Positions 1 through 64,000 of a stretch of 64,000 bases of DNA are shown piece by piece. The position numbers and the translations under genes were made by a program. The notes under the pieces were generated by a model, which worked only from the letters and a program-made list of their open reading frames with translations, had not been told where the DNA came from and did not search any database. The stretch's first letter is position 1. The number at the start of each line of letters is the position of its first letter. Source of the DNA: Gordonia sp. (in: high G+C Gram-positive bacteria) (GTDB lineage Bacteria; Actinomycetota; Actinomycetes; Mycobacteriales; Mycobacteriaceae). The stretch spans positions 7,222 to 71,221 of the forward strand of contig NZ_JAGQTN010000061.1 in assembly GCF_020438995.1 (NCBI RefSeq). The letters are read 5' to 3'.

Positions 1-195
1 GCACAGGTACTGACCAATCTTGCGAAGGGTCTCAACCTCCAACCCGACGTTCTGTTCCGGATGGCCGGCTGGCTGCCGACGACTCCGGCTGAGGAGAAAT
101 GCTCGGTTGAGGACGCCATCCGCCACGACGACCGCCTGACCGAAGGTCAGCGATCGGCGCTTGTGCAGTTGTACCGGACGATGGTCGGCGATTGA
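1..195 (+). CDS. 3' end of probable XRE/HTH transcriptional regulator (partial)
   Basis: Frame 1 is open from the window edge: AQVLTNLAKGLNLQPDVLFRMAGWL...VEDAIRHDDRLTEGQRSALVQLYRTMVGD*, typical of the C-terminus of actinobacterial HTH regulators. Confidence 0.65.
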   Translation, partial: AQVLTNLAKGLNLQPDVLFRMAGWLPTTPAEEKCSVEDAIRHDDRLTEGQRSALVQLYRTMVGD

Positions 196-241
196 CGCCC
201 CATCGGTCCCAGCCACCACATCCCAGCAAGGAGAACAGATC

Positions 242-544
242 ATGAGCAGCTACGCCGATATCACCACCCAGCTCACCGACCAGTGGGTCGCCGCCGTCGA
301 GCGTGCCAAGGAGTCCTTGCCCAACCTCGACCGTCGTGTCAATCTGCTGCCCAGCGGATTCCAGATGCCCGAGTTCGGCAAGAACCTGCCCGGCAACTTC
401 CCCGAGCTCCCCAGCCCGCGTGAGGTCGTCGAGGCGAACTTCCAGGTGGCACAGCGTCTTCTGGAAGCACAGCGCGACTTCACCCTCGCTGTCATCGAGC
501 GGGCCACCAAGGACGGCGCCGACGCCGGCACCAAGTCGGAGTAA
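242..544 (+). CDS. small amphipathic helical protein (phasin-like, uncertain)
   Basis: SD aaggag upstream of ATG 242; 100 aa; motif LPSPREVVEANFQVAQRLLEAQRDF. Confidence 0.7.
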   Translation: MSSYADITTQLTDQWVAAVERAKESLPNLDRRVNLLPSGFQMPEFGKNLPGNFPELPSPREVVEANFQVAQRLLEAQRDFTLAVIERATKDGADAGTKSE

Positions 545-567
545 TGATCGACTGATCGAATGCGAGA

Positions 568-599
568 GGCCCCGTCGCCGAGGCAACGACGACGGGGCC
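568..599 (+). terminator. hairpin, probable intrinsic terminator
   Basis: ggccccgtcgccg / aggcaa / cgacgacggggcc, 13-bp stem with one non-Watson-Crick position. Confidence 0.55.
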
Positions 600-665
600 G
601 GTCGATAAGACACCACGATGAACACACCGCGGTGAGGCAAACCCCCCAGCAAGGAGAGTATCGAC

Positions 666-2201
666 ATGACCAGCTTATCGGACCCGGTGTTCGCCCAGGC
701 GGCAGCCGATCCCGAGCAGGAGGCGGCGCGCGGCGCGGGCACCGTCCTGACCTACCAGCAGCTCGCCGACGCCACGCTCGCGTACGCGGGCATGCTCGCC
801 GACATCGGTATCGAACCCGGTGACCGCGTGCTCTTCATCGCCCCGACCCTCCCCGAGTTCGTCGTGGCCTACCTCGGGATCAACGCGGCCGGCGCCATCA
901 TCGTGCCGGTCAACCCGCTGTGCACCCCGAGCGAACTCGGCTACTACATCTCCGACGCCGGCTGCAAGCTCGTGATCGCCTGGGACAGTGTCTCGCAGGC
1001 CGCGCGCGAGGCTGCCGAGGCCGCGGGCATCGAGTTTCTGGCGCTCGCCCACGGTGCGCAGGCCGACCGTGGCACTCCCCTCACCGAGGCCGTCGACCGC
1101 GGGGAGGACGAGGTGGGTTGTATCCTCTACACCTCGGGCACCACGGGCAAACCCAAGGGCGCCGAACTGACCATCGGCAATCTGACCTCGGCGGCCCGCA
1201 TCGCGATCAAGCTCGGCGGCACCGCCCCCAACGACCGCATCGCCACCGCCCTTCCGCTGTTCCACGTGTTCGGCCAGGCATCGGTTCTGCTGGCGTCGAT
1301 CGGTGCCGGTTGCCCGATGAGCCTGGCACCGACATTCCATCCCCAGCAGTTCATCGAGATGATCATCGAAGATCGTGCGACCCTGGTCGAAGGCGTGCCC
1401 ACGATGTGGAACGCCATGCTGCACAGCTCGCAGGACACCCCGGCCGACGCGTTCGAGCATCTGCGGCTTGCGGTATCCGGTGGCGCGTCATTGCCGCTGG
1501 AGGTCCGTGAAGCCTTCCACCGTCGGTTCGAGTGCAAGATCTCCGAGGGCTACGGAATGACCGAGACGTGCGCGATCGCGACGTTCTCCAAGCCGGGCAC
1601 GGAGGCGCCGGCGGGCACCGTCGGACCGGCAGCACCCGAGATGGAGGTCGAGATCCGCCTCGCCGACGGCACACCCGCCCCGGTCGGGGGGCGTGGCGAG
1701 GTGTTCGTCCGGGGACCGGTGGTGATGCGCGGCTACTGGAACCGACCCGAGGCCACCGCCGAGACCATCAGCCCCGACGGCTGGCTTCGCACCGGCGACA
1801 TCGCCGAAATGGACGACGAGGGCAACGTGCGTATCGTCGACCGGGCCAAGGACCTGATCATCCGCGGCGGGTACAACGTGTACCCGAGCGAGATCGAGGA
1901 AGTCCTATACGCGCACCCCGACATCGTCGAGGCCGCAGTCGTCGGTGTTCCCGATCCGCACTACGGTGAGGAGATCGTCGCCGTGGTGGCCATCGGACCC
2001 GATGCGGAGTTGAGTGCCGACGACGTGAAGGCGTGGACCGCCGAACGCCTTGCGGCATATAAGCATCCACGTGCGGTGATGTTCGTCGACGCACTCCCCA
2101 AGGGGCCGTCCGGAAAGATTCTCAAGCGCTCGATCGAGCGGGCTCCGCTCGAGGCAGCGGTCGCCGAGTATCGCGCCGCGCGAGCGGCTGCCCACCACTG
2201 A
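666..2201 (+). CDS. long-chain fatty-acid--CoA ligase (FadD family)
   Basis: AMP-binding motifs YTSGTTGKPKG, EGYGMTE, TGD, RAKDLIIRGGYNVYP, PKGPSGKILK. Confidence 0.93.
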   Translation: MTSLSDPVFAQAAADPEQEAARGAGTVLTYQQLADATLAYAGMLADIGIEPGDRVLFIAPTLPEFVVAYLGINAAGAIIVPVNPLCTPSELGYYISDAGCKLVIAWDSVSQAAREAAEAAGIEFLALAHGAQADRGTPLTEAVDRGEDEVGCILYTSGTTGKPKGAELTIGNLTSAARIAIKLGGTAPNDRIATALPLFHVFGQASVLLASIGAGCPMSLAPTFHPQQFIEMIIEDRATLVEGVPTMWNAMLHSSQDTPADAFEHLRLAVSGGASLPLEVREAFHRRFECKISEGYGMTETCAIATFSKPGTEAPAGTVGPAAPEMEVEIRLADGTPAPVGGRGEVFVRGPVVMRGYWNRPEATAETISPDGWLRTGDIAEMDDEGNVRIVDRAKDLIIRGGYNVYPSEIEEVLYAHPDIVEAAVVGVPDPHYGEEIVAVVAIGPDAELSADDVKAWTAERLAAYKHPRAVMFVDALPKGPSGKILKRSIERAPLEAAVAEYRAARAAAHH

Positions 2202-2244
2202 CCACGCCGCACACGGCGTCAGGAACGAAAGTCCGCACCAGGAG

Positions 2245-3060
2245 GTGACCCACGTGGTCGAGAAGATGGAACACACCGGAGAGATAGAACCACCGCACTG
2301 GTTCTACTACCTCACCGAACCGCACCGCGCGATGGCCGAGCACATCGGGTTCGCCTCAAGCAAGAAGCTGCTCACCATGCAACACGCGGGCGGCGGCGAT
2401 GGCCGGCATGTCCTGGTGCTACCCGGGCTGATGGCCGACGACCGTTCCACCCGCGCGCTGCGGGGGGTGCTGAAAGAGGCCGGCTACCAGGCACATGGCT
2501 GGAAGCTCGGCGTCAACGTCGGCCCCACCAACGGCATCCTGTCGGGCATCCAGGGCCGCGTCGACGACCTGGTGGCCCGGTCGGGTCGGCCGATCAGCGT
2601 GATCGGCTGGAGCCTGGGTGGTCTGCTCGCCCGGGAGGTGGCAAAACTGCGTCCTGAGGATGTCGACCGGGTGATCACCCTGGGCAGCCCGCTCAATATG
2701 TCACACCGCAGCCAGTCGCGGGCGTCGGCGGCGTACGAGATGTTCGCCTCCCGGCATCTGCCCGACTACGCCTTCGAAGCATGGGTGGCCGCCCGCAAGG
2801 ACGGCCTGGCCCAACCGTTGACGTCGATCTACAGTCGCGCCGACGGCATCGTGCACTGGCAGTCGTGTCTGGTCGAGCCGGGACCGATGAGCGAGAACGT
2901 CGAGGTACGGGGCAGCCACTGCGGCCTGGGCGCCAATGTGGCGGCCGCGCACGTGGTCCTCGACCGGCTGGCTGAGCCACTCGATGACTGGAAGCCGTTC
3001 CGTCCGCGCCGGGCCTACCGGAGCGCGTTCCCCGGTAGTCCTCTCGCGGCCGCCGGCTGA
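2245..3060 (+). CDS. alpha/beta hydrolase (esterase/lipase)
   Basis: Nucleophile elbow GWSLGG; D in RADGIV; H in GSHCGL. Confidence 0.85.
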   Translation: MTHVVEKMEHTGEIEPPHWFYYLTEPHRAMAEHIGFASSKKLLTMQHAGGGDGRHVLVLPGLMADDRSTRALRGVLKEAGYQAHGWKLGVNVGPTNGILSGIQGRVDDLVARSGRPISVIGWSLGGLLAREVAKLRPEDVDRVITLGSPLNMSHRSQSRASAAYEMFASRHLPDYAFEAWVAARKDGLAQPLTSIYSRADGIVHWQSCLVEPGPMSENVEVRGSHCGLGANVAAAHVVLDRLAEPLDDWKPFRPRRAYRSAFPGSPLAAAG

Positions 3061-3081
3061 CAGCACAGTCACCACAACACA

Positions 3082-3127
3082 ACAGCGGATCGGCCCGTCG
3101 TCACCGCACGACGGGCCGATCCGCTGT
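3082..3127 (+). terminator. strong hairpin terminator
   Basis: Perfect 20-bp stem acagcggatcggcccgtcgt / acgacgggccgatccgctgt with a 6-nt loop, just after the hydrolase stop. Confidence 0.75.
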
Positions 3128-3202
3128 GACATCCGCGGCCCCGTGGCCGGACCTGACACCATTGCCGGAGAATGTCAGCGGAGTCGGCAGGAGGTGAGGT
3201 CC

Positions 3203-4333
3203 GTGACCGATCGGGTCGAGTGTGTGGTCGTGGGCGCCGGGGTCGTCGGATTGGCCATCGCGCGGGAACTGGTCGTCGCCGGGCGGGAGGTGATGATCCT
3301 GGAGGCCGCCGACACCTTCGGCACGGGCATCAGCTCGCGCAACTCCGAGGTCATCCACGCCGGAATCTACTATCCGGCAGGAAGTCTGAAGGCGCGACTA
3401 TGTGTGCGTGGACGCGGCCTGCTGTACCGCTACTGCGCCGACCACGCCGTCCCCCACGATGCGATCGGAAAGCTGATCGTCGCCACCTGCGATGATCAGC
3501 GCGGACGACTGGCAGCGCTCGCCGATGCGGCAATCGACAACGGTGTCAACGATATTCGGGCGATCGATGCGGACGAGATCGGTGAACTCGAACCGGAGAT
3601 CACTGCGGTCGCCGGTCTGCTGTCACCGTCGACGGGCATCGTCGACGCTGCGGCGCTGATGCGGGCGTTGCTGGCCGATGCGACGGGTGCGGGGTCCGAG
3701 GTCGCCTACCGCAGCCGCGTCACCGGCGCGCGGTGCAGAGGCGGCGCCCTGGAGGTCGATGTCGACGGCGCGGGATCGTTGGCCTGCGACTGGCTGATCA
3801 ATGCCGCAGGTCTGGGTGCCCAGGAGGTCGGCGGCGGCATCGAAGGACTGGCCGCCGGGGCGCTGCCCGACCGGTACTTGGCCAAGGGCACCTACTTCCG
3901 GCTCGCCGCCGGCCCGGCGCCGTGCTCGCGGCTGGTCTATCCACTTCCCGTCGACGGCGGTCTGGGTGTGCACCTGACCCTCGACCTCGCCGGCAATGCG
4001 CGATTCGGTCCCGATGTGCAATGGATCGACGATCCCGATGTGCAATGGATCGACGGTCTCGACTACACGGTGAACGTCGACCGGGTGCCGGAGTTCGTCG
4101 CCGCGATCGAACGGTACTGGCCCGCGGTCACCGAACGCGAACTGGTCGCCGACTACGCCGGCATCCGGCCCAAGCTCGGCGGGCCGGGTTCGCCGGCCGC
4201 CGATTTCCGGATCTCCACGCCGGCCGACCACGGTGTCCCCGGACTGATCAACCTGTTCGGCATCGAATCCCCGGGTCTGACATCGAGTCTGGCGATCGCA
4301 GAACTGGTCGGCGCGCAGATTGCCGGTACCTGA
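3203..4333 (+). CDS. FAD-dependent oxidoreductase, L-2-hydroxyglutarate oxidase (LhgO)-like
   Basis: VVVGAGVVGLA Rossmann motif, SSRNSEVIHAGIYY, GIESPGLTSSLAIA; GTG 3203 follows ggaggtgag. Confidence 0.88.
   Translation: MTDRVECVVVGAGVVGLAIARELVVAGREVMILEAADTFGTGISSRNSEVIHAGIYYPAGSLKARLCVRGRGLLYRYCADHAVPHDAIGKLIVATCDDQRGRLAALADAAIDNGVNDIRAIDADEIGELEPEITAVAGLLSPSTGIVDAAALMRALLADATGAGSEVAYRSRVTGARCRGGALEVDVDGAGSLACDWLINAAGLGAQEVGGGIEGLAAGALPDRYLAKGTYFRLAAGPAPCSRLVYPLPVDGGLGVHLTLDLAGNARFGPDVQWIDDPDVQWIDGLDYTVNVDRVPEFVAAIERYWPAVTERELVADYAGIRPKLGGPGSPAADFRISTPADHGVPGLINLFGIESPGLTSSLAIAELVGAQIAGT
4010..4055 (+). repeat. in-frame 24-bp tandem duplication
   Basis: cccgatgtgcaatggatcgacg at 4010-4031 and 4034-4055 (PDVQWIDD PDVQWIDG). 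Confidence 0.95.
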
Positions 4334-4335
4334 CA

Positions 4336-5382
4336 CTACGCGCGCGGCGGGTTGCAGTCGGCGGCGTCGGGCCCCGGCGGCTCGTCGGAAAGTCCGCAGG
4401 TGTCAACGACGTCGGGTGCGCCGACCACCACCTCACGGCCCGCGTCGGCGGCGGATTCCGGTTCGCCGAGTTTCGCGCACACCACACCGGCGATCACCAG
4501 CACACCGCCGGCCAGCTGGATCGCCGACGGAACTTCGCTGAGCAGAACCGCCGCCCAGATCGTCGCAGCGATCACCTCGGTGAGAGCGATGAGCGAGGCC
4601 AGCCGGGCGCCCAGGATGCGTGCGGCGACGATACCGGTCGGATAGGCCACGGCGACGGTGATCACCGCCAGACCGAGTAGTGCGAGCCAGGCCGGAATAG
4701 AAAACCCGGTGAAGTCGGCAGCGCTGTCACCGATGTCGAAGGGCATCAGGCCCACTGACCCCAGGACTCCCAGAAGCACTGCTGCAGCGATCATTCCGGC
4801 CGCCGACAGTACGGACGGCGGCAGGTCCCGGTGCGGTTTGGCGGAAATGAAGAAGTAGCCGACGGCCCCGACCATCGCGGCGGTGGCCCACAGCACCCCG
4901 GCGACGTCGAGACCCCCGCCACCGGTCACTTCCAGAACGCAGAGCAGACCGATCGCGCACAACATGACACCGACGCACAACAGCGCACTCGGTCGCTGAC
5001 GGTGTGCGGCCCACAGCCACAACAGGACGACCACGGGTGCGGTGTGTTCGATCAGCATCGCCGACGCCACCGGAATCGTCTGGATCGCCGAGAAGAAGCA
5101 GAACTGCGCGATGACCACGCCGAACAACCCGTACAACCCGATCGTGAGTGCGTGTTTGCGCAGCAACGACCACCGACCGTGCATGTCGCGCAACGCCACT
5201 GGGACCAGCGCGAGGCCGCCGACACCGATCCTGATCGTCACAATGGTGCCGCTGCTCCACCCCGACTCCAGAAGCGGCCGGGCCAGCGCACCCGAGAGCC
5301 CGAAGCTCAGTGCCGAGATCAGTGCGAACGCCAGCCCCGAACGTCCTTGTGACCACACCTTGTTCTCAACGACCGACGCCAC
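4336..5382 (-). CDS. EamA/DMT family transporter
   Basis: About 10 hydrophobic segments in two EamA repeats (AQFCFFSAIQTIPVASAMLIEHTAPV). Confidence 0.88.
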   Translation of the reverse strand: MASVVENKVWSQGRSGLAFALISALSFGLSGALARPLLESGWSSGTIVTIRIGVGGLALVPVALRDMHGRWSLLRKHALTIGLYGLFGVVIAQFCFFSAIQTIPVASAMLIEHTAPVVVLLWLWAAHRQRPSALLCVGVMLCAIGLLCVLEVTGGGGLDVAGVLWATAAMVGAVGYFFISAKPHRDLPPSVLSAAGMIAAAVLLGVLGSVGLMPFDIGDSAADFTGFSIPAWLALLGLAVITVAVAYPTGIVAARILGARLASLIALTEVIAATIWAAVLLSEVPSAIQLAGGVLVIAGVVCAKLGEPESAADAGREVVVGAPDVVDTCGLSDEPPGPDAADCNPPRA

Positions 5383-5608
5383 GAATTCTCACGCTAGGCG
5401 CGGATCATTCGCTTCGGCAAACCGAAGACGCCCGGTTTACCCGCGTCGAGAGCCTTCCGATGGATAAGGTCAAGGGGAAGAGTGTGCCGGGTCACCGGCA
5501 CAGGGTGTGCCTGGGCACGACCACTCTCGACAAGTGATACTGGTAACGCTCATACGGTTCGGGCCACTGATCGTGACCGGACCGGACAACCGGAGACGAA
5601 AGCGGGAC

Positions 5609-7843
<2,235 letters not shown>

Positions 7844-7853
7844 TCACCTCGCC

Positions 7854-7885
7854 GGCCGGCTCCCGCGCTACAGCGGGAGCCGGCC
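7854..7885. terminator. bidirectional terminator hairpin between icd and jetC
   Basis: 13-bp stem ggccggctcccgc / gcgggagccggcc with a 6-nt loop; the jetC stop codon lies in the loop. Confidence 0.75.
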
Positions 7886-10800
7886 CGCGTTGGTGCGCCG
7901 TACCTCGGTAAAACCCTGGATCGAGGTGGACAGCGCAGACGCCGTGGGCCGGCCATCGACGCCCTCGGATTTCGACACCATCACCACGTTGTCGATGTAG
8001 GGCTGGATGGTGCTGGTGTTCTGTACGGTGGCGACGATCACGAGCTGGAAACCGAACTTGCGGAACGCCGAGAGTGCCTGCTGGGCGAACTGCGGATCGG
8101 ACTTGGAGAACGCCTCGTCCAGCATCAGCTGGGCGAACAGTGGCCGGTTGTCGTCGCTGCCGGGGGCTGCGAGATTGAAACTGAGCGCACCGGCCAGGCA
8201 GAACGCCATTAGCTTTTCCTGCTCGCCGCCCGAGTTGTCGCCGGCGTTGCTGTAGGTGCGGATGACCTCCCCGCTGCTCGCGTCGCGTTCCTCGCAGTAG
8301 AAGTCGAACCGGTTGCGCACGTCGAGGGCGTCGCGGGTCCAGGCCCTGTCCTCGGGGGAGTCGCCGGCCAGGCGCTGGCGCAGCAACAGGATGTCGGCGT
8401 ACTGCTCGAGGATGGCCTGTTCGTCGCCGAAGCTGACGGCGGCGGTTCGGGCGGAGATCTGCCGGGCCTTCTCGTTGAGTTCGGCCACGGCGGGCAGGGT
8501 TTTGCGCCCTGGTTGCAGTCGCAGCCGGGTGCCGCTGTTGAACGCGACCGACCCGAGACCGGAGTTGACGCGTTCGATCTGCTCGACGATGCGCCGTTCC
8601 TCGGCGTCGGCGGCCATGTGCAGGCTCAGGATTGCGCCCGGTGCCTGCTCGGTGATCAGTCGGCGCATCCGCTCGTAGGCCGACGGCAGTTCGCGTTCGT
8701 CGATCCGGCGGCACACCGACACGTAGTCGTGCACGCGTTCGTCGAAGTCGTCGCTGTCGTTGGGGATGGCGTCGGGGAACTCCTCGTCGTAGCTCGCGAC
8801 GATGCGGGCCAGTTCGTCGCGAGAGCGCCGGGCGTCGGCCCGCATGCGGTCGCGGTCCCGGTTGACCGCCTTCATCAGTTCCTGCCGATAAGGTTCGGGC
8901 GCAAGCACATCGAGTACCGCCGCCGATTCCTCGCGGAAACCGTCGAGGGTGGCGGCGGCCTGGTCGGCGATGGGTTCGTGGGTCAGCCGGTCGGTCAGGT
9001 CCAGCAGCTGGGTGCGCCGCTTGTCGTGGGTGGCGATCTTGTCGCGGACCAACGCTGCCTGGGAGATGGCCCCACGCACCTGTTCCCAGATCTCCTCGGC
9101 CTTGCGTTGCAGCGCCTCCACATCAGGATTGGCATCCATCAGCAGTTCGTACTGATCGGTGAGAGCGTCGACACGGTCGTCGGCGGTGTCGGTGTCGATC
9201 TCGCTCCACTGTGTGAACTGCTCACACACCCGTCGGTAGGCGTCGCGGCGCTGTTGCAGTTCGGTACGGTCCCGGTCCAGGTCGGCGCTGGCTTGATGGG
9301 CGGCGTCATACAGGCGCTGCTCGTGATCGAGTTCCTCACGCAGCGCGGTGATCTTGGAGTCGACGTGGCCGACGAAGATGTACTGCGACGGCCGTAACGC
9401 CTGCCGGTCGTCCTTGACGGCCAGCTTGGCCGAATCCTTGCGTAGGCCCTGATCGGTGACAGCCTTGGCATGATTGCGGAACTCTGCCGGATCATCCACG
9501 CACACATGGTTTCCCAGCCGTGCCAGGATGGTCAGCGCCTCGGCGGCGCACGGATGGTCGGGGTCGACAGCGCGCAGCATCGCCCCGAGGGTGCCCGGTT
9601 CGGGGGTGGGCATCGGGTGTTGTTCGGCATGATGAAGCTGGATACGCCCACGCATGTCGTGGCTGTTGACATAGCGCAGCGCGGCCCGGAAATGCTCGTC
9701 GGGCACCAGCAGCCGCAGCCCCGCGCCACGCAACACCTTCTCCACCGCCAAACGCCAGCGGCCCGCATCGGGACGCAACTCCACCAGTTCGGCGACATAC
9801 CGCAATTCCGATTCGTCGATCTGCAGGTGGTTGGCGAGCATGCGCCGCATCTCATGTTCGGCTCGCGGCAGCGTCGACCCGGCCTGCTCGACGCGGTGGA
9901 GTTCTGCGGCGACCGCATCACGCTGGCCGCGGACGGCGACCTCGTGGGCGAGGGTTTCGGCGAACTGCGCCTTGCCCGCCTCGAGTTGACTGTCGATGCG
10001 GGTGGCGTCGTCCATCAGCTGGTCGCGTAGTTCCCAGAACTGGCTACCGTCATCGGGAAGCTCGAAACCCAGTGCGGCGATGCGATGTTCGTAGTTGGTG
10101 CGTTTGATGGCCACCTCACCGGCGAACTTCTGCGCAGCCGCGAGCTGCTCCTGCAGTGGGGCGAGGTCGCCGGTGGAGGTGGATATCCGCGAGAGCAGGT
10201 TGCTGTGGTCGGCGCGCAACTGATCGTGCTGGGCGGTCAGTGAGTTCAGGTCACCGTCGAGGCGGGCGATCTGATCGTCAAGGTCAGCGATTTCCGGCCC
10301 GGCGGTGCGCAGCCGCAGATTGTTCAGGTAGGCGCGCACCGCGTCGGTGTCGATGGTGTCGAGCACGCTGAATGTGGCCGACTCCCCCGCGTACCGTTCC
10401 TGGACCTCCTCGATATTGCCGAGAATGGTGCGTTTGCGGCGTGCGACGTCGAGCAATTCGCGGGCCTGCACCAGCGGATCGATCTGGTCGAGCGCATCCT
10501 TGATCCCGGCGACGCTACGCGGCTCGTCGAGCATGAACTCGCGCACGAATTGGGCAAGGCCACCAACGCTTTTCAGCGATTTCGCTTTGCCGAGCAACTG
10601 CTGAGCCGCATCGGAGCCGCGAATCCCGATGAGCGAGTACAGGGTGGCGAGGTATTTGCCCTCCCCCGGCCCGCCGCGCCAGCCGCGGTCGCGGAACCGG
10701 GAGGTGTTGTACCCCGCCGACGCCCATTCGTTGCAGACCTCGACGATGTCGGTGTCGCCGTCGTGAATGAAGTACGAACTGCCGGCGTCGGTCAGCTTGC

Positions 10801-11209
10801 CGGCGGCAAGCCATTTGAGGACCAGGCCGGTGATGGACGTGCCGGAGGTGGATGTGTAGGTGACAGCGATCGCCGCCCACGCCGGTCCGGTACCGCGCAA
10901 GTACATGATCTCGCGGCCGGCGCTCGTCCCGCTGCGCCGCTCCCCCCACGCCCCGCGCACATACTTGCCGACGGTCCGTTTGCCGCTGGACGATCCTGCC
11001 GCCGTCGCATCGCCGGAGGCATTGAAATTGCGCCGGTGATCGGGCAGAAACGCCAGCGAAATCGCGTCCAGCAGAGAGGATTTGCCGCTGCCGGAGGAGC
11101 CGGTGATGAGTGCGCCGTTGGCGCTGAACGGAATCGAATGATAGCCATCGAACACGCCCCAGTTGATCAGCTGTAGCCGGGACAGGTGGTATTGGTCGAT
11201 AGTGCTCAC
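7868..11209 (-). CDS. jetC: Wadjet/Mks SMC ATPase JetC (MksB/EptC-like)
   Basis: 1113 aa; [11 protein letters not shown], Walker A GSSGSGKS, long coiled coil, signature NSGGEQEKL, Walker B LMLDEAF. Confidence 0.92.
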
Positions 11210-11958
11210 CAGTCCGCTCCCTCGGTCGTGTCCGGGCGGTTGTTACCGGCGTCCGTATCCGGGGCGCTGTCGGAGTCGTCGGCTTGGTCGCCGGAGGACA
11301 TGAACTGCTCGAACTGCCGTTGCAGGTCGGTGATCACCGAGGCGGTCATCACTGCCGTGATCACCGGGCTCAGCACGAAGGTGTCGGGGTCATCGCGCTG
11401 AGCCCGCAGAAACTCCATTTCCTCCATCTTGTCGACGGCACGGTCGATGCGTTTGTCGAAGGCCGCCAGGTCGCGGTCGATGGTGTTGGAGACACCGGCG
11501 AACATCTCGTGGATGTCCTCGCGGGTGATGAGCACATTGTCCTCGCGCGAGGCACGCATGTACTTGGCCAGGTGCAGCGCCAGGATAGCGTCGTAGGTGT
11601 TGATCGTCTCGCGTTTGAGCAGCCTTCGGCCCCAACGAGATTCATAACCGACTTGCTCGACGAACGCGATCTGCAACTCGTCGACGATCCGCAGCCGCAG
11701 GTCCAGCTCGGACAGCCGCACGCGCAGGACATCGGCGAATTCGGCCACCCACGACCACAATTGGGGCTGGCGTTCACCGCTGATGTGGCGGCGGGTCAGC
11801 AGGTTCTGCAGCGCCCAGCACGCCCGGTCGGGCAGTGCGCTCACGTCGCCGTCGAAACGCGGCACCTTGGGGCCGTGGTCGGCGGAGGTCAGCGGTACCG
11901 CGGGCAGGTCGTCGTAGCCGGCGAACTCGTCGGGAACATCGGTGGTGGTGTCGGTCAT
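11206..11958 (-). CDS. jetB: Wadjet JetB (DUF4194-like)
   Basis: 250 aa winged-helix-type KITE subunit between jetA and jetC; 4-nt overlap with jetC. Confidence 0.85.
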
Positions 11959-11965
11959 GGGTACC

Positions 11966-13432
11966 TCAGACCTCGTCGATCAGGATGTCGGCGGTCGGGA
12001 TCGGTTCGGAGAACATCAGGGCGGGGATCTCGATGATCCGGTCGTCACCTTCCAAGGACTGGAATCGCACGATCTCGGTGGTCGTCGGCGCGGTGCCGGG
12101 CTGTTTGAGGGCCAGCGACCATAGGACGATGACGTGCGCGAGATACGCCTCGTCGAGGCGGCCCAGGACATCGGGCAATGCGACCGGACCGTCGGCGACC
12201 GCACGGTTGACCAGGTCCGTCAGCTCGACCGTGTCCACCTGACCGGCCAGGGAAGCGAATGAGCTGAGGTCACCGCCGGTGTCTCCCGGCAGTGCGGGCG
12301 GTGGTGGTGCCGGGTCGCGGATCTCGAATGCGACCCGGCCGATGGAGGTGAGGTCGGGGGTGGCCAGCGGTATCTCGTAGCCCAGGCGCCGGTCGGCGAG
12401 CGAGGCCTTGAGCAGCTCGTTCGCGGTGGCCAGGGCATCGTTGAGTTGCCGGGCGATACCTCGGCTCTGTTCCAGGGTGCCGGCGGCGACGAACCGCCGG
12501 ATGCGGCGGGCGCAGCGTTGCCGGGTGCGGCCCACCTCGGCCATCTGTTCGGTGATCAGCGGAAAGAAGTCGGTCATCACCGCGCGCAGACCCGGTTCCA
12601 TGTCGGGCAGGCTGCGGGTGACGGTGTCGATGTCGGCCGAGAGCCGGGCGCGTTGGTCGGGATCCTGGATCATCCGGGTGAACGCGTGATACGACGCGCT
12701 CTGCGACGACCCGAGCAGGGTTTCGTAGTCGTCGAACAGTTGCCGTTGCCGGTCGCGGTAGGCCAGGTCGGAGTCGCTCGGGTCGTCGAGCAGTGCGGTG
12801 GTGATGCGGTCGAGCATCGTGCCGTATTGCGCGATGTCGGAGATGACCTGTTCCATCTGGTAGGCGATGGCGCGGGCCTCGTCGGCGGCGATCCGCAGGT
12901 CGGGTTCGGGGCGGACCCCGGCGTCGAGATCGGCCAATTCGGCGTCGAGATCTGCGAGCTGGTTTTCGATATCCTCGCGGATCTGGTCGGGATCACCGGC
13001 CACCTGCCCGGCCACCCGATGCAGCCCGGCGGCGATGCCATTGATCGATCCGCCGGTGGCCACGGAGTCCTCGCGGCGGCGCCGGCGCATGAAGTCGAGG
13101 ACGGACCGGGCGTCGGCGGTCAGGTAACAGATGTTGGGAGCAACGGCGTCGGAAGTGTCGGTGACCCGGTGCAGCCACCCGTTGCGCGCCCATAGCTTGA
13201 TCAGCTCCACGCCGGTCGGGGTGTCCTCGGCGTCGAGTTCGGTCATATCCCGTTCGAGGCGGACGGCCAGCTCGGGTTCGGCCAGCCGTGCCCCGAAGTC
13301 GAGGTGCCGTTCCATCAGCGTCACGTACAGGGCGGAGTTGGTGGCCGCGAACAGCCGCACCGCCGCCGACTTCTGGATCGTCCGGTTGTCCTGCCACGCC
13401 TGCGTCAGGGTCGCGTGTTCGTCGCTCATCAT
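11966..13432 (-). CDS. jetA: Wadjet JetA kleisin (DUF3375-like)
   Basis: About 488 aa from ATG 13432 (SD-like aggtgg); [11 protein letters not shown]...[13 protein letters not shown] winged-helix pattern; first gene of the jetABC order. Confidence 0.85.
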
Positions 13433-13650
13433 CACCACCTCAGCTCGCTGACGTAAAACTGCCCCGCGTAGTCTCCCACGTCCCGCCGGCAGACCCTCGC
13501 AGTGTGCGAGTTCCTGCACACCTCCGACGACTTCGACTGTCGGATCTTCAGTAGCGATAGCTGACCACCTGCTGACTTCGATCAAGCGACCCGTTCCGGC
13601 GTATCCTGGGTCAGACGTAGTACGCGACACACGCTATCTAGGAGGTCACG

Positions 13651-13878
13651 GTGCGACTCAACAGCAAAGGTCAGGTCACCATCCCCGCTGAGTTGCGGCA
13701 CCGATTCGGATTCGTCGAGGGCGATGAGGTCGACGTGATCGCCGACGGCGACACGTTGCGCATCGTGCATACCGTTCCCGCCGTCTCTCGCGGTGAGCGG
13801 ATGGTGGCCCGTATGCGCGGCCGCGCAACTACCGCATACACCACCGACGAACTCATGAAACTGCTTCGGGATGAGTGA
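13651..13878 (+). CDS. AbrB/MazE-fold antitoxin (VapB-like)
   Basis: MRLNSKGQVTIPAELRHRFGFVEGDEV; SD ggagg upstream. Confidence 0.9.
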   Translation: MRLNSKGQVTIPAELRHRFGFVEGDEVDVIADGDTLRIVHTVPAVSRGERMVARMRGRATTAYTTDELMKLLRDE

Positions 13879-14284
13879 ATCGACCCTCGTTGACTCGAAT
13901 GTCCTGCTCGACGTCTTCACCGATGATCCGGTGTGGTCGGGTTGGTCCGGGCAAGCGCTCGCCGAGGCTATGGACCGCGGCACGGTGATCATCAATCCGA
14001 TCGTCTACGCCGAAGTATCAGTGGGCTTCGATCGTATCGAAGACCTCGACGCCCTCCTGCCCACCGACTACTTCATCCGTGAGGCGCTCCCCTGGTCCGC
14101 AGGTTTCCTCGCCGGGAAAGCCTTTCTCGCATATCGGCGCCGGGGCGGCACCCGGCCGACACCACTACCCGACTTCTACATAGGCGCGCATGCCGGTGTG
14201 TCCGGCCATCGCCTCCTCACCCGCGACCTGGGCCGATACGCCACATCGTTTCCCCAGGTGGTGCTCGTCACCCCTGACACCTGA
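13871..14284 (+). CDS. PIN-domain toxin (VapC family)
   Basis: LVDSNVLLD, VYAE, PLPDFYIGAHA, LLTRD; 8-nt overlap with the antitoxin. Confidence 0.9.
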   Translation: MSESTLVDSNVLLDVFTDDPVWSGWSGQALAEAMDRGTVIINPIVYAEVSVGFDRIEDLDALLPTDYFIREALPWSAGFLAGKAFLAYRRRGGTRPTPLPDFYIGAHAGVSGHRLLTRDLGRYATSFPQVVLVTPDT

Positions 14285-14532
14285 CAACCGCGACAGCAAT
14301 GAGGCAAATACCGTACTCGCGCAATATGAGCCTATGAATCAATCACAACGTCATGATGATGTTTTGTAACTATCATCCAGCGGTCGATGGCCTGCCTGAT
14401 GGACGCGGCGGTGAGATGACGCTGCGGTGGCTAGCACGCTGTCAAAGACGATGTCGATCCTGGTGCTACTGGGTGTGTAGGCGAGCCGTCTAAGATACGG
14501 AGCGGAACTACGCAGCAGGTTTTGGGGGCGGA

Positions 14533-17500
14533 ATGCACACTGTCGATCCGGGATTGATCGACGCCGCCAAGCAGTCGGTGAACTTCGGTGTCCTCGCTCC
14601 GATTGAGCCCTTGTTGGCCATCTACGGTGCGGGTGCCGAGTCCGGTGTCTACACCGACCCGAACGGTGCGCTCATCAAGTGCCGGCAGTTCGGTGAGGTA
14701 CTCGCCGAGCAACTGATTCAACGCAGCGGCACCCGGTTCGACGGATCCAGACAGGTCGAGCGCATTACCACCCTCGAACGTGCCGGGGTTCTCACGTCCG
14801 GCGCCGCCGACGCCCTGCACAGCATCCGCAAGATCGGCAACGAGGCCACCCACAGTCACCTGTTCAACGTTCGTGCTGCTTTGGTGGCCCTCGAACAGTG
14901 CTGGGAACTCGGCAACCTGCTGTACCTTGCGCTGTCTCCGGCCGACCAGCGTCCACGGAGTTTCATCGCACCGCGGCCGCTCACTCAGCCGACAGTGGTC
15001 GGACGCGAGGATCAGCAACAGCTGGACGCGATCAACCGCCGGCTCGCCGAGTCGCATACGCAGCTGACCGAGACGTTGACCGTGCTCAATGCCACCAAAT
15101 CCGCGCAGGCCGCCGAGTCGGAAGCACGTCTGGCGGCCGAGAAGGCACTTGCGGATGCGCAGGCACGAGAAGCCGTGGTCGCCGCGAAACTGGCCGCACT
15201 GGAGAAGAAGCTCTCTGCCCTACAGAGTTCAGGCGCGCTCGCCACCCAGGACACGGCGAAGGTATCGGCAGCGGCGGGGAACTCGTTCTCGCAGGCTTTC
15301 CGGCGCCGTCCGCCACTCAACGAGGTGCAGGCACGCCGGGAGATCGATCGTCAACTCGTCGCGGCCGGCTGGGTTGTCCAGGACTATGGCGACCTCAATA
15401 CCGCTGCGGGCATCGGCGTCGCCGTACGCGAGTTCCGGCTCTCCACCGGCTTCGCCGACTACCTGCTGTATGTCGATGGCAAGATCGTCGGCGTCATCGA
15501 GGCCAAACGCGAGGGCACCGCACTGATCGGTGTGGAGCAGCAGACCGCGAAATACTCGGTGGGACTACGCAAGGAGGATCAGCTCGCCGCCTGGCGACGT
15601 GACGAACCGCTGCCGTTCCTGTACGAATCCACCGGTGCGGAAACCCGGTTCACCAACCGCCTCGACCCGAAACCGCGCTCACGCGATGTGTTCACCTTTG
15701 CCAAGCCGGAGACGGTGCGGTCCTGGATGCAGCAGGCGGACGAGCGGCCTGACGCGCCGACTTTCCGCGCCCGATTGCAGCACCTCCCCACACTCGACCC
15801 GAAGGGTTTGCGGCCCAACCAGATCCAGGCGGTCACCGGGATCGAGAAGTCGCTCAAGGACAATCGTCCCCGGGGTTTGGTCCAGATGGCCACCGGCGCG
15901 GGCAAGACCTTCACCGCGGTTACCGCGAGCTACCGGCTGATCAAACACGCAGGCGCAGCAAAGATCCTGTTCCTCGTCGACCGCAACAATCTGGGCGAGC
16001 AGGCACAGGCCGAGTTCGACAACTATGTGCCGATCGACGACGGCCGCCGTCTCGGCGAGATCTACAACGTGCAGCGCCTCGCCGGGCACACTGTCCTCGG
16101 GTCGACCAATGTCGCGATCTCCACCATCCAACGGCTGTACGGCCTGCTACAGGGCAAGGAGCTCCCCGACGCCGATGTCGATGACGACGCGGACGGCGAA
16201 ACGTTCGAACCGGAGTCACCGGTCGATGTGGTCTACAACGTGAACGTGCCACCGGAGACGTTCGATCTGGTCATCGTCGACGAATGTCACCGGTCCATCT
16301 ACGGCCGCTGGCGTGCGGTGCTCGACTATTTCGACGCACCGGTCATCGGGCTGACCGCGACCCCGACCAAACAGACGCTGGGCTTCTTCGACCAGAACCT
16401 CGTCAGCGAGTACACCTACGAGGAGTCGGTGATCGACGGGGTGAACGTGCCGTTCGACGTGTACCGGATCCGGACACAGATCACCGAACAGGGCGCGAGG
16501 ATCGAAGCGAAAACGGTGGTACCGGTCCGCGATCGCCGCACCCGCGCGCAGCGCTATGTCGAACTCGACGACGACTACGCCTACACCGGCAATGCGATCG
16601 GCCGGGACGTGATCAGCGAAGACCAGATCCGGCTGGTGCTCACCACGTTCCGGGACCGGCTCTACACCGAGGTCTTCCCGGGCAGGTCCGCGGTCCCCAA
16701 AACGCTGATCTTCGCCAAGACCGACGCACACGCCGACGTGATCGTCGAACAGGTGCGGGAGGTGTTCAACGAGAGCGCCGAGTTCGCCGCCAAGATCACC
16801 TACAAGTCGAAAGCCGAGGGCAAGGACCCCAAGCACCTACTGCAGAACTTCCGCAACAGCCCGTCGCTGCGGGTGGCGGTGACCGTCGACATGATCGCCA
16901 CCGGCACCGATGTGCGCGCCATCGAGTGCGTCTTCTTTCTGCGATCGGTGCAGTCGGCAGTGTATTTCGAGCAGATGAAGGGCCGCGGCTCCCGCATCAT
17001 CGGCACCGACGACTACGCCGCGCTGACCCCGGATGTGGCCAAGGGCGTCACGAAGGACCGCTTCGTCATCGTCGACGCGGTCGGCGTCACCGAATCACCA
17101 CTGGTGGATGCGACGCCGATGGAACGTGAACCCGGCGTGTCACTGGAGAAGCTGCTGAACAAGGCCGCGAATCTGACGATCACACCCGACGAGGCATCGA
17201 GCCTGGCGATGCGGCTGGCGAAGCTGGCCACTCAGATGGACGCCGCCGAAGCCGCCGAACTGGCCGAGATCGCCGGCGGAGTCGAACTACGCGAGATCGC
17301 CAAACAGGTCGCCGACGCCAGCGACACCGACGCCGTGCTGGCTGCCGAGAAACGCGGCGGAAAAGACGAGGTGGCAGCACAAATCCATGGTGGTGTGGCC
17401 CCGCTGTCGAGCAATCCGGAACTGCGGCAGGCGATCCTGGACCTGCGCCGCAAGAAGGATCTGATCTTCGACCAGGTCAACGCCGACACCCTCATCAGCA

Positions 17501-18096
17501 CCGACCGCATCCCCTACGGCGAGGGAGCCCACGAACCGGTCCGCTCGTTCCGCGAGTACCTTGCCGAACACCGCGACGAGATCGCCGTGCTGCAAATCCT
17601 GCACGGCAGCGCGCCGGGACGCCCCACCTACGCCGAACTCAAAGCCCTCGCCGAGCGGGTAGCGAGGGTTCCCGCGATCGGCAGCATCGAAACCTTGTGG
17701 CGTGCCTACGCCGACCTCGGTGAACTGGCAGATCCCGGGCACAAGGTCGACGTACCCGACCTGGTCACCATCCTGCGCCACGAACTCGCCAAAGACTCCG
17801 GTGCAGGAACGGAGTCGAAGATTCAGCCGTTCGCCTCCACAGTCGAGGAGAAACTCGCGCACTGGCTGTCCGACCAGCACCGTCACGGAGTCGACTACAC
17901 CGACAGGCAACGCCGCTGGCTCGACATCATCAGCGACGTCGTCAAAACCAACATGGCCGTGGAGATCACCGACCTCGACCACATCCCGTTCAGCGACCTC
18001 GGCGGCAGCCAACGCTTCGCCACCGACTTCAACATCACCACCCGAGAGGAAGCACTACAGTTGCTCGACGAGTTGAACACGGAACTGATCGCGTGA
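14533..18096 (+). CDS. hsdR: Type I restriction enzyme R subunit (DUF4145-like N-terminus, EcoEI_R_C-like C-terminus)
   Basis: Nuclease ADYLL...IEAK, Walker A MATGAGKT, DECH box, TATP, VTVDMIATGTD, QMKGRGSR. Confidence 0.95.
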   Translation: MHTVDPGLIDAAKQSVNFGVLAPIEPLLAIYGAGAESGVYTDPNGALIKCRQFGEVLAEQLIQRSGTRFDGSRQVERITTLERAGVLTSGAADALHSIRKIGNEATHSHLFNVRAALVALEQCWELGNLLYLALSPADQRPRSFIAPRPLTQPTVVGREDQQQLDAINRRLAESHTQLTETLTVLNATKSAQAAESEARLAAEKALADAQAREAVVAAKLAALEKKLSALQSSGALATQDTAKVSAAAGNSFSQAFRRRPPLNEVQARREIDRQLVAAGWVVQDYGDLNTAAGIGVAVREFRLSTGFADYLLYVDGKIVGVIEAKREGTALIGVEQQTAKYSVGLRKEDQLAAWRRDEPLPFLYESTGAETRFTNRLDPKPRSRDVFTFAKPETVRSWMQQADERPDAPTFRARLQHLPTLDPKGLRPNQIQAVTGIEKSLKDNRPRGLVQMATGAGKTFTAVTASYRLIKHAGAAKILFLVDRNNLGEQAQAEFDNYVPIDDGRRLGEIYNVQRLAGHTVLGSTNVAISTIQRLYGLLQGKELPDADVDDDADGETFEPESPVDVVYNVNVPPETFDLVIVDECHRSIYGRWRAVLDYFDAPVIGLTATPTKQTLGFFDQNLVSEYTYEESVIDGVNVPFDVYRIRTQITEQGARIEAKTVVPVRDRRTRAQRYVELDDDYAYTGNAIGRDVISEDQIRLVLTTFRDRLYTEVFPGRSAVPKTLIFAKTDAHADVIVEQVREVFNESAEFAAKITYKSKAEGKDPKHLLQNFRNSPSLRVAVTVDMIATGTDVRAIECVFFLRSVQSAVYFEQMKGRGSRIIGTDDYAALTPDVAKGVTKDRFVIVDAVGVTESPLVDATPMEREPGVSLEKLLNKAANLTITPDEASSLAMRLAKLATQMDAAEAAELAEIAGGVELREIAKQVADASDTDAVLAAEKRGGKDEVAAQIHGGVAPLSSNPELRQAILDLRRKKDLIFDQVNADTLISTDRIPYGEGAHEPVRSFREYLAEHRDEIAVLQILHGSAPGRPTYAELKALAERVARVPAIGSIETLWRAYADLGELADPGHKVDVPDLVTILRHELAKDSGAGTESKIQPFASTVEEKLAHWLSDQHRHGVDYTDRQRRWLDIISDVVKTNMAVEITDLDHIPFSDLGGSQRFATDFNITTREEALQLLDELNTELIA

Positions 18097-19514
18097 TGGA
18101 GCAGGAGCTGCCGCAGGGGTGGGCGTGGACGACTCTGGGGGACGTAGCAGACATCGGTTCAGGAGCGACTCCAAAGACCAAAGTAGCCGAGTACTGGGGT
18201 GATGAAGTCGCGTGGGTGACTCCGGACGACCTTTCTCGCAACAAGGCGACTAAGTTTATCGGGTCGGGTCGTCGTAGCCTATCAACGCTTGGCTATGAAT
18301 CCTGCTCAGCACGAACATTTCCATCGGGTTCTGTTGTTTTCAGCTCACGTGCCCCAATTGGGCACATCGCAATCACATCAGGGCCGGTAGCGACCAACCA
18401 AGGTTGTAAGACCGCAGTCCCACGGCCATTGATCGACAGCAGGTTCTTGTATTGGCTACTGAAGTACGTCACGCCCGAGATCGAGAGTCGCGCAAGCGGG
18501 TCGACGTTCAAAGAAATCTCGGCGAGCGGGTTCGCTGCGACTCAGATTCCCCTCCCCCCACTCCCTGAGCAACACCGCATCGTCGAGGCCCTTGAAGACC
18601 ACCTCTCCCGACTGGATGCTGCGGAACTGACTCTTGTATCGGCAGCTCGTCGTGCGGAATTGTTGATATCGAGACTCGTGGATCATACGGTCCTCGGCGT
18701 TGCCACGAGCACTCCCATCAGTGGTGCGCCAGCCTCTGATCTGAAGGGCAAACACAACCGCTTCGACTACCAGGGACTTCCTTCGCTTCCCCAGGGTTGG
18801 TCATGGAAACTCGCTGCCGACCTGTGTAAATCTATCAACTCTGGCTCGACACCCAAATCTGAGTTCATGCAGCAAGGCCAGGGTGAGATACCCTTCCTTA
18901 AAGTATACAACATCGACCCTGCGGGCAGGGTTGACTTCACGAAGAATCCAACCTTTGTATCGCGTGACACCCACTACGGGCAACTGAAACGGTCGATTGC
19001 GTTACCGGGAGATGTTGTTACCAATATTGTCGGACCACCACTCGGTAAGAGTGCCGTAGTGCCGGATAGTTACCCGGAATGGAACACAAATCAGGCGATT
19101 GTCTCCTTCCGTGCCGGTGATTCGATTCACCCATCCTGGCTTGCATTGTGCTTGCGTTCACCATTTATTATTCGTCTCCTAAAGAGCACCGCCAAGGCAA
19201 CGGCAGGACAATTTAATATTGCATTGTCGACGTGCAGAGAATTGTCGCTGCCGGTGCCTCCACTAAGGACTCAGGAAGTACTGTTGGAAGAACTTGACGC
19301 TGCAATACTTGCGCTCGAACACGCAAATATCGCCCAGCGAACGTCGCGGTCGAGATCCACGACTCTCCGCAGCGCGCTCCTACGCTCGGCGTTCAATGGC
19401 CGGCTCGTCGACCAAGACCCAACTGATGAACCTGCGGGTGTCGCTCTCGAACGGACCCGCAACCATCAGCCCGCCGCCCCGCCCCGGCGCCGGCGGAAGG
19501 CAGCTGCGAAATGA
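18093..19514 (+). CDS. hsdS: Type I R-M specificity subunit, two TRDs
   Basis: LPQGWAWTTLGDV start; two conserved spacers (LPPLPEQHRIV, VPPLRTQ...LLRSAFNGRLV); visibly lower GC; 4-nt overlap with hsdR. Confidence 0.93.
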   Translation: MMEQELPQGWAWTTLGDVADIGSGATPKTKVAEYWGDEVAWVTPDDLSRNKATKFIGSGRRSLSTLGYESCSARTFPSGSVVFSSRAPIGHIAITSGPVATNQGCKTAVPRPLIDSRFLYWLLKYVTPEIESRASGSTFKEISASGFAATQIPLPPLPEQHRIVEALEDHLSRLDAAELTLVSAARRAELLISRLVDHTVLGVATSTPISGAPASDLKGKHNRFDYQGLPSLPQGWSWKLAADLCKSINSGSTPKSEFMQQGQGEIPFLKVYNIDPAGRVDFTKNPTFVSRDTHYGQLKRSIALPGDVVTNIVGPPLGKSAVVPDSYPEWNTNQAIVSFRAGDSIHPSWLALCLRSPFIIRLLKSTAKATAGQFNIALSTCRELSLPVPPLRTQEVLLEELDAAILALEHANIAQRTSRSRSTTLRSALLRSAFNGRLVDQDPTDEPAGVALERTRNHQPAAPPRRRRKAAAK

Positions 19515-19543
19515 GTCGACACTACCGGACCGCCAGGTGATCG

Positions 19544-20452
19544 ATGTCCTACGAATGGCACGTCGAAGCAGTAGACGCCTGGACAGTGGCAACGACCACC
19601 GACGAACCTCAAACGGCAGACGAGCCGCTGGGAACGAAAGCGAAATTCTGGGTTGTCGACCCCGACGGTCGTCGCTGCTTGTTCAAGTATGCGCGGGCGC
19701 CGCAAGGCCGGACAATGGGTGAGGATTGGGTCGAGTGGGCGGTCCATCATTTGGCGACCATGCTGTCAATTCCCTCCGCGACGGCCATCCCGGCAACCCA
19801 CGAGGGGCAGCGAGGAGTCCTGTCGCGTTCCGTACTCACTGCGGATGATCGCCTCGTTCACGGTAACGAACTGCTCACGCTCACAGACCCGGAGTACGAC
19901 GCGACCGCCGAACGCGAGTACCACCGCTACACGATCGATGCGGTGCGCAGAGCGCTCGATGGAATTGCCGCACCCACGTCGTGCGGGGCACCGATCACAA
20001 CCGCCTTCGATGCCTGGGCCGGTTACCTAATGCTCGACGCGTGGGTCGCTGGACGTGATCGTCATCATGAGAACTGGGCAGTCATTGAGCGAGCCGGGGA
20101 ACTGAGCCTCGCGCCATCGTTTGACCATGGGAACGCACTCGGCTTCCAAGTAGCAGAAGCGGAGGCTCGAAACCTCTCACTCGACGGCAACCGCCTGGTC
20201 AAGTGGGCGCGGCGTGGTCGTAGCCATCACTTCAACGGCAGACCTGGGCTTGTGGATCTCGCTACAACGGCGCTGGGCCTGGCTGACCGTGAAGCGCGCG
20301 ATTTCTGGATTGCCAAGCTCGCAGCGGTCACGGACGATGAGGTGGCAAGTCTACTGGCGAGTGTGCCCGCCGACTATTTGTCAGACCCGGCGCGTAAGTT
20401 CGCAGTGAAGCTTCTCCATCTCAACAAGGAAAGGATCCTCGACGGTGACTAG
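19544..20452 (+). CDS. HipA-like (HipT/CtkA-type) protein kinase
   Basis: EPLGTKAKFW loop, LFK lysine, GEDWVE, catalytic LDAWVAGRDRHHENW, Mg-binding LAPSFDHG; no N-terminal HipA subdomain. Confidence 0.85.
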   Translation: MSYEWHVEAVDAWTVATTTDEPQTADEPLGTKAKFWVVDPDGRRCLFKYARAPQGRTMGEDWVEWAVHHLATMLSIPSATAIPATHEGQRGVLSRSVLTADDRLVHGNELLTLTDPEYDATAEREYHRYTIDAVRRALDGIAAPTSCGAPITTAFDAWAGYLMLDAWVAGRDRHHENWAVIERAGELSLAPSFDHGNALGFQVAEAEARNLSLDGNRLVKWARRGRSHHFNGRPGLVDLATTALGLADREARDFWIAKLAAVTDDEVASLLASVPADYLSDPARKFAVKLLHLNKERILDGD

Positions 20453-21191
20453 CGCTTCCTGCAGGGTGGCTACCGTCGCCGATGTCAGCGTGGCCAGGCG
20501 TCTCTTCCTGATCTGGCAGAACCCCGGATCACGGCAGTTCGTGCGGGTGGGCACCCTGTTCGAGCTCGTTGACGGCCGGTATGCGTTTGAATACACCGCC
20601 AGCGCCCGAGCCACCGATGACTTCTACCCACTGACCCAGTTCCCCGACATGGAACGCACCTACGTGTCAACCGGCTTGCCGGCGTTCTTCGTCAACCGGC
20701 TCATGTCGCGCAAGCGTGAGTCGTTCACCAGCTACCTGCACGCGCTCGGCATCGACTCGGACGCCGTCGACACTCCGATGGAGTTGCTGGCCCGGACCGG
20801 CGGCCCCAGGGCAACTGACACCTTCCATCTCGTCGATGACCTGATGGCCGATGCGGATGGTGTCGTCGTCAGCAGATTCCTGGCTTCAGGCGTTCGCTAC
20901 CTTGACGCCGATGGCACCCACCTTGCACGTGTTCGGGACGGCGACCGCCTGCGGCTGCGACCAGAACCCGACAATCCCAAGAACGGGCGAGCCCAACTCG
21001 TGTGCGTCGCCAGTGGCGCCGCCGTGGGTTACGTTCCCGACTGGCTCCTCAACGACCTCGAAGACCTCCAAGCCAGAGTCGACGAACTGAGCGTCATCGC
21101 TGAACGCGTCACTGCAGACGCGCAACCGCACCTACGTTTGCTGTGTCGAATCGAGGCACGGGTCCGAGGTGGGAAACAACACTCGAACTGA
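20445..21191 (+). CDS. HipS-like N-terminal domain + HIRAN domain protein
   Basis: N-half IWQNP...VGTL...YAFEY...QFPD...LPAFFVNRL; C-half GDRLRLRPEPDNPKNGRA...VGYVP (HIRAN pattern); 8-nt overlap with the kinase. Confidence 0.8.
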   Translation: MTSASCRVATVADVSVARRLFLIWQNPGSRQFVRVGTLFELVDGRYAFEYTASARATDDFYPLTQFPDMERTYVSTGLPAFFVNRLMSRKRESFTSYLHALGIDSDAVDTPMELLARTGGPRATDTFHLVDDLMADADGVVVSRFLASGVRYLDADGTHLARVRDGDRLRLRPEPDNPKNGRAQLVCVASGAAVGYVPDWLLNDLEDLQARVDELSVIAERVTADAQPHLRLLCRIEARVRGGKQHSN

Positions 21192-21222
21192 TTTGTCAGT
21201 ACTGGACCGTATGGTTGTTCCC

Positions 21223-22227
21223 ATGACCAGTGGGGGTTCGGGTGAATCGGCACATCAGCCGCATGACGGGTTGTTCCGGCGGGTGTTCGGCGACCCCAAA
21301 CACGCCGGATCAGAACTGCGTTCGGTGTTGTCGGCGGAAGTGGCCGCACACATCGACCTCGAACACCTCGAGCCGGTCGCAGCATCGTTCGTCGACGACT
21401 ACCTGAGCCAGGTGCACAGCGATCTACTGTTTCGCACCACCTTCGACGGCGACGACGCCTACCTGTACTTTCTCATCGAGCACCAGAGCAGCCCCGACGA
21501 CCTGATGGCCTTCCGGATGCTGCGCTACCAAGTCCGCATCTGGGAACGCCACCTCAAGACCGAACCCACGACTTCGGGCAAGACCGGCCTACCAATGATC
21601 GTGCCGGTAGTGCTCTACCAAGGCCATCGGCGCTGGACCGCCCCCACCGACATCGCCGACATCATCAAGGTCAGCGACCACGCCGCCACCGCGTTCGCCG
21701 ACCTTCTACCCCACGTGCGGTACATCCTTGACGACCTGACCGTCGTCGACGAGGCTGCTATGCGAGCGCGGCCACTGACCCCGGCGGCAAGAATCGCCGC
21801 GCTCCTGCTGGGACCGGCATCCAAAGACGCCGACGTCACGACGACGTTGCGTGCCTCACTCGATGACTGGCAGACCGTCGCCGACACGGAGCCAGCCCTG
21901 CTCGTCGTGTTCTTCACGTATCTTCTAATAGTCGGCGAAACACAGGCCGACGACATCACGCACTTCGCTGCGCAACTGGGCCAAGAAGCTAAGGAGGCCG
22001 CCGTGACCACAGCACAACGACTCCGCCAAGAAGGCATCGAGCAGGGCATCAGTCAAGGCATCAGTCTGGGACAGTCACAGCTACTGGTGGCCATGCTCGA
22101 AGCCAGATTCGGCGAACTCGACAACGACACCCGTCTCCGAATCGAACACGCCACGGCCAGCCAGATCGCAGACTGGAGCACCCGCTTCGCGCGTGGAGCA
22201 AACTCGATCAGCGCCGTCGTCGACTGA
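21223..22227 (+). CDS. Rpn/YhgA-like PD-(D/E)XK nuclease
   Basis: HDGLFRRVF, HSDLLF, FLIEHQS, MAFRMLRY, IVPVVLYQG; C-terminus AQRLRQEGIEQG...LEARFG. Confidence 0.9.
   Translation: MTSGGSGESAHQPHDGLFRRVFGDPKHAGSELRSVLSAEVAAHIDLEHLEPVAASFVDDYLSQVHSDLLFRTTFDGDDAYLYFLIEHQSSPDDLMAFRMLRYQVRIWERHLKTEPTTSGKTGLPMIVPVVLYQGHRRWTAPTDIADIIKVSDHAATAFADLLPHVRYILDDLTVVDEAAMRARPLTPAARIAALLLGPASKDADVTTTLRASLDDWQTVADTEPALLVVFFTYLLIVGETQADDITHFAAQLGQEAKEAAVTTAQRLRQEGIEQGISQGISLGQSQLLVAMLEARFGELDNDTRLRIEHATASQIADWSTRFARGANSISAVVD
22003..22227 (+). CDS. putative intragenic small antitoxin (RpnS-like), 74 aa
   Basis: SD aaggagg at 21991-21997, 5 nt before an in-frame GTG at 22003; product begins (M)TTAQRLRQEG. 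Confidence 0.65.
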   Translation: MTTAQRLRQEGIEQGISQGISLGQSQLLVAMLEARFGELDNDTRLRIEHATASQIADWSTRFARGANSISAVVD

Positions 22228-22270
22228 CATCTGCTGAGCCGTCCTGTCCCCGCCCCTGTCGGCATCGGCG

Positions 22271-22654
22271 CTCGGACTGATTTGTCAGTACTGGCACGTA
22301 TGGTTACTCGTGATCAGCGGAGGTTCGGGTGAGCGGGCGTATCAGCCGCATGACAGGTTGTTCCGGCGGGTGTTCGGCGACCCCAAACACGCCGGATCAG
22401 AACTGCGGTCGGTGTTGTCGGCGGAAGTCGCCGCGCACATCGACCTCGATCATCTCGAGCCGGTCGCGGTGTCGTTCGTCGATGACAACCTGCGCCAGGT
22501 GCACAGCGATCTGCTGTTCCGCACCACCTTCGACGGCGACGACGCCTACCTGTACTTTCTCGTAGAACATCAGAGCAGCCCCGACGACCTGATGGCGTTT
22601 GCGGATGCTTCGCTACCAAGTCCGGATCTGGGACCGCCATCAGGTCGTCGATGA
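22271..22654 (+). pseudogene. truncated, frameshifted second rpn copy including its upstream region
   Basis: 22271-22641 aligns with 21182-21553; extra G at 22601 shifts the frame; homology ends at ...IWDRH. Confidence 0.85.
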
Positions 22655-22719
22655 CCGCAGAAATGTCCCGTGGGAAACCGGTGGACATCGAGCGGGTGGC
22701 CTGCGGCTACCCTCGACAC

Positions 22720-24234
22720 GTGAGTAACGCCGCTGAACTTCGTCGCCTCGTCGACAAACTATGGAGCTACTGCGACGTCCTGCGCGATGCCGGGGTGTCG
22801 GCGATCGACTATGTGGAACAGCTCAGTTTCCTTCTGTTCCTGAAGATGGCCGACGAACGTCAGCAGAACTTCATGAACCCGGTGCAGATCCTTCCGCCCG
22901 AACTCGACATCTCGTGGGAACGACTTGCGAAGCTCGACGGTGTGGCTCTTGAGGAGGAGTACCGCCGTATCCTGAGCGAGCTCGGCAAGGAAACCACCAA
23001 CCTCGGTGTGGTCTTTCGTAAGGCGCAGAACAGGATTCAGGAGCCCGCTCTGCTCCGGAAGCTGGTCGTCGACCTGATCGGCTCGGAGAACTGGTCGAGC
23101 ATCGGCGGTGACCTCAACGGTGACGCCTACGAGGGCCTTCTGCAGAAGTCGGCGTCGGATGTGAAATCCGGTGCCGGACAGTACTTCACCCCGCGAACGC
23201 TGATTCACGCCATGGTGAACGTGATGCGCCCGAGCCCGGCCGACACCATCATCGACCCGGCTTGCGGTACGGGCGGATTCCTGCTGGCGGCCGTCGAGTA
23301 TCTCACCCATCATCACGGTGACTCGATGACACCGGCTCAGCGCCGGGCGCTGAGTGACGGCCGCACAGTGCGCGGCGTCGAACTGGTAGACGGCACAGCC
23401 AGGCTCGCAACCATGAATATGTTCTTGCACGGCATCGGGCAGGCCACCGGCGAACCGGTGATCGATGTCCATGACGCGCTGGCCACCAAGCCGTCCCGTA
23501 CCGCGTCGATGGTGCTGGCCAATCCGCCGTTCGGCAAGAAGTCATCGATCACCGTCGTCGGTGACGATGGGCGCGCCGAACGCGAGGATGTCGCGTACAA
23601 CCGGCAGGACTTCTGGGTCACCACCACCAACAAGCAACTCAACTTCGTTCAGCACATCGCGTCACTGCTCGCCATCGACGGGCGAGCGGCGGTCGTCGTG
23701 CCCGACAATGTGCTGTTCGAGGGTGGTGCGGGTGAGACGATTCGCCGGCGACTGCTCAACGAATACGACGTCCACACCCTGCTGCGTCTGCCCACCGGCA
23801 TCTTCTACGCGGGCGGCGTCAAGGCGAACGTGCTGTTCTTCGACCGCAAACGGGCGCGGCCGAACCGACCATGGACCGACAGGTTGTGGGTGTACGACTT
23901 CCGCACCGGTGAGCACTTCACCCTCAAACAGCGACCGCTGCGTGACGAGCATCTACAGTCGTTCATCGATGCGTTCAACGCCGACGACCGTTCGGCACGA
24001 GTCGAATCCGAACGTTTCAAGGCCTACGCCTACGACGACCTCGTCGCCCGGGACAAGGTGAACCTCGACATCACCTGGCTCAAAGACCCTTCACTCACCG
24101 ACGCCGACGACGGTGTACCGCCGGAGATCATTGCGCAGGAGATCGTCGAGGACCTGACCGCAGCACTCGCCGAGTTCACCGCAGTGGCCGACGCGTTGGC
24201 AGCCAGGGCTGCGGAGGTGGCCGCCCGCAACTGA
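22720..24234 (+). CDS. hsdM: Type I R-M methyltransferase subunit (N6-adenine)
   Basis: LVDKLWSYCDVLRD, GQYFTPR, DPACGTGGFL, NPPF, LRLPTGIFY; GTG 22720 is the likely start, with an in-frame ATG at 22651 as alternative. Confidence 0.95.
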   Translation: MSNAAELRRLVDKLWSYCDVLRDAGVSAIDYVEQLSFLLFLKMADERQQNFMNPVQILPPELDISWERLAKLDGVALEEEYRRILSELGKETTNLGVVFRKAQNRIQEPALLRKLVVDLIGSENWSSIGGDLNGDAYEGLLQKSASDVKSGAGQYFTPRTLIHAMVNVMRPSPADTIIDPACGTGGFLLAAVEYLTHHHGDSMTPAQRRALSDGRTVRGVELVDGTARLATMNMFLHGIGQATGEPVIDVHDALATKPSRTASMVLANPPFGKKSSITVVGDDGRAEREDVAYNRQDFWVTTTNKQLNFVQHIASLLAIDGRAAVVVPDNVLFEGGAGETIRRRLLNEYDVHTLLRLPTGIFYAGGVKANVLFFDRKRARPNRPWTDRLWVYDFRTGEHFTLKQRPLRDEHLQSFIDAFNADDRSARVESERFKAYAYDDLVARDKVNLDITWLKDPSLTDADDGVPPEIIAQEIVEDLTAALAEFTAVADALAARAAEVAARN

Positions 24235-24307
24235 ACCTTCACCTTCCGGTGAGTGGCTCGATGACATCACGCCCTGCGAAGCTGCGATGAGCAACCACTC
24301 GTCCTGA

Positions 24308-24349
24308 TACCTAGAGGTCCGAGGTACTGTTACCTTGTAGTTCTAGGTA
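24308..24349. promoter_or_regulatory. twin TACCT-N9-AGGTA palindromic boxes, probable PadR operator
   Basis: tacct-agaggtccg-aggta (24308-24326) and tacct-tgtagttct-aggta (24331-24349), just before the PadR start. Confidence 0.6.
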
Positions 24350-24361
24350 TGGAGGTTTGGC

Positions 24362-24718
24362 GTGCACATCGACAAGGACCTGGTGGCGGCCTCGGCGACG
24401 CCACTCGTGTTGGGAATCCTCGCCGATGAAGGCGCGTCGTATGGCTATGCCATCCTCAAGCGCATCCGTGAGCTGTCCGGGGGCAATCTGGAGTGGACCG
24501 ACGGGATGCTCTATCCGCTGCTGCACCGTCTGGAGCGGCACGGATACGTGCAGTCGTCGTGGCAGACGTCCGGGGAGGGCCGGCGGCGCAAGCACTACAC
24601 GCTCACCGATGCCGGACGCCGAACCCTCGCCGAACGACAGGACCAATGGGCCGTGGTGAGTGAGGTCCTGGACCGTGTCTGGCACATCGGCCCACTTCCT
24701 CAGGCGTTGAACCCATGA
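24362..24718 (+). CDS. PadR family transcriptional regulator
   Basis: SYGYAILKRI...GMLYPLLHRLE...RRRKHYTLT. Confidence 0.92.
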   Translation: MHIDKDLVAASATPLVLGILADEGASYGYAILKRIRELSGGNLEWTDGMLYPLLHRLERHGYVQSSWQTSGEGRRRKHYTLTDAGRRTLAERQDQWAVVSEVLDRVWHIGPLPQALNP

Positions 24719-26046
24719 GCGAAGAACACATCCAGCAGTGGCGCGGCTACGTTCAGCGACGGTCCGTCCTCGCAAGCGAGGACATCGCCGAACTCGAAGA
24801 GCACCTGCGCTCGCAGGTCGACGACCTCAAGGCCCTCGGACTCGCGGACGACGAGGCGTTTCTGGTCGCGGTCAAACGAATGGGACGCATCGACGACCTG
24901 TCGCGTGAATACGCCCGGGAGCACTCCGACCGGCTGTGGAAGCAACTGGTCATAGGGTCGGACGACACCGGTGAGTCCGGGTCTGGGCGCCGTGACCTGT
25001 GGGTGGCGATCGTCCTGGCCGTCGGCGCCGCAGTGACGCTGCGGACGGGACTGGCCTGGCTGGACGAGGACGTATCCGTCCGGCTCGCATCGGTGCTCGT
25101 ACTCCCCTGGCTCGCGGGCTTCTTCGCGTGGAAGCGTGGCATGGCGCGCTCGGCGATCGCGATCACGGCGATCGGATTCGTAACCTTCGGCGTGCTGTTG
25201 GCCGTCTACCCCTTCGACGACGATCCGGGCGACACGTTGGTGTTGGCGTCGATCCACGCCCCGGTATTCCTGTGGCTGCTGATGGGTGTGGCCTACGTCG
25301 GCGGTGACTGGAGATCTGGGCGCCGCCGGATGGACTTCGTCCGGTTCACCGGTGAGTGGGTGGTGTACTACTTCCTTCTTGCGGCCGGTGGCGGTCTGCT
25401 CATCGGCCTGACCGTCGGCACCTTCCACGCGGTCGGCATCGACGTCGAAGATGTTGTGACCGAATGGATCATGCCGTTTGGTTCGGCTGGGGCGACGGTG
25501 ATCGCGGCGTGGTTGGTGGAGTCGAAGCAGAACGTCATCGAGAACATCGCACCGGTGCTGGCGCGGGTATTCTCACCGCTGACCATCCTGCTGCTAGTGG
25601 CCCTGCTCATCGCTTTCGCCGCGGACCCCGACCTGATCGACGTCGACCGCGAACTGCTCATCCTGATGACGGTCATTCTGGTGCTGGTTCTGGCACTGTG
25701 GCTGTACGCGGTGTCCGCGCGGCCTCCGCAAGCCCCGCCCGGTCTCGGTGACTGGCTGCAGGTGGCGCTGGTGGTGACGGCGATCGTCGTCGACCTCGTC
25801 GTTCTGATCGCCATGGCCGGCCGGATCGCCGAACTGGGGCTGACCGCGAACCGGTCGGCCGCCCTGTGTCTCAATGTCGTCCTGCTGGTCAACCTCGCGG
25901 AGTCGGCTCGGCTCGGCCTGGCTTTCGTGCGTGGCAATCGTCCGGTCGCGGTGCTGGAACGCTGGCAGACCGCCTACCTGCCGGTGTACGCCGCATGGGC
26001 GGCCGTGGTGGTGATCGCCTGGGGACCGCTGTTCAGCTGGGCGTGA
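24715..26046 (+). CDS. membrane protein with permease-prefix domain
   Basis: N-terminal ELEEHLRSQVDDL..GL...EAFLVAVKRMG prefix followed by many TM segments; coupled to padR. Confidence 0.8.
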   Translation: MSEEHIQQWRGYVQRRSVLASEDIAELEEHLRSQVDDLKALGLADDEAFLVAVKRMGRIDDLSREYAREHSDRLWKQLVIGSDDTGESGSGRRDLWVAIVLAVGAAVTLRTGLAWLDEDVSVRLASVLVLPWLAGFFAWKRGMARSAIAITAIGFVTFGVLLAVYPFDDDPGDTLVLASIHAPVFLWLLMGVAYVGGDWRSGRRRMDFVRFTGEWVVYYFLLAAGGGLLIGLTVGTFHAVGIDVEDVVTEWIMPFGSAGATVIAAWLVESKQNVIENIAPVLARVFSPLTILLLVALLIAFAADPDLIDVDRELLILMTVILVLVLALWLYAVSARPPQAPPGLGDWLQVALVVTAIVVDLVVLIAMAGRIAELGLTANRSAALCLNVVLLVNLAESARLGLAFVRGNRPVAVLERWQTAYLPVYAAWAAVVVIAWGPLFSWA

Positions 26047-26067
26047 AACGAAGGTACATCAGTACTT

Positions 26068-26112
26068 GTCAACCTCTGGTTGACGAAAGAAGTGTGTCAA
26101 CCTATGGTTGAC
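26068..26112. promoter_or_regulatory. two 17-bp palindromes GTCAACC-N3-GGTTGAC, probable clpC2 operator
   Basis: gtcaacctctggttgac 26068-26084 and gtcaacctatggttgac 26096-26112, ending 3 nt before the ATG. Confidence 0.7.
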
Positions 26113-26115
26113 GGC

Positions 26116-26793
26116 ATGACTCAATCAATCAAACTCGATGACCTCATCTCGGCGATCGTCAAGGTCCACGACGACCCACTCGACCAACTGCAGGACGCCG
26201 CGCTGGCGGCTCAGCATCTCGGTGACCTCGCCGACCATCTGCTTGGGCATTTTGTCGACCAGGCCCGGCGTTCGGGGGCGTCGTGGAGTGATATCGGCGA
26301 AGCGCTCGGGGTGACCCGGCAGGCGGCGCAGAAGCGGTTCGTGCCGGGCAAGGACAGCAAACAGGACTTCAGCCGCTTCACGCCGCGTGCGCAGAAGGTG
26401 GTGACCGCGTCGTTGACCGACGCACAGACCCGCAAGATCGCCTTCATCGAACCGGCCAATCTGGCGGTGGCCCTGTTCACGCAGCCCGACGGTATCGCCG
26501 CCAAAGCCCTCGAAGCTCAGGGGGTGACCGTCGACAAGTTCACAGAGAAGCTGGAGTTGCCGGGTCCCGCGGAGAATCCACCCGCGCTGGTACCGTTCAG
26601 CGCCGACGCCAAGAAGGCTCTCGAGCAGACGTTCCGGGAGGCGCTGCGTCTGGGCCATAACTACGTCGGAACCGAACACATCCTGCTCGCCCTGCTCGAA
26701 ACCGAGAACGGTGACGGGCCCCTGCACGCGGCGGGTGTCACCAAGTCCGCCACCGAGGAGTTCGTCGCGAAGGTTCTGTCGGCGTTCGAGTGA
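26116..26793 (+). CDS. clpC2: ClpC2-like protein (HTH + Clp N-terminal repeat domain)
   Basis: HFVDQARRSGASWSDIG..LGVTRQAAQKRF, FSRFTPRA, REALRLGHNYVGTEHILLALL; closely resembles mycobacterial Rv2667 as I recall it. Confidence 0.85.
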   Translation: MTQSIKLDDLISAIVKVHDDPLDQLQDAALAAQHLGDLADHLLGHFVDQARRSGASWSDIGEALGVTRQAAQKRFVPGKDSKQDFSRFTPRAQKVVTASLTDAQTRKIAFIEPANLAVALFTQPDGIAAKALEAQGVTVDKFTEKLELPGPAENPPALVPFSADAKKALEQTFREALRLGHNYVGTEHILLALLETENGDGPLHAAGVTKSATEEFVAKVLSAFE

Positions 26794-26843
26794 GCCCAGC
26801 GGGGTGCTTCGCTGAGCCCGGCCACCGGTCGCTAGCGTGAGCT

Positions 26844-28070
26844 ATGCGATTGAACGACGGCGCGGACTGGCCCTCCGACGGTGGAATCCGGGGTCGCCTG
26901 CTGGTGATCCTCGGCGCGCTGTCGGCGTTCGCGCCGATCTCCACCGACCTGTACCTGCCCGCCCTTCCCGACGCCGCCGACGACCTGGGCACCAGCGCGA
27001 GCGGAATCCAGATCACGCTGGTGGTGTCGATGATCGGGCTCGGACTCGGGCAACTCCTCATGGGGCCGCTCTCGGACCGATACGGCCGGCGGGGGCCGCT
27101 GCTGGCCGGTACGGCCGTGTTCACAGTGGCGTCACTGCTGTGTGTGCTGGCGCCCGATGTTGTTCTGCTGGCGGTGTTTCGGTTCCTGCAGGCGCTCGGC
27201 GGGTCGGCAGGCGTGGTCATTGGACGTGCCATCGTCCGCGACCGGGTGGCGGGGCATCGGCTGGTCGAACTGTTCGGCGTGCTGACCGTGGTGGTCAGCC
27301 TCGCACCGATCATCGCTCCTCTGCTGGGTAGTGCGATCCTGCTCGTCGGCTCCTGGCGGACCATCTTCGCCGCCCTCGTGGTCATCGGGGTGCTGCTGGC
27401 GATCGCGACTATGTTGTGGGTGCCGGAAACGCTTGCCCCCGAACACCGAGGTATCGGCGGGGTGCTGCCCGGGGCGTTCCGTTCCTACCGGATACTGCTG
27501 CACGATCCTCGGTACATCGCGGTGATCCTGACCTCGGCCGCTGCCTTCGGTGCACTGTTCGCCTACATCACCGGCTCCCCGTTCGCGTTGCAGACCCTTC
27601 ACGGTCTGTCACCGCAGATGTTCTCGATCGTCTTCGGAATCAACGGGCTGTGTCTGATGGCCGGTGCGCGCTGGATTCGGGTGGGCGGCCCGGGGCTGCG
27701 CATCGCCGTGGGTGCCGGGTTCTTCACTGTGGCCACAGCGCTGCTGCTGATCGCCGCCGCCACCGACCAACTCGCGGTTCTTCTGGTCGCGTTCGCGACG
27801 TTGTCGACCGGTTACGGACTCATCGCGCCCAGCACCGCCGCGCTCGCCCTGATGAGCCACCCCGAACGGGCCGGTGCCGCGGCGGCCCTGCTCGGAGCGA
27901 CTCAGTTCGTCGGCGGGGCGCTTGCCGGATCGCTCGTCGGGCACGGCGCCGAGAACAGCATCACCGGCCTCGTGGTGGTGATCGGGGTGTCTACGGCGGT
28001 GACGGTTGTGCTGGCTGCGGTGTTGAACGGTGGTCCGGGAATGCGTGTCGGGTCGCCGGACCCTTCGTGA
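26844..28070 (+). CDS. Bcr/CflA family MFS drug efflux transporter
   Basis: TDLYLPALP, GPLSDRYGRRGPLL; 12-TM pattern. Confidence 0.9.
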   Translation: MRLNDGADWPSDGGIRGRLLVILGALSAFAPISTDLYLPALPDAADDLGTSASGIQITLVVSMIGLGLGQLLMGPLSDRYGRRGPLLAGTAVFTVASLLCVLAPDVVLLAVFRFLQALGGSAGVVIGRAIVRDRVAGHRLVELFGVLTVVVSLAPIIAPLLGSAILLVGSWRTIFAALVVIGVLLAIATMLWVPETLAPEHRGIGGVLPGAFRSYRILLHDPRYIAVILTSAAAFGALFAYITGSPFALQTLHGLSPQMFSIVFGINGLCLMAGARWIRVGGPGLRIAVGAGFFTVATALLLIAAATDQLAVLLVAFATLSTGYGLIAPSTAALALMSHPERAGAAAALLGATQFVGGALAGSLVGHGAENSITGLVVVIGVSTAVTVVLAAVLNGGPGMRVGSPDPS

Positions 28071-28077
28071 CCCTCGC

Positions 28078-28196
28078 TCCTGCGTCGCTTCGGCCTCAGG
28101 GATCAAGAGGGGTACCCGGTTCCTGCGTCGCTTCGGCCTCGGGGATCAAGAGGGGTACCTGGCTTCTCTGTCGCTTCGGCCTCGCGGTTGAGGGGG
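28078..28196. repeat. 43-bp tandem repeat (2 full copies + 1 degenerate), REP-like
   Basis: tcctgcgtcgcttcggcctc(a/g)gggatcaagaggggtacc at 28078 and 28121; degenerate copy from 28164. Confidence 0.85.
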
Positions 28197-28217
28197 CATT
28201 CGGTTGCAGTTGGTGGA

Positions 28218-29897
28218 TCAGTCGGTGCGTAGGAGCATCACGCCGCTGGGGGTGAGGCCGCCGCTGGAGACCACGCCCACCTTGGCGCCGGCGACCTGCC
28301 GCTCGCCCGCGTCACCGCGGAGTTGGACGATCGCCTCACGCAGAAGGCCCATGCCGTGGGTGCGGCCGTGGGAGAGCTGTCCGCCGTGCGTGTTGAGGGG
28401 CAGAATCCCGTCGCGGGCGATGTTGTGGCCGCCGTCGAGGAAGTCCTTCGCCTCACCAATGCCGCAGAAGCCGAGTGCCTCGATCCATGACAGACAGTTG
28501 AAACTGAAGCCGTCGTACAGTTGCGCGATGTCGACGTCGGCGGGTGTGAGGTCGGTGCGGGTCCACAGGTGCGAGGCCGGGCCCAGGACCTGTGGCTCGT
28601 GGGTGGATGTGGACTGATCCCACGGTAACGGTTCCATGATCTGGGTGCCGACGGCCTCCACCCGGATCGGCTTGGAGGCAAGGTCGGGCGCGGTGTCGGC
28701 GGCCGAGACGATGACGGCGATCGACGCGTCGCACGGTACGTCGCAGTCGAGGAGTCCGAACGGGGTGGTGATGGTGCGGGCGGTGAGATAGTCGTCCATG
28801 GTGAGTGGATCGCGGTAGATCGCCTCGGGATTGAGGGCGGCGTTGGCGCGCTGATTGAGGGCGATCCAGCCGAGGGTTTCCTTGGTGGTGCCGTACTTGT
28901 GGAAATGCCGGTGCGCGGTCTGGCCGAGGGTGTGTGCCGCCGACGTCGCGCCGAACGGCATCGACCAGCCCATCAGTCCCGATGCCCGTCCCATCGCCGG
29001 TCGTGGCGCCCGGCCCTGTTTGATCCAGTCGTCGGAGGTGGACTGCCAGACGGTGCGGAAACACAGCACATGCCGCGCCAGGCCCGTCGCGACGGCCATC
29101 ATCGCAGCGACCACAGAACCGCCGGGCCCGAATGTCTCGCCGCCGCCGTTGTACCAGGTCGGGTTGATTCGCAGTGCCGCTTCGAGCGCGGTCACACCGC
29201 CTTCGCTGTAGCCGCCTTCGGCGTTGCCGCCCGGATAGGTGGACAGCCCGTCGATGTCGTCGAAGGTCAGTCCGGCGTCGGCGACGGCCCGTTCGCACGC
29301 CTCGATGGCCAGAGCAAGCGGTTGCCGACCGAGACGACGGCCGATACTGGAGGCGCCGACGCCGCTGATGATGGCCTTGTCCTCGAACTTGGTGCTCGTC
29401 GCACGCGCCCGGACGCGTTTCGGATAGTCCTGCGGCGCGATCTCGTCGTCGGGGATCTCGCGGATGGCCGTGTCGTCGGTGCGTGGCCGGAACAGCGGGA
29501 ACCACACATCGCCGGCGGTGTCGCCCTGCTGATCGAAGACCACCTCAACGGGCAGGCCGAGTTGTACGTCGCCGGGTTCGCAGCCGGTGATGCGGGTAGT
29601 CAGCCGCACGCGCGGGTCCTCATCGAGAGCCACCTCGGCGATCACATAGGGCGGGGTGATACCGGGTAGCGCGAACCGCTCATTGACGGTGTAGCCGAAC
29701 ACGATTCCGTTGCCCGAGAGCTCTTGCACGTGCTGATCCCAGGACCGGCAGCGCGGGCAGATCGGTTTGGGCGGATGGATGAGACCCGCACACGAATCGC
29801 ATTGGAGAACGCGCAACACCCCATCCTTGCCCGACGTCCAGAAGAACTCGGTCTCTGGTGTCACCAGCGGCAGAATGGGGGGCGGCGCGTCAGTCAT
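28218..29897 (-). CDS. DUF35 (Zn-ribbon/OB-fold)-thiolase fusion
   Basis: N-terminal CDSC...CPRC + OB fold; C-terminal thiolase-like DCDVPCD, AQLYDGF, NTHGGQLSHG. Confidence 0.87.
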   Translation of the reverse strand: MTDAPPPILPLVTPETEFFWTSGKDGVLRVLQCDSCAGLIHPPKPICPRCRSWDQHVQELSGNGIVFGYTVNERFALPGITPPYVIAEVALDEDPRVRLTTRITGCEPGDVQLGLPVEVVFDQQGDTAGDVWFPLFRPRTDDTAIREIPDDEIAPQDYPKRVRARATSTKFEDKAIISGVGASSIGRRLGRQPLALAIEACERAVADAGLTFDDIDGLSTYPGGNAEGGYSEGGVTALEAALRINPTWYNGGGETFGPGGSVVAAMMAVATGLARHVLCFRTVWQSTSDDWIKQGRAPRPAMGRASGLMGWSMPFGATSAAHTLGQTAHRHFHKYGTTKETLGWIALNQRANAALNPEAIYRDPLTMDDYLTARTITTPFGLLDCDVPCDASIAVIVSAADTAPDLASKPIRVEAVGTQIMEPLPWDQSTSTHEPQVLGPASHLWTRTDLTPADVDIAQLYDGFSFNCLSWIEALGFCGIGEAKDFLDGGHNIARDGILPLNTHGGQLSHGRTHGMGLLREAIVQLRGDAGERQVAGAKVGVVSSGGLTPSGVMLLRTD

Positions 29898-29983
29898 GGG
29901 GGTCCTCTCGGCACACGATCGGCATTTACGGTAAGGCTAACAGTTGCCGACGTCGGTCCGTTACCACCAGTCCCACGGCGGGT

Positions 29984-31438
29984 TCAGCTGACCGAGCGTG
30001 CCCGCACCAGCCCTCCGTCGGCGGGGATCATGGTGACGTTGCGGTGCTGTGGGCGTTCGGCCGGCCTGTCGGTGGTCTCCAGGTCCACCCTGCGCAGGAT
30101 CTCGGTGACCACGGTGCGCATCTCGGCCATCGCCAGCGGCGCGCCAAGGCAGCGGCGGATACCGCCACCGAACGGCATCAGCGTGTGCGCGGTGGGTCGG
30201 ACGTCGAAGAACCGGCTGGGATCGAACGCGAACGGCCGCGGGTAGAGATCGTCACGATGATGCAGTAACAGGACACTGACCAGCGCCGTTACCCCCGACT
30301 CGAGCTGTTGGTCACCGAACTGCCACGGCACCATCAGCGTCCGGGCGACGACCGGTACCACGGGCCGGGTCCGCATCGACTCGTTGAGCAGGGCGTCGAG
30401 GTAGTTGTCGTTGCCCGCCTGTACGGCCTCGCGGGCGTCGGCATACACGTCCGGATACCGGGTGAGGCGTTCGAAGGTCCACGCGACGGCGTTGGTCGTC
30501 GTTTCGTGGCCGGCCAGCAGCAGCGTGACCAGTTCGTCGCGGATCTCGCTGTCCGGCAGGGGTTCTCCGTCCTCATCCCGGGTATCGAGCAGGAGCTGGG
30601 TGATATCGTTACGGCCGCTGTCGTTCTCGCCTCGCCGCTCCGCGAGAACCTGGTAGAGCGCCCGATCAAGCGGACGCAGGACCATCTTGGTCAACCCGAC
30701 GGGTGCCGACGAACGTGAGTTGAGCAATTGCGCGACGGTGGCGACGGGCGTGGCCGACCATCGCAACATTCGCAAAGTCGAATCACGCAGTGCCCGTTCG
30801 GCATCCGTTGCCGGAACACCGCCCGGTAGTCCGAACACGGCGGACATGATCACGTCGAGGGTGATCTGCTGGGCGATGTCTGCGACCGGCACCAACTCGC
30901 CTGTCGGCCATGCGTCGATGTGGGTGGCCGTGGCCGTGTCGATGCCGTCGCGATATGCGGCAACGGCTTTACCGTGAAACCGTGGCAGCAACATCGACCG
31001 CTGCCGGCGATGCCGCTGCCCGATCGAGGTCAGGACCGACTGGGAGCCGACGATGGGCGCCAAAGGTGACATCCTGGTCGCCGACGGTGCCAGTGCCGGG
31101 TCGGCCGTCATCAGTGCCTTGATGTGCGCCGGATGGGTCAGCAGCGCCACCCGCCCGGGACCGCCGGCCACCTGATAGCGCACGACACCTTGCCGGCGGG
31201 CTACGTCGGCGAAGAACATCTCCGACGGCCTGCGGACAATCCGAATGGACCGGATGACCGTACTCGGTGACATCGACGGCCGGGAAAGCACCGACCGCAC
31301 ATTCGACGGCGCGTCAGTGTGCAGCGGATAGGCGCGATCGTCCCCACCACCGATCCCGGACTCGTCGTCCGGCTCTGCCAGATGCCACGGCCGGGTGGCG
31401 CCGGGCACGGCGATCGAAGGTGCCGTCAGAAGATTCAT
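29984..31438 (-). CDS. cytochrome P450
   Basis: AGHETT I-helix, ESMR (ExxR), heme motif FGGGIRRCLG; SD aaggag. Confidence 0.93.
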   Translation of the reverse strand: MNLLTAPSIAVPGATRPWHLAEPDDESGIGGGDDRAYPLHTDAPSNVRSVLSRPSMSPSTVIRSIRIVRRPSEMFFADVARRQGVVRYQVAGGPGRVALLTHPAHIKALMTADPALAPSATRMSPLAPIVGSQSVLTSIGQRHRRQRSMLLPRFHGKAVAAYRDGIDTATATHIDAWPTGELVPVADIAQQITLDVIMSAVFGLPGGVPATDAERALRDSTLRMLRWSATPVATVAQLLNSRSSAPVGLTKMVLRPLDRALYQVLAERRGENDSGRNDITQLLLDTRDEDGEPLPDSEIRDELVTLLLAGHETTTNAVAWTFERLTRYPDVYADAREAVQAGNDNYLDALLNESMRTRPVVPVVARTLMVPWQFGDQQLESGVTALVSVLLLHHRDDLYPRPFAFDPSRFFDVRPTAHTLMPFGGGIRRCLGAPLAMAEMRTVVTEILRRVDLETTDRPAERPQHRNVTMIPADGGLVRARSVS

Positions 31439-31468
31439 TGTCAGAACTCCTTACGCGTCGTGATGGTG

Positions 31469-31711
31469 TCAACGGTAGATGGCGGCGGGGCGAATGACCG
31501 GAAGATGAGGCTGTGCAACCCGGATCTTCGTCCGCTCGGGACGGGGGTCACCGACCACCGCCTTGGAGTGCGCCGCTTCATGGCGGCGGCGGCGGCCGAT
31601 GTCCGCCGCCGCGGCGTCGGCCTCGCGCTGCCGATAGTCCAGGCTTCCGCCGTCGTACGTGAGCCAGGCGATGACGAGGACCGCGGCAATACTGATCAGT
31701 ACCCACCACAT
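31469..31711 (-). CDS. small single-pass membrane protein (hypothetical)
   Basis: SD aaggaga upstream of the ATG; N-terminal TM MWWVLISIAAVLVIAWLTY. Confidence 0.6.
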   Translation of the reverse strand: MWWVLISIAAVLVIAWLTYDGGSLDYRQREADAAAADIGRRRRHEAAHSKAVVGDPRPERTKIRVAQPHLPVIRPAAIYR

Positions 31712-31798
31712 CGGATTCTCCTTCTCCCTCGGTCAGGAATCGCGGGGTTGCGTTTTCCGTCCGATCTCCACGCTATGAGGGATGTTTGCGCAGTTCAG

Positions 31799-31859
31799 CC
31801 ACCCTCAGGCGGAATCGGTTCCCCTGCCGTGGGCGGACGGGTATTCCACCTGAGGGTGG
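31799..31859. promoter_or_regulatory. 17-bp inverted repeat in the divergent promoter, probable response-regulator site
   Basis: ccaccctcaggcggaat (31799-31815) and attccacctgagggtgg (31843-31859), one mismatch, 27-nt spacer. Confidence 0.55.
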
Positions 31860-31895
31860 AGGAATCGGGGCCGGTGCCGGGGTTAGACTCGACCG

Positions 31896-33143
31896 ATGCG
31901 CTGGCTGCTCGGGCGATGTGAGGTCCTGTTCGACAGGCTGGGCTATGACTATCCGCCCAGCTACGTGCTCATCGCCGATGCCGCGTTGCTGGCGTTCTGT
32001 GCATCCGCGACGATTCAGCGGTACGTGTCCGGTGTGTCCGGTGCCGACTGGATAGTGCTCGGCGTGGTGTGGGTGATCGCGTTGTGGCTGACCGCCGGAG
32101 AACTGGCGATCTGCTCGCTCGACATATCCAGGGCGCCGATCATCTCGATGATGCCGGTGATGATCATCGCCGCGGTGGTCCTGTTCTGGTGCGTACCACT
32201 CGATGCCGGTGCCGCGCACGGTGATGTGGCGCCGCTGCTGCTGGTTCTGGGCGCGGCGATGTGCGCCACGGTCACCCCGATCAGGCTCGCGACCGTCCAT
32301 TTGCTGATGTTCCTGACCGCGGTGGTCGCGGGCACCGCGGTCGGTGCCACGGACCTGGGGTGGATCATCGGCGGCATGATCGGACTGGGCTGGGCCACAG
32401 GATCTCTACTGCAAAAGCAACTGCAGCTGATGCATGCCGAACGCCGCGAACGCGCCAAGCAGTACGCGCTCGATCGTGCCGGGATCGCCGCCGAGGTCCA
32501 CGACGTGGTGGCGCATTCGCTGAGCATCGTGCTGCTGAATGTGACAGCGGCCCGCCGGGCCATCGAATCCGGTCAGCACCCTGAGACCGACGGTGACATC
32601 GCCGAAGCCCTCGATGCGCTGCGCGATGCGGAGCGTCAGGGGCGGTCGGCGATGAGTGATGTCCGGCGCACCATCGAACTGCTCCGCAACGAGTCGACGC
32701 CCGAACAGGCGCAGCCGGGCCTTGCCGACATCACCGCGCTCGTCGATGGTTTCCGCCGGGCCGGGTCGTCGGTCACCGCGTGGGTACAACCGCCCGCCGT
32801 CGCGCTCAGCAGCGCCACCGAACTGGCGGTGTACCGGGTGGTGCAGGAATCGCTGTCGAACGCGTCCAAACATGCCGACGGTGCGCCGGTGAGTATCGCC
32901 CTCGGTCCCGGACGCGATTCGAAATTCATTGTGCACGTGTCGAACCCGGTCAAGGAAGGCAAACCAACGGGTGTCTCCGGGGGTTATGGTCTGGCCGGGA
33001 TGACATCGCGGGTGGGAAATCTCGGCGGAACCCTGCGCGCCGGCGTCAACGATGGTCGCTGGTGTGTCGAAGCCGTCTTCGCCGCCGACACCGATGACAG
33101 CACGAACAGGACAACCGACGATACCGCGGGGGTGGGCACGTGA
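31896..33143 (+). CDS. sensor histidine kinase (HisKA_3/NarX type)
   Basis: TM N-terminus, EVHDVVAHSL, VVQESLSNASKHA, GYGLAGM. Confidence 0.92.
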   Translation: MRWLLGRCEVLFDRLGYDYPPSYVLIADAALLAFCASATIQRYVSGVSGADWIVLGVVWVIALWLTAGELAICSLDISRAPIISMMPVMIIAAVVLFWCVPLDAGAAHGDVAPLLLVLGAAMCATVTPIRLATVHLLMFLTAVVAGTAVGATDLGWIIGGMIGLGWATGSLLQKQLQLMHAERRERAKQYALDRAGIAAEVHDVVAHSLSIVLLNVTAARRAIESGQHPETDGDIAEALDALRDAERQGRSAMSDVRRTIELLRNESTPEQAQPGLADITALVDGFRRAGSSVTAWVQPPAVALSSATELAVYRVVQESLSNASKHADGAPVSIALGPGRDSKFIVHVSNPVKEGKPTGVSGGYGLAGMTSRVGNLGGTLRAGVNDGRWCVEAVFAADTDDSTNRTTDDTAGVGT

Positions 33144-33817
33144 GCGAGGAGATCCGGGTACTGCTCGTCGACGATCAGGAACTGGTGCGTTCGGGTCTGC
33201 GGCGAATCCTGCGCCGTAAGGACGGGTTCGACGTGGTGGCCGAATGCGCCGACGGCGACGAGGTGCCGGCCGCCGTCGCAGCGCACTCCCCCGACGTCGT
33301 CGTGATGGATCTGCGGATGAAGCGGGTCAGCGGAATGGAGGCCACGCGACGCCTGCGAGCCCTGGCGACCGATCGTCACCGCGCGCCGCCGGTGTTGGTG
33401 CTCACCACCTTCCGCGACGAGGAGTTGCTGTCCGAAGCATTGCGGGCGGGGGCTGCGGGATTCGTGCTCAAGGAATCCTCAGCGGAGGAACTGATCCGGG
33501 CCGTCCGGCTCGTCGCGGTCGGTGAGTCGGTGCTCGATCCGGCGATCACCGCGTCCGTGCTTGACACCTACCGGAACGCGGGTTCGCCGTCGAAGGCCGA
33601 CGCCGCGGCTCTGGGCCGGCTGACCGCCCGCGAACGGACCGTGCTGGAACTGATCGGCCGCGGCCTGACCAACGACGAGATCGCCGCAGAGCTGGTGATC
33701 TCGGTGGTGACCGTCAAGAGTCATGTGGGTGCTGTCTTCCGGGCGCTCGGTGTGCGGGATCGGGCCGCCGCGGTGGTCTTCGCCTTCGATCACGGGGTGG
33801 TCGCGCCCCGGGGTTGA
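33140..33817 (+). CDS. NarL/LuxR response regulator
   Basis: LLVDDQ, VVMDLRM, GFVLK, LTARE...TVKSHV. Confidence 0.93.
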   Translation: MSEEIRVLLVDDQELVRSGLRRILRRKDGFDVVAECADGDEVPAAVAAHSPDVVVMDLRMKRVSGMEATRRLRALATDRHRAPPVLVLTTFRDEELLSEALRAGAAGFVLKESSAEELIRAVRLVAVGESVLDPAITASVLDTYRNAGSPSKADAAALGRLTARERTVLELIGRGLTNDEIAAELVISVVTVKSHVGAVFRALGVRDRAAAVVFAFDHGVVAPRG

Positions 33818-33877
33818 TCGGGTGCCGACGGTACCGCTGGTCACACTCGGCGGGAACCGGCCGCCGGCGGGTTTAGG

Positions 33878-35002
33878 GTGGGCGGCATGGCTATGGCAGA
33901 TCGACCGGAAGTACTCACGGCGTCGGCCCCTATCACCGCGTTGTCGGTGGTCGGGCTTGCGGGGAATCTGCTCACTGGACTCGCGCAGGTCCCGCTGCGC
34001 CGGCCCTGGCAGGGCCCCTCGGGACTCCTGGACAACATCGGCCGGGCTGTCACTCGGCAGGTGGTCCGCTCCCTGATGGGGTATTCGATGGGCCTGCCGA
34101 TCGAGGAGTTCAGGTCGATGGAGAAAGTGCTCGACGACATCTGTCAGATCGTCATGCCGCCGTTCGTGGGGCTGGCCAACGACGTCGAGATCACCGAGGA
34201 TGTTGTGGGCGGTGTGCCCGGGCTGTGGTGTCGTGCCAAAGCCAGCACCGACGCCTACGTCGAGGACTGTGACCGTAAGGAACCGATCGGCGCAACCGGC
34301 CTCTACCTGCACGGCGGTGGTTACATCGGCACCTCCCCGATGATGTATTCGGCGTTCGCGGCGTCGCTGGTGCGGGTGACCGGCGCCGAGATCTTCATCG
34401 CCGACTACCGGATGGCTCCGGAGTTCCCGTTCCCGGCTGGTGTGCTCGATGCCGCTGCCGTGTATGAGGATCTCATCAGCCGCGGTGTGGCGCCGAATCA
34501 TATTGTGGTGGCCGGTGATTCGGGCGGCGGTGGGCTGGCGGCGTCGTTGATGATCTACCTGCACGACAAAGGGGTACCCGCGCCGGCGGCTCTGGTGTTG
34601 TTCTCCCCCGAGGTCGATCTCGACTTCGACCATCCGTCGGTCGTCGACAACGCCTCGAAAGACATTCTGCCGTGGAGCATCCCGGTGACCCCGTACTTAC
34701 ACGGCCTGCAGCCCAACGACAAGCGGGTCTCCATCATGCACGCCGACCCTCACCCCGACTGGTTTCCGCGCACCTTCGTATGCTGGGGTGCCGACGAGAT
34801 GCTGCGCGACGGTATCCGGGAATTCGTACAGCGTTTGCGCGACAACGGAATCGCCGTCTGGGCGATGGAGGAGTACGGCATGTTCCACGTCTTCCCCATC
34901 CTGATGCCATGGGCCGAGGCGTCCAAACGAGTGTTCCGTGTGCTCGATCGGCTCTCCCGTCGTCACGTCCGGTCCGACCCGAAGGCCCGCGCCACGCATT
35001 GA
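33878..35002 (+). CDS. HSL-family esterase/lipase
   Basis: HGGG, GDSGG, FHVF. Confidence 0.88.
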   Translation: MGGMAMADRPEVLTASAPITALSVVGLAGNLLTGLAQVPLRRPWQGPSGLLDNIGRAVTRQVVRSLMGYSMGLPIEEFRSMEKVLDDICQIVMPPFVGLANDVEITEDVVGGVPGLWCRAKASTDAYVEDCDRKEPIGATGLYLHGGGYIGTSPMMYSAFAASLVRVTGAEIFIADYRMAPEFPFPAGVLDAAAVYEDLISRGVAPNHIVVAGDSGGGGLAASLMIYLHDKGVPAPAALVLFSPEVDLDFDHPSVVDNASKDILPWSIPVTPYLHGLQPNDKRVSIMHADPHPDWFPRTFVCWGADEMLRDGIREFVQRLRDNGIAVWAMEEYGMFHVFPILMPWAEASKRVFRVLDRLSRRHVRSDPKARATH

Positions 35003-35124
35003 CCTCAACGTTCGGCGATCAAGGTCGGTCGTCTGCGCGCATCGTTCCGATCGCACTCGCCGACGGCCGCCACAGCGTAGGTTTGGGCTGAACGTAATCA
35101 GGTGCCGTAGTAGGGAGTCCTTCC

Positions 35125-35442
35125 ATGTCGATCGTCGTAGTCGCAACCATCACCCCCAAGCCGGGTGAGGAGGACGCCGTCCGCGACGCCATCCTCGCCG
35201 CGATCCCCAAAGTGCATGCCGAACCCGGTTGTGAGAAGTACGCCCTGCATGAATCGACCGGTGACGACACCTCGTTCGTGATGATCGAACGCTGGGAGTC
35301 GATGGAGGCACTCGCGGTACACGGCGCGGCGCCGGCCCTCGCTGAACTCGGCGCCGCCATCGGTGGCCTGCTCGCCGGACCTCTCGACGTCAAGACGTTC
35401 ACCGCCTCACCCGCGGGTGACGCGGACAAGGGCGCGATCTAG
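35125..35442 (+). CDS. antibiotic-biosynthesis-monooxygenase (ABM) family protein
   Basis: AEPGCEKYALHE, IERWES...H. Confidence 0.85.
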   Translation: MSIVVVATITPKPGEEDAVRDAILAAIPKVHAEPGCEKYALHESTGDDTSFVMIERWESMEALAVHGAAPALAELGAAIGGLLAGPLDVKTFTASPAGDADKGAI

Positions 35443-35527
35443 CGCATCCCCGTCGGCCCGGCCCGGCGCGAGCACACGAAAAGCCGGATCCGGAACAGAA
35501 CACGCGCCGGTGGTGTTGAGTGCAGGC

Positions 35528-35878
35528 ATGGCAACCATTGATCTCAAGACCGCGGAATTCGATTCCACGGTCGCCGACAACGACATCGTGCTGGTCGACT
35601 TCTGGGCCTCGTGGTGCGGACCGTGCCGCCAGTTCGGGCCGATCTTCGAACGGGTCTCGGAGAAGTACCCGGACCTGGTGTTCGCGAAGGTCGATACCGA
35701 GGCCGAGGAGCAGCTCGCGGCCGGTGCGGGCATCAGGTCCATCCCGACGCTGATGGTGTTCAAGCAGGGGTACCTGGTGTTCAACCAGGCTGGCGCCCTG
35801 CCGCCGGACGCCCTGGAGAATCTGGTGAACCAGGTTATCGAGCTCGACGTCGAGAAGGCGCTCGCCGAACAGGGCTGA
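35528..35878 (+). CDS. thioredoxin
   Basis: DFWASWCGPC, SIPTL. Confidence 0.93.
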   Translation: MATIDLKTAEFDSTVADNDIVLVDFWASWCGPCRQFGPIFERVSEKYPDLVFAKVDTEAEEQLAAGAGIRSIPTLMVFKQGYLVFNQAGALPPDALENLVNQVIELDVEKALAEQG

Positions 35879-35981
35879 ATTGTTCGGTTCCACACTGATC
35901 GCTCATACTGTAATGTCTTCGGTTAGCTCCACGGTGGCGCCTGCCGGTCGCTGCCGATTCATCTCACAGAAGGCGACCTCG

Positions 35982-36086
35982 ATGGCCGATCAGCAGCAAG
36001 AACCGACCCTCGTCCAGAAGATCCTCACCAAGGTCGCGATCAAGGTCTACGAGATCAAGCAGAAATTCAGCAAGCCCGCGCAATAG
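35982..36086 (+). CDS. 34-aa small protein (hypothetical)
   Basis: SD-like agaagg; MADQQQEPTLVQKILTKVAIKVYEIKQKFSKPAQ; high GC3 codons; followed by a terminator. Confidence 0.55.
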   Translation: MADQQQEPTLVQKILTKVAIKVYEIKQKFSKPAQ

Positions 36087-36108
36087 TCGCAACACGCCGC
36101 CAGTCGAG

Positions 36109-36143
36109 ACGGCCCGCATACCGAACGTGGATGCGGGCCGTTT
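36109..36143 (+). terminator. intrinsic terminator
   Basis: acggcccgcat / atgcgggccgt 11-bp stem followed by T residues. Confidence 0.6.
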
Positions 36144-36194
36144 GCGCTGGTCCCCACCGTGTGGCCGAAGGCACGCTTAGGTAGCGTGTACCCG

Positions 36195-36779
36195 GTGAAA
36201 CTCAAGCATGGGATCGTTGTCTGTGTCGCCCTCGCCGGATTGCTGGCCGGCTGCGGATCGTCGGACTCCGACGACACCACCACGTCGTCGGCAGCCGCCG
36301 ACGCCCCCGACACCAGCAGTCTGTCCTGTCCCACCGACGCTCCCGCTGCCGATACCAAACCCCAGTGGTCGATCGACGGCGAGACCGGAAAATTGGAGAT
36401 GGCCGGATCGACCGACAGCGCCGGGCCGCTGATCAAGGTCACCAAACCGTTCACCGTCGCCAAGACAACGGTGCAAACGCTGACCGCGGGCACCGGTCCC
36501 GAGGTGTCCGACACCGCGACGGTGACAGTCTGCTACACCGGCGTCAACGGCCGTGACGGCAAGGTCTTCGACAGCGCCTACGAGCGCGGCGAGCCGACCT
36601 CGTTCGGTGTCGCCGGGGTCGTCGCAGGCTTCGGCAAGGCCCTGGTCGGTCAGAAGGTCGGGTCCACGGTGGGCGTGGCGATCATTCCCGCCGACGGCTA
36701 CCCCGAAGGTCAGCCGGGCGCGGGGATCGAGAAGGGTGACACCATCGTGTTCGCCATCAAGATCCTCGCCGCCCAGTAG
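36195..36779 (+). CDS. FKBP-type peptidyl-prolyl isomerase lipoprotein
   Basis: Lipobox LLAGC; FDSAYERG, GYPEG, IVFAIKIL. Confidence 0.9.
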   Translation: MKLKHGIVVCVALAGLLAGCGSSDSDDTTTSSAAADAPDTSSLSCPTDAPAADTKPQWSIDGETGKLEMAGSTDSAGPLIKVTKPFTVAKTTVQTLTAGTGPEVSDTATVTVCYTGVNGRDGKVFDSAYERGEPTSFGVAGVVAGFGKALVGQKVGSTVGVAIIPADGYPEGQPGAGIEKGDTIVFAIKILAAQ

Positions 36780-36798
36780 CACCGAACCGGTAGGTCGA

Positions 36799-37212
36799 TC
36801 AGGACGGCTTCTGCTGGATCCGGACCATGTTCCCCGACGGGTCACGGACCGCGCAGTCGCGCAGGCCGTACGGCTGATCCATCGGTTCCTGAATGATCTC
36901 GACGTCACCGGCGGCCAACGTGTCGAAGGTGGCGTCGAGATCGTCCGAGGCCAGCAGCACACTCGCGTAGGTGCCCTTGGCCACCATCTCCTCGATCATC
37001 GCGCTCTCGGCTTCGGTAACGCCGGGATTGACCCCGAGTGGCGTCAGGACGAGCGCGGTGTCGGGCTGGTCGGGCGGGCCGACGGTCAGCCAGCGTTTGC
37101 CGTCGTAGCCCACGTCCAGACGCAACTCGAAGCCGAGCAGGTCCCGGTAGAAGCCGAGCGCGGCGTCGGCGTCGGTGTGTGGCAGGAAACTGGAATGAAT
37201 GGTGACTGTCAT
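36799..37212 (-). CDS. VOC/glyoxalase family protein
   Basis: FYRDLLGFE...DQPYGLRDCAVRDPSGN. Confidence 0.9.
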   Translation of the reverse strand: MTVTIHSSFLPHTDADAALGFYRDLLGFELRLDVGYDGKRWLTVGPPDQPDTALVLTPLGVNPGVTEAESAMIEEMVAKGTYASVLLASDDLDATFDTLAAGDVEIIQEPMDQPYGLRDCAVRDPSGNMVRIQQKPS

Positions 37213-37222
37213 GGGCTCGACG

Positions 37223-37657
37223 CTACGTGCGTGGCCGCGAGCCCGCTTCTCGATTCCTGACCGGTCGGGTGACCGTCTTGGCCACGCACGGCACCATGCC
37301 CTCAGTCGCGTCGGCATGCTCGCGCCGGTAGGTGCTCGGTGAGACCCCGACGAGTTCGGTGAACCTGGTGCTGAAAGTGCCCAGCGATGAACATCCGACG
37401 GCGAAACACACGTCGGTGACCGACATGTCGCCCCGCCGCAGCAATGTCATCGCCCGCTCGATACGCCGCGTCATGAGATACGAGTACGGCGCCTCCCCAT
37501 AGGCTTTGCGGAATTCACGGCTCAGGTGGCCGGCCGACATGTGCACCCCGGCCGCAAGCGCGGCCACATCGAGGGGCTGCGCGTAGTCCCGGTCGATACG
37601 GTCACGCACCCGTCGCAACGCCGCCAGGTCGCGGGTCCGCTGCGTCGAGATCCCCAC
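37223..37657 (-). CDS. AraC-type HTH regulator (DNA-binding domain only)
   Basis: MSAGHLSREF...RRIERA..LL...VTDVCFAVG..SLGTFSTRF. Confidence 0.9.
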   Translation of the reverse strand: MGISTQRTRDLAALRRVRDRIDRDYAQPLDVAALAAGVHMSAGHLSREFRKAYGEAPYSYLMTRRIERAMTLLRRGDMSVTDVCFAVGCSSLGTFSTRFTELVGVSPSTYRREHADATEGMVPCVAKTVTRPVRNREAGSRPRT

Positions 37658-37660
37658 CGG

Positions 37661-40045
<2,385 letters not shown>

Positions 40046-40083
40046 GGGGTCGAGCGTAGTACGCGGCGCCGGGAACGACCGCG

Positions 40084-40399
40084 ATGTCAGGGACCCGACG
40101 ACCCGGACGACCCTCGCCCCGACACCATCGACGCGCTTGCCGCCCATGCTGAGCATGTCCTATACGCGCTCACCGACGCTGGGTACCAGGTGACGCGGCT
40201 ACCCGAGGCGATCGCCGAATCCGACACCGTCGAGAACCCGATCACGCCCGCCAAAGAGAAAGCAGCACTACTCCTTAGAGAGTACGCCGCGTACCAGCTC
40301 GCCCTCGAATACTCCCGTGCCCGTGGGGACGAGGGGTTGACCTTGACCATCGTGCTCGAGGACATCATGGCGGCAATCGAAAGCTGGCTGGAGCTGTAG
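40084..40399 (+). pseudogene. phage-like small ORF without a clear in-frame start
   Basis: Open frame ...PRPDTIDALAAHAEHVLYALTDAGYQVTRLPE...ESWLEL*; the nearest ATG (40084) is in another frame. Confidence 0.4.
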
Positions 40400-40403
40400 C
40401 CCC

Positions 40404-40670
40404 TCAGGACGCCCTGCGCTTGGATACCTTGCGCAGGGCGTCCTTGTGTTCGGGGCGGATTCCCGTGCCGGGCATTGGCTGCCCGGCGAGCTTGAAGATA
40501 TTCGTCGTCAGGCCGTCGACCATGTGCTTCGGTACCCCGTGGGCGCGGAGCTGTTCGTTCAGCGCTGTCCACGGGTGCGGGCTGGTCGCCCACCGGGCCC
40601 GACCCTCTCCGGCCCACCAGAGTTTCAGGCGGCGGGTCTTCGCATCGTCGTCAAGGTTCGAGGCGGCCAT
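40404..40670 (-). CDS. small phage-type protein (domain resembling those in actinophage head-morphogenesis fusions)
   Basis: RLKLWWAGEGRARWATSPHPWTAL...GLTTNIF...MPG pattern; family assignment from memory. Confidence 0.55.
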   Translation of the reverse strand: MAASNLDDDAKTRRLKLWWAGEGRARWATSPHPWTALNEQLRAHGVPKHMVDGLTTNIFKLAGQPMPGTGIRPEHKDALRKVSKRRAS

Positions 40671-40830
40671 TCTGCGTCATCCACTCCGCCCTGAGTCGTG
40701 CGAAAACCTCAGCAGCTTCCGCCTCATCTTCGGGAGTTGGCATCATCGTCACTCCCTCAACGAACGTGACCTCCGATGGTGGCGGTGGGCCCATTCGGTA
40801 AGGGGGCCCAGACGCTGGCTCACCACTCAT
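40651..40830 (-). CDS. 59-aa acidic protein coupled to the ART ORF (possible immunity)
   Basis: ATG overlaps the ART stop (ATGA at 40827-40830); TPEDEAEAAEVFARLRAEW. Confidence 0.55.
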   Translation of the reverse strand: MSGEPASGPPYRMGPPPPSEVTFVEGVTMMPTPEDEAEAAEVFARLRAEWMTQNGRLEP

Positions 40831-42215
40831 GTTGTCCCTTCGATTGGAGTAATCTGTCGCAGAAACACGACGTGGGTGCCATCGCCCCAAACGGCGACCT
40901 GCGCCGCGATTCGGAAGTCGCCCGTCGTCACGAACTCACCGACGTCATGCGCAATGTTACCCGCTCGCGCTCCTCGCCCAAGGATATACAGAACCGGGAT
41001 CGTCGCGTCGTCAGGGATGCGCTGCTTCGCTCCAGGATTGAGTCCACCCTGGGTCGGATCGTGCGCGAAGTCGATCCCGATGCGCGACGAGCTGGCAAAG
41101 GATGACAGCGGGAGCGTGACGACTGAACCGCGCTGCATTGCGGCGACAGCCGCGGGGGTGGCTCTAGCTCCCCGGAACAGTTGGATGCCCGTAGCGGGCT
41201 GGTTAGCAATCGCGGACATGAGCGGCCCGGCAACAGCAAGGTCAGGATCGTCCATGTCGTCGGGCGTCAAACCCTCACGCTGCACGCGACGAGCAGACTC
41301 CCTGACTTCATCCACCGTTGTCGTAAATCGCCTTCGACGCCCAAGCCTTGGCCGCACGTTCCATCTGCTCGGCGCTCACGCGAGTGATCGGGGGCCAGGC
41401 CACGCGGGAACGGACGGGGTTGCGAGGTCGTCCAGCTTCTCGATACCGGCGACAAGGTTGGCGCGCTGCTGGGCGGTTAAGGAATCTGGAGCGGCAGCGT
41501 CGATGCACTGCTCGATGATCTGCCGACGATGACGCGGATCATACCCAGCCGTATACCGGAGGTCACGTAGGCGAATGCCGAGGTCTTCAACAACGTTGGC
41601 GACTACGTCCGGGTCTACGCCTGCAACAACGGGGCGAGCGAACCCTTCGTAAGGGTCGACGTCGTAAGTGTCCGCACGCCCCACAATCGTCCTGAGAAGG
41701 TCGGACGGATCAGGCTCATCCGCAGCAGCCGAGACCGTAGGCGGCTTGGGCGGCTCCCCCGGTGGCCCAGCACTCCCTGACGCAGGCACACCCTCCCGCA
41801 CGTCCCGAGACTCCGGCACATGGTCGGCCGACCCGCCGCTCTCGTGCGACCCACCACCCCCGACCGACGCCAGCACCTTAGGTTTCACGGCTTTCGCCTT
41901 CGCGGGCTCGGGGCTCTTGACGGCCACCGCCTTGGTGGCGACATCGGCCACGTGCGCCGACCCCTTGCGGGTAGTGACCGGCTTGACCTTGGCGCTCTTG
42001 GCCTTGGCCGCGACGTCCGGCTTGTCGCCGGGTCGTCTCGTGGCTTCATGCCGTCGGGGCGGATAATCTCGCCGATCTTCTGGCCGAACTTCTTCTCACC
42101 CTCGGGGGTCTCCACTCTGGACGGCTCGCGCCCCGCAGCTTTCCGCATCGCCGACGAGTGCTTCGGGGAGAGCCTGCGGGGCCGCTCTCCGGGAATGGAA
42201 TCTGCGCGCCCGACT
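40827..42215 (-). pseudogene. disrupted phage-type ADP-ribosyltransferase (R-S-E) fusion gene
   Basis: C-terminal LFRG ... LSSFASS ... GEFV; upstream K/A/P-rich linker and RVETPEGEKKFGQKIGEII motif; split over several frames, with a stop at 41376-41378. Confidence 0.65.
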
Positions 42216-42243
42216 CAGCGGGATCCATCCTCCGAACAGATGA

Positions 42244-42261
42244 ATCTGATAATTATCAGAT
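42244..42261. promoter_or_regulatory. perfect 18-bp AT-rich palindrome
   Basis: atctgataattatcagat equals its own reverse complement. Confidence 0.6.
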
Positions 42262-42329
42262 ATCCGGGGAACCTTTTGGCTCCGGGCTGCGTCTGATCAC
42301 CGGACAGCACCGAAGGGAAGGGAATCACG

Positions 42330-42686
42330 ATGAGCAGTTGGCAGGATTGGTTCGGCGGAGCGGTGACTGGTTCGCTGGGTGGCGCTGTCACGGACGCCGT
42401 TGACGATCTCCTCGTTGTCGACGCGGACGAGGTCAGGGCGATCGCGCGCTGCTGGGAGGTCACGGCTGACGAGGTCGGGGGCATGACGTTCGACCCGCCC
42501 CGGCGGGTCACGGGGACCTCGAGCAGGGTGATCGCCGCGCTGCACGTCGCGGGTGATTCCGCCGCGGCGGCGGCCGACATGCTCGCCACGCAACTGCGAT
42601 CGACGGCGGCCATCTGCCGCAACGGGGTGGCCACCTTGTCGGCCACCGACGAATCGGTGTGCTTGCCGATCGTGGGGCTTTGCTGA
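42330..42686 (+). CDS. WXG100-like / type VII secretion-associated small protein
   Basis: 118 aa helical; VDADEVRAIARCWE pattern; coupled to the next gene by TGATG. Confidence 0.55.
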   Translation: MSSWQDWFGGAVTGSLGGAVTDAVDDLLVVDADEVRAIARCWEVTADEVGGMTFDPPRRVTGTSSRVIAALHVAGDSAAAAADMLATQLRSTAAICRNGVATLSATDESVCLPIVGLC

Positions 42687-44467
42687 TGCGGCCGACGTTG
42701 ACCGAACTGCGGTCCTGGGCCACTCAATCGATCATCGACTCGGCGGGCCCGATCAGCACCGACGCCACGACCATCGGCGACAGCATCTCCATGGCCGCAC
42801 TGGTACTCGACCGCGCGACCTGGCGGGGAGGCTCCCGTACCGGCGCGGACCAGGCTCTCACCACATTGCGCGACAGGGGAACCCAGTTGCGCAACATCCT
42901 CCTGCGGATTGCCGACGAGACCGCCGACGCAGGCGCCGACCTCCACGGTCGGCGTGAACGAATCCTGAGTTATGTCGCCGACATCCAGGCCGCCGGATAT
43001 CGGGTGTCCGACACCGGGGTGGTCACCCACCCCGACGAATCCAACCGGCAGACCGCCGCGCGCCACACGCAGGCGATCGATCACGGACTCAATGCACTGG
43101 ACGAGACCGACGAGCAGTACGGATCCACCCTGGCGGCCCTGAACAAGGCCGTACACGACCTCGCGTCCGGCGATGACACCGTCACCATCCGCGGCGGCGG
43201 ACAGATCTCGCCGACCGACGCGATCAGCCTGCTCAAAGGCATGGACGTGGGCAAACGACGCGAGTTCTTCCTGTCGTTGAGCGAGTCCGACCGCGAACGC
43301 GTCATCACCGCCGACCCGAAGACGATCGCCGGTCTCGACGGCATCGACTTCCCGTCCCGGTTCGCCGCCAGTGAGATCAACATCCGCACCGAGATCGTTC
43401 GCCTGGAACGCGCAGGAAACCACAAGCGGGCCGACGCGCTGCGCCAACTGCTCGAACAGGCCGAGAACCCGGCGGCCGACAGCACCGCGCCCAAGTCCGT
43501 CGGCGACGACACCGACAGCGAACGCACGTTTCTGTATACCTCGGACAAGGGCAACGGCCACCTCATCGAGATGGTCGGTGAGCTGACACCCGAGACGCGC
43601 AACGTCACGGTCTACGTCCCGGGCACCGGCACCAAACTCGAAAGCATGGGTAGCAACGTCAAGGCCGCGCGCAATCTCGCGAAAGCCACCGGCGGCCCGG
43701 TGATCGTCTTCCTCGACGGCGACCTGCCGCAGAAGCTCGGCTATGAAACCGTCGGCAAGGAGGGACTGAAATCGCTGAAGGATTCGGCGGCCGACCCACG
43801 ATTCGCCAAGGAGATGGCCCCCAGGCTGGTGGCGTTCGGCAAAACGCTCGACGCGGAGATCGACGCTGTCGCGCCCGGAGCCAAGACCACCTACATCGGC
43901 CACTCCTACGGTGGGTCGGTCGTCGGGACCGCCGAACAGCTCGGTTTGCGTGCCGACCGGGTGATCTACGCGTCCTCGGCCGGGACCGGGGCCCTCGACA
44001 CCGGCTGGCACAACCCCAACAAGGACGTCGAACGCTACTCGCTGACCGCACCCGGCGACCCGATCCATTACTCGCAGCAACTGCCGTCGAACCCGCACGG
44101 CGGTGATCCCGACGCCACCGCCGGGGTCACCCGCCTGGACACCGGATACTACGGCCCCGACGAGAACGGCAACCGCACACCGGTCGCCGGAGCCGGCGGT
44201 CACGGAGACTATTGGAACGATCCCGGATCCGATGCGTTCAAGAACATGGTCAAGGTGATCCGGGGTGAGGAGCCCACGGCATACACCGAACGCGGATCCG
44301 ACTATCCGATCGCGGCGGCGGTCGAGGACGTACTCGTCCCGACGACCAGATTCCACCTACCGCCCCTGGCACCCGTACTCGATCTCACCGACGGTGACCT
44401 CAACCTGCCGGGACCATTGCCCGACATCACACTGCCCTTCAAGCTCCGACTTCCCGGCCTGTCATGA
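42686..44467 (+). CDS. WXG-like N-terminus + alpha/beta-hydrolase (DUF1023-like), putative T7SS effector
   Basis: MRPTLTELRSW, ATWRG; C-terminal VYVPGT, GHSYG, GDPI, GGHGDYW. Confidence 0.75.
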   Translation: MRPTLTELRSWATQSIIDSAGPISTDATTIGDSISMAALVLDRATWRGGSRTGADQALTTLRDRGTQLRNILLRIADETADAGADLHGRRERILSYVADIQAAGYRVSDTGVVTHPDESNRQTAARHTQAIDHGLNALDETDEQYGSTLAALNKAVHDLASGDDTVTIRGGGQISPTDAISLLKGMDVGKRREFFLSLSESDRERVITADPKTIAGLDGIDFPSRFAASEINIRTEIVRLERAGNHKRADALRQLLEQAENPAADSTAPKSVGDDTDSERTFLYTSDKGNGHLIEMVGELTPETRNVTVYVPGTGTKLESMGSNVKAARNLAKATGGPVIVFLDGDLPQKLGYETVGKEGLKSLKDSAADPRFAKEMAPRLVAFGKTLDAEIDAVAPGAKTTYIGHSYGGSVVGTAEQLGLRADRVIYASSAGTGALDTGWHNPNKDVERYSLTAPGDPIHYSQQLPSNPHGGDPDATAGVTRLDTGYYGPDENGNRTPVAGAGGHGDYWNDPGSDAFKNMVKVIRGEEPTAYTERGSDYPIAAAVEDVLVPTTRFHLPPLAPVLDLTDGDLNLPGPLPDITLPFKLRLPGLS

Positions 44468-44484
44468 TCGCCTGGCCGGCGGGA

Positions 44485-45195
44485 TCAGCCGATTTCGAGG
44501 GCGATCTCGATCATGGTGGTGAACGCCGTCTCCCGTTCGGCCGGCGTGGTCCGCCTTCCGCTGGGAATGTGGTCGCTGACGGTGAAGATGCCCAGTGCGT
44601 CGACACCGGCGGCAGCCGCATTCGCGAACAACCCGGCCGACTCCATCTCCACCGCAAGCACACCCATCCGCGCCCACTTGCCCAGCGTCTGGTCGTCGGC
44701 GTTGTAGAAGATGTCCGAGGACAGGACGTTCCCGACGTGGCTTGTCGCGCCGCGTTCGTCGGCAAGGCGTTTGGCCTGTTCGAGCAGCCGGTACGACGAC
44801 AGCGGCGCCCAGGTGCCGGGAATCGAGAACTGGCTCAGGTAATTCGAATCGGTCGAGGCGCCCTGCGCGATCACCACGTCGTACAGGTCCACGTGTTCCT
44901 GCATCGATCCGCAGCTGCCGACGCGGATCAGGTTCCGGACGCCGAAGGTGTGGATGAGTTCGTGGCTGTACAGCGAGATCGACGGGATGCCCATGCCGGT
45001 GCCCATCACCGAGATCTCCCGGCCCCGGTAGGTTCCGGTGTAGCCGAGCATGTTGCGTACCCGGTTGAAGCACTGCGCGCCGTCGAGGTAGGTCTCGGCG
45101 ATGAACTTGGCACGCAACGGATCACCCGGCAGCAGGATGGTCTCGGCGATCGGCACGCCCTGTGGGTCGATGTGCGGGGTGGACAGATGGGTCAT
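44485..45195 (-). CDS. deoD: purine-nucleoside phosphorylase, hexameric DeoD type
   Basis: TPHI, LLPGDPLRAKFIA, GTGMGIPS, RVGSCG, VEMESAG, TVSDH. Confidence 0.93.
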   Translation of the reverse strand: MTHLSTPHIDPQGVPIAETILLPGDPLRAKFIAETYLDGAQCFNRVRNMLGYTGTYRGREISVMGTGMGIPSISLYSHELIHTFGVRNLIRVGSCGSMQEHVDLYDVVIAQGASTDSNYLSQFSIPGTWAPLSSYRLLEQAKRLADERGATSHVGNVLSSDIFYNADDQTLGKWARMGVLAVEMESAGLFANAAAAGVDALGIFTVSDHIPSGRRTTPAERETAFTTMIEIALEIG

Positions 45196-45215
45196 CGTTC
45201 TCCTTACGCGGGTGG

Positions 45216-46919
45216 CTACTTCGATGGTGCCGGATCGGTCAGGCCCAGGTGCTCGGTGATCTCGGCGGCGATCCTCGCCAGCCGGTCCCGTGCGCGCTCG
45301 TGCGGAATGTCGGGACCGGTACACGGTTCGATCACCTCCAGGTAGCACTTGAGTTTGGGTTCGGTTCCCGACGGCCGCACGATCACCCGGTCGCCCTGGG
45401 CGGTGCCGATCAGCAGGCCCTCGGTCGGCGGCAGATCCGGGTTCGGTTCGGCCAGATCACGCCACTCGGTCACCGGAGCTCCGGCCAGCGTCGTGGGACG
45501 ATCGGAGTCCAGCCGGGCCATCGCCGCACCGATCCGCGCAGGGTCGGCGACCCGGAAACTCAGCGGCGCGGTGGCGTGCAGCCCGTGCCTGCGCGCCAGG
45601 TCGTCGAGCAGATCCTCGATGGTCCTACCTTCCTCGCGCAGCGATTCGATGAGGGTGATCACCCGCATCATCGCGCCGATACCGTCCTTGTCCCGGACGG
45701 CCTGCGGATCGGTGCAGTAGCCGATGGCCTCCTCGTACCCGAACCGCAGGCCGGGGGTGCGGGCGATCCATTTGAACCCGGTCAGGGTGCTCCGGTGAGT
45801 CAGTCCGTGATGTTCGGCGATCCGGGCGAGCAGCCTGCTCGAGACGATGGAGCACGCGAGGGTGTCGCCGGAGCGGGCACCGTCGGCCGCGGCCTGCTCC
45901 CCCAGCACGGCGCCCAGTTCGTCTCCCGACAGCTGACGCCAACTACCGGTGCGCGACGGAATCGCCACCGCGCACCGGTCGGCGTCGGGGTCGAGGGCGA
46001 TCACCACGTCGGCGTCCGACGACTTCGCCAGCACCAGTGAAAGATCCAGCGCGCCAGGTTCTTCCGGATTCGGAAACGGAACCGTCGAAAAGTCCGGGTC
46101 CGGGGCGAACTGTTCGGCAACCACGTGCACGTCGTCGACGCCGGCCCGGCTCAGCACCCGTGTGGCGGTCTCGCCGCCGACGCCGTGCATCGCGGTCAAC
46201 ACAACCCGGACCTGGGACGGATCGGTCCGCGTGCGGTAGGCGGCGACTCGGGTGATGTAGTCCTCGGCCACACCTGCCACGGCGTCGGCGGGATCCACCG
46301 ATGCCAGCGGAATCTGGTCGGCGGGCGCGCAGGCGTCGATGCGGGCGGCGATCTGGCTGTCGGCGGGGGCCACGATCTGCACTCCCCGGGCGTGATCCTC
46401 GGCGACCGCCCGGCCACCGAGATACACCTTGTAGCCGTTGTCGGCCGGCGGATTGTGCGAGGCGGTGATCATGATGCCGGCGTCGGCACCGAGGGTGCGT
46501 ACCGCGAAAGCCGTCACAGGGGTGGGCAGTCGCCGCGGCAGCGCCAGCACCCGGAGTCCGGCCCCGGCGAGCACACCGCACGTGGCGTCGGTGAACGCCG
46601 CCGAACCGTGCCGGGCATCGCAGCCGACCACGACGCGCGCATCGGGGCCGACCACATCGTGAAGGTAGGCGGCCAGACCCGCGGTGGCCGCCGTGACCAC
46701 GGCGACGTTCATCCTCGACCGCCCGGCACCGACCGCGCCCCGCAGACCGGCGGTGCCGAACCGCAGCGGCCCGGACATCCGACTGGACAATTCGGCCAGC
46801 GCCGACACGTCGGTGCCGGCCCGAGTGCAGAGGCCGGAGAGTTCGTCACGGGTGATCGGGTCCGGGTCGTGACGTATCCACTCGCGCGCCGCATCCACCA
46901 ACCCACCGGTTTCGCTCAC
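45216..46919 (-). CDS. phospho-sugar mutase (PGM/PMM superfamily)
   Basis: FGTAGLRG, TASHNP, DPDADR, YEEAIG, RPSGTEPKLK. Confidence 0.92.
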   Translation of the reverse strand: MSETGGLVDAAREWIRHDPDPITRDELSGLCTRAGTDVSALAELSSRMSGPLRFGTAGLRGAVGAGRSRMNVAVVTAATAGLAAYLHDVVGPDARVVVGCDARHGSAAFTDATCGVLAGAGLRVLALPRRLPTPVTAFAVRTLGADAGIMITASHNPPADNGYKVYLGGRAVAEDHARGVQIVAPADSQIAARIDACAPADQIPLASVDPADAVAGVAEDYITRVAAYRTRTDPSQVRVVLTAMHGVGGETATRVLSRAGVDDVHVVAEQFAPDPDFSTVPFPNPEEPGALDLSLVLAKSSDADVVIALDPDADRCAVAIPSRTGSWRQLSGDELGAVLGEQAAADGARSGDTLACSIVSSRLLARIAEHHGLTHRSTLTGFKWIARTPGLRFGYEEAIGYCTDPQAVRDKDGIGAMMRVITLIESLREEGRTIEDLLDDLARRHGLHATAPLSFRVADPARIGAAMARLDSDRPTTLAGAPVTEWRDLAEPNPDLPPTEGLLIGTAQGDRVIVRPSGTEPKLKCYLEVIEPCTGPDIPHERARDRLARIAAEITEHLGLTDPAPSK

Positions 46920-47023
46920 GGACGTGAACCTACCCGTACCCGGCCGTGAGGGCACGCCCATGCTCGGTACCCTTAGTGCAGCCTAAGTAGTGCGCGCCAT
47001 TGCCCGAAGGAGCGAAGACAACG

Positions 47024-47284
47024 ATGACAGACAGCACACCGACCGAATCCACCCCGGTACTGACCCGCGACCAGATCGTCGGCGACCTCGCCGAGGTTCT
47101 CGACATCGCCCCCGGTGAGATCGCCGACGACACGAATGTCCTGGACATCGGCCTTGATTCGGTGCGGCTCATGTCGCTGATCGAACGCTGGCGGGCCCAG
47201 GGCGCGCACCGCGCCGACGTGGTCATCCTTGCCGGTGACCCCACCGTCGGCGCGTGGGTGCGCGAGCTCAACACCCCGTCGTAG
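47024..47284 (+). CDS. stand-alone phosphopantetheine carrier protein (ArCP/PCP-like)
   Basis: NVLDIGLDSVRLMSL attachment motif; SD gaaggag. Confidence 0.85.
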   Translation: MTDSTPTESTPVLTRDQIVGDLAEVLDIAPGEIADDTNVLDIGLDSVRLMSLIERWRAQGAHRADVVILAGDPTVGAWVRELNTPS

Positions 47285-47335
47285 GCGTCCCCGCCGGACC
47301 GTTAGAGTGGTCTGGACCATAGGGTGAGGAGCGCA

Positions 47336-48367
47336 ATGAAGTTCGGTTTGCAGATCGGCTACTGGGGAGCAGAACTGCCCGTCGGGCAGCGGGAGTTGGT
47401 CGCCGCCGCCGAGGAATGCGGTTTCGATTCCGTGTTCACTGCGGAGGCATGGGGTTCGGACGCGTACACGCCGCTCGCGTGGCTGGGGTCCGATACCGAA
47501 CGCATCCGCCTGGGCACCTCGGTGCTGCAGTTGTCGGCGCGTACACCCACAGCCTGCGCGATGGCCGCGCTGACGCTCGATCACCTCAGCGGCGGCAGGC
47601 ATATCGTCGGGCTCGGTGTGTCCGGGCCGCAGGTGGTCGAAGGCTGGTACGGGCAGCCCTTCGCCAAACCGCTGGCCCGCACCCGCGAATATATCGACAT
47701 CATGCGTCAGGTCTGGGCGCGTGAGGCACCCGTCGCCTCATCCGGCCCGCACTACCCGCTGCCCTACACCGGACCCGGGTCCACCGGGCTGGGCAAGACG
47801 CTGAAGCCGATCGTGCATCCGCTGCGCCGCGACATCCCGATCTTCCTCGGCGCCGAAGGCCCCAAGAACATCGCGCTGACCGCCGAGATCGCCGACGGCT
47901 GGCTGCCGCTGTTCTTCACCCCGCGCATGGCCGACATGTACAACGCGTGGCTCGATGAGGGATTCGCCCGGCCCGGTGCACGCCGCAGCCGAGAGGATTT
48001 CGAGGTGTGCGCGACAGCGCAGATCTACCTGACCGACGACCCCGCGGCCGTCCTCAACGGCCTCAAGCCGGTGACCGCGCTGTACATGGGCGGAATGGGC
48101 TCGGAGGACACCAACTTCCATGCCGAGGTGTATCGGCGGATGGGCTACGGCGAACTCGTCGACGAGGTGACCGCCCTGTTCCGCAGCGGCCGCAAAGAGG
48201 AAGCGGCAGCGGCGATTCCGGATGAGGTGATCTCGGAGTCGACCTTGATCGGTGACGCGGACAGTGTGCGTGAACAGATCCGGGTGTGGGAGGCGGCCGG
48301 CGTGACCACACTCCTGGTCTCCGCCGGTTCGGTGCAGCAGATCCGGGATATCGCCACACTCGCCTGA
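47336..48367 (+). CDS. LLM-class F420-dependent oxidoreductase
   Basis: AEAWGSDA, GLGVSGPQVVEGWYG, GAEGPKN, EIADGW. Confidence 0.92.
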   Translation: MKFGLQIGYWGAELPVGQRELVAAAEECGFDSVFTAEAWGSDAYTPLAWLGSDTERIRLGTSVLQLSARTPTACAMAALTLDHLSGGRHIVGLGVSGPQVVEGWYGQPFAKPLARTREYIDIMRQVWAREAPVASSGPHYPLPYTGPGSTGLGKTLKPIVHPLRRDIPIFLGAEGPKNIALTAEIADGWLPLFFTPRMADMYNAWLDEGFARPGARRSREDFEVCATAQIYLTDDPAAVLNGLKPVTALYMGGMGSEDTNFHAEVYRRMGYGELVDEVTALFRSGRKEEAAAAIPDEVISESTLIGDADSVREQIRVWEAAGVTTLLVSAGSVQQIRDIATLA

Positions 48368-48384
48368 AATCCGCCCTGGCGTTT

Positions 48385-48406
48385 TGAGTGTACGCATGTA
48401 CACTCA
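48385..48406. promoter_or_regulatory. palindromic operator-like site
   Basis: tgagtgtac-gcat-gtacactca, perfect 9-bp arms, 4 nt before ATG 48411. Confidence 0.55.
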
Positions 48407-48410
48407 TTGC

Positions 48411-49691
48411 ATGGTTGACTGTTCACCGGCCGCGACGGACGCGCAACGCCGTGAAGAAGCACGGGCCCTGGCCCACCTGAGTCTCACCGAACTGGGCAAG
48501 GCCGCCCGCGGAGTGTCGAAGGTGCATCGTTCGATTGCCGCGGGTGTCTTCGGCACGCTGGGCCGGACGCCGCTGCGGACATGGTCGGATCCCACGCGCG
48601 CGGTGCACGATGCGATCAGCGAGGGCGTCTACGCGGCCACCGCCGGCTCGCTCGAGACCGCCGGTGGCGTCGCGGGTTCGGTGGTCGGTGGCTGGGGCCG
48701 GCCGCCGTCGCATACGGTGCCCGGCGCACTCGGGATCGCTGTGCTCAACGGGTTGATCGGCGACGAGCTCACCGCATCCGGATCGCCGCTCGCCTCGTCG
48801 ATGCAGATCTGGCATGGGGGCCGGCCGGTCGAACCGACAGTCGAAGCGTTGCGGTCGGCGTTCGGTGCGCCCTCCGACGTCGCCGCGGTTCCCGGTCATC
48901 TCGTGGTGTTCATGCACGGTCTCATGGAAACCGAGATCGCCTGGAACGCAGGAGAAAAGCCCGGCTATGGGCTGCGGCTGCACGAGGAGATCGGGGCCTG
49001 TCCCGTTTACGTGCGGTACAACTCCGGCAGGCATATCAGCGACAACGGGCGCGAACTCGACAACCTGCTTTCCGCGCTGGTGGTGTGCTGGCCGGTGCCG
49101 GTCCACACACTGACACTGGTCGGTCATTCGATGGGCGGGCTGGTGGTGCGCAGTGCCTGCCACCACGCATCCGACGGCCATTCGCTGTGGCTACGCGTGC
49201 TGCGCCACACCGTGTGCCTGGGTTCTCCGCATCTGGGTGCGCCCCTCGCGCGGGGCGTCAACGCGGCAGCCGTGGCGCTGCACACGACGCCGGTGACCCG
49301 GCCGTTCGCCAACCTGCTGCGCAGGCGCAGTGCGGGTGTGCGGGATCTGCACCACGGCACCGTGCTCGCCCGCGACTGGGAACAGAATCCGGACCCGGAC
49401 AGGTGGTCTCAGCCGATGGCGACCGATGTCTGGCTCTCGCCGCACGCCCGGCACCTGTACGTGATCGCGACGGTCACCCGAAGCACCCGGCACGTCGTCG
49501 GCAAGGTCGTGGGCGACGGGCTGGTCCTCGCCGACAGCGGTCGTGGCCGCAACAAGCGGCGCCACGTCGGCTATCTCGCCGACGACGGCCTGCATATCGG
49601 ACGATCGAACCATTTCACACTGCTCAACGACGACACGATCTACGAATGGATGCGGGACCGGATCAGGCCGCAACGCGCGATCACCGCCTGA
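48411..49691 (+). CDS. alpha/beta hydrolase (PGAP1/lipase-like)
   Basis: HGL, GHSMGG, LGSPHLGAP, GDGLV, NHF. Confidence 0.82.
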   Translation: MVDCSPAATDAQRREEARALAHLSLTELGKAARGVSKVHRSIAAGVFGTLGRTPLRTWSDPTRAVHDAISEGVYAATAGSLETAGGVAGSVVGGWGRPPSHTVPGALGIAVLNGLIGDELTASGSPLASSMQIWHGGRPVEPTVEALRSAFGAPSDVAAVPGHLVVFMHGLMETEIAWNAGEKPGYGLRLHEEIGACPVYVRYNSGRHISDNGRELDNLLSALVVCWPVPVHTLTLVGHSMGGLVVRSACHHASDGHSLWLRVLRHTVCLGSPHLGAPLARGVNAAAVALHTTPVTRPFANLLRRRSAGVRDLHHGTVLARDWEQNPDPDRWSQPMATDVWLSPHARHLYVIATVTRSTRHVVGKVVGDGLVLADSGRGRNKRRHVGYLADDGLHIGRSNHFTLLNDDTIYEWMRDRIRPQRAITA

Positions 49692-49708
49692 CCGAACGCC
49701 TGTGCCGG

Positions 49709-50032
49709 TCAGTGCCGCCGGCCCCGCCGTCTACGCTCACGCGGGTGGTCACCCGTGTGGTCACCATCGCCGCGGTAGTCCGGGCTGCTCGTCAAATGCC
49801 AACTGCCACATTCGCAGTGGTAGCTACGAAGCCACGGCACGCCGTACCTGGTGCTGCGTGATCGTTCGATCGCCTCGGTGGCCTCCACCGGGGTGCGGTA
49901 GCAGTCCTTGTACTGCGTCGGGCACTGTACCGTCTGCGGTTTGCCCCGGCGCAGCGGGCGTGGCCTGCTCCACGCCGTGCGCTGCTCGACGGCGCGATAG
50001 AACTCCTCGAGTTCGTCGTCCGAGAACGCCAC
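49709..50032 (-). CDS. small Cys/His-containing hypothetical protein
   Basis: CPTQYKDCY...RSYHCECGSWHLTS. Confidence 0.6.
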   Translation of the reverse strand: MAFSDDELEEFYRAVEQRTAWSRPRPLRRGKPQTVQCPTQYKDCYRTPVEATEAIERSRSTRYGVPWLRSYHCECGSWHLTSSPDYRGDGDHTGDHPRERRRRGRRH

Positions 50033-50083
50033 GGCGGACCTTTCGCTGGATGGCCGACCGATCCTACGTGCCTGCCGGTGAGG

Positions 50084-50308
50084 TCAGCGCGCCATCCACA
50101 GGCGCCTGCGCACAACCTTACGCATCCGATCGAGCTCAGCCGTGGTCAGCTTCTCCGGAGGAGCCACCTCGATGAGCCGATCGACTTCGCCGAAGAAGTC
50201 GCGGTCGGACAGGCCGAACTGCTCGCGGATCGCCACCGATGATCCGCCGCCGAGCGGGTACCAGTCGGTCTCGAAGGCCAGCATCTTCTGATGCGTAGGG
50301 TTGTCCAT
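50084..50308 (-). CDS. DUF3263-like small protein
   Basis: MLAFETDWYPLGGG...IREQFGLS...F...RLI pattern. Confidence 0.65.
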   Translation of the reverse strand: MDNPTHQKMLAFETDWYPLGGGSSVAIREQFGLSDRDFFGEVDRLIEVAPPEKLTTAELDRMRKVVRRRLWMAR

Positions 50309-50453
50309 GCGTTCACGTCCTTGTGAGCGGGAGGGGGCGGCAACGATCGCCCCCCTGGCGATCAGCCTTTGCCGACACAGTACACAAGAATCCGGCCCGC
50401 TCAAGTGATTCCCTCACCGAAGGCCGACACCCTGGGATCCCCGTCGGTGGCAG

Positions 50454-51344
50454 TCAGGATCCGTAGCGGGGCACTGCCGCGAAGACCTCCACGCTGCGCG
50501 GTACGCCTTTCGCCTTGAATCTGCGGCGGCGCAAGGCATATCGCGTCGACGGGTCGACGTCGTCACCGACCGCGGCCGTCAGGGTGTCGCGGGTGACCAG
50601 CAGTTCGCCGGCTCCGGCGGCATCGGCCACCCGGGCGGCGATATTGACATCCACCCCGAGGTAGTCGTCGTCCACGACCCGAGGTTCACCGGTGTGCAGC
50701 CCGGCTCGCAATTGCGGCCGGTAGCCCTCCACCTGCAACGCGCTCACCGCGCCGACCACCTCGTACCCCGCTTCGATGGCGGCGGCCGCGTCGGTGAACA
50801 CGGCCATCGTGCCGTCGCCGAGATGCTTGACGATCCTGCCGCTGTGGTCACGGATCACCTTCTCCGTCGCGGAGTTGACCTCGGCGAGCAGAGTCAGGAC
50901 CAGGTCGTCGCCGGCACGTAACGCCCACGTCGAGAAACCGACGAGGTCTGTGAACAGAATCGTTGCCTGTCTCGGTTCGGTCGCCCGGGGCGGGCGTCTG
51001 GTGACCAGCCCCTGCCAGGCCGACACCGCCGCCAGGCCGAGCTCCCGCACGGCACTGGGCTGATCGGGGCGGGACTTGTCGATCAGGCGCCCCACCCGCC
51101 CGGAGAAACGATCTGAGTCGGTGTCCACAGCCGACGGCAGGAGGCTGCGGGCGGCACGGGCTGCACGCACGGCGGCGTCGGACGAGTCTGTTCGGGACAG
51201 GAGTTCGGCGGCCCGGCGCCCCGCAGCGGCCGGCCCCCTGCGCTCGGTTCCCTCGTTTTTCCGTTCGCCGGACTCGGTGTTGCCGCCACGCTCACGTGGG
51301 TCGCCGCCGTCCCCGGACGGCGGTATGTCATCAGTCCCGCTCAC
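50454..51344 (-). CDS. class III adenylate/guanylate cyclase domain protein
   Basis: ILFTDLVGFS, VKHLGDGTM, RAGLHTG, GVDVNIAARV. Confidence 0.9.
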   Translation of the reverse strand: MSGTDDIPPSGDGGDPRERGGNTESGERKNEGTERRGPAAAGRRAAELLSRTDSSDAAVRAARAARSLLPSAVDTDSDRFSGRVGRLIDKSRPDQPSAVRELGLAAVSAWQGLVTRRPPRATEPRQATILFTDLVGFSTWALRAGDDLVLTLLAEVNSATEKVIRDHSGRIVKHLGDGTMAVFTDAAAAIEAGYEVVGAVSALQVEGYRPQLRAGLHTGEPRVVDDDYLGVDVNIAARVADAAGAGELLVTRDTLTAAVGDDVDPSTRYALRRRRFKAKGVPRSVEVFAAVPRYGS

Positions 51345-51385
51345 GCGAGACAGTGTAGTGGTCGGGTGCTGTCAACCGTCGGCAC

Positions 51386-51727
51386 TTATCGCAGCCGCTC
51401 GGCATCACGTGCCACGTCGAGGAGCGCCCCCGCCATGTCCCGGAGCTGAGCCCGGCTGACGTCCTCGGCGATTGCTGTGGCCAGATCCTCTGCAGCACAA
51501 CGTAATTCGAACATCCGGTCGCCGAATGCCTCGACCTCGGCCGCGCTCAGGATCATCGCGTCCGCGGGTATCGACGTCCCCTCGGCCAAGGTGCGTTGCT
51601 CGTAGGCCCGTTGCCTGCACGATCTCTTGCAGTACTTGCGTCGACGCCCGAGTTCGGAATCGACCATCGACCGGCCGCACCATGCACACGAATACGGTCG
51701 GCGTCGCTGGGATTCCTGCACGTCCAT
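51386..51727 (-). CDS. Zn-finger-like hypothetical protein (Rv2049c-like)
   Basis: CAWCGR...GRRRKYCKRSCRQRAYEQR; position next to rbpA matches mycobacterial synteny. Confidence 0.75.
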   Translation of the reverse strand: MDVQESQRRRPYSCAWCGRSMVDSELGRRRKYCKRSCRQRAYEQRTLAEGTSIPADAMILSAAEVEAFGDRMFELRCAAEDLATAIAEDVSRAQLRDMAGALLDVARDAERLR

Positions 51728-51757
51728 GACCGTACTCACCCACCCCCGGACCCCCCT

Positions 51758-51818
51758 ACCGTGACACGCACCACCGTGACACGCCACCACCGTGACACGC
51801 ACCACTACGACAGTCACC
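51758..51818. repeat. 15-16-bp tandem repeat (ACCGTGACACGC core) x3 + 1 degenerate
   Basis: Units at 51758, 51773, 51789; degenerate unit 51804-51818. Confidence 0.85.
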
Positions 51819-51916
51819 CGATCGGGCCACACGTGACAAAGAGTGTGTTCACTATACTTGTCGGCGATCCTGCCGCTTGGCACCTCAAGGCCCGAACCAC
51901 TCCCGAAGGAGCACCA

Positions 51917-52176
51917 ATGAGTCAGACCGAGATTTCTCCGGATTCCTCCGCGGAGGGGGTGCCACCGTCAACAGCAGGGTTCGGGTCACCCTCGAAACCG
52001 GCGAGGTCGTCACCGGGGTGATCGTCGAGGATTTCGGCGAGCTCATCCCCACGGGCGGGTCGGTCGAAGCGACCATCGATGACGAGCGTGGCGCCGCGCG
52101 GCTGCGTCGGTTCCTGATCAACACCGACCGCGGTGTGGTGTTCGGCGACCCCGATACCGTCGAGGTCATCGGCTGA
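51917..52176 (+). pseudogene. small protein gene with apparent frameshift at a G5 run
   Basis: SD gaaggag + ATG 51917 reads MSQTEISPDSSAEG; the protein-like part (RVRVTLETGEVVTGVIVEDFG...) is in the -1 frame after G5 at 51955-51959. Confidence 0.55.
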
Positions 52177-52359
52177 CGCTCTTCGGGAACCTTCCCGCCA
52201 CAGTCGACGTTGATAGCCCGGACAACGTCGACCTTCGTGCGCGTACCCCTCGTGCGCGTAGTATTGGCGGGTAGTTGTCCGAGTCCGGTGCGCCGACCAC
52301 GTCCATGTGGCCGGATTGCTCCGGCGGTTGACCAAGCGTTTTGAGAGGAACAAGAACCT

Positions 52360-52704
52360 ATGGCTGATCGAGTACTTCGCGGTAGCCGCCTCGGTGCGGT
52401 GAGCTACGAGACCGATCGCGACCACGACCTCGCGCCACGGCGGATCGTCCAGTATCGCACCGACAACGGTGAGATCTTCGACGTCCCGTTCGCCGACGAC
52501 GCGGAGGTTCCGTCCAAGTGGCCGTGCAAGAACGGCATGGAAGGCACGATCCTCGAAGGTGCCGAGCCCGACGAGAAGAAGGTCAAGCCGCCGCGCACAC
52601 ACTGGGACATGCTTCTCGAACGCCGTTCCGAAGAGGACCTGCAGGTGCTGCTCAACGAGCGTCTTGAGCTGCTCAAGCAGCGTCGGCGCGGTGTCGTGGG
52701 CTGA
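52360..52704 (+). CDS. rbpA: RNA polymerase-binding protein RbpA
   Basis: MADRVLRGSRLGAVSYETDR...PRTHWDMLLERRS. Confidence 0.97.
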   Translation: MADRVLRGSRLGAVSYETDRDHDLAPRRIVQYRTDNGEIFDVPFADDAEVPSKWPCKNGMEGTILEGAEPDEKKVKPPRTHWDMLLERRSEEDLQVLLNERLELLKQRRRGVVG

Positions 52705-52745
52705 GCGCGCCCGCGCACGTATTCATCACGACGAACTTCATCACG

Positions 52746-52791
52746 ACGAAGAATGCCCGGTTGCCTACAGAGGTCACCGGGCATTCTTCGT
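52746..52791. terminator. bidirectional terminator between rbpA and ppm1
   Basis: 16-bp perfect stem acgaagaatgcccggt / accgggcattcttcgt. Confidence 0.75.
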
Positions 52792-52808
52792 GGGAACGAC
52801 GGTCGGCG

Positions 52809-53618
52809 TCAGCGTCGCCGCAACTGTGCCAGGCGGCTCGCCACACCCCAGCGGGCCACCATCATGAATGCCTCGGTCATCACGCCGCCGTCCATCTTCG
52901 ACTCGCCCACCTCACGTTCGGTGAAGGTGATGGGTACCTCGCGGACGTCGAAACCGGCCTGCACCGTTCGCCAGGCGAGGTCGATCTGGAAGCAGTATCC
53001 GGCGGAGTCGACGGTGGCGAGGCTGATCTTGTCCAGAACCTCCCGACGATAGGCACGGAAACCCGCGGTGATGTCGTGGATGTGTGCGCCGAGTGCCAGC
53101 CGGGCGTAGGTGTTGGCGCCCCGGGACAGCCATTCGCGGCGCTTGGGCCAGTTCACCAGGCGTCCGCCTGGAACATATCGCGACCCGATGACCAGATCGG
53201 CACCGTCGTTGACGGCCGCGAGCAGGGAGCCGAGCTGCTCGGGGGCGTGTGAGCCGTCTGCGTCCATCTCGATGATCACTGTGTAGGTGCGCGCCAGCCC
53301 CCACGCGAACCCGGCGAGATAGGCCTTGCCCAGTCCGTCCTTGACCGTGCGGTGCAGCACATGCACGCGGCCGTCGGTGTCGCCGGCGGACAGTTGGTCG
53401 GCGAGTTCACCGGTTCCATCCGGGCTGGAGTCGTCGACGACCAGCACATGGATGCCGGGCAATGCCCCGTGCAGACGAGCGAGGATGCCGGGCAGGTTGT
53501 CGCGTTCGTTGTAGGTCGGGATGACCACCAGTGCGCGTGTGCCGTCAGCCGCAACGACCCCGGCCTGCCGGTCTGCTCCGGGACTGCTGCCGGTGGTGGC
53601 GCTATCTGGCGATTCCAT
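52809..53618 (-). CDS. ppm1: polyprenol monophosphomannose synthase
   Basis: [43 protein letters not shown]. Confidence 0.93.
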
Positions 53619-55344
53619 CGATCTCCTCGGATGTGGTGTCCGCACTGTCCTCGCGGTCACTGGTGGTGCCCATCCGCCGGATAGGAAACCTTTGGGAGAA
53701 TCTAGTACGCCGCGTGATTGCAAACAAAAATGCTGCGATCGCGATCACTACCGCGGCGGTCTGCGGCAGACCGCCGAGCTGGGTCGCGATGGTCGTGTCC
53801 GAGCGCAACGCCAGGTGCGAGGTGAGAGTTGCCGGGGTGAAGAACCCGGACTTCGATTCGATCATGCCGTCTGCGCCGACGATCGCGCTGACCCCGCTCG
53901 TTGCCGCCACCACCACCGACCGGCCATGTTCGACCGCCCGCACCTGGGACATCGCCAGTTGCTGATAGGTCATGTTGGTGCGGCCGAAGGTGGCGTTGTT
54001 GGTGGGCACGAACAAGAACTCGGCACCGTCGCGGACCGCCTTGCGTGCCGAGCGGTCGAACGCGACCTCCCAGCAGGTGGAGATTCCGACGCGGACGGTT
54101 CGGCCACGGGCGTCGACATCGACGGCCCCGGGACCGGTTCCGGGACGGAAGTCTCCGGCCATGTCCGCGTACGAGGAGAAGAGCCGGAAGAAGCTGCGCC
54201 ACGGGAGGTATTCGCCAAACGGCTGGACGATGTGCTTGTCGTAGCGGGCGGTGGGGCCGCGGTGCGGATCCCAGACGAGCACAGAGTTGGTGGGGTGTCC
54301 GCCGTGGTCGTACAGGAGGGTGCCCAGCAGGATAGGCGCGTCGATGAGGACCGAGGTGTCTTCGATCGCCTGTGCTGCGTCGGTATTGATCTGTGGTGAG
54401 ATGTCCGAGGCGTTCTCGGGCCACAGCACCAGGTCGGGGGCCATCGCCCGCCCGGCCTGGACGTCGTCGGCCAGGCGTTTCGTTTCGGCGATGTGGTTGT
54501 CGAGCACGGCCCGGCGCTGGGCGTTGAAGTCGAGGCCGAGCCTGGGTACGTTTCCCTGGATCGCCGCGACATTGACGGTCGACGTCGAGACCGTGCGGTC
54601 GATGGTGTCGGGGGTGACCAGGATCGCGCTCACCGGTCCCACCAAGGTCAGAACCGCCGCGATCGCAGCCCACGTGACCGTGTCCGGGCGGCCGGCTTCC
54701 GGTTCCGGAACGATCTGGTCGCGAGTCTGTGCCCGGGTACGCAGGGAAGCCGCGATGATCACGACGAACCACGCCCCCGCGGCCCCGAACAGAGCCACCG
54801 CCCCGGACAGGCCCGGTGCGCCGAGGATCGAGGCCAGCGGCAGCAGCGGTCCGTCGACCTGGCTGAACGCGGTCCGGCCCCATGGGAACCCGCCGAAGGG
54901 GAACGACGATCGCACCGCTTCGACGAGGATCCACGCCAGGGTGAACCAGACCGGTGGCACCGGCAGTCGCATCGTGATCGTCGCGATCACTCCGAACAGT
55001 GCCAGGTAGCCGGCCATGACTGTGGCCAGCGCCAGCCACGGCAGTGGCCCCACGTACTCGCCGATCCACGGCAGCAGCGGAACGAAGAAGCCCAGGCCGA
55101 ACGTGAAACCGATCCAGGCGCCGGTACGGGCACGGGGTCTGCCCACCGACAGCAGCGCGAACAGCGCACCGAGTGCGAGCACCGACAGGTACCACGACGA
55201 CCGGGGTGGGAACGCCAGGTACATGCCGGCGCCGGCGACCACCGCGAGTGCGGTGCGGATCAGCCACAGTCTGCGATCAGCCGGCGACCACTGCCGCAGG
55301 CGTGTCAGCGGTCCGGGTCGCCCGGTGCCGTCGGGCCCGCTCAC
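53602..55344 (-). CDS. lnt: apolipoprotein N-acyltransferase
   Basis: [31 protein letters not shown]; separate from ppm1, overlapping it by 17 nt. Confidence 0.93.
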
Positions 55345-56969
55345 CCGGCCGTCTCCGCCGAGTACACGCAGACGCCGTCGCGGAAGGTCTGTACGCACCG
55401 CGGCAGGTCGGCGGCCGGGGAGACGTCCGGGAGTGCGGGCACGCGGGCACGCGGGTCGGTCGACCAGCGCTGGACCCCCGCGTGGGAGCCGACGACCACC
55501 AGTTCGTCGGCCTCCCAGACGGCGAAGTGTGCGGGTGCGCCGGGGACGAGGGTGCCGGTGAGTCCGTCGTTGATCCCGCCGGCGCGCCAGCCGCCGCGGG
55601 TGGTCGCGGCGAACGCGGCGCGCGCTGAGATCGCGTTGCGGGGCTGATGGTGATGGACCGCGGCCCTGATCGTGGCCCATGGATCGATGCCGGTGACCGG
55701 GGCGTCCGAGGAGAACGACAATGCGACACCGGCCTTGGCCAGTGCGCCGAAGTCGTTGAGTCCGGCCGCCCGATCAGCCCCGAGACGCTGTTCGTACAGT
55801 TCGCCGGACCCTCCCCAGGCGGCGTCGAACTGCGGCTGCATGCTGGCGATCACGCCGCAGCGCGCGAGGATGTCGGTGTCGCGGGCCGAGATCATCTCGG
55901 CGTGTTCGAGCCGGTGGGCGCACCGGGCCAGTGCCGGGGTGCCCAGTTCGTCGGCGACCTCGCCGAACGCGGCGGCCACCGAAGCGGCGGCGGCGTCGCC
56001 GATGACGTGGAAACCGGCCTGGATCCCGGCGGTCGTGCAGGCGACGATGTGTCGGCGGATGATGTCGTGGTCGAGGTAGGTGATCCCGGTCCGCTCCGGC
56101 GCGTCGGCGTAGGGCTGCGACAGCCAGGCGGTGTGCGACCCCAGCGACCCGTCGACGAACAGGTCACCACCGAGGGCGTCGGCACGCAGCTCCCGCATCA
56201 GTGTGTGTGCCTCGTCGGGGTCGGCGGCGGCCTGCCCCCAGTAGCGCCGGACCGATATCGGATGGTCGAGGTCGGCGATCGCCAGGAAGTCGGCTCTGCC
56301 GCTGATGTCGGGGCCGCCGTTCTCGTGTACGGCCACCACCCCGACGGACGCCGCGTGATCGAGGGCCCGGATTTGGGCTCGTCGCCGCTGGTCATCGTTC
56401 AGCAGCGCCCGCGCCGCGCCGCGCAGCAGGTGGTGCGCGTCGGCGACCAGGGGTTCGGCGGGATGAAAACCGGTCGCATCGGCCAGCCCGGGCAAGCGCC
56501 TACGCAAGGCGGTGGACGCGACGGCCGAATGCTCGTCGATACGGGACAGGTAGACGGGACGCTCGCCCACGATCGCGTCGATCTCGGCGGTGGTGGGGAA
56601 TCGTCCCTCGCCGGCGACTGCGGTGTCCCAGGCCGAGTCGTCCCAGCCGGTCCCCCAGAGCAGCGCGCCGGGCGCCGCCACGGCGTGGGCCGCAGCGAGC
56701 AGTGCCAGGCAGTCGCTGCGGCTCGTCGCCGACGACAGGGTCAGCCCGCCGAGCGCGAGGCCGGTGGAGGTGAGGTGGACGTGCGAATCGACGAACGCCG
56801 GGGCCACGAATCTACCGTCGAGGTCGACGATGCGCGCGCCCGGATGTAGGGCATGCCCGACGTCGTCGCTGCCCACCCACACGACGATGCCGTCGGTGAC
56901 GGCCAGTGCCGTCGCGTCGGGTGCGGCAGGTGAGTACACCGCACCGCCCACATACAGATCAGTAGCCAC
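55341..56969 (-). CDS. amidohydrolase family 3 (YtcJ-like)
   Basis: FVDSHVH, FVDGSLGS, FHVIGD, RLEHAE, SSDAPV. Confidence 0.9.
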   Translation of the reverse strand: MATDLYVGGAVYSPAAPDATALAVTDGIVVWVGSDDVGHALHPGARIVDLDGRFVAPAFVDSHVHLTSTGLALGGLTLSSATSRSDCLALLAAAHAVAAPGALLWGTGWDDSAWDTAVAGEGRFPTTAEIDAIVGERPVYLSRIDEHSAVASTALRRRLPGLADATGFHPAEPLVADAHHLLRGAARALLNDDQRRRAQIRALDHAASVGVVAVHENGGPDISGRADFLAIADLDHPISVRRYWGQAAADPDEAHTLMRELRADALGGDLFVDGSLGSHTAWLSQPYADAPERTGITYLDHDIIRRHIVACTTAGIQAGFHVIGDAAAASVAAAFGEVADELGTPALARCAHRLEHAEMISARDTDILARCGVIASMQPQFDAAWGGSGELYEQRLGADRAAGLNDFGALAKAGVALSFSSDAPVTGIDPWATIRAAVHHHQPRNAISARAAFAATTRGGWRAGGINDGLTGTLVPGAPAHFAVWEADELVVVGSHAGVQRWSTDPRARVPALPDVSPAADLPRCVQTFRDGVCVYSAETAG

Positions 56970-57004
56970 GATCGTCCAGTGTGCCTGACGTCTACCGGCC
57001 CGGG

Positions 57005-57532
57005 CTATTTCGCCTGTGGCAGACTCCGCATGCTGCTTTGATAGTGGTCCGGGGTGGCGACCGGGTCGGTGTAGACGACGTCGCCGTCGAGGATGTCTCC
57101 GTCGATGACGTCGCCGGGGCGTACGCGGTCGTCGGTGAACAGGCTCACCGAGTACAGGCCGATGCGGTCCATCGACGCGTTGAAGCGGCGGGTGCCGTAG
57201 GCGGTGACCGTCGGCCGGGCCAGCTTGCGCACCGGTGGGGCCAGCAGGCCCATCCCGGCCACCGTCGAGACGACTCCGGGAAGCAGGAGCAGGGTCGCGG
57301 CCAGTGCGGTCAGTCCGGTGTCGGCCATCGCGGGCACCGGGTCGATCTCGTTGCGTGATGCGCGCCGCAGGTCGGCGGCCAGTTTCCGGGTGTGGCGACG
57401 CAACACGATCAGGCCGACGGTGAACACCGCCAGTCCGGCGAGCACAGCCCAGCCGAATCCGAGCAGGTGGATGGCCAGGGCGAAGGCGCCGATCTCCACT
57501 GCCCCGTAACCGAGAACTATCGCAAGGCGCAT
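57005..57532 (-). CDS. fxsA: FxsA family membrane protein
   Basis: EIGAF...LLLLPGVVS...LLAPPVR; start MRLAIVLG at 57532. Confidence 0.85.
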   Translation of the reverse strand: MRLAIVLGYGAVEIGAFALAIHLLGFGWAVLAGLAVFTVGLIVLRRHTRKLAADLRRASRNEIDPVPAMADTGLTALAATLLLLPGVVSTVAGMGLLAPPVRKLARPTVTAYGTRRFNASMDRIGLYSVSLFTDDRVRPGDVIDGDILDGDVVYTDPVATPDHYQSSMRSLPQAK

Positions 57533-57665
57533 GAGAATGACACCTGACCTCTCCGTTGGGTGCTGTTCGGTCGTTCCGGATGCACCCGTCGAGATGTTCA
57601 ACGTACGAGTGTCCGGATTTTCTCCCGGGACTGCTGTGAACCCGCTGTGCGCGGTTCGCGGAGTG

Positions 57666-60600
57666 TCAGCCGTCCGCGTCGCGACCTTCGATATCGCCTT
57701 CGGCCTCGACGTAGATGCGGCGCAGTTCGGCGAGCAACTCGGCGGGCGGTTCGTGCCACATTTGTCGCTGCGCCGCCTCCAGCAGACGTTCGGCGATTCC
57801 GTGCAGCGCCCACGGGTTGGATTGGCGCATGAACTCCTGATTGGTCTCATCGAGCACGTAAGACTCGGTGAGCTTTTCGTACATCCAGTCGGCGACCACA
57901 TCGGTGGTGGCGTCGTAGCCGAACAGGTAGTCGACGGTGGCGGCCATCTCGAAGGCGCCCTTGTAGCCGTGGCGCTGCATCGCCGAGATCCAGCGCGGGT
58001 TGACCACGCGGGCGCGGAACACGCGGCTGGTCTCCTCCGACAGGGTGCGGGTGCGCACTGCATCGGGTCGGGTGGAGTCACCGATGTAGGCCTCGGGGTC
58101 CTTACCGGTGAGGGCGCGGACGGTGGCGACCATGCCACCGTGGTACTGGAAGTAGTCGTCGGAGTCGGCGATGTCGTGTTCGCGGGTGTCGGTGTTCTTG
58201 GCGGCCACCGCGATCCGTCGGTACGCGGCGCGCATGTCGTCGACCGCCGGCACACCGGCCAGGTCGCGGCCGTAGGCGTAGCCGCCCCACTCGGTGTAGA
58301 CGCGGGCCAGGTCCTCGTCGCTGCGCCACTCGCGGGAGTCGATGAGCTGCAGCAGACCCGCACCGTACGTGCCGGGTTTGGACCCGAACACCCGCGTCGA
58401 GGCCCTGCGCCGGTCCCCGTGTTCGGCCAGTGACGCGCGCACATGGGCGGCGACGAAGTTCTGCTCGTCGGGTTCGTCGGCGTCGGCGGCGAGGGCGACG
58501 GCGTCATCGAGCATGGTGACCACGTGCGGGAAGGCGTCGCGGAAGAAGCCGGAGATACGGACGGTGACGTCGATGCGCGGCCGGCCCAGTTCTTCGAGGC
58601 CGATCAGTTCCAGGCTCGATACGCGCCTCGACATCTCATCCCACACGGGCATTACGCCGAGCAGGGCCAGGACTTCGGCGATGTCGTCGCCGGAGGTGCG
58701 CATGGCACTGGTCCCCCACACCGACAGACCGACCGAGCGGGGATATTCACCGTGATCGGCCAGGTAGCGTTCGAGCAGCGAGTCGGCCATCGCCCGGCCC
58801 GTCTCCCATGCCAGCCGTGACGGCACCGCCTTGGGGTCGACGGAGTAGAAGTTGCGGCCGGTCGGCAGGACGTTGATCAGGCCGCGCAGCGGCGAGCCGC
58901 TGGGCCCGGCCGGGATGAAACCGCCGTCGAGGGCGTGCAGCACCCGGTCGATCTCGACGGAGGTCTGCCGCAGCCTGGGCACCACCTCGGTGGCGGCGAA
59001 GGTGAGGATGTCGGCGACGGCCTGCGGGTGGCCCTGGGCTGCGGTGGCCACCGATTCGGCCGACCAGTCCCCTTTCGCGCAGGTGGTGACCAGGCCGCGG
59101 GCGATGGTCTCGAACTCATCGACCTCGGTGCGTGCGGCGGTGCCGTCCTCGGTAAGTCCGAGTGCTTCGCGCAGACCGGGCAGCGCCGACGTTCCGCCCC
59201 ACAATTGGCGCGCCCGCAGCATCGCCAGGACCAGGTCGGTTTCGGTATCGGCGTCGGGGGCCTGTCCGAGGACGTGCAGGCCGTCGCGGATCTGCACGTC
59301 CTTGATCTCGCACAGCCAGCCGTCCACGTGCAGCAGCATGTCGTCGAATACGTCCTCGTCGGGGCGTTCTGCCAGGCCCAGGTCGTGGTCCATCTTGGCC
59401 GCGGTGAGCAGTGTCCAGATCTGCTGGCGGATCGCGGGCAGTTTCGACGGGTCGAGCGTCGAGACGTTGGAGTGCTCGTCCAGGAGCTGTTCGAGTCGGG
59501 CGATGTCGCCGTAGGATTCGGCGCGCGCCATCGGCGGGATGAGGTGGTCAACGAGCACGGCGTGGGCGCGACGTTTGGCCTGCGTGCCCTCACCCGGATC
59601 GTTGACCAGGAACGGGTAGATCAGCGGCAGGTCGCCGAGCGCGGCGTCGGTGCCGCAACCCGACGACATACCGAGGGTCTTGCCGGGCAGCCATTCGAGG
59701 TTGCCGTGTTTGCCCACGTGCACGACGGCGTCGGCCCCGAAACCATTGTCGCCGTAGCCGGTTCCGTTGAATCCGGCGACCCAGCGGTAGGCGGCCAGGT
59801 AGTGATGCGAGGGCGGCAGATCGGGGTCGTGGTAGATGGCGACCGGGTTCTCACCGAAGCCGCGCGGCGGCTGCACCAGGATCGCGATGTTCCCGAAAGT
59901 CATTGCCGCGATGACGATATCGCCGTCGGGGTTGGCGGACCGGTCGACGAACAACTCCCCCGGTGCCGGACCCCAATGCTTTTCGACCCCCTCGCGCAGG
60001 TCGTCGGGCAGCGTGGCGAACCACGTGCGGTAGTCGGCGGCCGAGACCCGAATGGGGTTGGCGGCCAATGTTTCCTCGGTCAGCCAATCGGAATCCTGTC
60101 CGCCCTTGGCGATGATCGCGTGGATGAGCGCATCCGAATCGTCTTCTGCCAGACCGGGAATCTCCCCGTCGTCGCCGATGTCGTAGCCGGCCTCGCCCAG
60201 CGCCGCTAGCAGCCGTAGCAGGCTGCGCGGGGTGTCCAGGCCCACGGCGTTGCCGATGCGGGCGTGTTTGGTGGGGTATGCCGACAGCATGATCGCGACC
60301 TTGCGGTCGGCGGGCGCGGTCTTGCGCAGCCGGGCGTGGGAGACGGCGATGCCGGCGACGCGGGCGCAGCGTTCGTGGTCGGGCTGGTACCAGGGCAGGC
60401 CGTTCTCGTCGAACTCCTTGAACGAGAACGGGACCGTGATGATCCGGCCGTCGAATTCGGGGACCGCGACCTGGGTGGCCACATCCAGCGGCGACAGACC
60501 GTCGTCGTTGGCGGCCCAGTCGTCCCGCGAACCCGTCAGGCACAGGCCCTGCAGGATCGGGATGTCGAGGGCGGCCAGGCGTTCGATGTTCCAGGCCTCG

Positions 60601-61289
60601 TCGTCCCCACCGGCCGATGCGGCGGCCGGGGTGGATCCGCCCGCCGCGAGGACGGTGACGACGAGCGCGTCGGTGGTGCCGAGCAGGTCGATGAGTTCGT
60701 CGGGTGCGGTGCGCAGCGACGCGCAGAAGATGGGCAGCGCGCGTGCCCCTTTGGCCTCGACGGCGGCGCACAGGGCGTCGACGTAGCGGGTGTTGCCGGC
60801 CAAGTGTTGGGCCCGGTAATACAGGACGCCGATGGTGGGCGCGCCGTCGGGAACCTCGGCGACGGTGCGTTCGAGCACGCCCCAGCCGGGTGTCTGCTGC
60901 GGTGGCTCGAACCCGTGTCCGGTGAGCAGCACCGTGTCGGACAGGAAGTGGTGCAGGTTCGTGAGGTTCTCGACGCCGCCGGCGGCGAGATAGTTGTGCG
61001 CTTCGGCCGCCACACCGGCCGGTACCGTCGACACCGCCATCAGGTCCGGGTCGGGCTGCTGCTCGCCCGAGAGCACCACCAGCGGCTTGCCGAGCGCCGT
61101 CGCCGCGGCCAGGCCGTCCTCCCAGGCGCGAACGCCACCGAGGATGCGGATCACCACCAGATCGGCACCGTCGGCAAGTTCGGCGACATCATCGACGAGA
61201 ATCCGGGCGGGATTGGCCACCCGGAAGCCGGCCCCGGACGCCGAGGCGGTGATGAGGTCGGTGTCGGAGGTCGACAGCAGCAGAATCAT
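57666..61289 (-). CDS. cobN: cobaltochelatase subunit CobN
   Basis: MILLLSTSDTDL, HVGKHGNLEWLPGK, LPTGRNFY, YFQYHGG. Confidence 0.97.
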   Translation of the reverse strand: MILLLSTSDTDLITASASGAGFRVANPARILVDDVAELADGADLVVIRILGGVRAWEDGLAAATALGKPLVVLSGEQQPDPDLMAVSTVPAGVAAEAHNYLAAGGVENLTNLHHFLSDTVLLTGHGFEPPQQTPGWGVLERTVAEVPDGAPTIGVLYYRAQHLAGNTRYVDALCAAVEAKGARALPIFCASLRTAPDELIDLLGTTDALVVTVLAAGGSTPAAASAGGDDEAWNIERLAALDIPILQGLCLTGSRDDWAANDDGLSPLDVATQVAVPEFDGRIITVPFSFKEFDENGLPWYQPDHERCARVAGIAVSHARLRKTAPADRKVAIMLSAYPTKHARIGNAVGLDTPRSLLRLLAALGEAGYDIGDDGEIPGLAEDDSDALIHAIIAKGGQDSDWLTEETLAANPIRVSAADYRTWFATLPDDLREGVEKHWGPAPGELFVDRSANPDGDIVIAAMTFGNIAILVQPPRGFGENPVAIYHDPDLPPSHHYLAAYRWVAGFNGTGYGDNGFGADAVVHVGKHGNLEWLPGKTLGMSSGCGTDAALGDLPLIYPFLVNDPGEGTQAKRRAHAVLVDHLIPPMARAESYGDIARLEQLLDEHSNVSTLDPSKLPAIRQQIWTLLTAAKMDHDLGLAERPDEDVFDDMLLHVDGWLCEIKDVQIRDGLHVLGQAPDADTETDLVLAMLRARQLWGGTSALPGLREALGLTEDGTAARTEVDEFETIARGLVTTCAKGDWSAESVATAAQGHPQAVADILTFAATEVVPRLRQTSVEIDRVLHALDGGFIPAGPSGSPLRGLINVLPTGRNFYSVDPKAVPSRLAWETGRAMADSLLERYLADHGEYPRSVGLSVWGTSAMRTSGDDIAEVLALLGVMPVWDEMSRRVSSLELIGLEELGRPRIDVTVRISGFFRDAFPHVVTMLDDAVALAADADEPDEQNFVAAHVRASLAEHGDRRRASTRVFGSKPGTYGAGLLQLIDSREWRSDEDLARVYTEWGGYAYGRDLAGVPAVDDMRAAYRRIAVAAKNTDTREHDIADSDDYFQYHGGMVATVRALTGKDPEAYIGDSTRPDAVRTRTLSEETSRVFRARVVNPRWISAMQRHGYKGAFEMAATVDYLFGYDATTDVVADWMYEKLTESYVLDETNQEFMRQSNPWALHGIAERLLEAAQRQMWHEPPAELLAELRRIYVEAEGDIEGRDADG

Positions 61290-61339
61290 GGCTCTCCTCA
61301 CCGGGAAGCGCGCCCGGGATAGTCGGTCGTGGCAAGGCG

Positions 61340-61432
61340 AGCGGCAGGTCTGACTTCGGTGCCCCGAGCCGGGCACACCGTTACAGTGACGCGACCGTGC
61401 CGGATTCACACCGGCTTCCGCTACTCGCACGT
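61340..61432 (-). ncRNA. cobalamin riboswitch upstream of cobN
   Basis: Minus strand reads ggaagccggtgtgaatccggcacggtcgcgtcactgtaa...gaagtcagacctgccg, matching the B12-box consensus elements. Confidence 0.88.
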
Positions 61433-61480
61433 CACAGCCTAGCCATCGGTGTGCGGTCGTAGCGGGCCTACCCTGGGTGG

Positions 61481-62629
61481 GTGACCGACTCCCATCGCGA
61501 CCGCACCGACCGCTGCCCCGGCGTGTTCACCACCCATGCTGCGGCCGACGGTGCGCTGGCCCGGATCCGGCTGCCCGGCGGGTCGATCACCGCACCGCAA
61601 CTGGAGGCACTCGCCGAGGGGACAGCCGAGTACGGCGACGGATTTCTGGAGATCACCGCCCGCGGCAACCTCCAGATCCGCGGCATCGGCGACACCGATG
61701 CTCTCGGCGCGCTGATCGTCGACGCGGGGCTCGCGCCGACGTCGACCCATGATCGGGCCCGCAACATCGAGGTCTCTTCGCTCACCGGACGTATCGGCGG
61801 TGCGGCCGACCTGCGGCCGGTGGTGGCCGAGCTCGACGACCTGCTGCGCGCCGACGAGGTGTTCGCCAGGTTGTCGGGGCGGTTCCTGTTCGGTCTCGAC
61901 GACGGCCGGGGCGACGTCCTTGCCCGACACCCCGACGTCACGGCTGTTGCCCGCACCGGATCGGTCGCGGACGTGCTACTCGGCGAGCTCACGCTCGGTT
62001 CGGTACCCGTTGACGCGCTGGCCTCCGAGATGACCGCGGTCGCGCGTGACATGGTGCAGGTCGCACCCTCCGCGTGGCGGGTAGGCGACCTGACCGGTAC
62101 CGAGCACGCGGCGATCGTGACGGCCGCGTCCGCCAGGCTTGACGCGGCCGTCGGCGAACCCGGAACGCCTCTCGCAGCGTCGCCGTCACCGATCGTCGGC
62201 TGGTTTGACCAGGACGACGGCGCGGTGCTGCTCGGCGGTGTGGTGGAACTGGCCCGGCTGCCGGCCCGCCTGGCGCAGTTCCTCGCGGCCGTCGGCAAGC
62301 CGATCATCTTTACCCCGGAACGCGAGATCCTCCTGTGCGACCTCGACGAGGCAGTCGCCGAGACCGTGGTTCGGGTGCTGGCGCCGATGGGCCTGATCTT
62401 CGATGCGGCGTCGCCGTGGACATCGGTAAGCTGCTGCGTGGGTGCCCCCGGCTGCGGGCGGGCGCATGCGGCGGTCCGTGAGGATCTGGTGCTACGGGTC
62501 AAGCAGGACCCGGTCGATGAGCGTGAACATTGGTCGGGCTGCGAACGCGGTTGCGGCGCACCCACCGACGCGCACCTGCGGGTGGAGGCCACGCCCGACG
62601 GGTATCGGCGCACCCACGCCCACGGGTGA
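61481..62629 (+). CDS. cobG: precorrin-3B synthase
   Basis: DRCPG...AADGALARIRLPGG, TARGNLQIRG, CCVGAPGC, HWSGCERGCG. Confidence 0.9.
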   Translation: MTDSHRDRTDRCPGVFTTHAAADGALARIRLPGGSITAPQLEALAEGTAEYGDGFLEITARGNLQIRGIGDTDALGALIVDAGLAPTSTHDRARNIEVSSLTGRIGGAADLRPVVAELDDLLRADEVFARLSGRFLFGLDDGRGDVLARHPDVTAVARTGSVADVLLGELTLGSVPVDALASEMTAVARDMVQVAPSAWRVGDLTGTEHAAIVTAASARLDAAVGEPGTPLAASPSPIVGWFDQDDGAVLLGGVVELARLPARLAQFLAAVGKPIIFTPEREILLCDLDEAVAETVVRVLAPMGLIFDAASPWTSVSCCVGAPGCGRAHAAVREDLVLRVKQDPVDEREHWSGCERGCGAPTDAHLRVEATPDGYRRTHAHG

Positions 62630-62658
62630 ACGCACGCGCATTTACGCTGAGGGGCACC

Positions 62659-63285
62659 ATGAGTGACTACCTGCGCGACGGTGCCGCCATCTACCGTCAG
62701 TCCTTCGCCATCATCCGCTCCGAGGCCAACCTGTCGGCTTTTCCTCCCGATGTCGCGAACGTGGTGGTGCGGATGATCCACGGCTGCGGCCAGGTCGATC
62801 TGGCCGACGACGTGGTGGCCACCCCGGGTGTCGTCGCGGCGGCGCGGGCCGCACTGGAAGCCGGTGCCCCGATTCTGTGCGATGCGAACATGGTCGCCTC
62901 CGGTGTCACCCGGCGACGGCTGCCCGTGGACAACGACGTCTTATGCTTTCTTGGTGAGCCCGGTCTGGCGGAACTGGCTCAACGCCTGAATACCACCAGA
63001 ACTGCTGCGGCGCTGGAGTATTGGAAACCACTGCTGGCCGGATCGGTGGTGGCGATCGGCAACGCACCCACCGCCCTGTTCGCTTTACTGGACCTGATCG
63101 ACGCCGGAGCCGACAAGCCTGCCGCGATCGTCGGCGCCCCGGTCGGGTTCGTCGGTGCGGCCGAATCGTGTGAGGCTCTCGCCGCCCGCACTGATCTGGA
63201 GTTCCTCACTGTGCGTGGACGGCGTGGTGGTTCGGCGATCGTCGCCTCCGCGCTCAACGCCCTGGCCTCCACATCGGAGGTATGA
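62659..63285 (+). CDS. cobH: precorrin-8X methylmutase
   Basis: IYRQSFAII, VRMIHGCG, IGNAPTALF, RRGGSA. Confidence 0.95.
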   Translation: MSDYLRDGAAIYRQSFAIIRSEANLSAFPPDVANVVVRMIHGCGQVDLADDVVATPGVVAAARAALEAGAPILCDANMVASGVTRRRLPVDNDVLCFLGEPGLAELAQRLNTTRTAAALEYWKPLLAGSVVAIGNAPTALFALLDLIDAGADKPAAIVGAPVGFVGAAESCEALAARTDLEFLTVRGRRGGSAIVASALNALASTSEV

Positions 63286-63288
63286 GCG

Positions 63289-64000
63289 ATGACCGCGAAC
63301 GGCAAACTGTGGGGCGTCGGACTGGGCCCCGGGGACAGCGAACTGGTCACCATCAAAGCGGCGCGGCTGATCGGCGAGGCGCCGGTGATCGCGTATCACT
63401 GTGCGCGCCACGGCAACAGCATCGCCCGGTCGGTGGCGTCGCCTTATCTTCGGGACGGGCAGATCGAAGAGCGGTTGATGTATCCGGTGACCACCGAGAC
63501 CACCGACCATCCGCGCGGCTACACCGGGGCGCTCGCCGACTTCTACACCGAGTCGGCCGCGCGGCTGGCCGAACACCTGCGCGCCGGGCGTGACGTGGTG
63601 CTGTTGGCCGAGGGCGATCCCCTGTTCTTCAGTTCCTACATGCACATGCACAAACGTCTGGTCGGCGAGTTCGACGCCGAGATCGTGCCCGGCGTGACCT
63701 CGGTGAGCGCGTCGTCGGCGGCGATGACGATCCCGCTGGTCGAGGGTGACGAAACGCTGACCGTAGTCCCCGGCACTCTGTCGCAGGAGGATCTGACGGC
63801 ACGGTTCCGCGGCGCCGACGCGTTCGCGGTGATGAAACTGGGCCGCACCTTCACCACCGTGCGGGCCGCACTGGAGGCCGCGGGACGGCTCGACGAGGCC
63901 TGGTATGTCGAGCGGGCATCGACGTCGGCGCAGCGGGTGCTACCGGCGGCCGACGTGGATCCGGCTCAGGTGCCGTACTTTTCGATGATCGTAGTGCCAG
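63289..64000 (+). CDS. cobI: precorrin-2 C20-methyltransferase (CobI or CobIJ), partial
   Basis: GVGLGPGDSEL, LAEGDPLFFSSY, VPGVTS, VMKLGR; runs off the window end. Confidence 0.9.
   Translation, partial: MTANGKLWGVGLGPGDSELVTIKAARLIGEAPVIAYHCARHGNSIARSVASPYLRDGQIEERLMYPVTTETTDHPRGYTGALADFYTESAARLAEHLRAGRDVVLLAEGDPLFFSSYMHMHKRLVGEFDAEIVPGVTSVSASSAAMTIPLVEGDETLTVVPGTLSQEDLTARFRGADAFAVMKLGRTFTTVRAALEAAGRLDEAWYVERASTSAQRVLPAADVDPAQVPYFSMIVVP

What the first reader, a model, noticed from the sequence alone, without database searches (positions are those of the whole stretch)
19544..21191. Top candidate: HipA-like kinase + HipS-like/HIRAN partner embedded in a Type I R-M operon
Seen: an intact-looking kinase (K in LFK, DRHHENW, FDHG) overlapping a 248-aa partner whose N-half resembles the HipA N-terminal/HipS subdomain and whose C-half has a HIRAN pattern, directly after hsdS. 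Known: HipA/HipT kinases arrest growth by phosphorylating translation components, HipS-type proteins inhibit them, and HIRAN domains bind 3' ssDNA ends. Kinase-HIRAN pairings have been noted in phylogenetic surveys, but I know of no established anti-phage mechanism for them. Inference: a DNA-end-sensing abortive-infection switch, in which free 3' ends from restriction or phage replication engage HIRAN and release the kinase as a back-up to R-M.
Basis: partly seen in the sequence, partly recalled or inferred. Interest (0 to 1): 0.8.

Follow-up and report, generated by a model that had tools for sequence, protein, structure and literature searches.

The report
Known hipIN kinase pair inside restriction operon
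Two intact genes in the middle of a Type I restriction-modification operon encode a HipA-type protein kinase and a partner that joins a kinase-inhibitor-like domain to a HIRAN domain; the pair is already catalogued (hipIN, PADLOC candidate PDC-M03) but I found no experimental test of it.

Summary
ORF 19544-20452 is a 302-aa HipA-superfamily kinase with all its catalytic motifs. ORF 20445-21191 overlaps it by 8 nt and encodes a 248-aa protein with a HipS-like N-half and a HIRAN-fold C-half. The pair lies between hsdS and hsdM of an intact Type I R-M operon in a Gordonia genome.

It is not new. It matches PADLOC PDC-M03A/B (E 2e-100 and 9e-72). That candidate was defined because such cassettes are embedded in BREX, DISARM and Type I R-M operons. 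It also has the hipIN architecture of Gerdes et al. 2021, who had already proposed the DNA-end-sensing, abortive-infection model. I found no experimental test.

What this analysis adds:
- The five-gene operon hsdR-hsdS-hipI-hipN-hsdM recurs in six Mycobacteriales genera and has diverged as one unit.
- Orthologous operons also exist with an empty slot or with other cargo (Mrr, a PIN protein).
- In at least four stand-alone loci the kinase is broken while the partner stays intact, which suggests a toxin.
- The actinobacterial HIRAN replaces the canonical 3'-end pocket motif NPYD with NPxN, so the ligand is uncertain.

Verdict: a new member of a known, untested kind. Interest is moderate to low.

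The parts
14533..18096 (+). hsdR, Type I restriction subunit (1187 aa); first gene of the host operon
   Evidence: Pfam ResIII, SWI2_SNF2, EcoEI_R_C, HSDR_N, DUF4145. Orthologues at 69-84% identity in 7 loci.
18093..19514 (+). hsdS, specificity subunit (473 aa); overlaps hsdR by 4 nt
   Evidence: Pfam Methylase_S, 2 stretches. Only 28-54% identical among orthologous operons, as expected for specificity swapping.
19544..20452 (+). hipI-type HipA-superfamily Ser/Thr kinase (302 aa) lacking HipA N-subdomain 1; PDC-M03A
   Evidence: PADLOC PDLC04342 at 334 bits, E 2.4e-100. Pfam HipA_C 22.8 bits. Invariant K48, D172, H174, N177, D194. A profile of the family hits CtkA 3AKJ. AF2 pLDDT 88.7; fold matches CtkA, HipT(Lp) and HipA.
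20445..21191 (+). hipN-type partner (248 aa); 8-nt overlap with the kinase; PDC-M03B
   Evidence: PADLOC PDLC04347 at 239.5 bits, E 9.3e-72. Follows the kinase in 30 of 30 related loci. dN/dS 0.06-0.15.
20493..20837 (+). HipS-like / HipA N-subdomain-1-like domain of the partner (about aa 17-131)
   Evidence: Pfam Couple_hipA aa 34-119, 22.5 bits, at the gathering cut-off. Foldseek hit to HipS(Lp) 8EZR_A, prob 0.99, TMt 0.50. Contains the most conserved block, TPxExLARTGGPRATDTFH.
20862..21164 (+). HIRAN-fold domain of the partner (about aa 140-240) with a non-canonical pocket motif DNPKN (aa 176-180)
   Evidence: Pfam HIRAN aa 144-239, 32.5 bits. Foldseek hits to HLTF HIRAN 4XZG/4S0N/5BNH and Lp_0118 3K2Y, prob 1.00. 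The profile alignment puts HLTF NNPYD opposite dNPvn.
21223..22227 (+). Rpn/YhgA-family PD-(D/E)XK nuclease gene; extra cargo specific to this lineage, not part of the hipIN pair
   Evidence: Pfam Transposase_31, E 1.6e-49; NCBIfam Rpn family. Absent from the orthologous operons, where hsdM follows the partner directly.
22310..22654 (+). Truncated second Rpn copy (N-terminal 114 aa) abutting hsdM
   Evidence: Pfam Transposase_31, profile positions 1-87 of 203. Direct repeats in register, about 90% identical: 21224-21512 / 22311-22599 and 21511-21551 / 22599-22639, with an 81% upstream stretch 21169-21216 / 22258-22305.
22651..24234 (+). hsdM, modification subunit (527 aa); last gene of the host operon
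   Evidence: Pfam N6_Mtase and HsdM_N. 80-90% identical in orthologous operons.

Best explanation
The two ORFs are a hipIN module, equivalent to PADLOC candidate PDC-M03. HipI is a short HipA-superfamily Ser/Thr kinase whose core resembles HipT and CtkA and which lacks HipA's N-subdomain 1. HipN supplies that missing subdomain as a HipS-like N-domain fused to a HIRAN-fold C-domain. The pair is cargo in the variable hsdS-hsdM slot of an R-S-[x]-M Type I restriction-modification operon in a Gordonia defence island. It is probably co-transcribed with that operon.

Shown here: gene integrity, domain identities, conserved catalytic residues, strict kinase-partner linkage, purifying selection, and co-divergence with the R-M genes.

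[quoted passage not shown] The HIRAN domain is the regulatory or sensor part. Engagement of its ligand during infection relieves the inhibition. The ligand is a nucleic-acid end or a related structure, but probably not a canonical 3'-OH end in this clade. The freed kinase then phosphorylates an essential translation component, by analogy with HipA on GltX and HipT on TrpS. This arrests growth and aborts infection as a second layer behind restriction.
For: Identity:
- PADLOC PDC-M03A/B at E 2.4e-100 and 9.3e-72.
- Pfam HipA_C, HIRAN and Couple_hipA.
- Folds: kinase to CtkA, HipT(Lp) and HipA; partner to HLTF HIRAN, Lp_0118 and HipS(Lp).
- The architecture is the one defined as hipIN.

Active kinase: K48, D172, H174, N177 and D194 are invariant in 25 homologues. 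They align to the CtkA catalytic loop and DxG motif.

Functional pair:
- Kinase followed by partner in 30 of 30 loci.
- 8-nt overlap with an SD-like run upstream.
- dN/dS 0.06-0.18 for both genes.

Toxin-like behaviour: in stand-alone loci L021, L025, L027 and L028 the kinase carries stops, frameshifts or truncations while the partner stays intact. None of the 8 R-M-embedded kinases is damaged.

Defence context:
- The hsdR-hsdS-hipI-hipN-hsdM operon is conserved in 7 other genomes from 6 genera. The R-M tree and the pair tree are congruent, and pairwise identities correlate at r = 0.86-0.89.
- The same slot is empty, or holds Mrr or a PIN protein, in related operons.
- Distribution is patchy: 3 of 37 species of the genus.
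- PDC candidates were derived by guilt-by-embedding.
- Another HipA-like two-gene system, DS-6/HipAD, protects against phage and needs its catalytic residue.

Expression: metatranscriptome contigs cover both genes and their junctions.
Against: - I found no experiment on any hipIN/PDC-M03 member in the held literature.
- No complex model could be made, so the HipI-HipN contact rests on homology with HipT-HipS and on gene linkage.
- The HIRAN pocket is non-canonical here: HLTF Y93 is a variable K or V, D94 is Asn, and H110/K113 correspond to Y and D. 3'-OH end binding is therefore doubtful.
- The partner is more conserved than the kinase (69% against 62% mean identity). This is the opposite of what is usual for labile antitoxins.
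- About three quarters of related loci are stand-alone, mostly next to housekeeping genes. Only a minority have defence neighbours.
- The kinase substrate is unknown.
- The metatranscriptome signal is shallow and could include DNA.
Confidence: 0.6

Rival explanations
1. Plain toxin-antitoxin or addiction module with no dedicated anti-phage role. HipI is a growth-arresting kinase and HipN its antitoxin. The module persists because losing it is costly, and it incidentally stabilises the R-M operon or island that carries it.
For: - Kinase decay with the partner retained in stand-alone loci.
- Patchy distribution.
- Most stand-alone copies sit among housekeeping genes.
- Gerdes et al. describe hipIN primarily as a TA module.
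Against: - Long co-divergence inside an R-M operon.
- The slot is shared with Mrr and PIN cargo.
- The guilt-by-embedding statistics behind the PDC candidates.
- A HIRAN sensor domain under strong purifying selection is not needed for simple addiction.
- The partner evolves more slowly than the kinase.
Confidence: 0.15
2. PrrC-like guard of the restriction enzyme. The kinase complex is held latent by, or monitors, the HsdRMS complex. It fires when a phage anti-restriction protein disables R-M, rather than when DNA ends appear.
For: - The pair has co-diverged with hsdR and hsdM across six genera, and hsdM lies downstream of it.
- PrrC is the classical toxin embedded in a Type I R-M operon. It is cited as almost exclusively embedded there.
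Against: - The module works as an autonomous unit in most lineages that have no R-M neighbour.
- It carries its own inhibitor-like domain.
- Orthologous R-M operons exist without it.
- I have no evidence of contact with Hsd proteins.
Confidence: 0.1
3. Regulatory or signalling kinase rather than a toxin. The HIRAN domain reads DNA damage or ssDNA, and the kinase phosphorylates an R-M subunit or a regulator. This would tune restriction (for example restriction alleviation) or operon expression, in the way the ssDNA-activated CapK/CapS pair controls immune operons.
For: - Precedent for a DNA-activated kinase next to immune operons.
- The pair sits upstream of hsdM in one transcription unit.
- The partner is highly conserved.
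Against: - CapK is a GHKL kinase unrelated to HipA.
- The characterised HipA-superfamily kinases cited in the literature read here target aminoacyl-tRNA synthetases and arrest growth (the rest is general knowledge).
- Stand-alone copies have no operon to regulate.
- Kinase pseudogenisation fits a costly toxin better.
Confidence: 0.07

Closest known systems
hipIN modules (HipI kinase plus HipN), main clade XI of the Hip kinase tree; Gerdes, Baerentsen and Brodersen 2021, mBio (PMC8262856)
   Same: - Short kinase of 279-321 aa with the core Hip motifs and the Gly-rich loop near the N-terminus.
- Downstream gene encoding a HipS-like N-domain plus a C-terminal HIRAN domain.
- No HipB.
- Actinobacterial subclades exist, and their HIRAN domains lack most DNA-contact motifs.
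   Different: Nothing architectural. That paper does not describe the R-M-embedded context, the conserved five-gene operon or the extra Rpn cargo. I did not test placement in their tree, because the accession lists were not available.
PADLOC phage defence candidate PDC-M03 (Payne et al. 2024, bioRxiv 10.1101/2024.01.29.577857)
   Same: Both proteins match the PDC-M03A and PDC-M03B HMMs over their full length. The candidate set was derived from cassettes embedded in BREX, DISARM and Type I R-M operons, which is the situation here.
   Different: None. It is a candidate only. The seven systems validated in that study were Hma-embedded ones, and I found no report that PDC-M03 was tested.
HipBST (HipT kinase neutralised by HipS; E. 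coli O127 and Legionella pneumophila, PDB 8EZR, 7VKB)
   Same: A split HipA. The kinase core lacks N-subdomain 1, and a separate small protein is homologous to that subdomain. Both folds are matched here.
   Different: The gene order is reversed (kinase first). There is no HipB repressor. The HipS-like protein carries an extra HIRAN domain. The closest solved kinase is CtkA rather than HipT.
HipL kinases (kinase, HipS-like domain and HIRAN domain in one polypeptide; Gerdes 2021)
   Same: The same three domains in the same order. This amounts to a fusion of HipI and HipN and argues that the two proteins act together.
   Different: Here they are two genes overlapping by 8 nt, not a single chain.
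DS-6 / HipAD and PDC-M66 (HipA-like kinase plus DUF3037/DUF1829 protein), a validated anti-phage system (PMC13092281, PMC12548924)
   Same: A two-gene system with a HipA-family kinase effector and a non-HipB partner. Defence requires the kinase catalytic residue.
   Different: The partner is unrelated, with no HipS-like or HIRAN domain. The HMM family is different (one search gives only PDC-M03 hits).
PrrC anticodon nuclease embedded in the EcoprrI Type I R-M operon
   Same: A latent growth-arresting effector encoded inside a Type I R-M operon and acting as a second line of defence. The embedding is cited; the mechanism is from general knowledge.
   Different: Unrelated protein (an ABC-ATPase-like anticodon nuclease) with no separate inhibitor protein. 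hipIN also occurs away from R-M.
HLTF HIRAN domain (PDB 4S0N, 4XZF, 5BNH), a 3'-end binder
   Same: The same fold (prob 1.00, TMt 0.53-0.62). The R71-Y72 equivalents (R151-Y152) and the N91 equivalent (N177) are kept.
   Different: - Y93 corresponds to a variable K or V.
- D94 corresponds to the near-invariant N180.
- H110/K113 correspond to Y and D within an invariant G-Y-V-P-D-W motif.
- There is an extra helical insert, as in Lp_0118.
- The roles of the HLTF residues are from my memory of the 2015 structures.

Membership tests
hipIN (Gerdes et al. 2021) | Short HipA-homologous kinase (279-321 aa) containing only the core kinase domain with the conserved Hip motifs | tested here: met
   302 aa. 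The Gly-rich motif LGTKAKFW is at residues 29-36. K48, D172-x-H174-x-x-N177 and D194 are invariant in 25 homologues. The fold matches CtkA, HipT and HipA without the HipA N-subdomain.
hipIN (Gerdes et al. 2021) | Gene directly downstream encodes a two-domain protein: N-terminal HipS-like domain plus C-terminal HIRAN domain | tested here: met
   Pfam Couple_hipA (aa 34-119) and HIRAN (aa 144-239). Foldseek hits to HipS(Lp) 8EZR_A, HLTF HIRAN and Lp_0118.
hipIN (Gerdes et al. 2021) | Kinase falls in a HipI subclade of main clade XI of the Hip tree | not tested
   The reference accessions were not retrievable from the stored supplements. The indirect support is that the paper reports actinobacterial HipI subclades.
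hipIN (Gerdes et al. 2021) | Kinase is toxic and is neutralised by HipN (toxin-antitoxin behaviour) | not testable with these tools
   Indirect evidence only: kinase-specific pseudogenisation with the partner intact in L021, L025, L027 and L028.
PADLOC PDC-M03 | Adjacent genes matching the PDC-M03A and PDC-M03B HMMs | tested here: met
   PDLC04342 at 334 bits covering positions 4-296 of 299. PDLC04347 at 239.5 bits covering positions 4-230 of 245.
PADLOC PDC-M03 | Anti-phage activity | not testable with these tools
   It is a candidate only, and no experimental report was found.
HipBST | Tricistronic hipB-hipS-hipT, with a HipB HTH protein and HipS encoded upstream of the kinase | tested here: not met
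   There is no HTH gene. The order is kinase then partner, flanked by hsdS and an Rpn gene.
Canonical HIRAN 3'-end binder (HLTF type) | HIRAN beta-barrel fold | tested here: met
   Foldseek prob 1.00 to 4XZG, 4S0N, 5BNH and 3K2Y.
Canonical HIRAN 3'-end binder (HLTF type) | Pocket residues that hold the 3' end (HLTF R71, Y72, N91, Y93, D94, H110, K113; residue roles recalled from the 2015 HLTF structures) | tested here: inconclusive
   The R151-Y152 and N177 equivalents are kept. Y93 corresponds to K179, which is variable. D94 corresponds to N180, which is near-invariant. H110/K113 correspond to Y196 and D199. A cyanobacterial relative (L030) keeps N-R-Y-D.
Type I R-M operon (host) | Intact hsdR, hsdS and hsdM on one strand | tested here: met
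   Pfam domains are complete for all three genes. Full-length orthologues are found in 7 loci.

The most novel reading that the evidence does not exclude
HipI-HipN may be a stable ligand-gated sensor-kinase complex rather than a labile-antitoxin pair. In Mycobacteriales it would be functionally coupled to the Type I R-M enzyme with which it has co-diverged. On this reading the HIRAN domain, with its derived NPxN pocket, reads a DNA end or intermediate made when restriction or translocation acts on, or is overwhelmed by, phage DNA. That switches the kinase on as a second layer of defence. It would be the first HIRAN-gated kinase immune sensor and a PrrC-like example of cross-talk between R-M and abortive infection.
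Probability: 0.15. Interest if true: 0.75.

Novelty: new member of a known kind. Interest (0 to 1): 0.35.

Why it matters
HipA-family kinases are classic persistence toxins, and one HipA-like pair (DS-6/HipAD) has recently been shown to defend against phage. The hipIN architecture adds a eukaryote-like HIRAN domain as the presumed sensor. In the library I could search it has not been tested in any organism.

This locus makes a good test case for three reasons:
- Nature supplies matched controls. The same R-M operon exists with the pair, with an empty slot and with other cargo.
- The host belongs to a group with tractable relatives and large phage collections: Gordonia, and Mycolicibacterium smegmatis.
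- The altered HIRAN pocket predicts a ligand different from a plain 3'-OH end, and that can be checked directly.

If the coupling to R-M is real, it would show how layered defence is wired at the operon level. If it is not, the pair is one more TA-type cargo in a known embedding hotspot.

Tried and rejected
- Single-sequence phmmer of either protein against the PDB found nothing. Profiles and fold searches were needed.
- I looked for the DEDD diDNase that accompanies about a third of actinobacterial HipA/HIRAN pairs (PMC11706625). None lies next to this pair, and none was among the top neighbour families of the related loci.
- I considered that the embedding was a one-off recent insertion. I rejected this because the five-gene operon recurs in six genera with congruent trees.
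- I considered that the pair needs the R-M genes. I rejected this as a general rule because 22 of 30 related loci have no R-M orthologue nearby.
- I considered CapK/CapS as a relative. It is a GHKL kinase with a STAS partner, so it is only an analogy.
- I considered a natural kinase-partner fusion in L011. The two tblastn matches lie in different frames (coordinates), so it is not a fusion.
- The apparent dN/dS of 1.77 for hsdM between L001 and L003 is probably an artefact of out-of-register HSP starts, and I disregard it.
- Literature searches for HipN/HipI, PDC-M03, HipAD and HipA-like anti-phage systems found no experimental work on hipIN.
Full report
**1. What is there**

The + strand of 14533-24234 carries a tightly packed gene row:
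- hsdR, 14533-18096
- hsdS, 18093-19514 (4-nt overlap with hsdR)
- a 302-aa ORF, 19544-20452
- a 248-aa ORF, 20445-21191 (8-nt overlap with the 302-aa ORF)
- an Rpn/YhgA nuclease gene (most likely start 21223, end 22227)
- a truncated second Rpn copy, 22310-22654
- hsdM, 22651-24234 (4-nt overlap with the Rpn fragment)

Pfam confirms complete R, S and M subunits. The consensus scan found no convincing terminator between hsdR and hsdM on the + strand. An AAGGAAAGGA run lies 9 nt before the partner's GTG. Homologues share the partner's N-terminal length, which supports the 20445 start.

**2. The kinase**

- Pfam sees only a sub-threshold HipA_C match (22.8 bits).
- The PADLOC model PDC-M03A matches end to end (334 bits, E 2.4e-100).
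- In an alignment of 25 homologues, K48 (LFK), D172, H174 and N177 (GRDRHHENW) and D194 (FDHGN) are invariant.
- A profile of the family hits the HipA-like kinase CtkA of H. pylori. It aligns across the catalytic loop and the DxG motif.
- The AF2 model (pLDDT 88.7) superposes best on CtkA (TM 0.70-0.77). HipT of Legionella comes next, then HipA at lower target coverage.
- This fits a kinase core that lacks HipA's N-subdomain 1. The Gly-rich loop sits at residues 25-34 and is the only low-confidence stretch.

**3. The partner**

- Pfam gives HIRAN (aa 144-239, 32.5 bits) and Couple_hipA (aa 34-119, exactly at the cut-off).
- PADLOC gives PDC-M03B (239.5 bits).
- The AF2 model has pLDDT 86 and pTM 0.81.
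- Its C-half matches the HLTF HIRAN domain and Lp_0118 (prob 1.00). Its N-half matches HipS(Lp) from the HipS-HipT complex 8EZR (prob 0.99).

**4. The HIRAN pocket**

In the profile alignment to HLTF, the motif N-N-P-Y-D-K-N-A lies opposite d-N-P-v-n-p-r-A.
- The window protein reads D176-N177-P178-K179-N180.
- Across 40 homologues N177 is invariant and N180 nearly so, while position 179 varies.
- R151 and Y152/H, the equivalents of HLTF R71 and Y72, are kept.
- The HLTF H110/K113 positions fall within an invariant G-Y-V-P-D-W motif.
- A cyanobacterial relative (L030) still has N-R-Y-D.

From my recollection of the 2015 HLTF structures, Y93 stacks on the terminal base and D94 contacts the 3'-OH. 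If so, this clade has a conserved but altered pocket. Gerdes et al. made the same general remark about actinobacterial HipN. The domain is clearly under selection, but 'binds 3'-OH ssDNA ends' cannot be carried over without a test.

**5. It is already catalogued**

- Gerdes, Baerentsen and Brodersen (2021) defined hipIN as a short HipI kinase plus a downstream HipN (HipS-like plus HIRAN). They found 14 modules among 1,239 kinases. They explicitly proposed that the HIRAN domain recognises DNA ends of invading or replicating phage, which activates the kinase and causes abortive infection.
- Payne et al. (2024) derived 145 'phage defence candidates' from cassettes embedded in BREX, DISARM and Type I R-M operons and put them into PADLOC. 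PDC-M03 is one of the multi-gene candidates. [quoted passage not shown]
- A 2025 NAR paper notes HipA/HIRAN pairs beside diDNase genes in Actinobacteria and cites both sources.
- I found no experimental test of hipIN.
- A different HipA-like pair (DS-6/HipAD, HipA-like plus DUF3037) has been validated as anti-phage and depends on its kinase residue.
- Earlier notes from this scan reach the same hipIN/PDC-M03 classification for other genomes. I treat those as leads, not as support.

**6. Comparative evidence gathered here**

(a) Thirty related genome loci all have the kinase followed by the partner.

(b) Seven of them have the same hsdR-hsdS-kinase-partner-hsdM operon. They come from Rhodococcus, Nocardia, Mycolicibacterium, Mycolicibacter, Gordonia and Mycobacterium. 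In five of the seven, hsdM follows the partner directly.

(c) On the pair tree the embedded loci fall in one 10-member clade, with two non-embedded exceptions.
- The hsdR+hsdM tree and the kinase+partner tree share the main splits.
- Pairwise identities correlate at r = 0.86-0.89.
- Mean identities are kinase 62%, partner 69%, hsdR 75% and hsdM 85%.
- The five genes have therefore diverged as one unit, and the kinase is the fastest-evolving apart from hsdS.

(d) The window's nearest relatives are from Rhodococcus and Nocardia, not the other Gordonia (L006, which is G025:C74). This implies transfer of the whole operon between genera.

(e) Orthologous operons (hsdR 81-83%, hsdM 90%) exist with hsdS directly followed by hsdM: L050 and L051.
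- One orthologous operon (L053) and more distant R-S-[x]-M operons, including a second one in this genome (L057), have other inserts in the slot.
- Of these, L056 carries Mrr and L055 a PIN protein plus an unknown one. The inserts of L053 and L057 gave no family match.
- The slot is a cargo hotspot, as the guilt-by-embedding work describes.

(f) Both genes are under purifying selection (dN/dS 0.06-0.18).

(g) In stand-alone loci L021, L025, L027 and L028 the kinase carries a deletion with frameshift, a 5' truncation, a stop at the invariant W36 codon, or a stop plus a frameshift. The partner is intact in each. No embedded kinase is damaged. Two of the four are isolate genomes, so this is not only MAG error. 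The asymmetry is what one expects if the kinase is the costly component.

(h) Stand-alone loci sit mostly among housekeeping genes. A minority have defence neighbours such as a Type IV REase, Wadjet, PD-Lambda-2 or PDC-M05.

(i) Only 3 of 37 species of the genus carry a strong match.

(j) The exact kinase occurs in 170 assembly blocks. The contexts shown were identical to the window's. Wastewater metatranscriptome contigs cover 19446-19674, 19738-20254, 20392-20835 and 21145-21295 at 99% identity or more. This is weak evidence of transcription across the gene junctions.

**7. Mechanism**

Inferred:
- By homology with HipT-HipS and the fused HipL proteins, the HipS-like domain docks on and restrains the kinase.
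- The HIRAN domain modulates that restraint on binding a ligand.
- The freed kinase phosphorylates a translation factor and arrests growth.

My confidence by step:

| Step | Confidence |
|---|---|
| Identity as hipIN/PDC-M03 | ~0.95 |
| Kinase-inhibitor relation | ~0.6 |
| Anti-phage role | ~0.5 |
| Canonical 3'-end sensing in this clade | ~0.25 |

Rivals are a plain addiction TA, a PrrC-like guard of the R-M enzyme, and a CapK-like regulatory kinase. Each is discussed in its own section.

**8. Verdict**

The interpretation repeats a published, untested hypothesis and is partly weakened at the HIRAN step. The locus is a new member of a known kind. Its value is as a well-controlled natural test case, not as a discovery.

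Noticed in passing
window 21169-22654: The Rpn/YhgA gene and about 40 nt upstream of it are tandemly duplicated. The main repeats are 21224-21512 / 22311-22599 (91%) and 21511-21551 / 22599-22639 (90%), with an 81% upstream stretch 21169-21216 / 22258-22305. The second copy is cut off after about 110 codons, exactly where hsdM starts (ATGA overlap). An inverted repeat (22582-22606 / 22626-22650) lies at the junction. The orthologous operons lack Rpn altogether.
   Followed up: partly
L050, L051, L053, L055, L056; L057 (= G000:C222, a second Type I R-M in the same genome): The hsdS-hsdM junction of this R-S-[x]-M operon family is a cargo hotspot. It is empty in L050 and L051. It carries Mrr (a Type IV REase) plus two unknown ORFs in L056, and a PIN protein plus a 285-aa unknown in L055. 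A homologous 283-aa unknown is in L056. A 321-aa unknown sits in the genome's own second operon (L057), and L053 has an unannotated insert of about 1.9 kb.
   Followed up: partly
L021:10001-10779, L025:10001-10705, L027:10001-10843, L028:10001-10848: In stand-alone hipIN loci the kinase is disrupted by a deletion with frameshift, a 5' truncation, a stop at the W36 codon, or a stop plus a frameshift. The partner ORF stays intact in each case. This is a toxin-decay pattern.
   Followed up: yes
G036:C6:1076-2753 (L041) and G025:C193:1360-2812 (L043): Two Gordonia species carry a second, very divergent hipIN-like pair. The kinase is about 33-35% identical to the window's but scores as well on the same PADLOC HMM. 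In G025 this copy appears split.
   Followed up: no
window 20745-20837 (partner aa 101-131): The most conserved block of the partner is TPMELLARTGGPRATDTFH, with E113, R117, R122, T124, D125 and F127 invariant. It coincides with the only low-confidence stretch of the AF2 model (aa 112-119, pLDDT below 50). It may be the kinase-contacting loop, which would order only in the complex.
   Followed up: no
window 24307-24350: A near-palindrome (ATACCTAGAGGTCCGAGGTA / TACCTTGTAGTTCTAGGTAT) lies between hsdM and the PadR-family gene at 24362-24718. It may be a PadR operator.
   Followed up: no
window 7854-14284: Upstream of the R-M operon are Wadjet-type genes (JetA/DUF3375, JetB and an SMC-like ATPase) on the opposite strand, and a MazE/AbrB-PIN (VapBC-like) pair at 13651-14284. 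The R-M operon and hipIN therefore lie in a defence island (gene calls).
   Followed up: no
G000:C84:12390-12827 and G000:C259:10436-10912: The same genome holds two further weak HipA-like matches in long ORFs (443 and 475 aa). They are probably canonical full-length HipA homologues.
   Followed up: no
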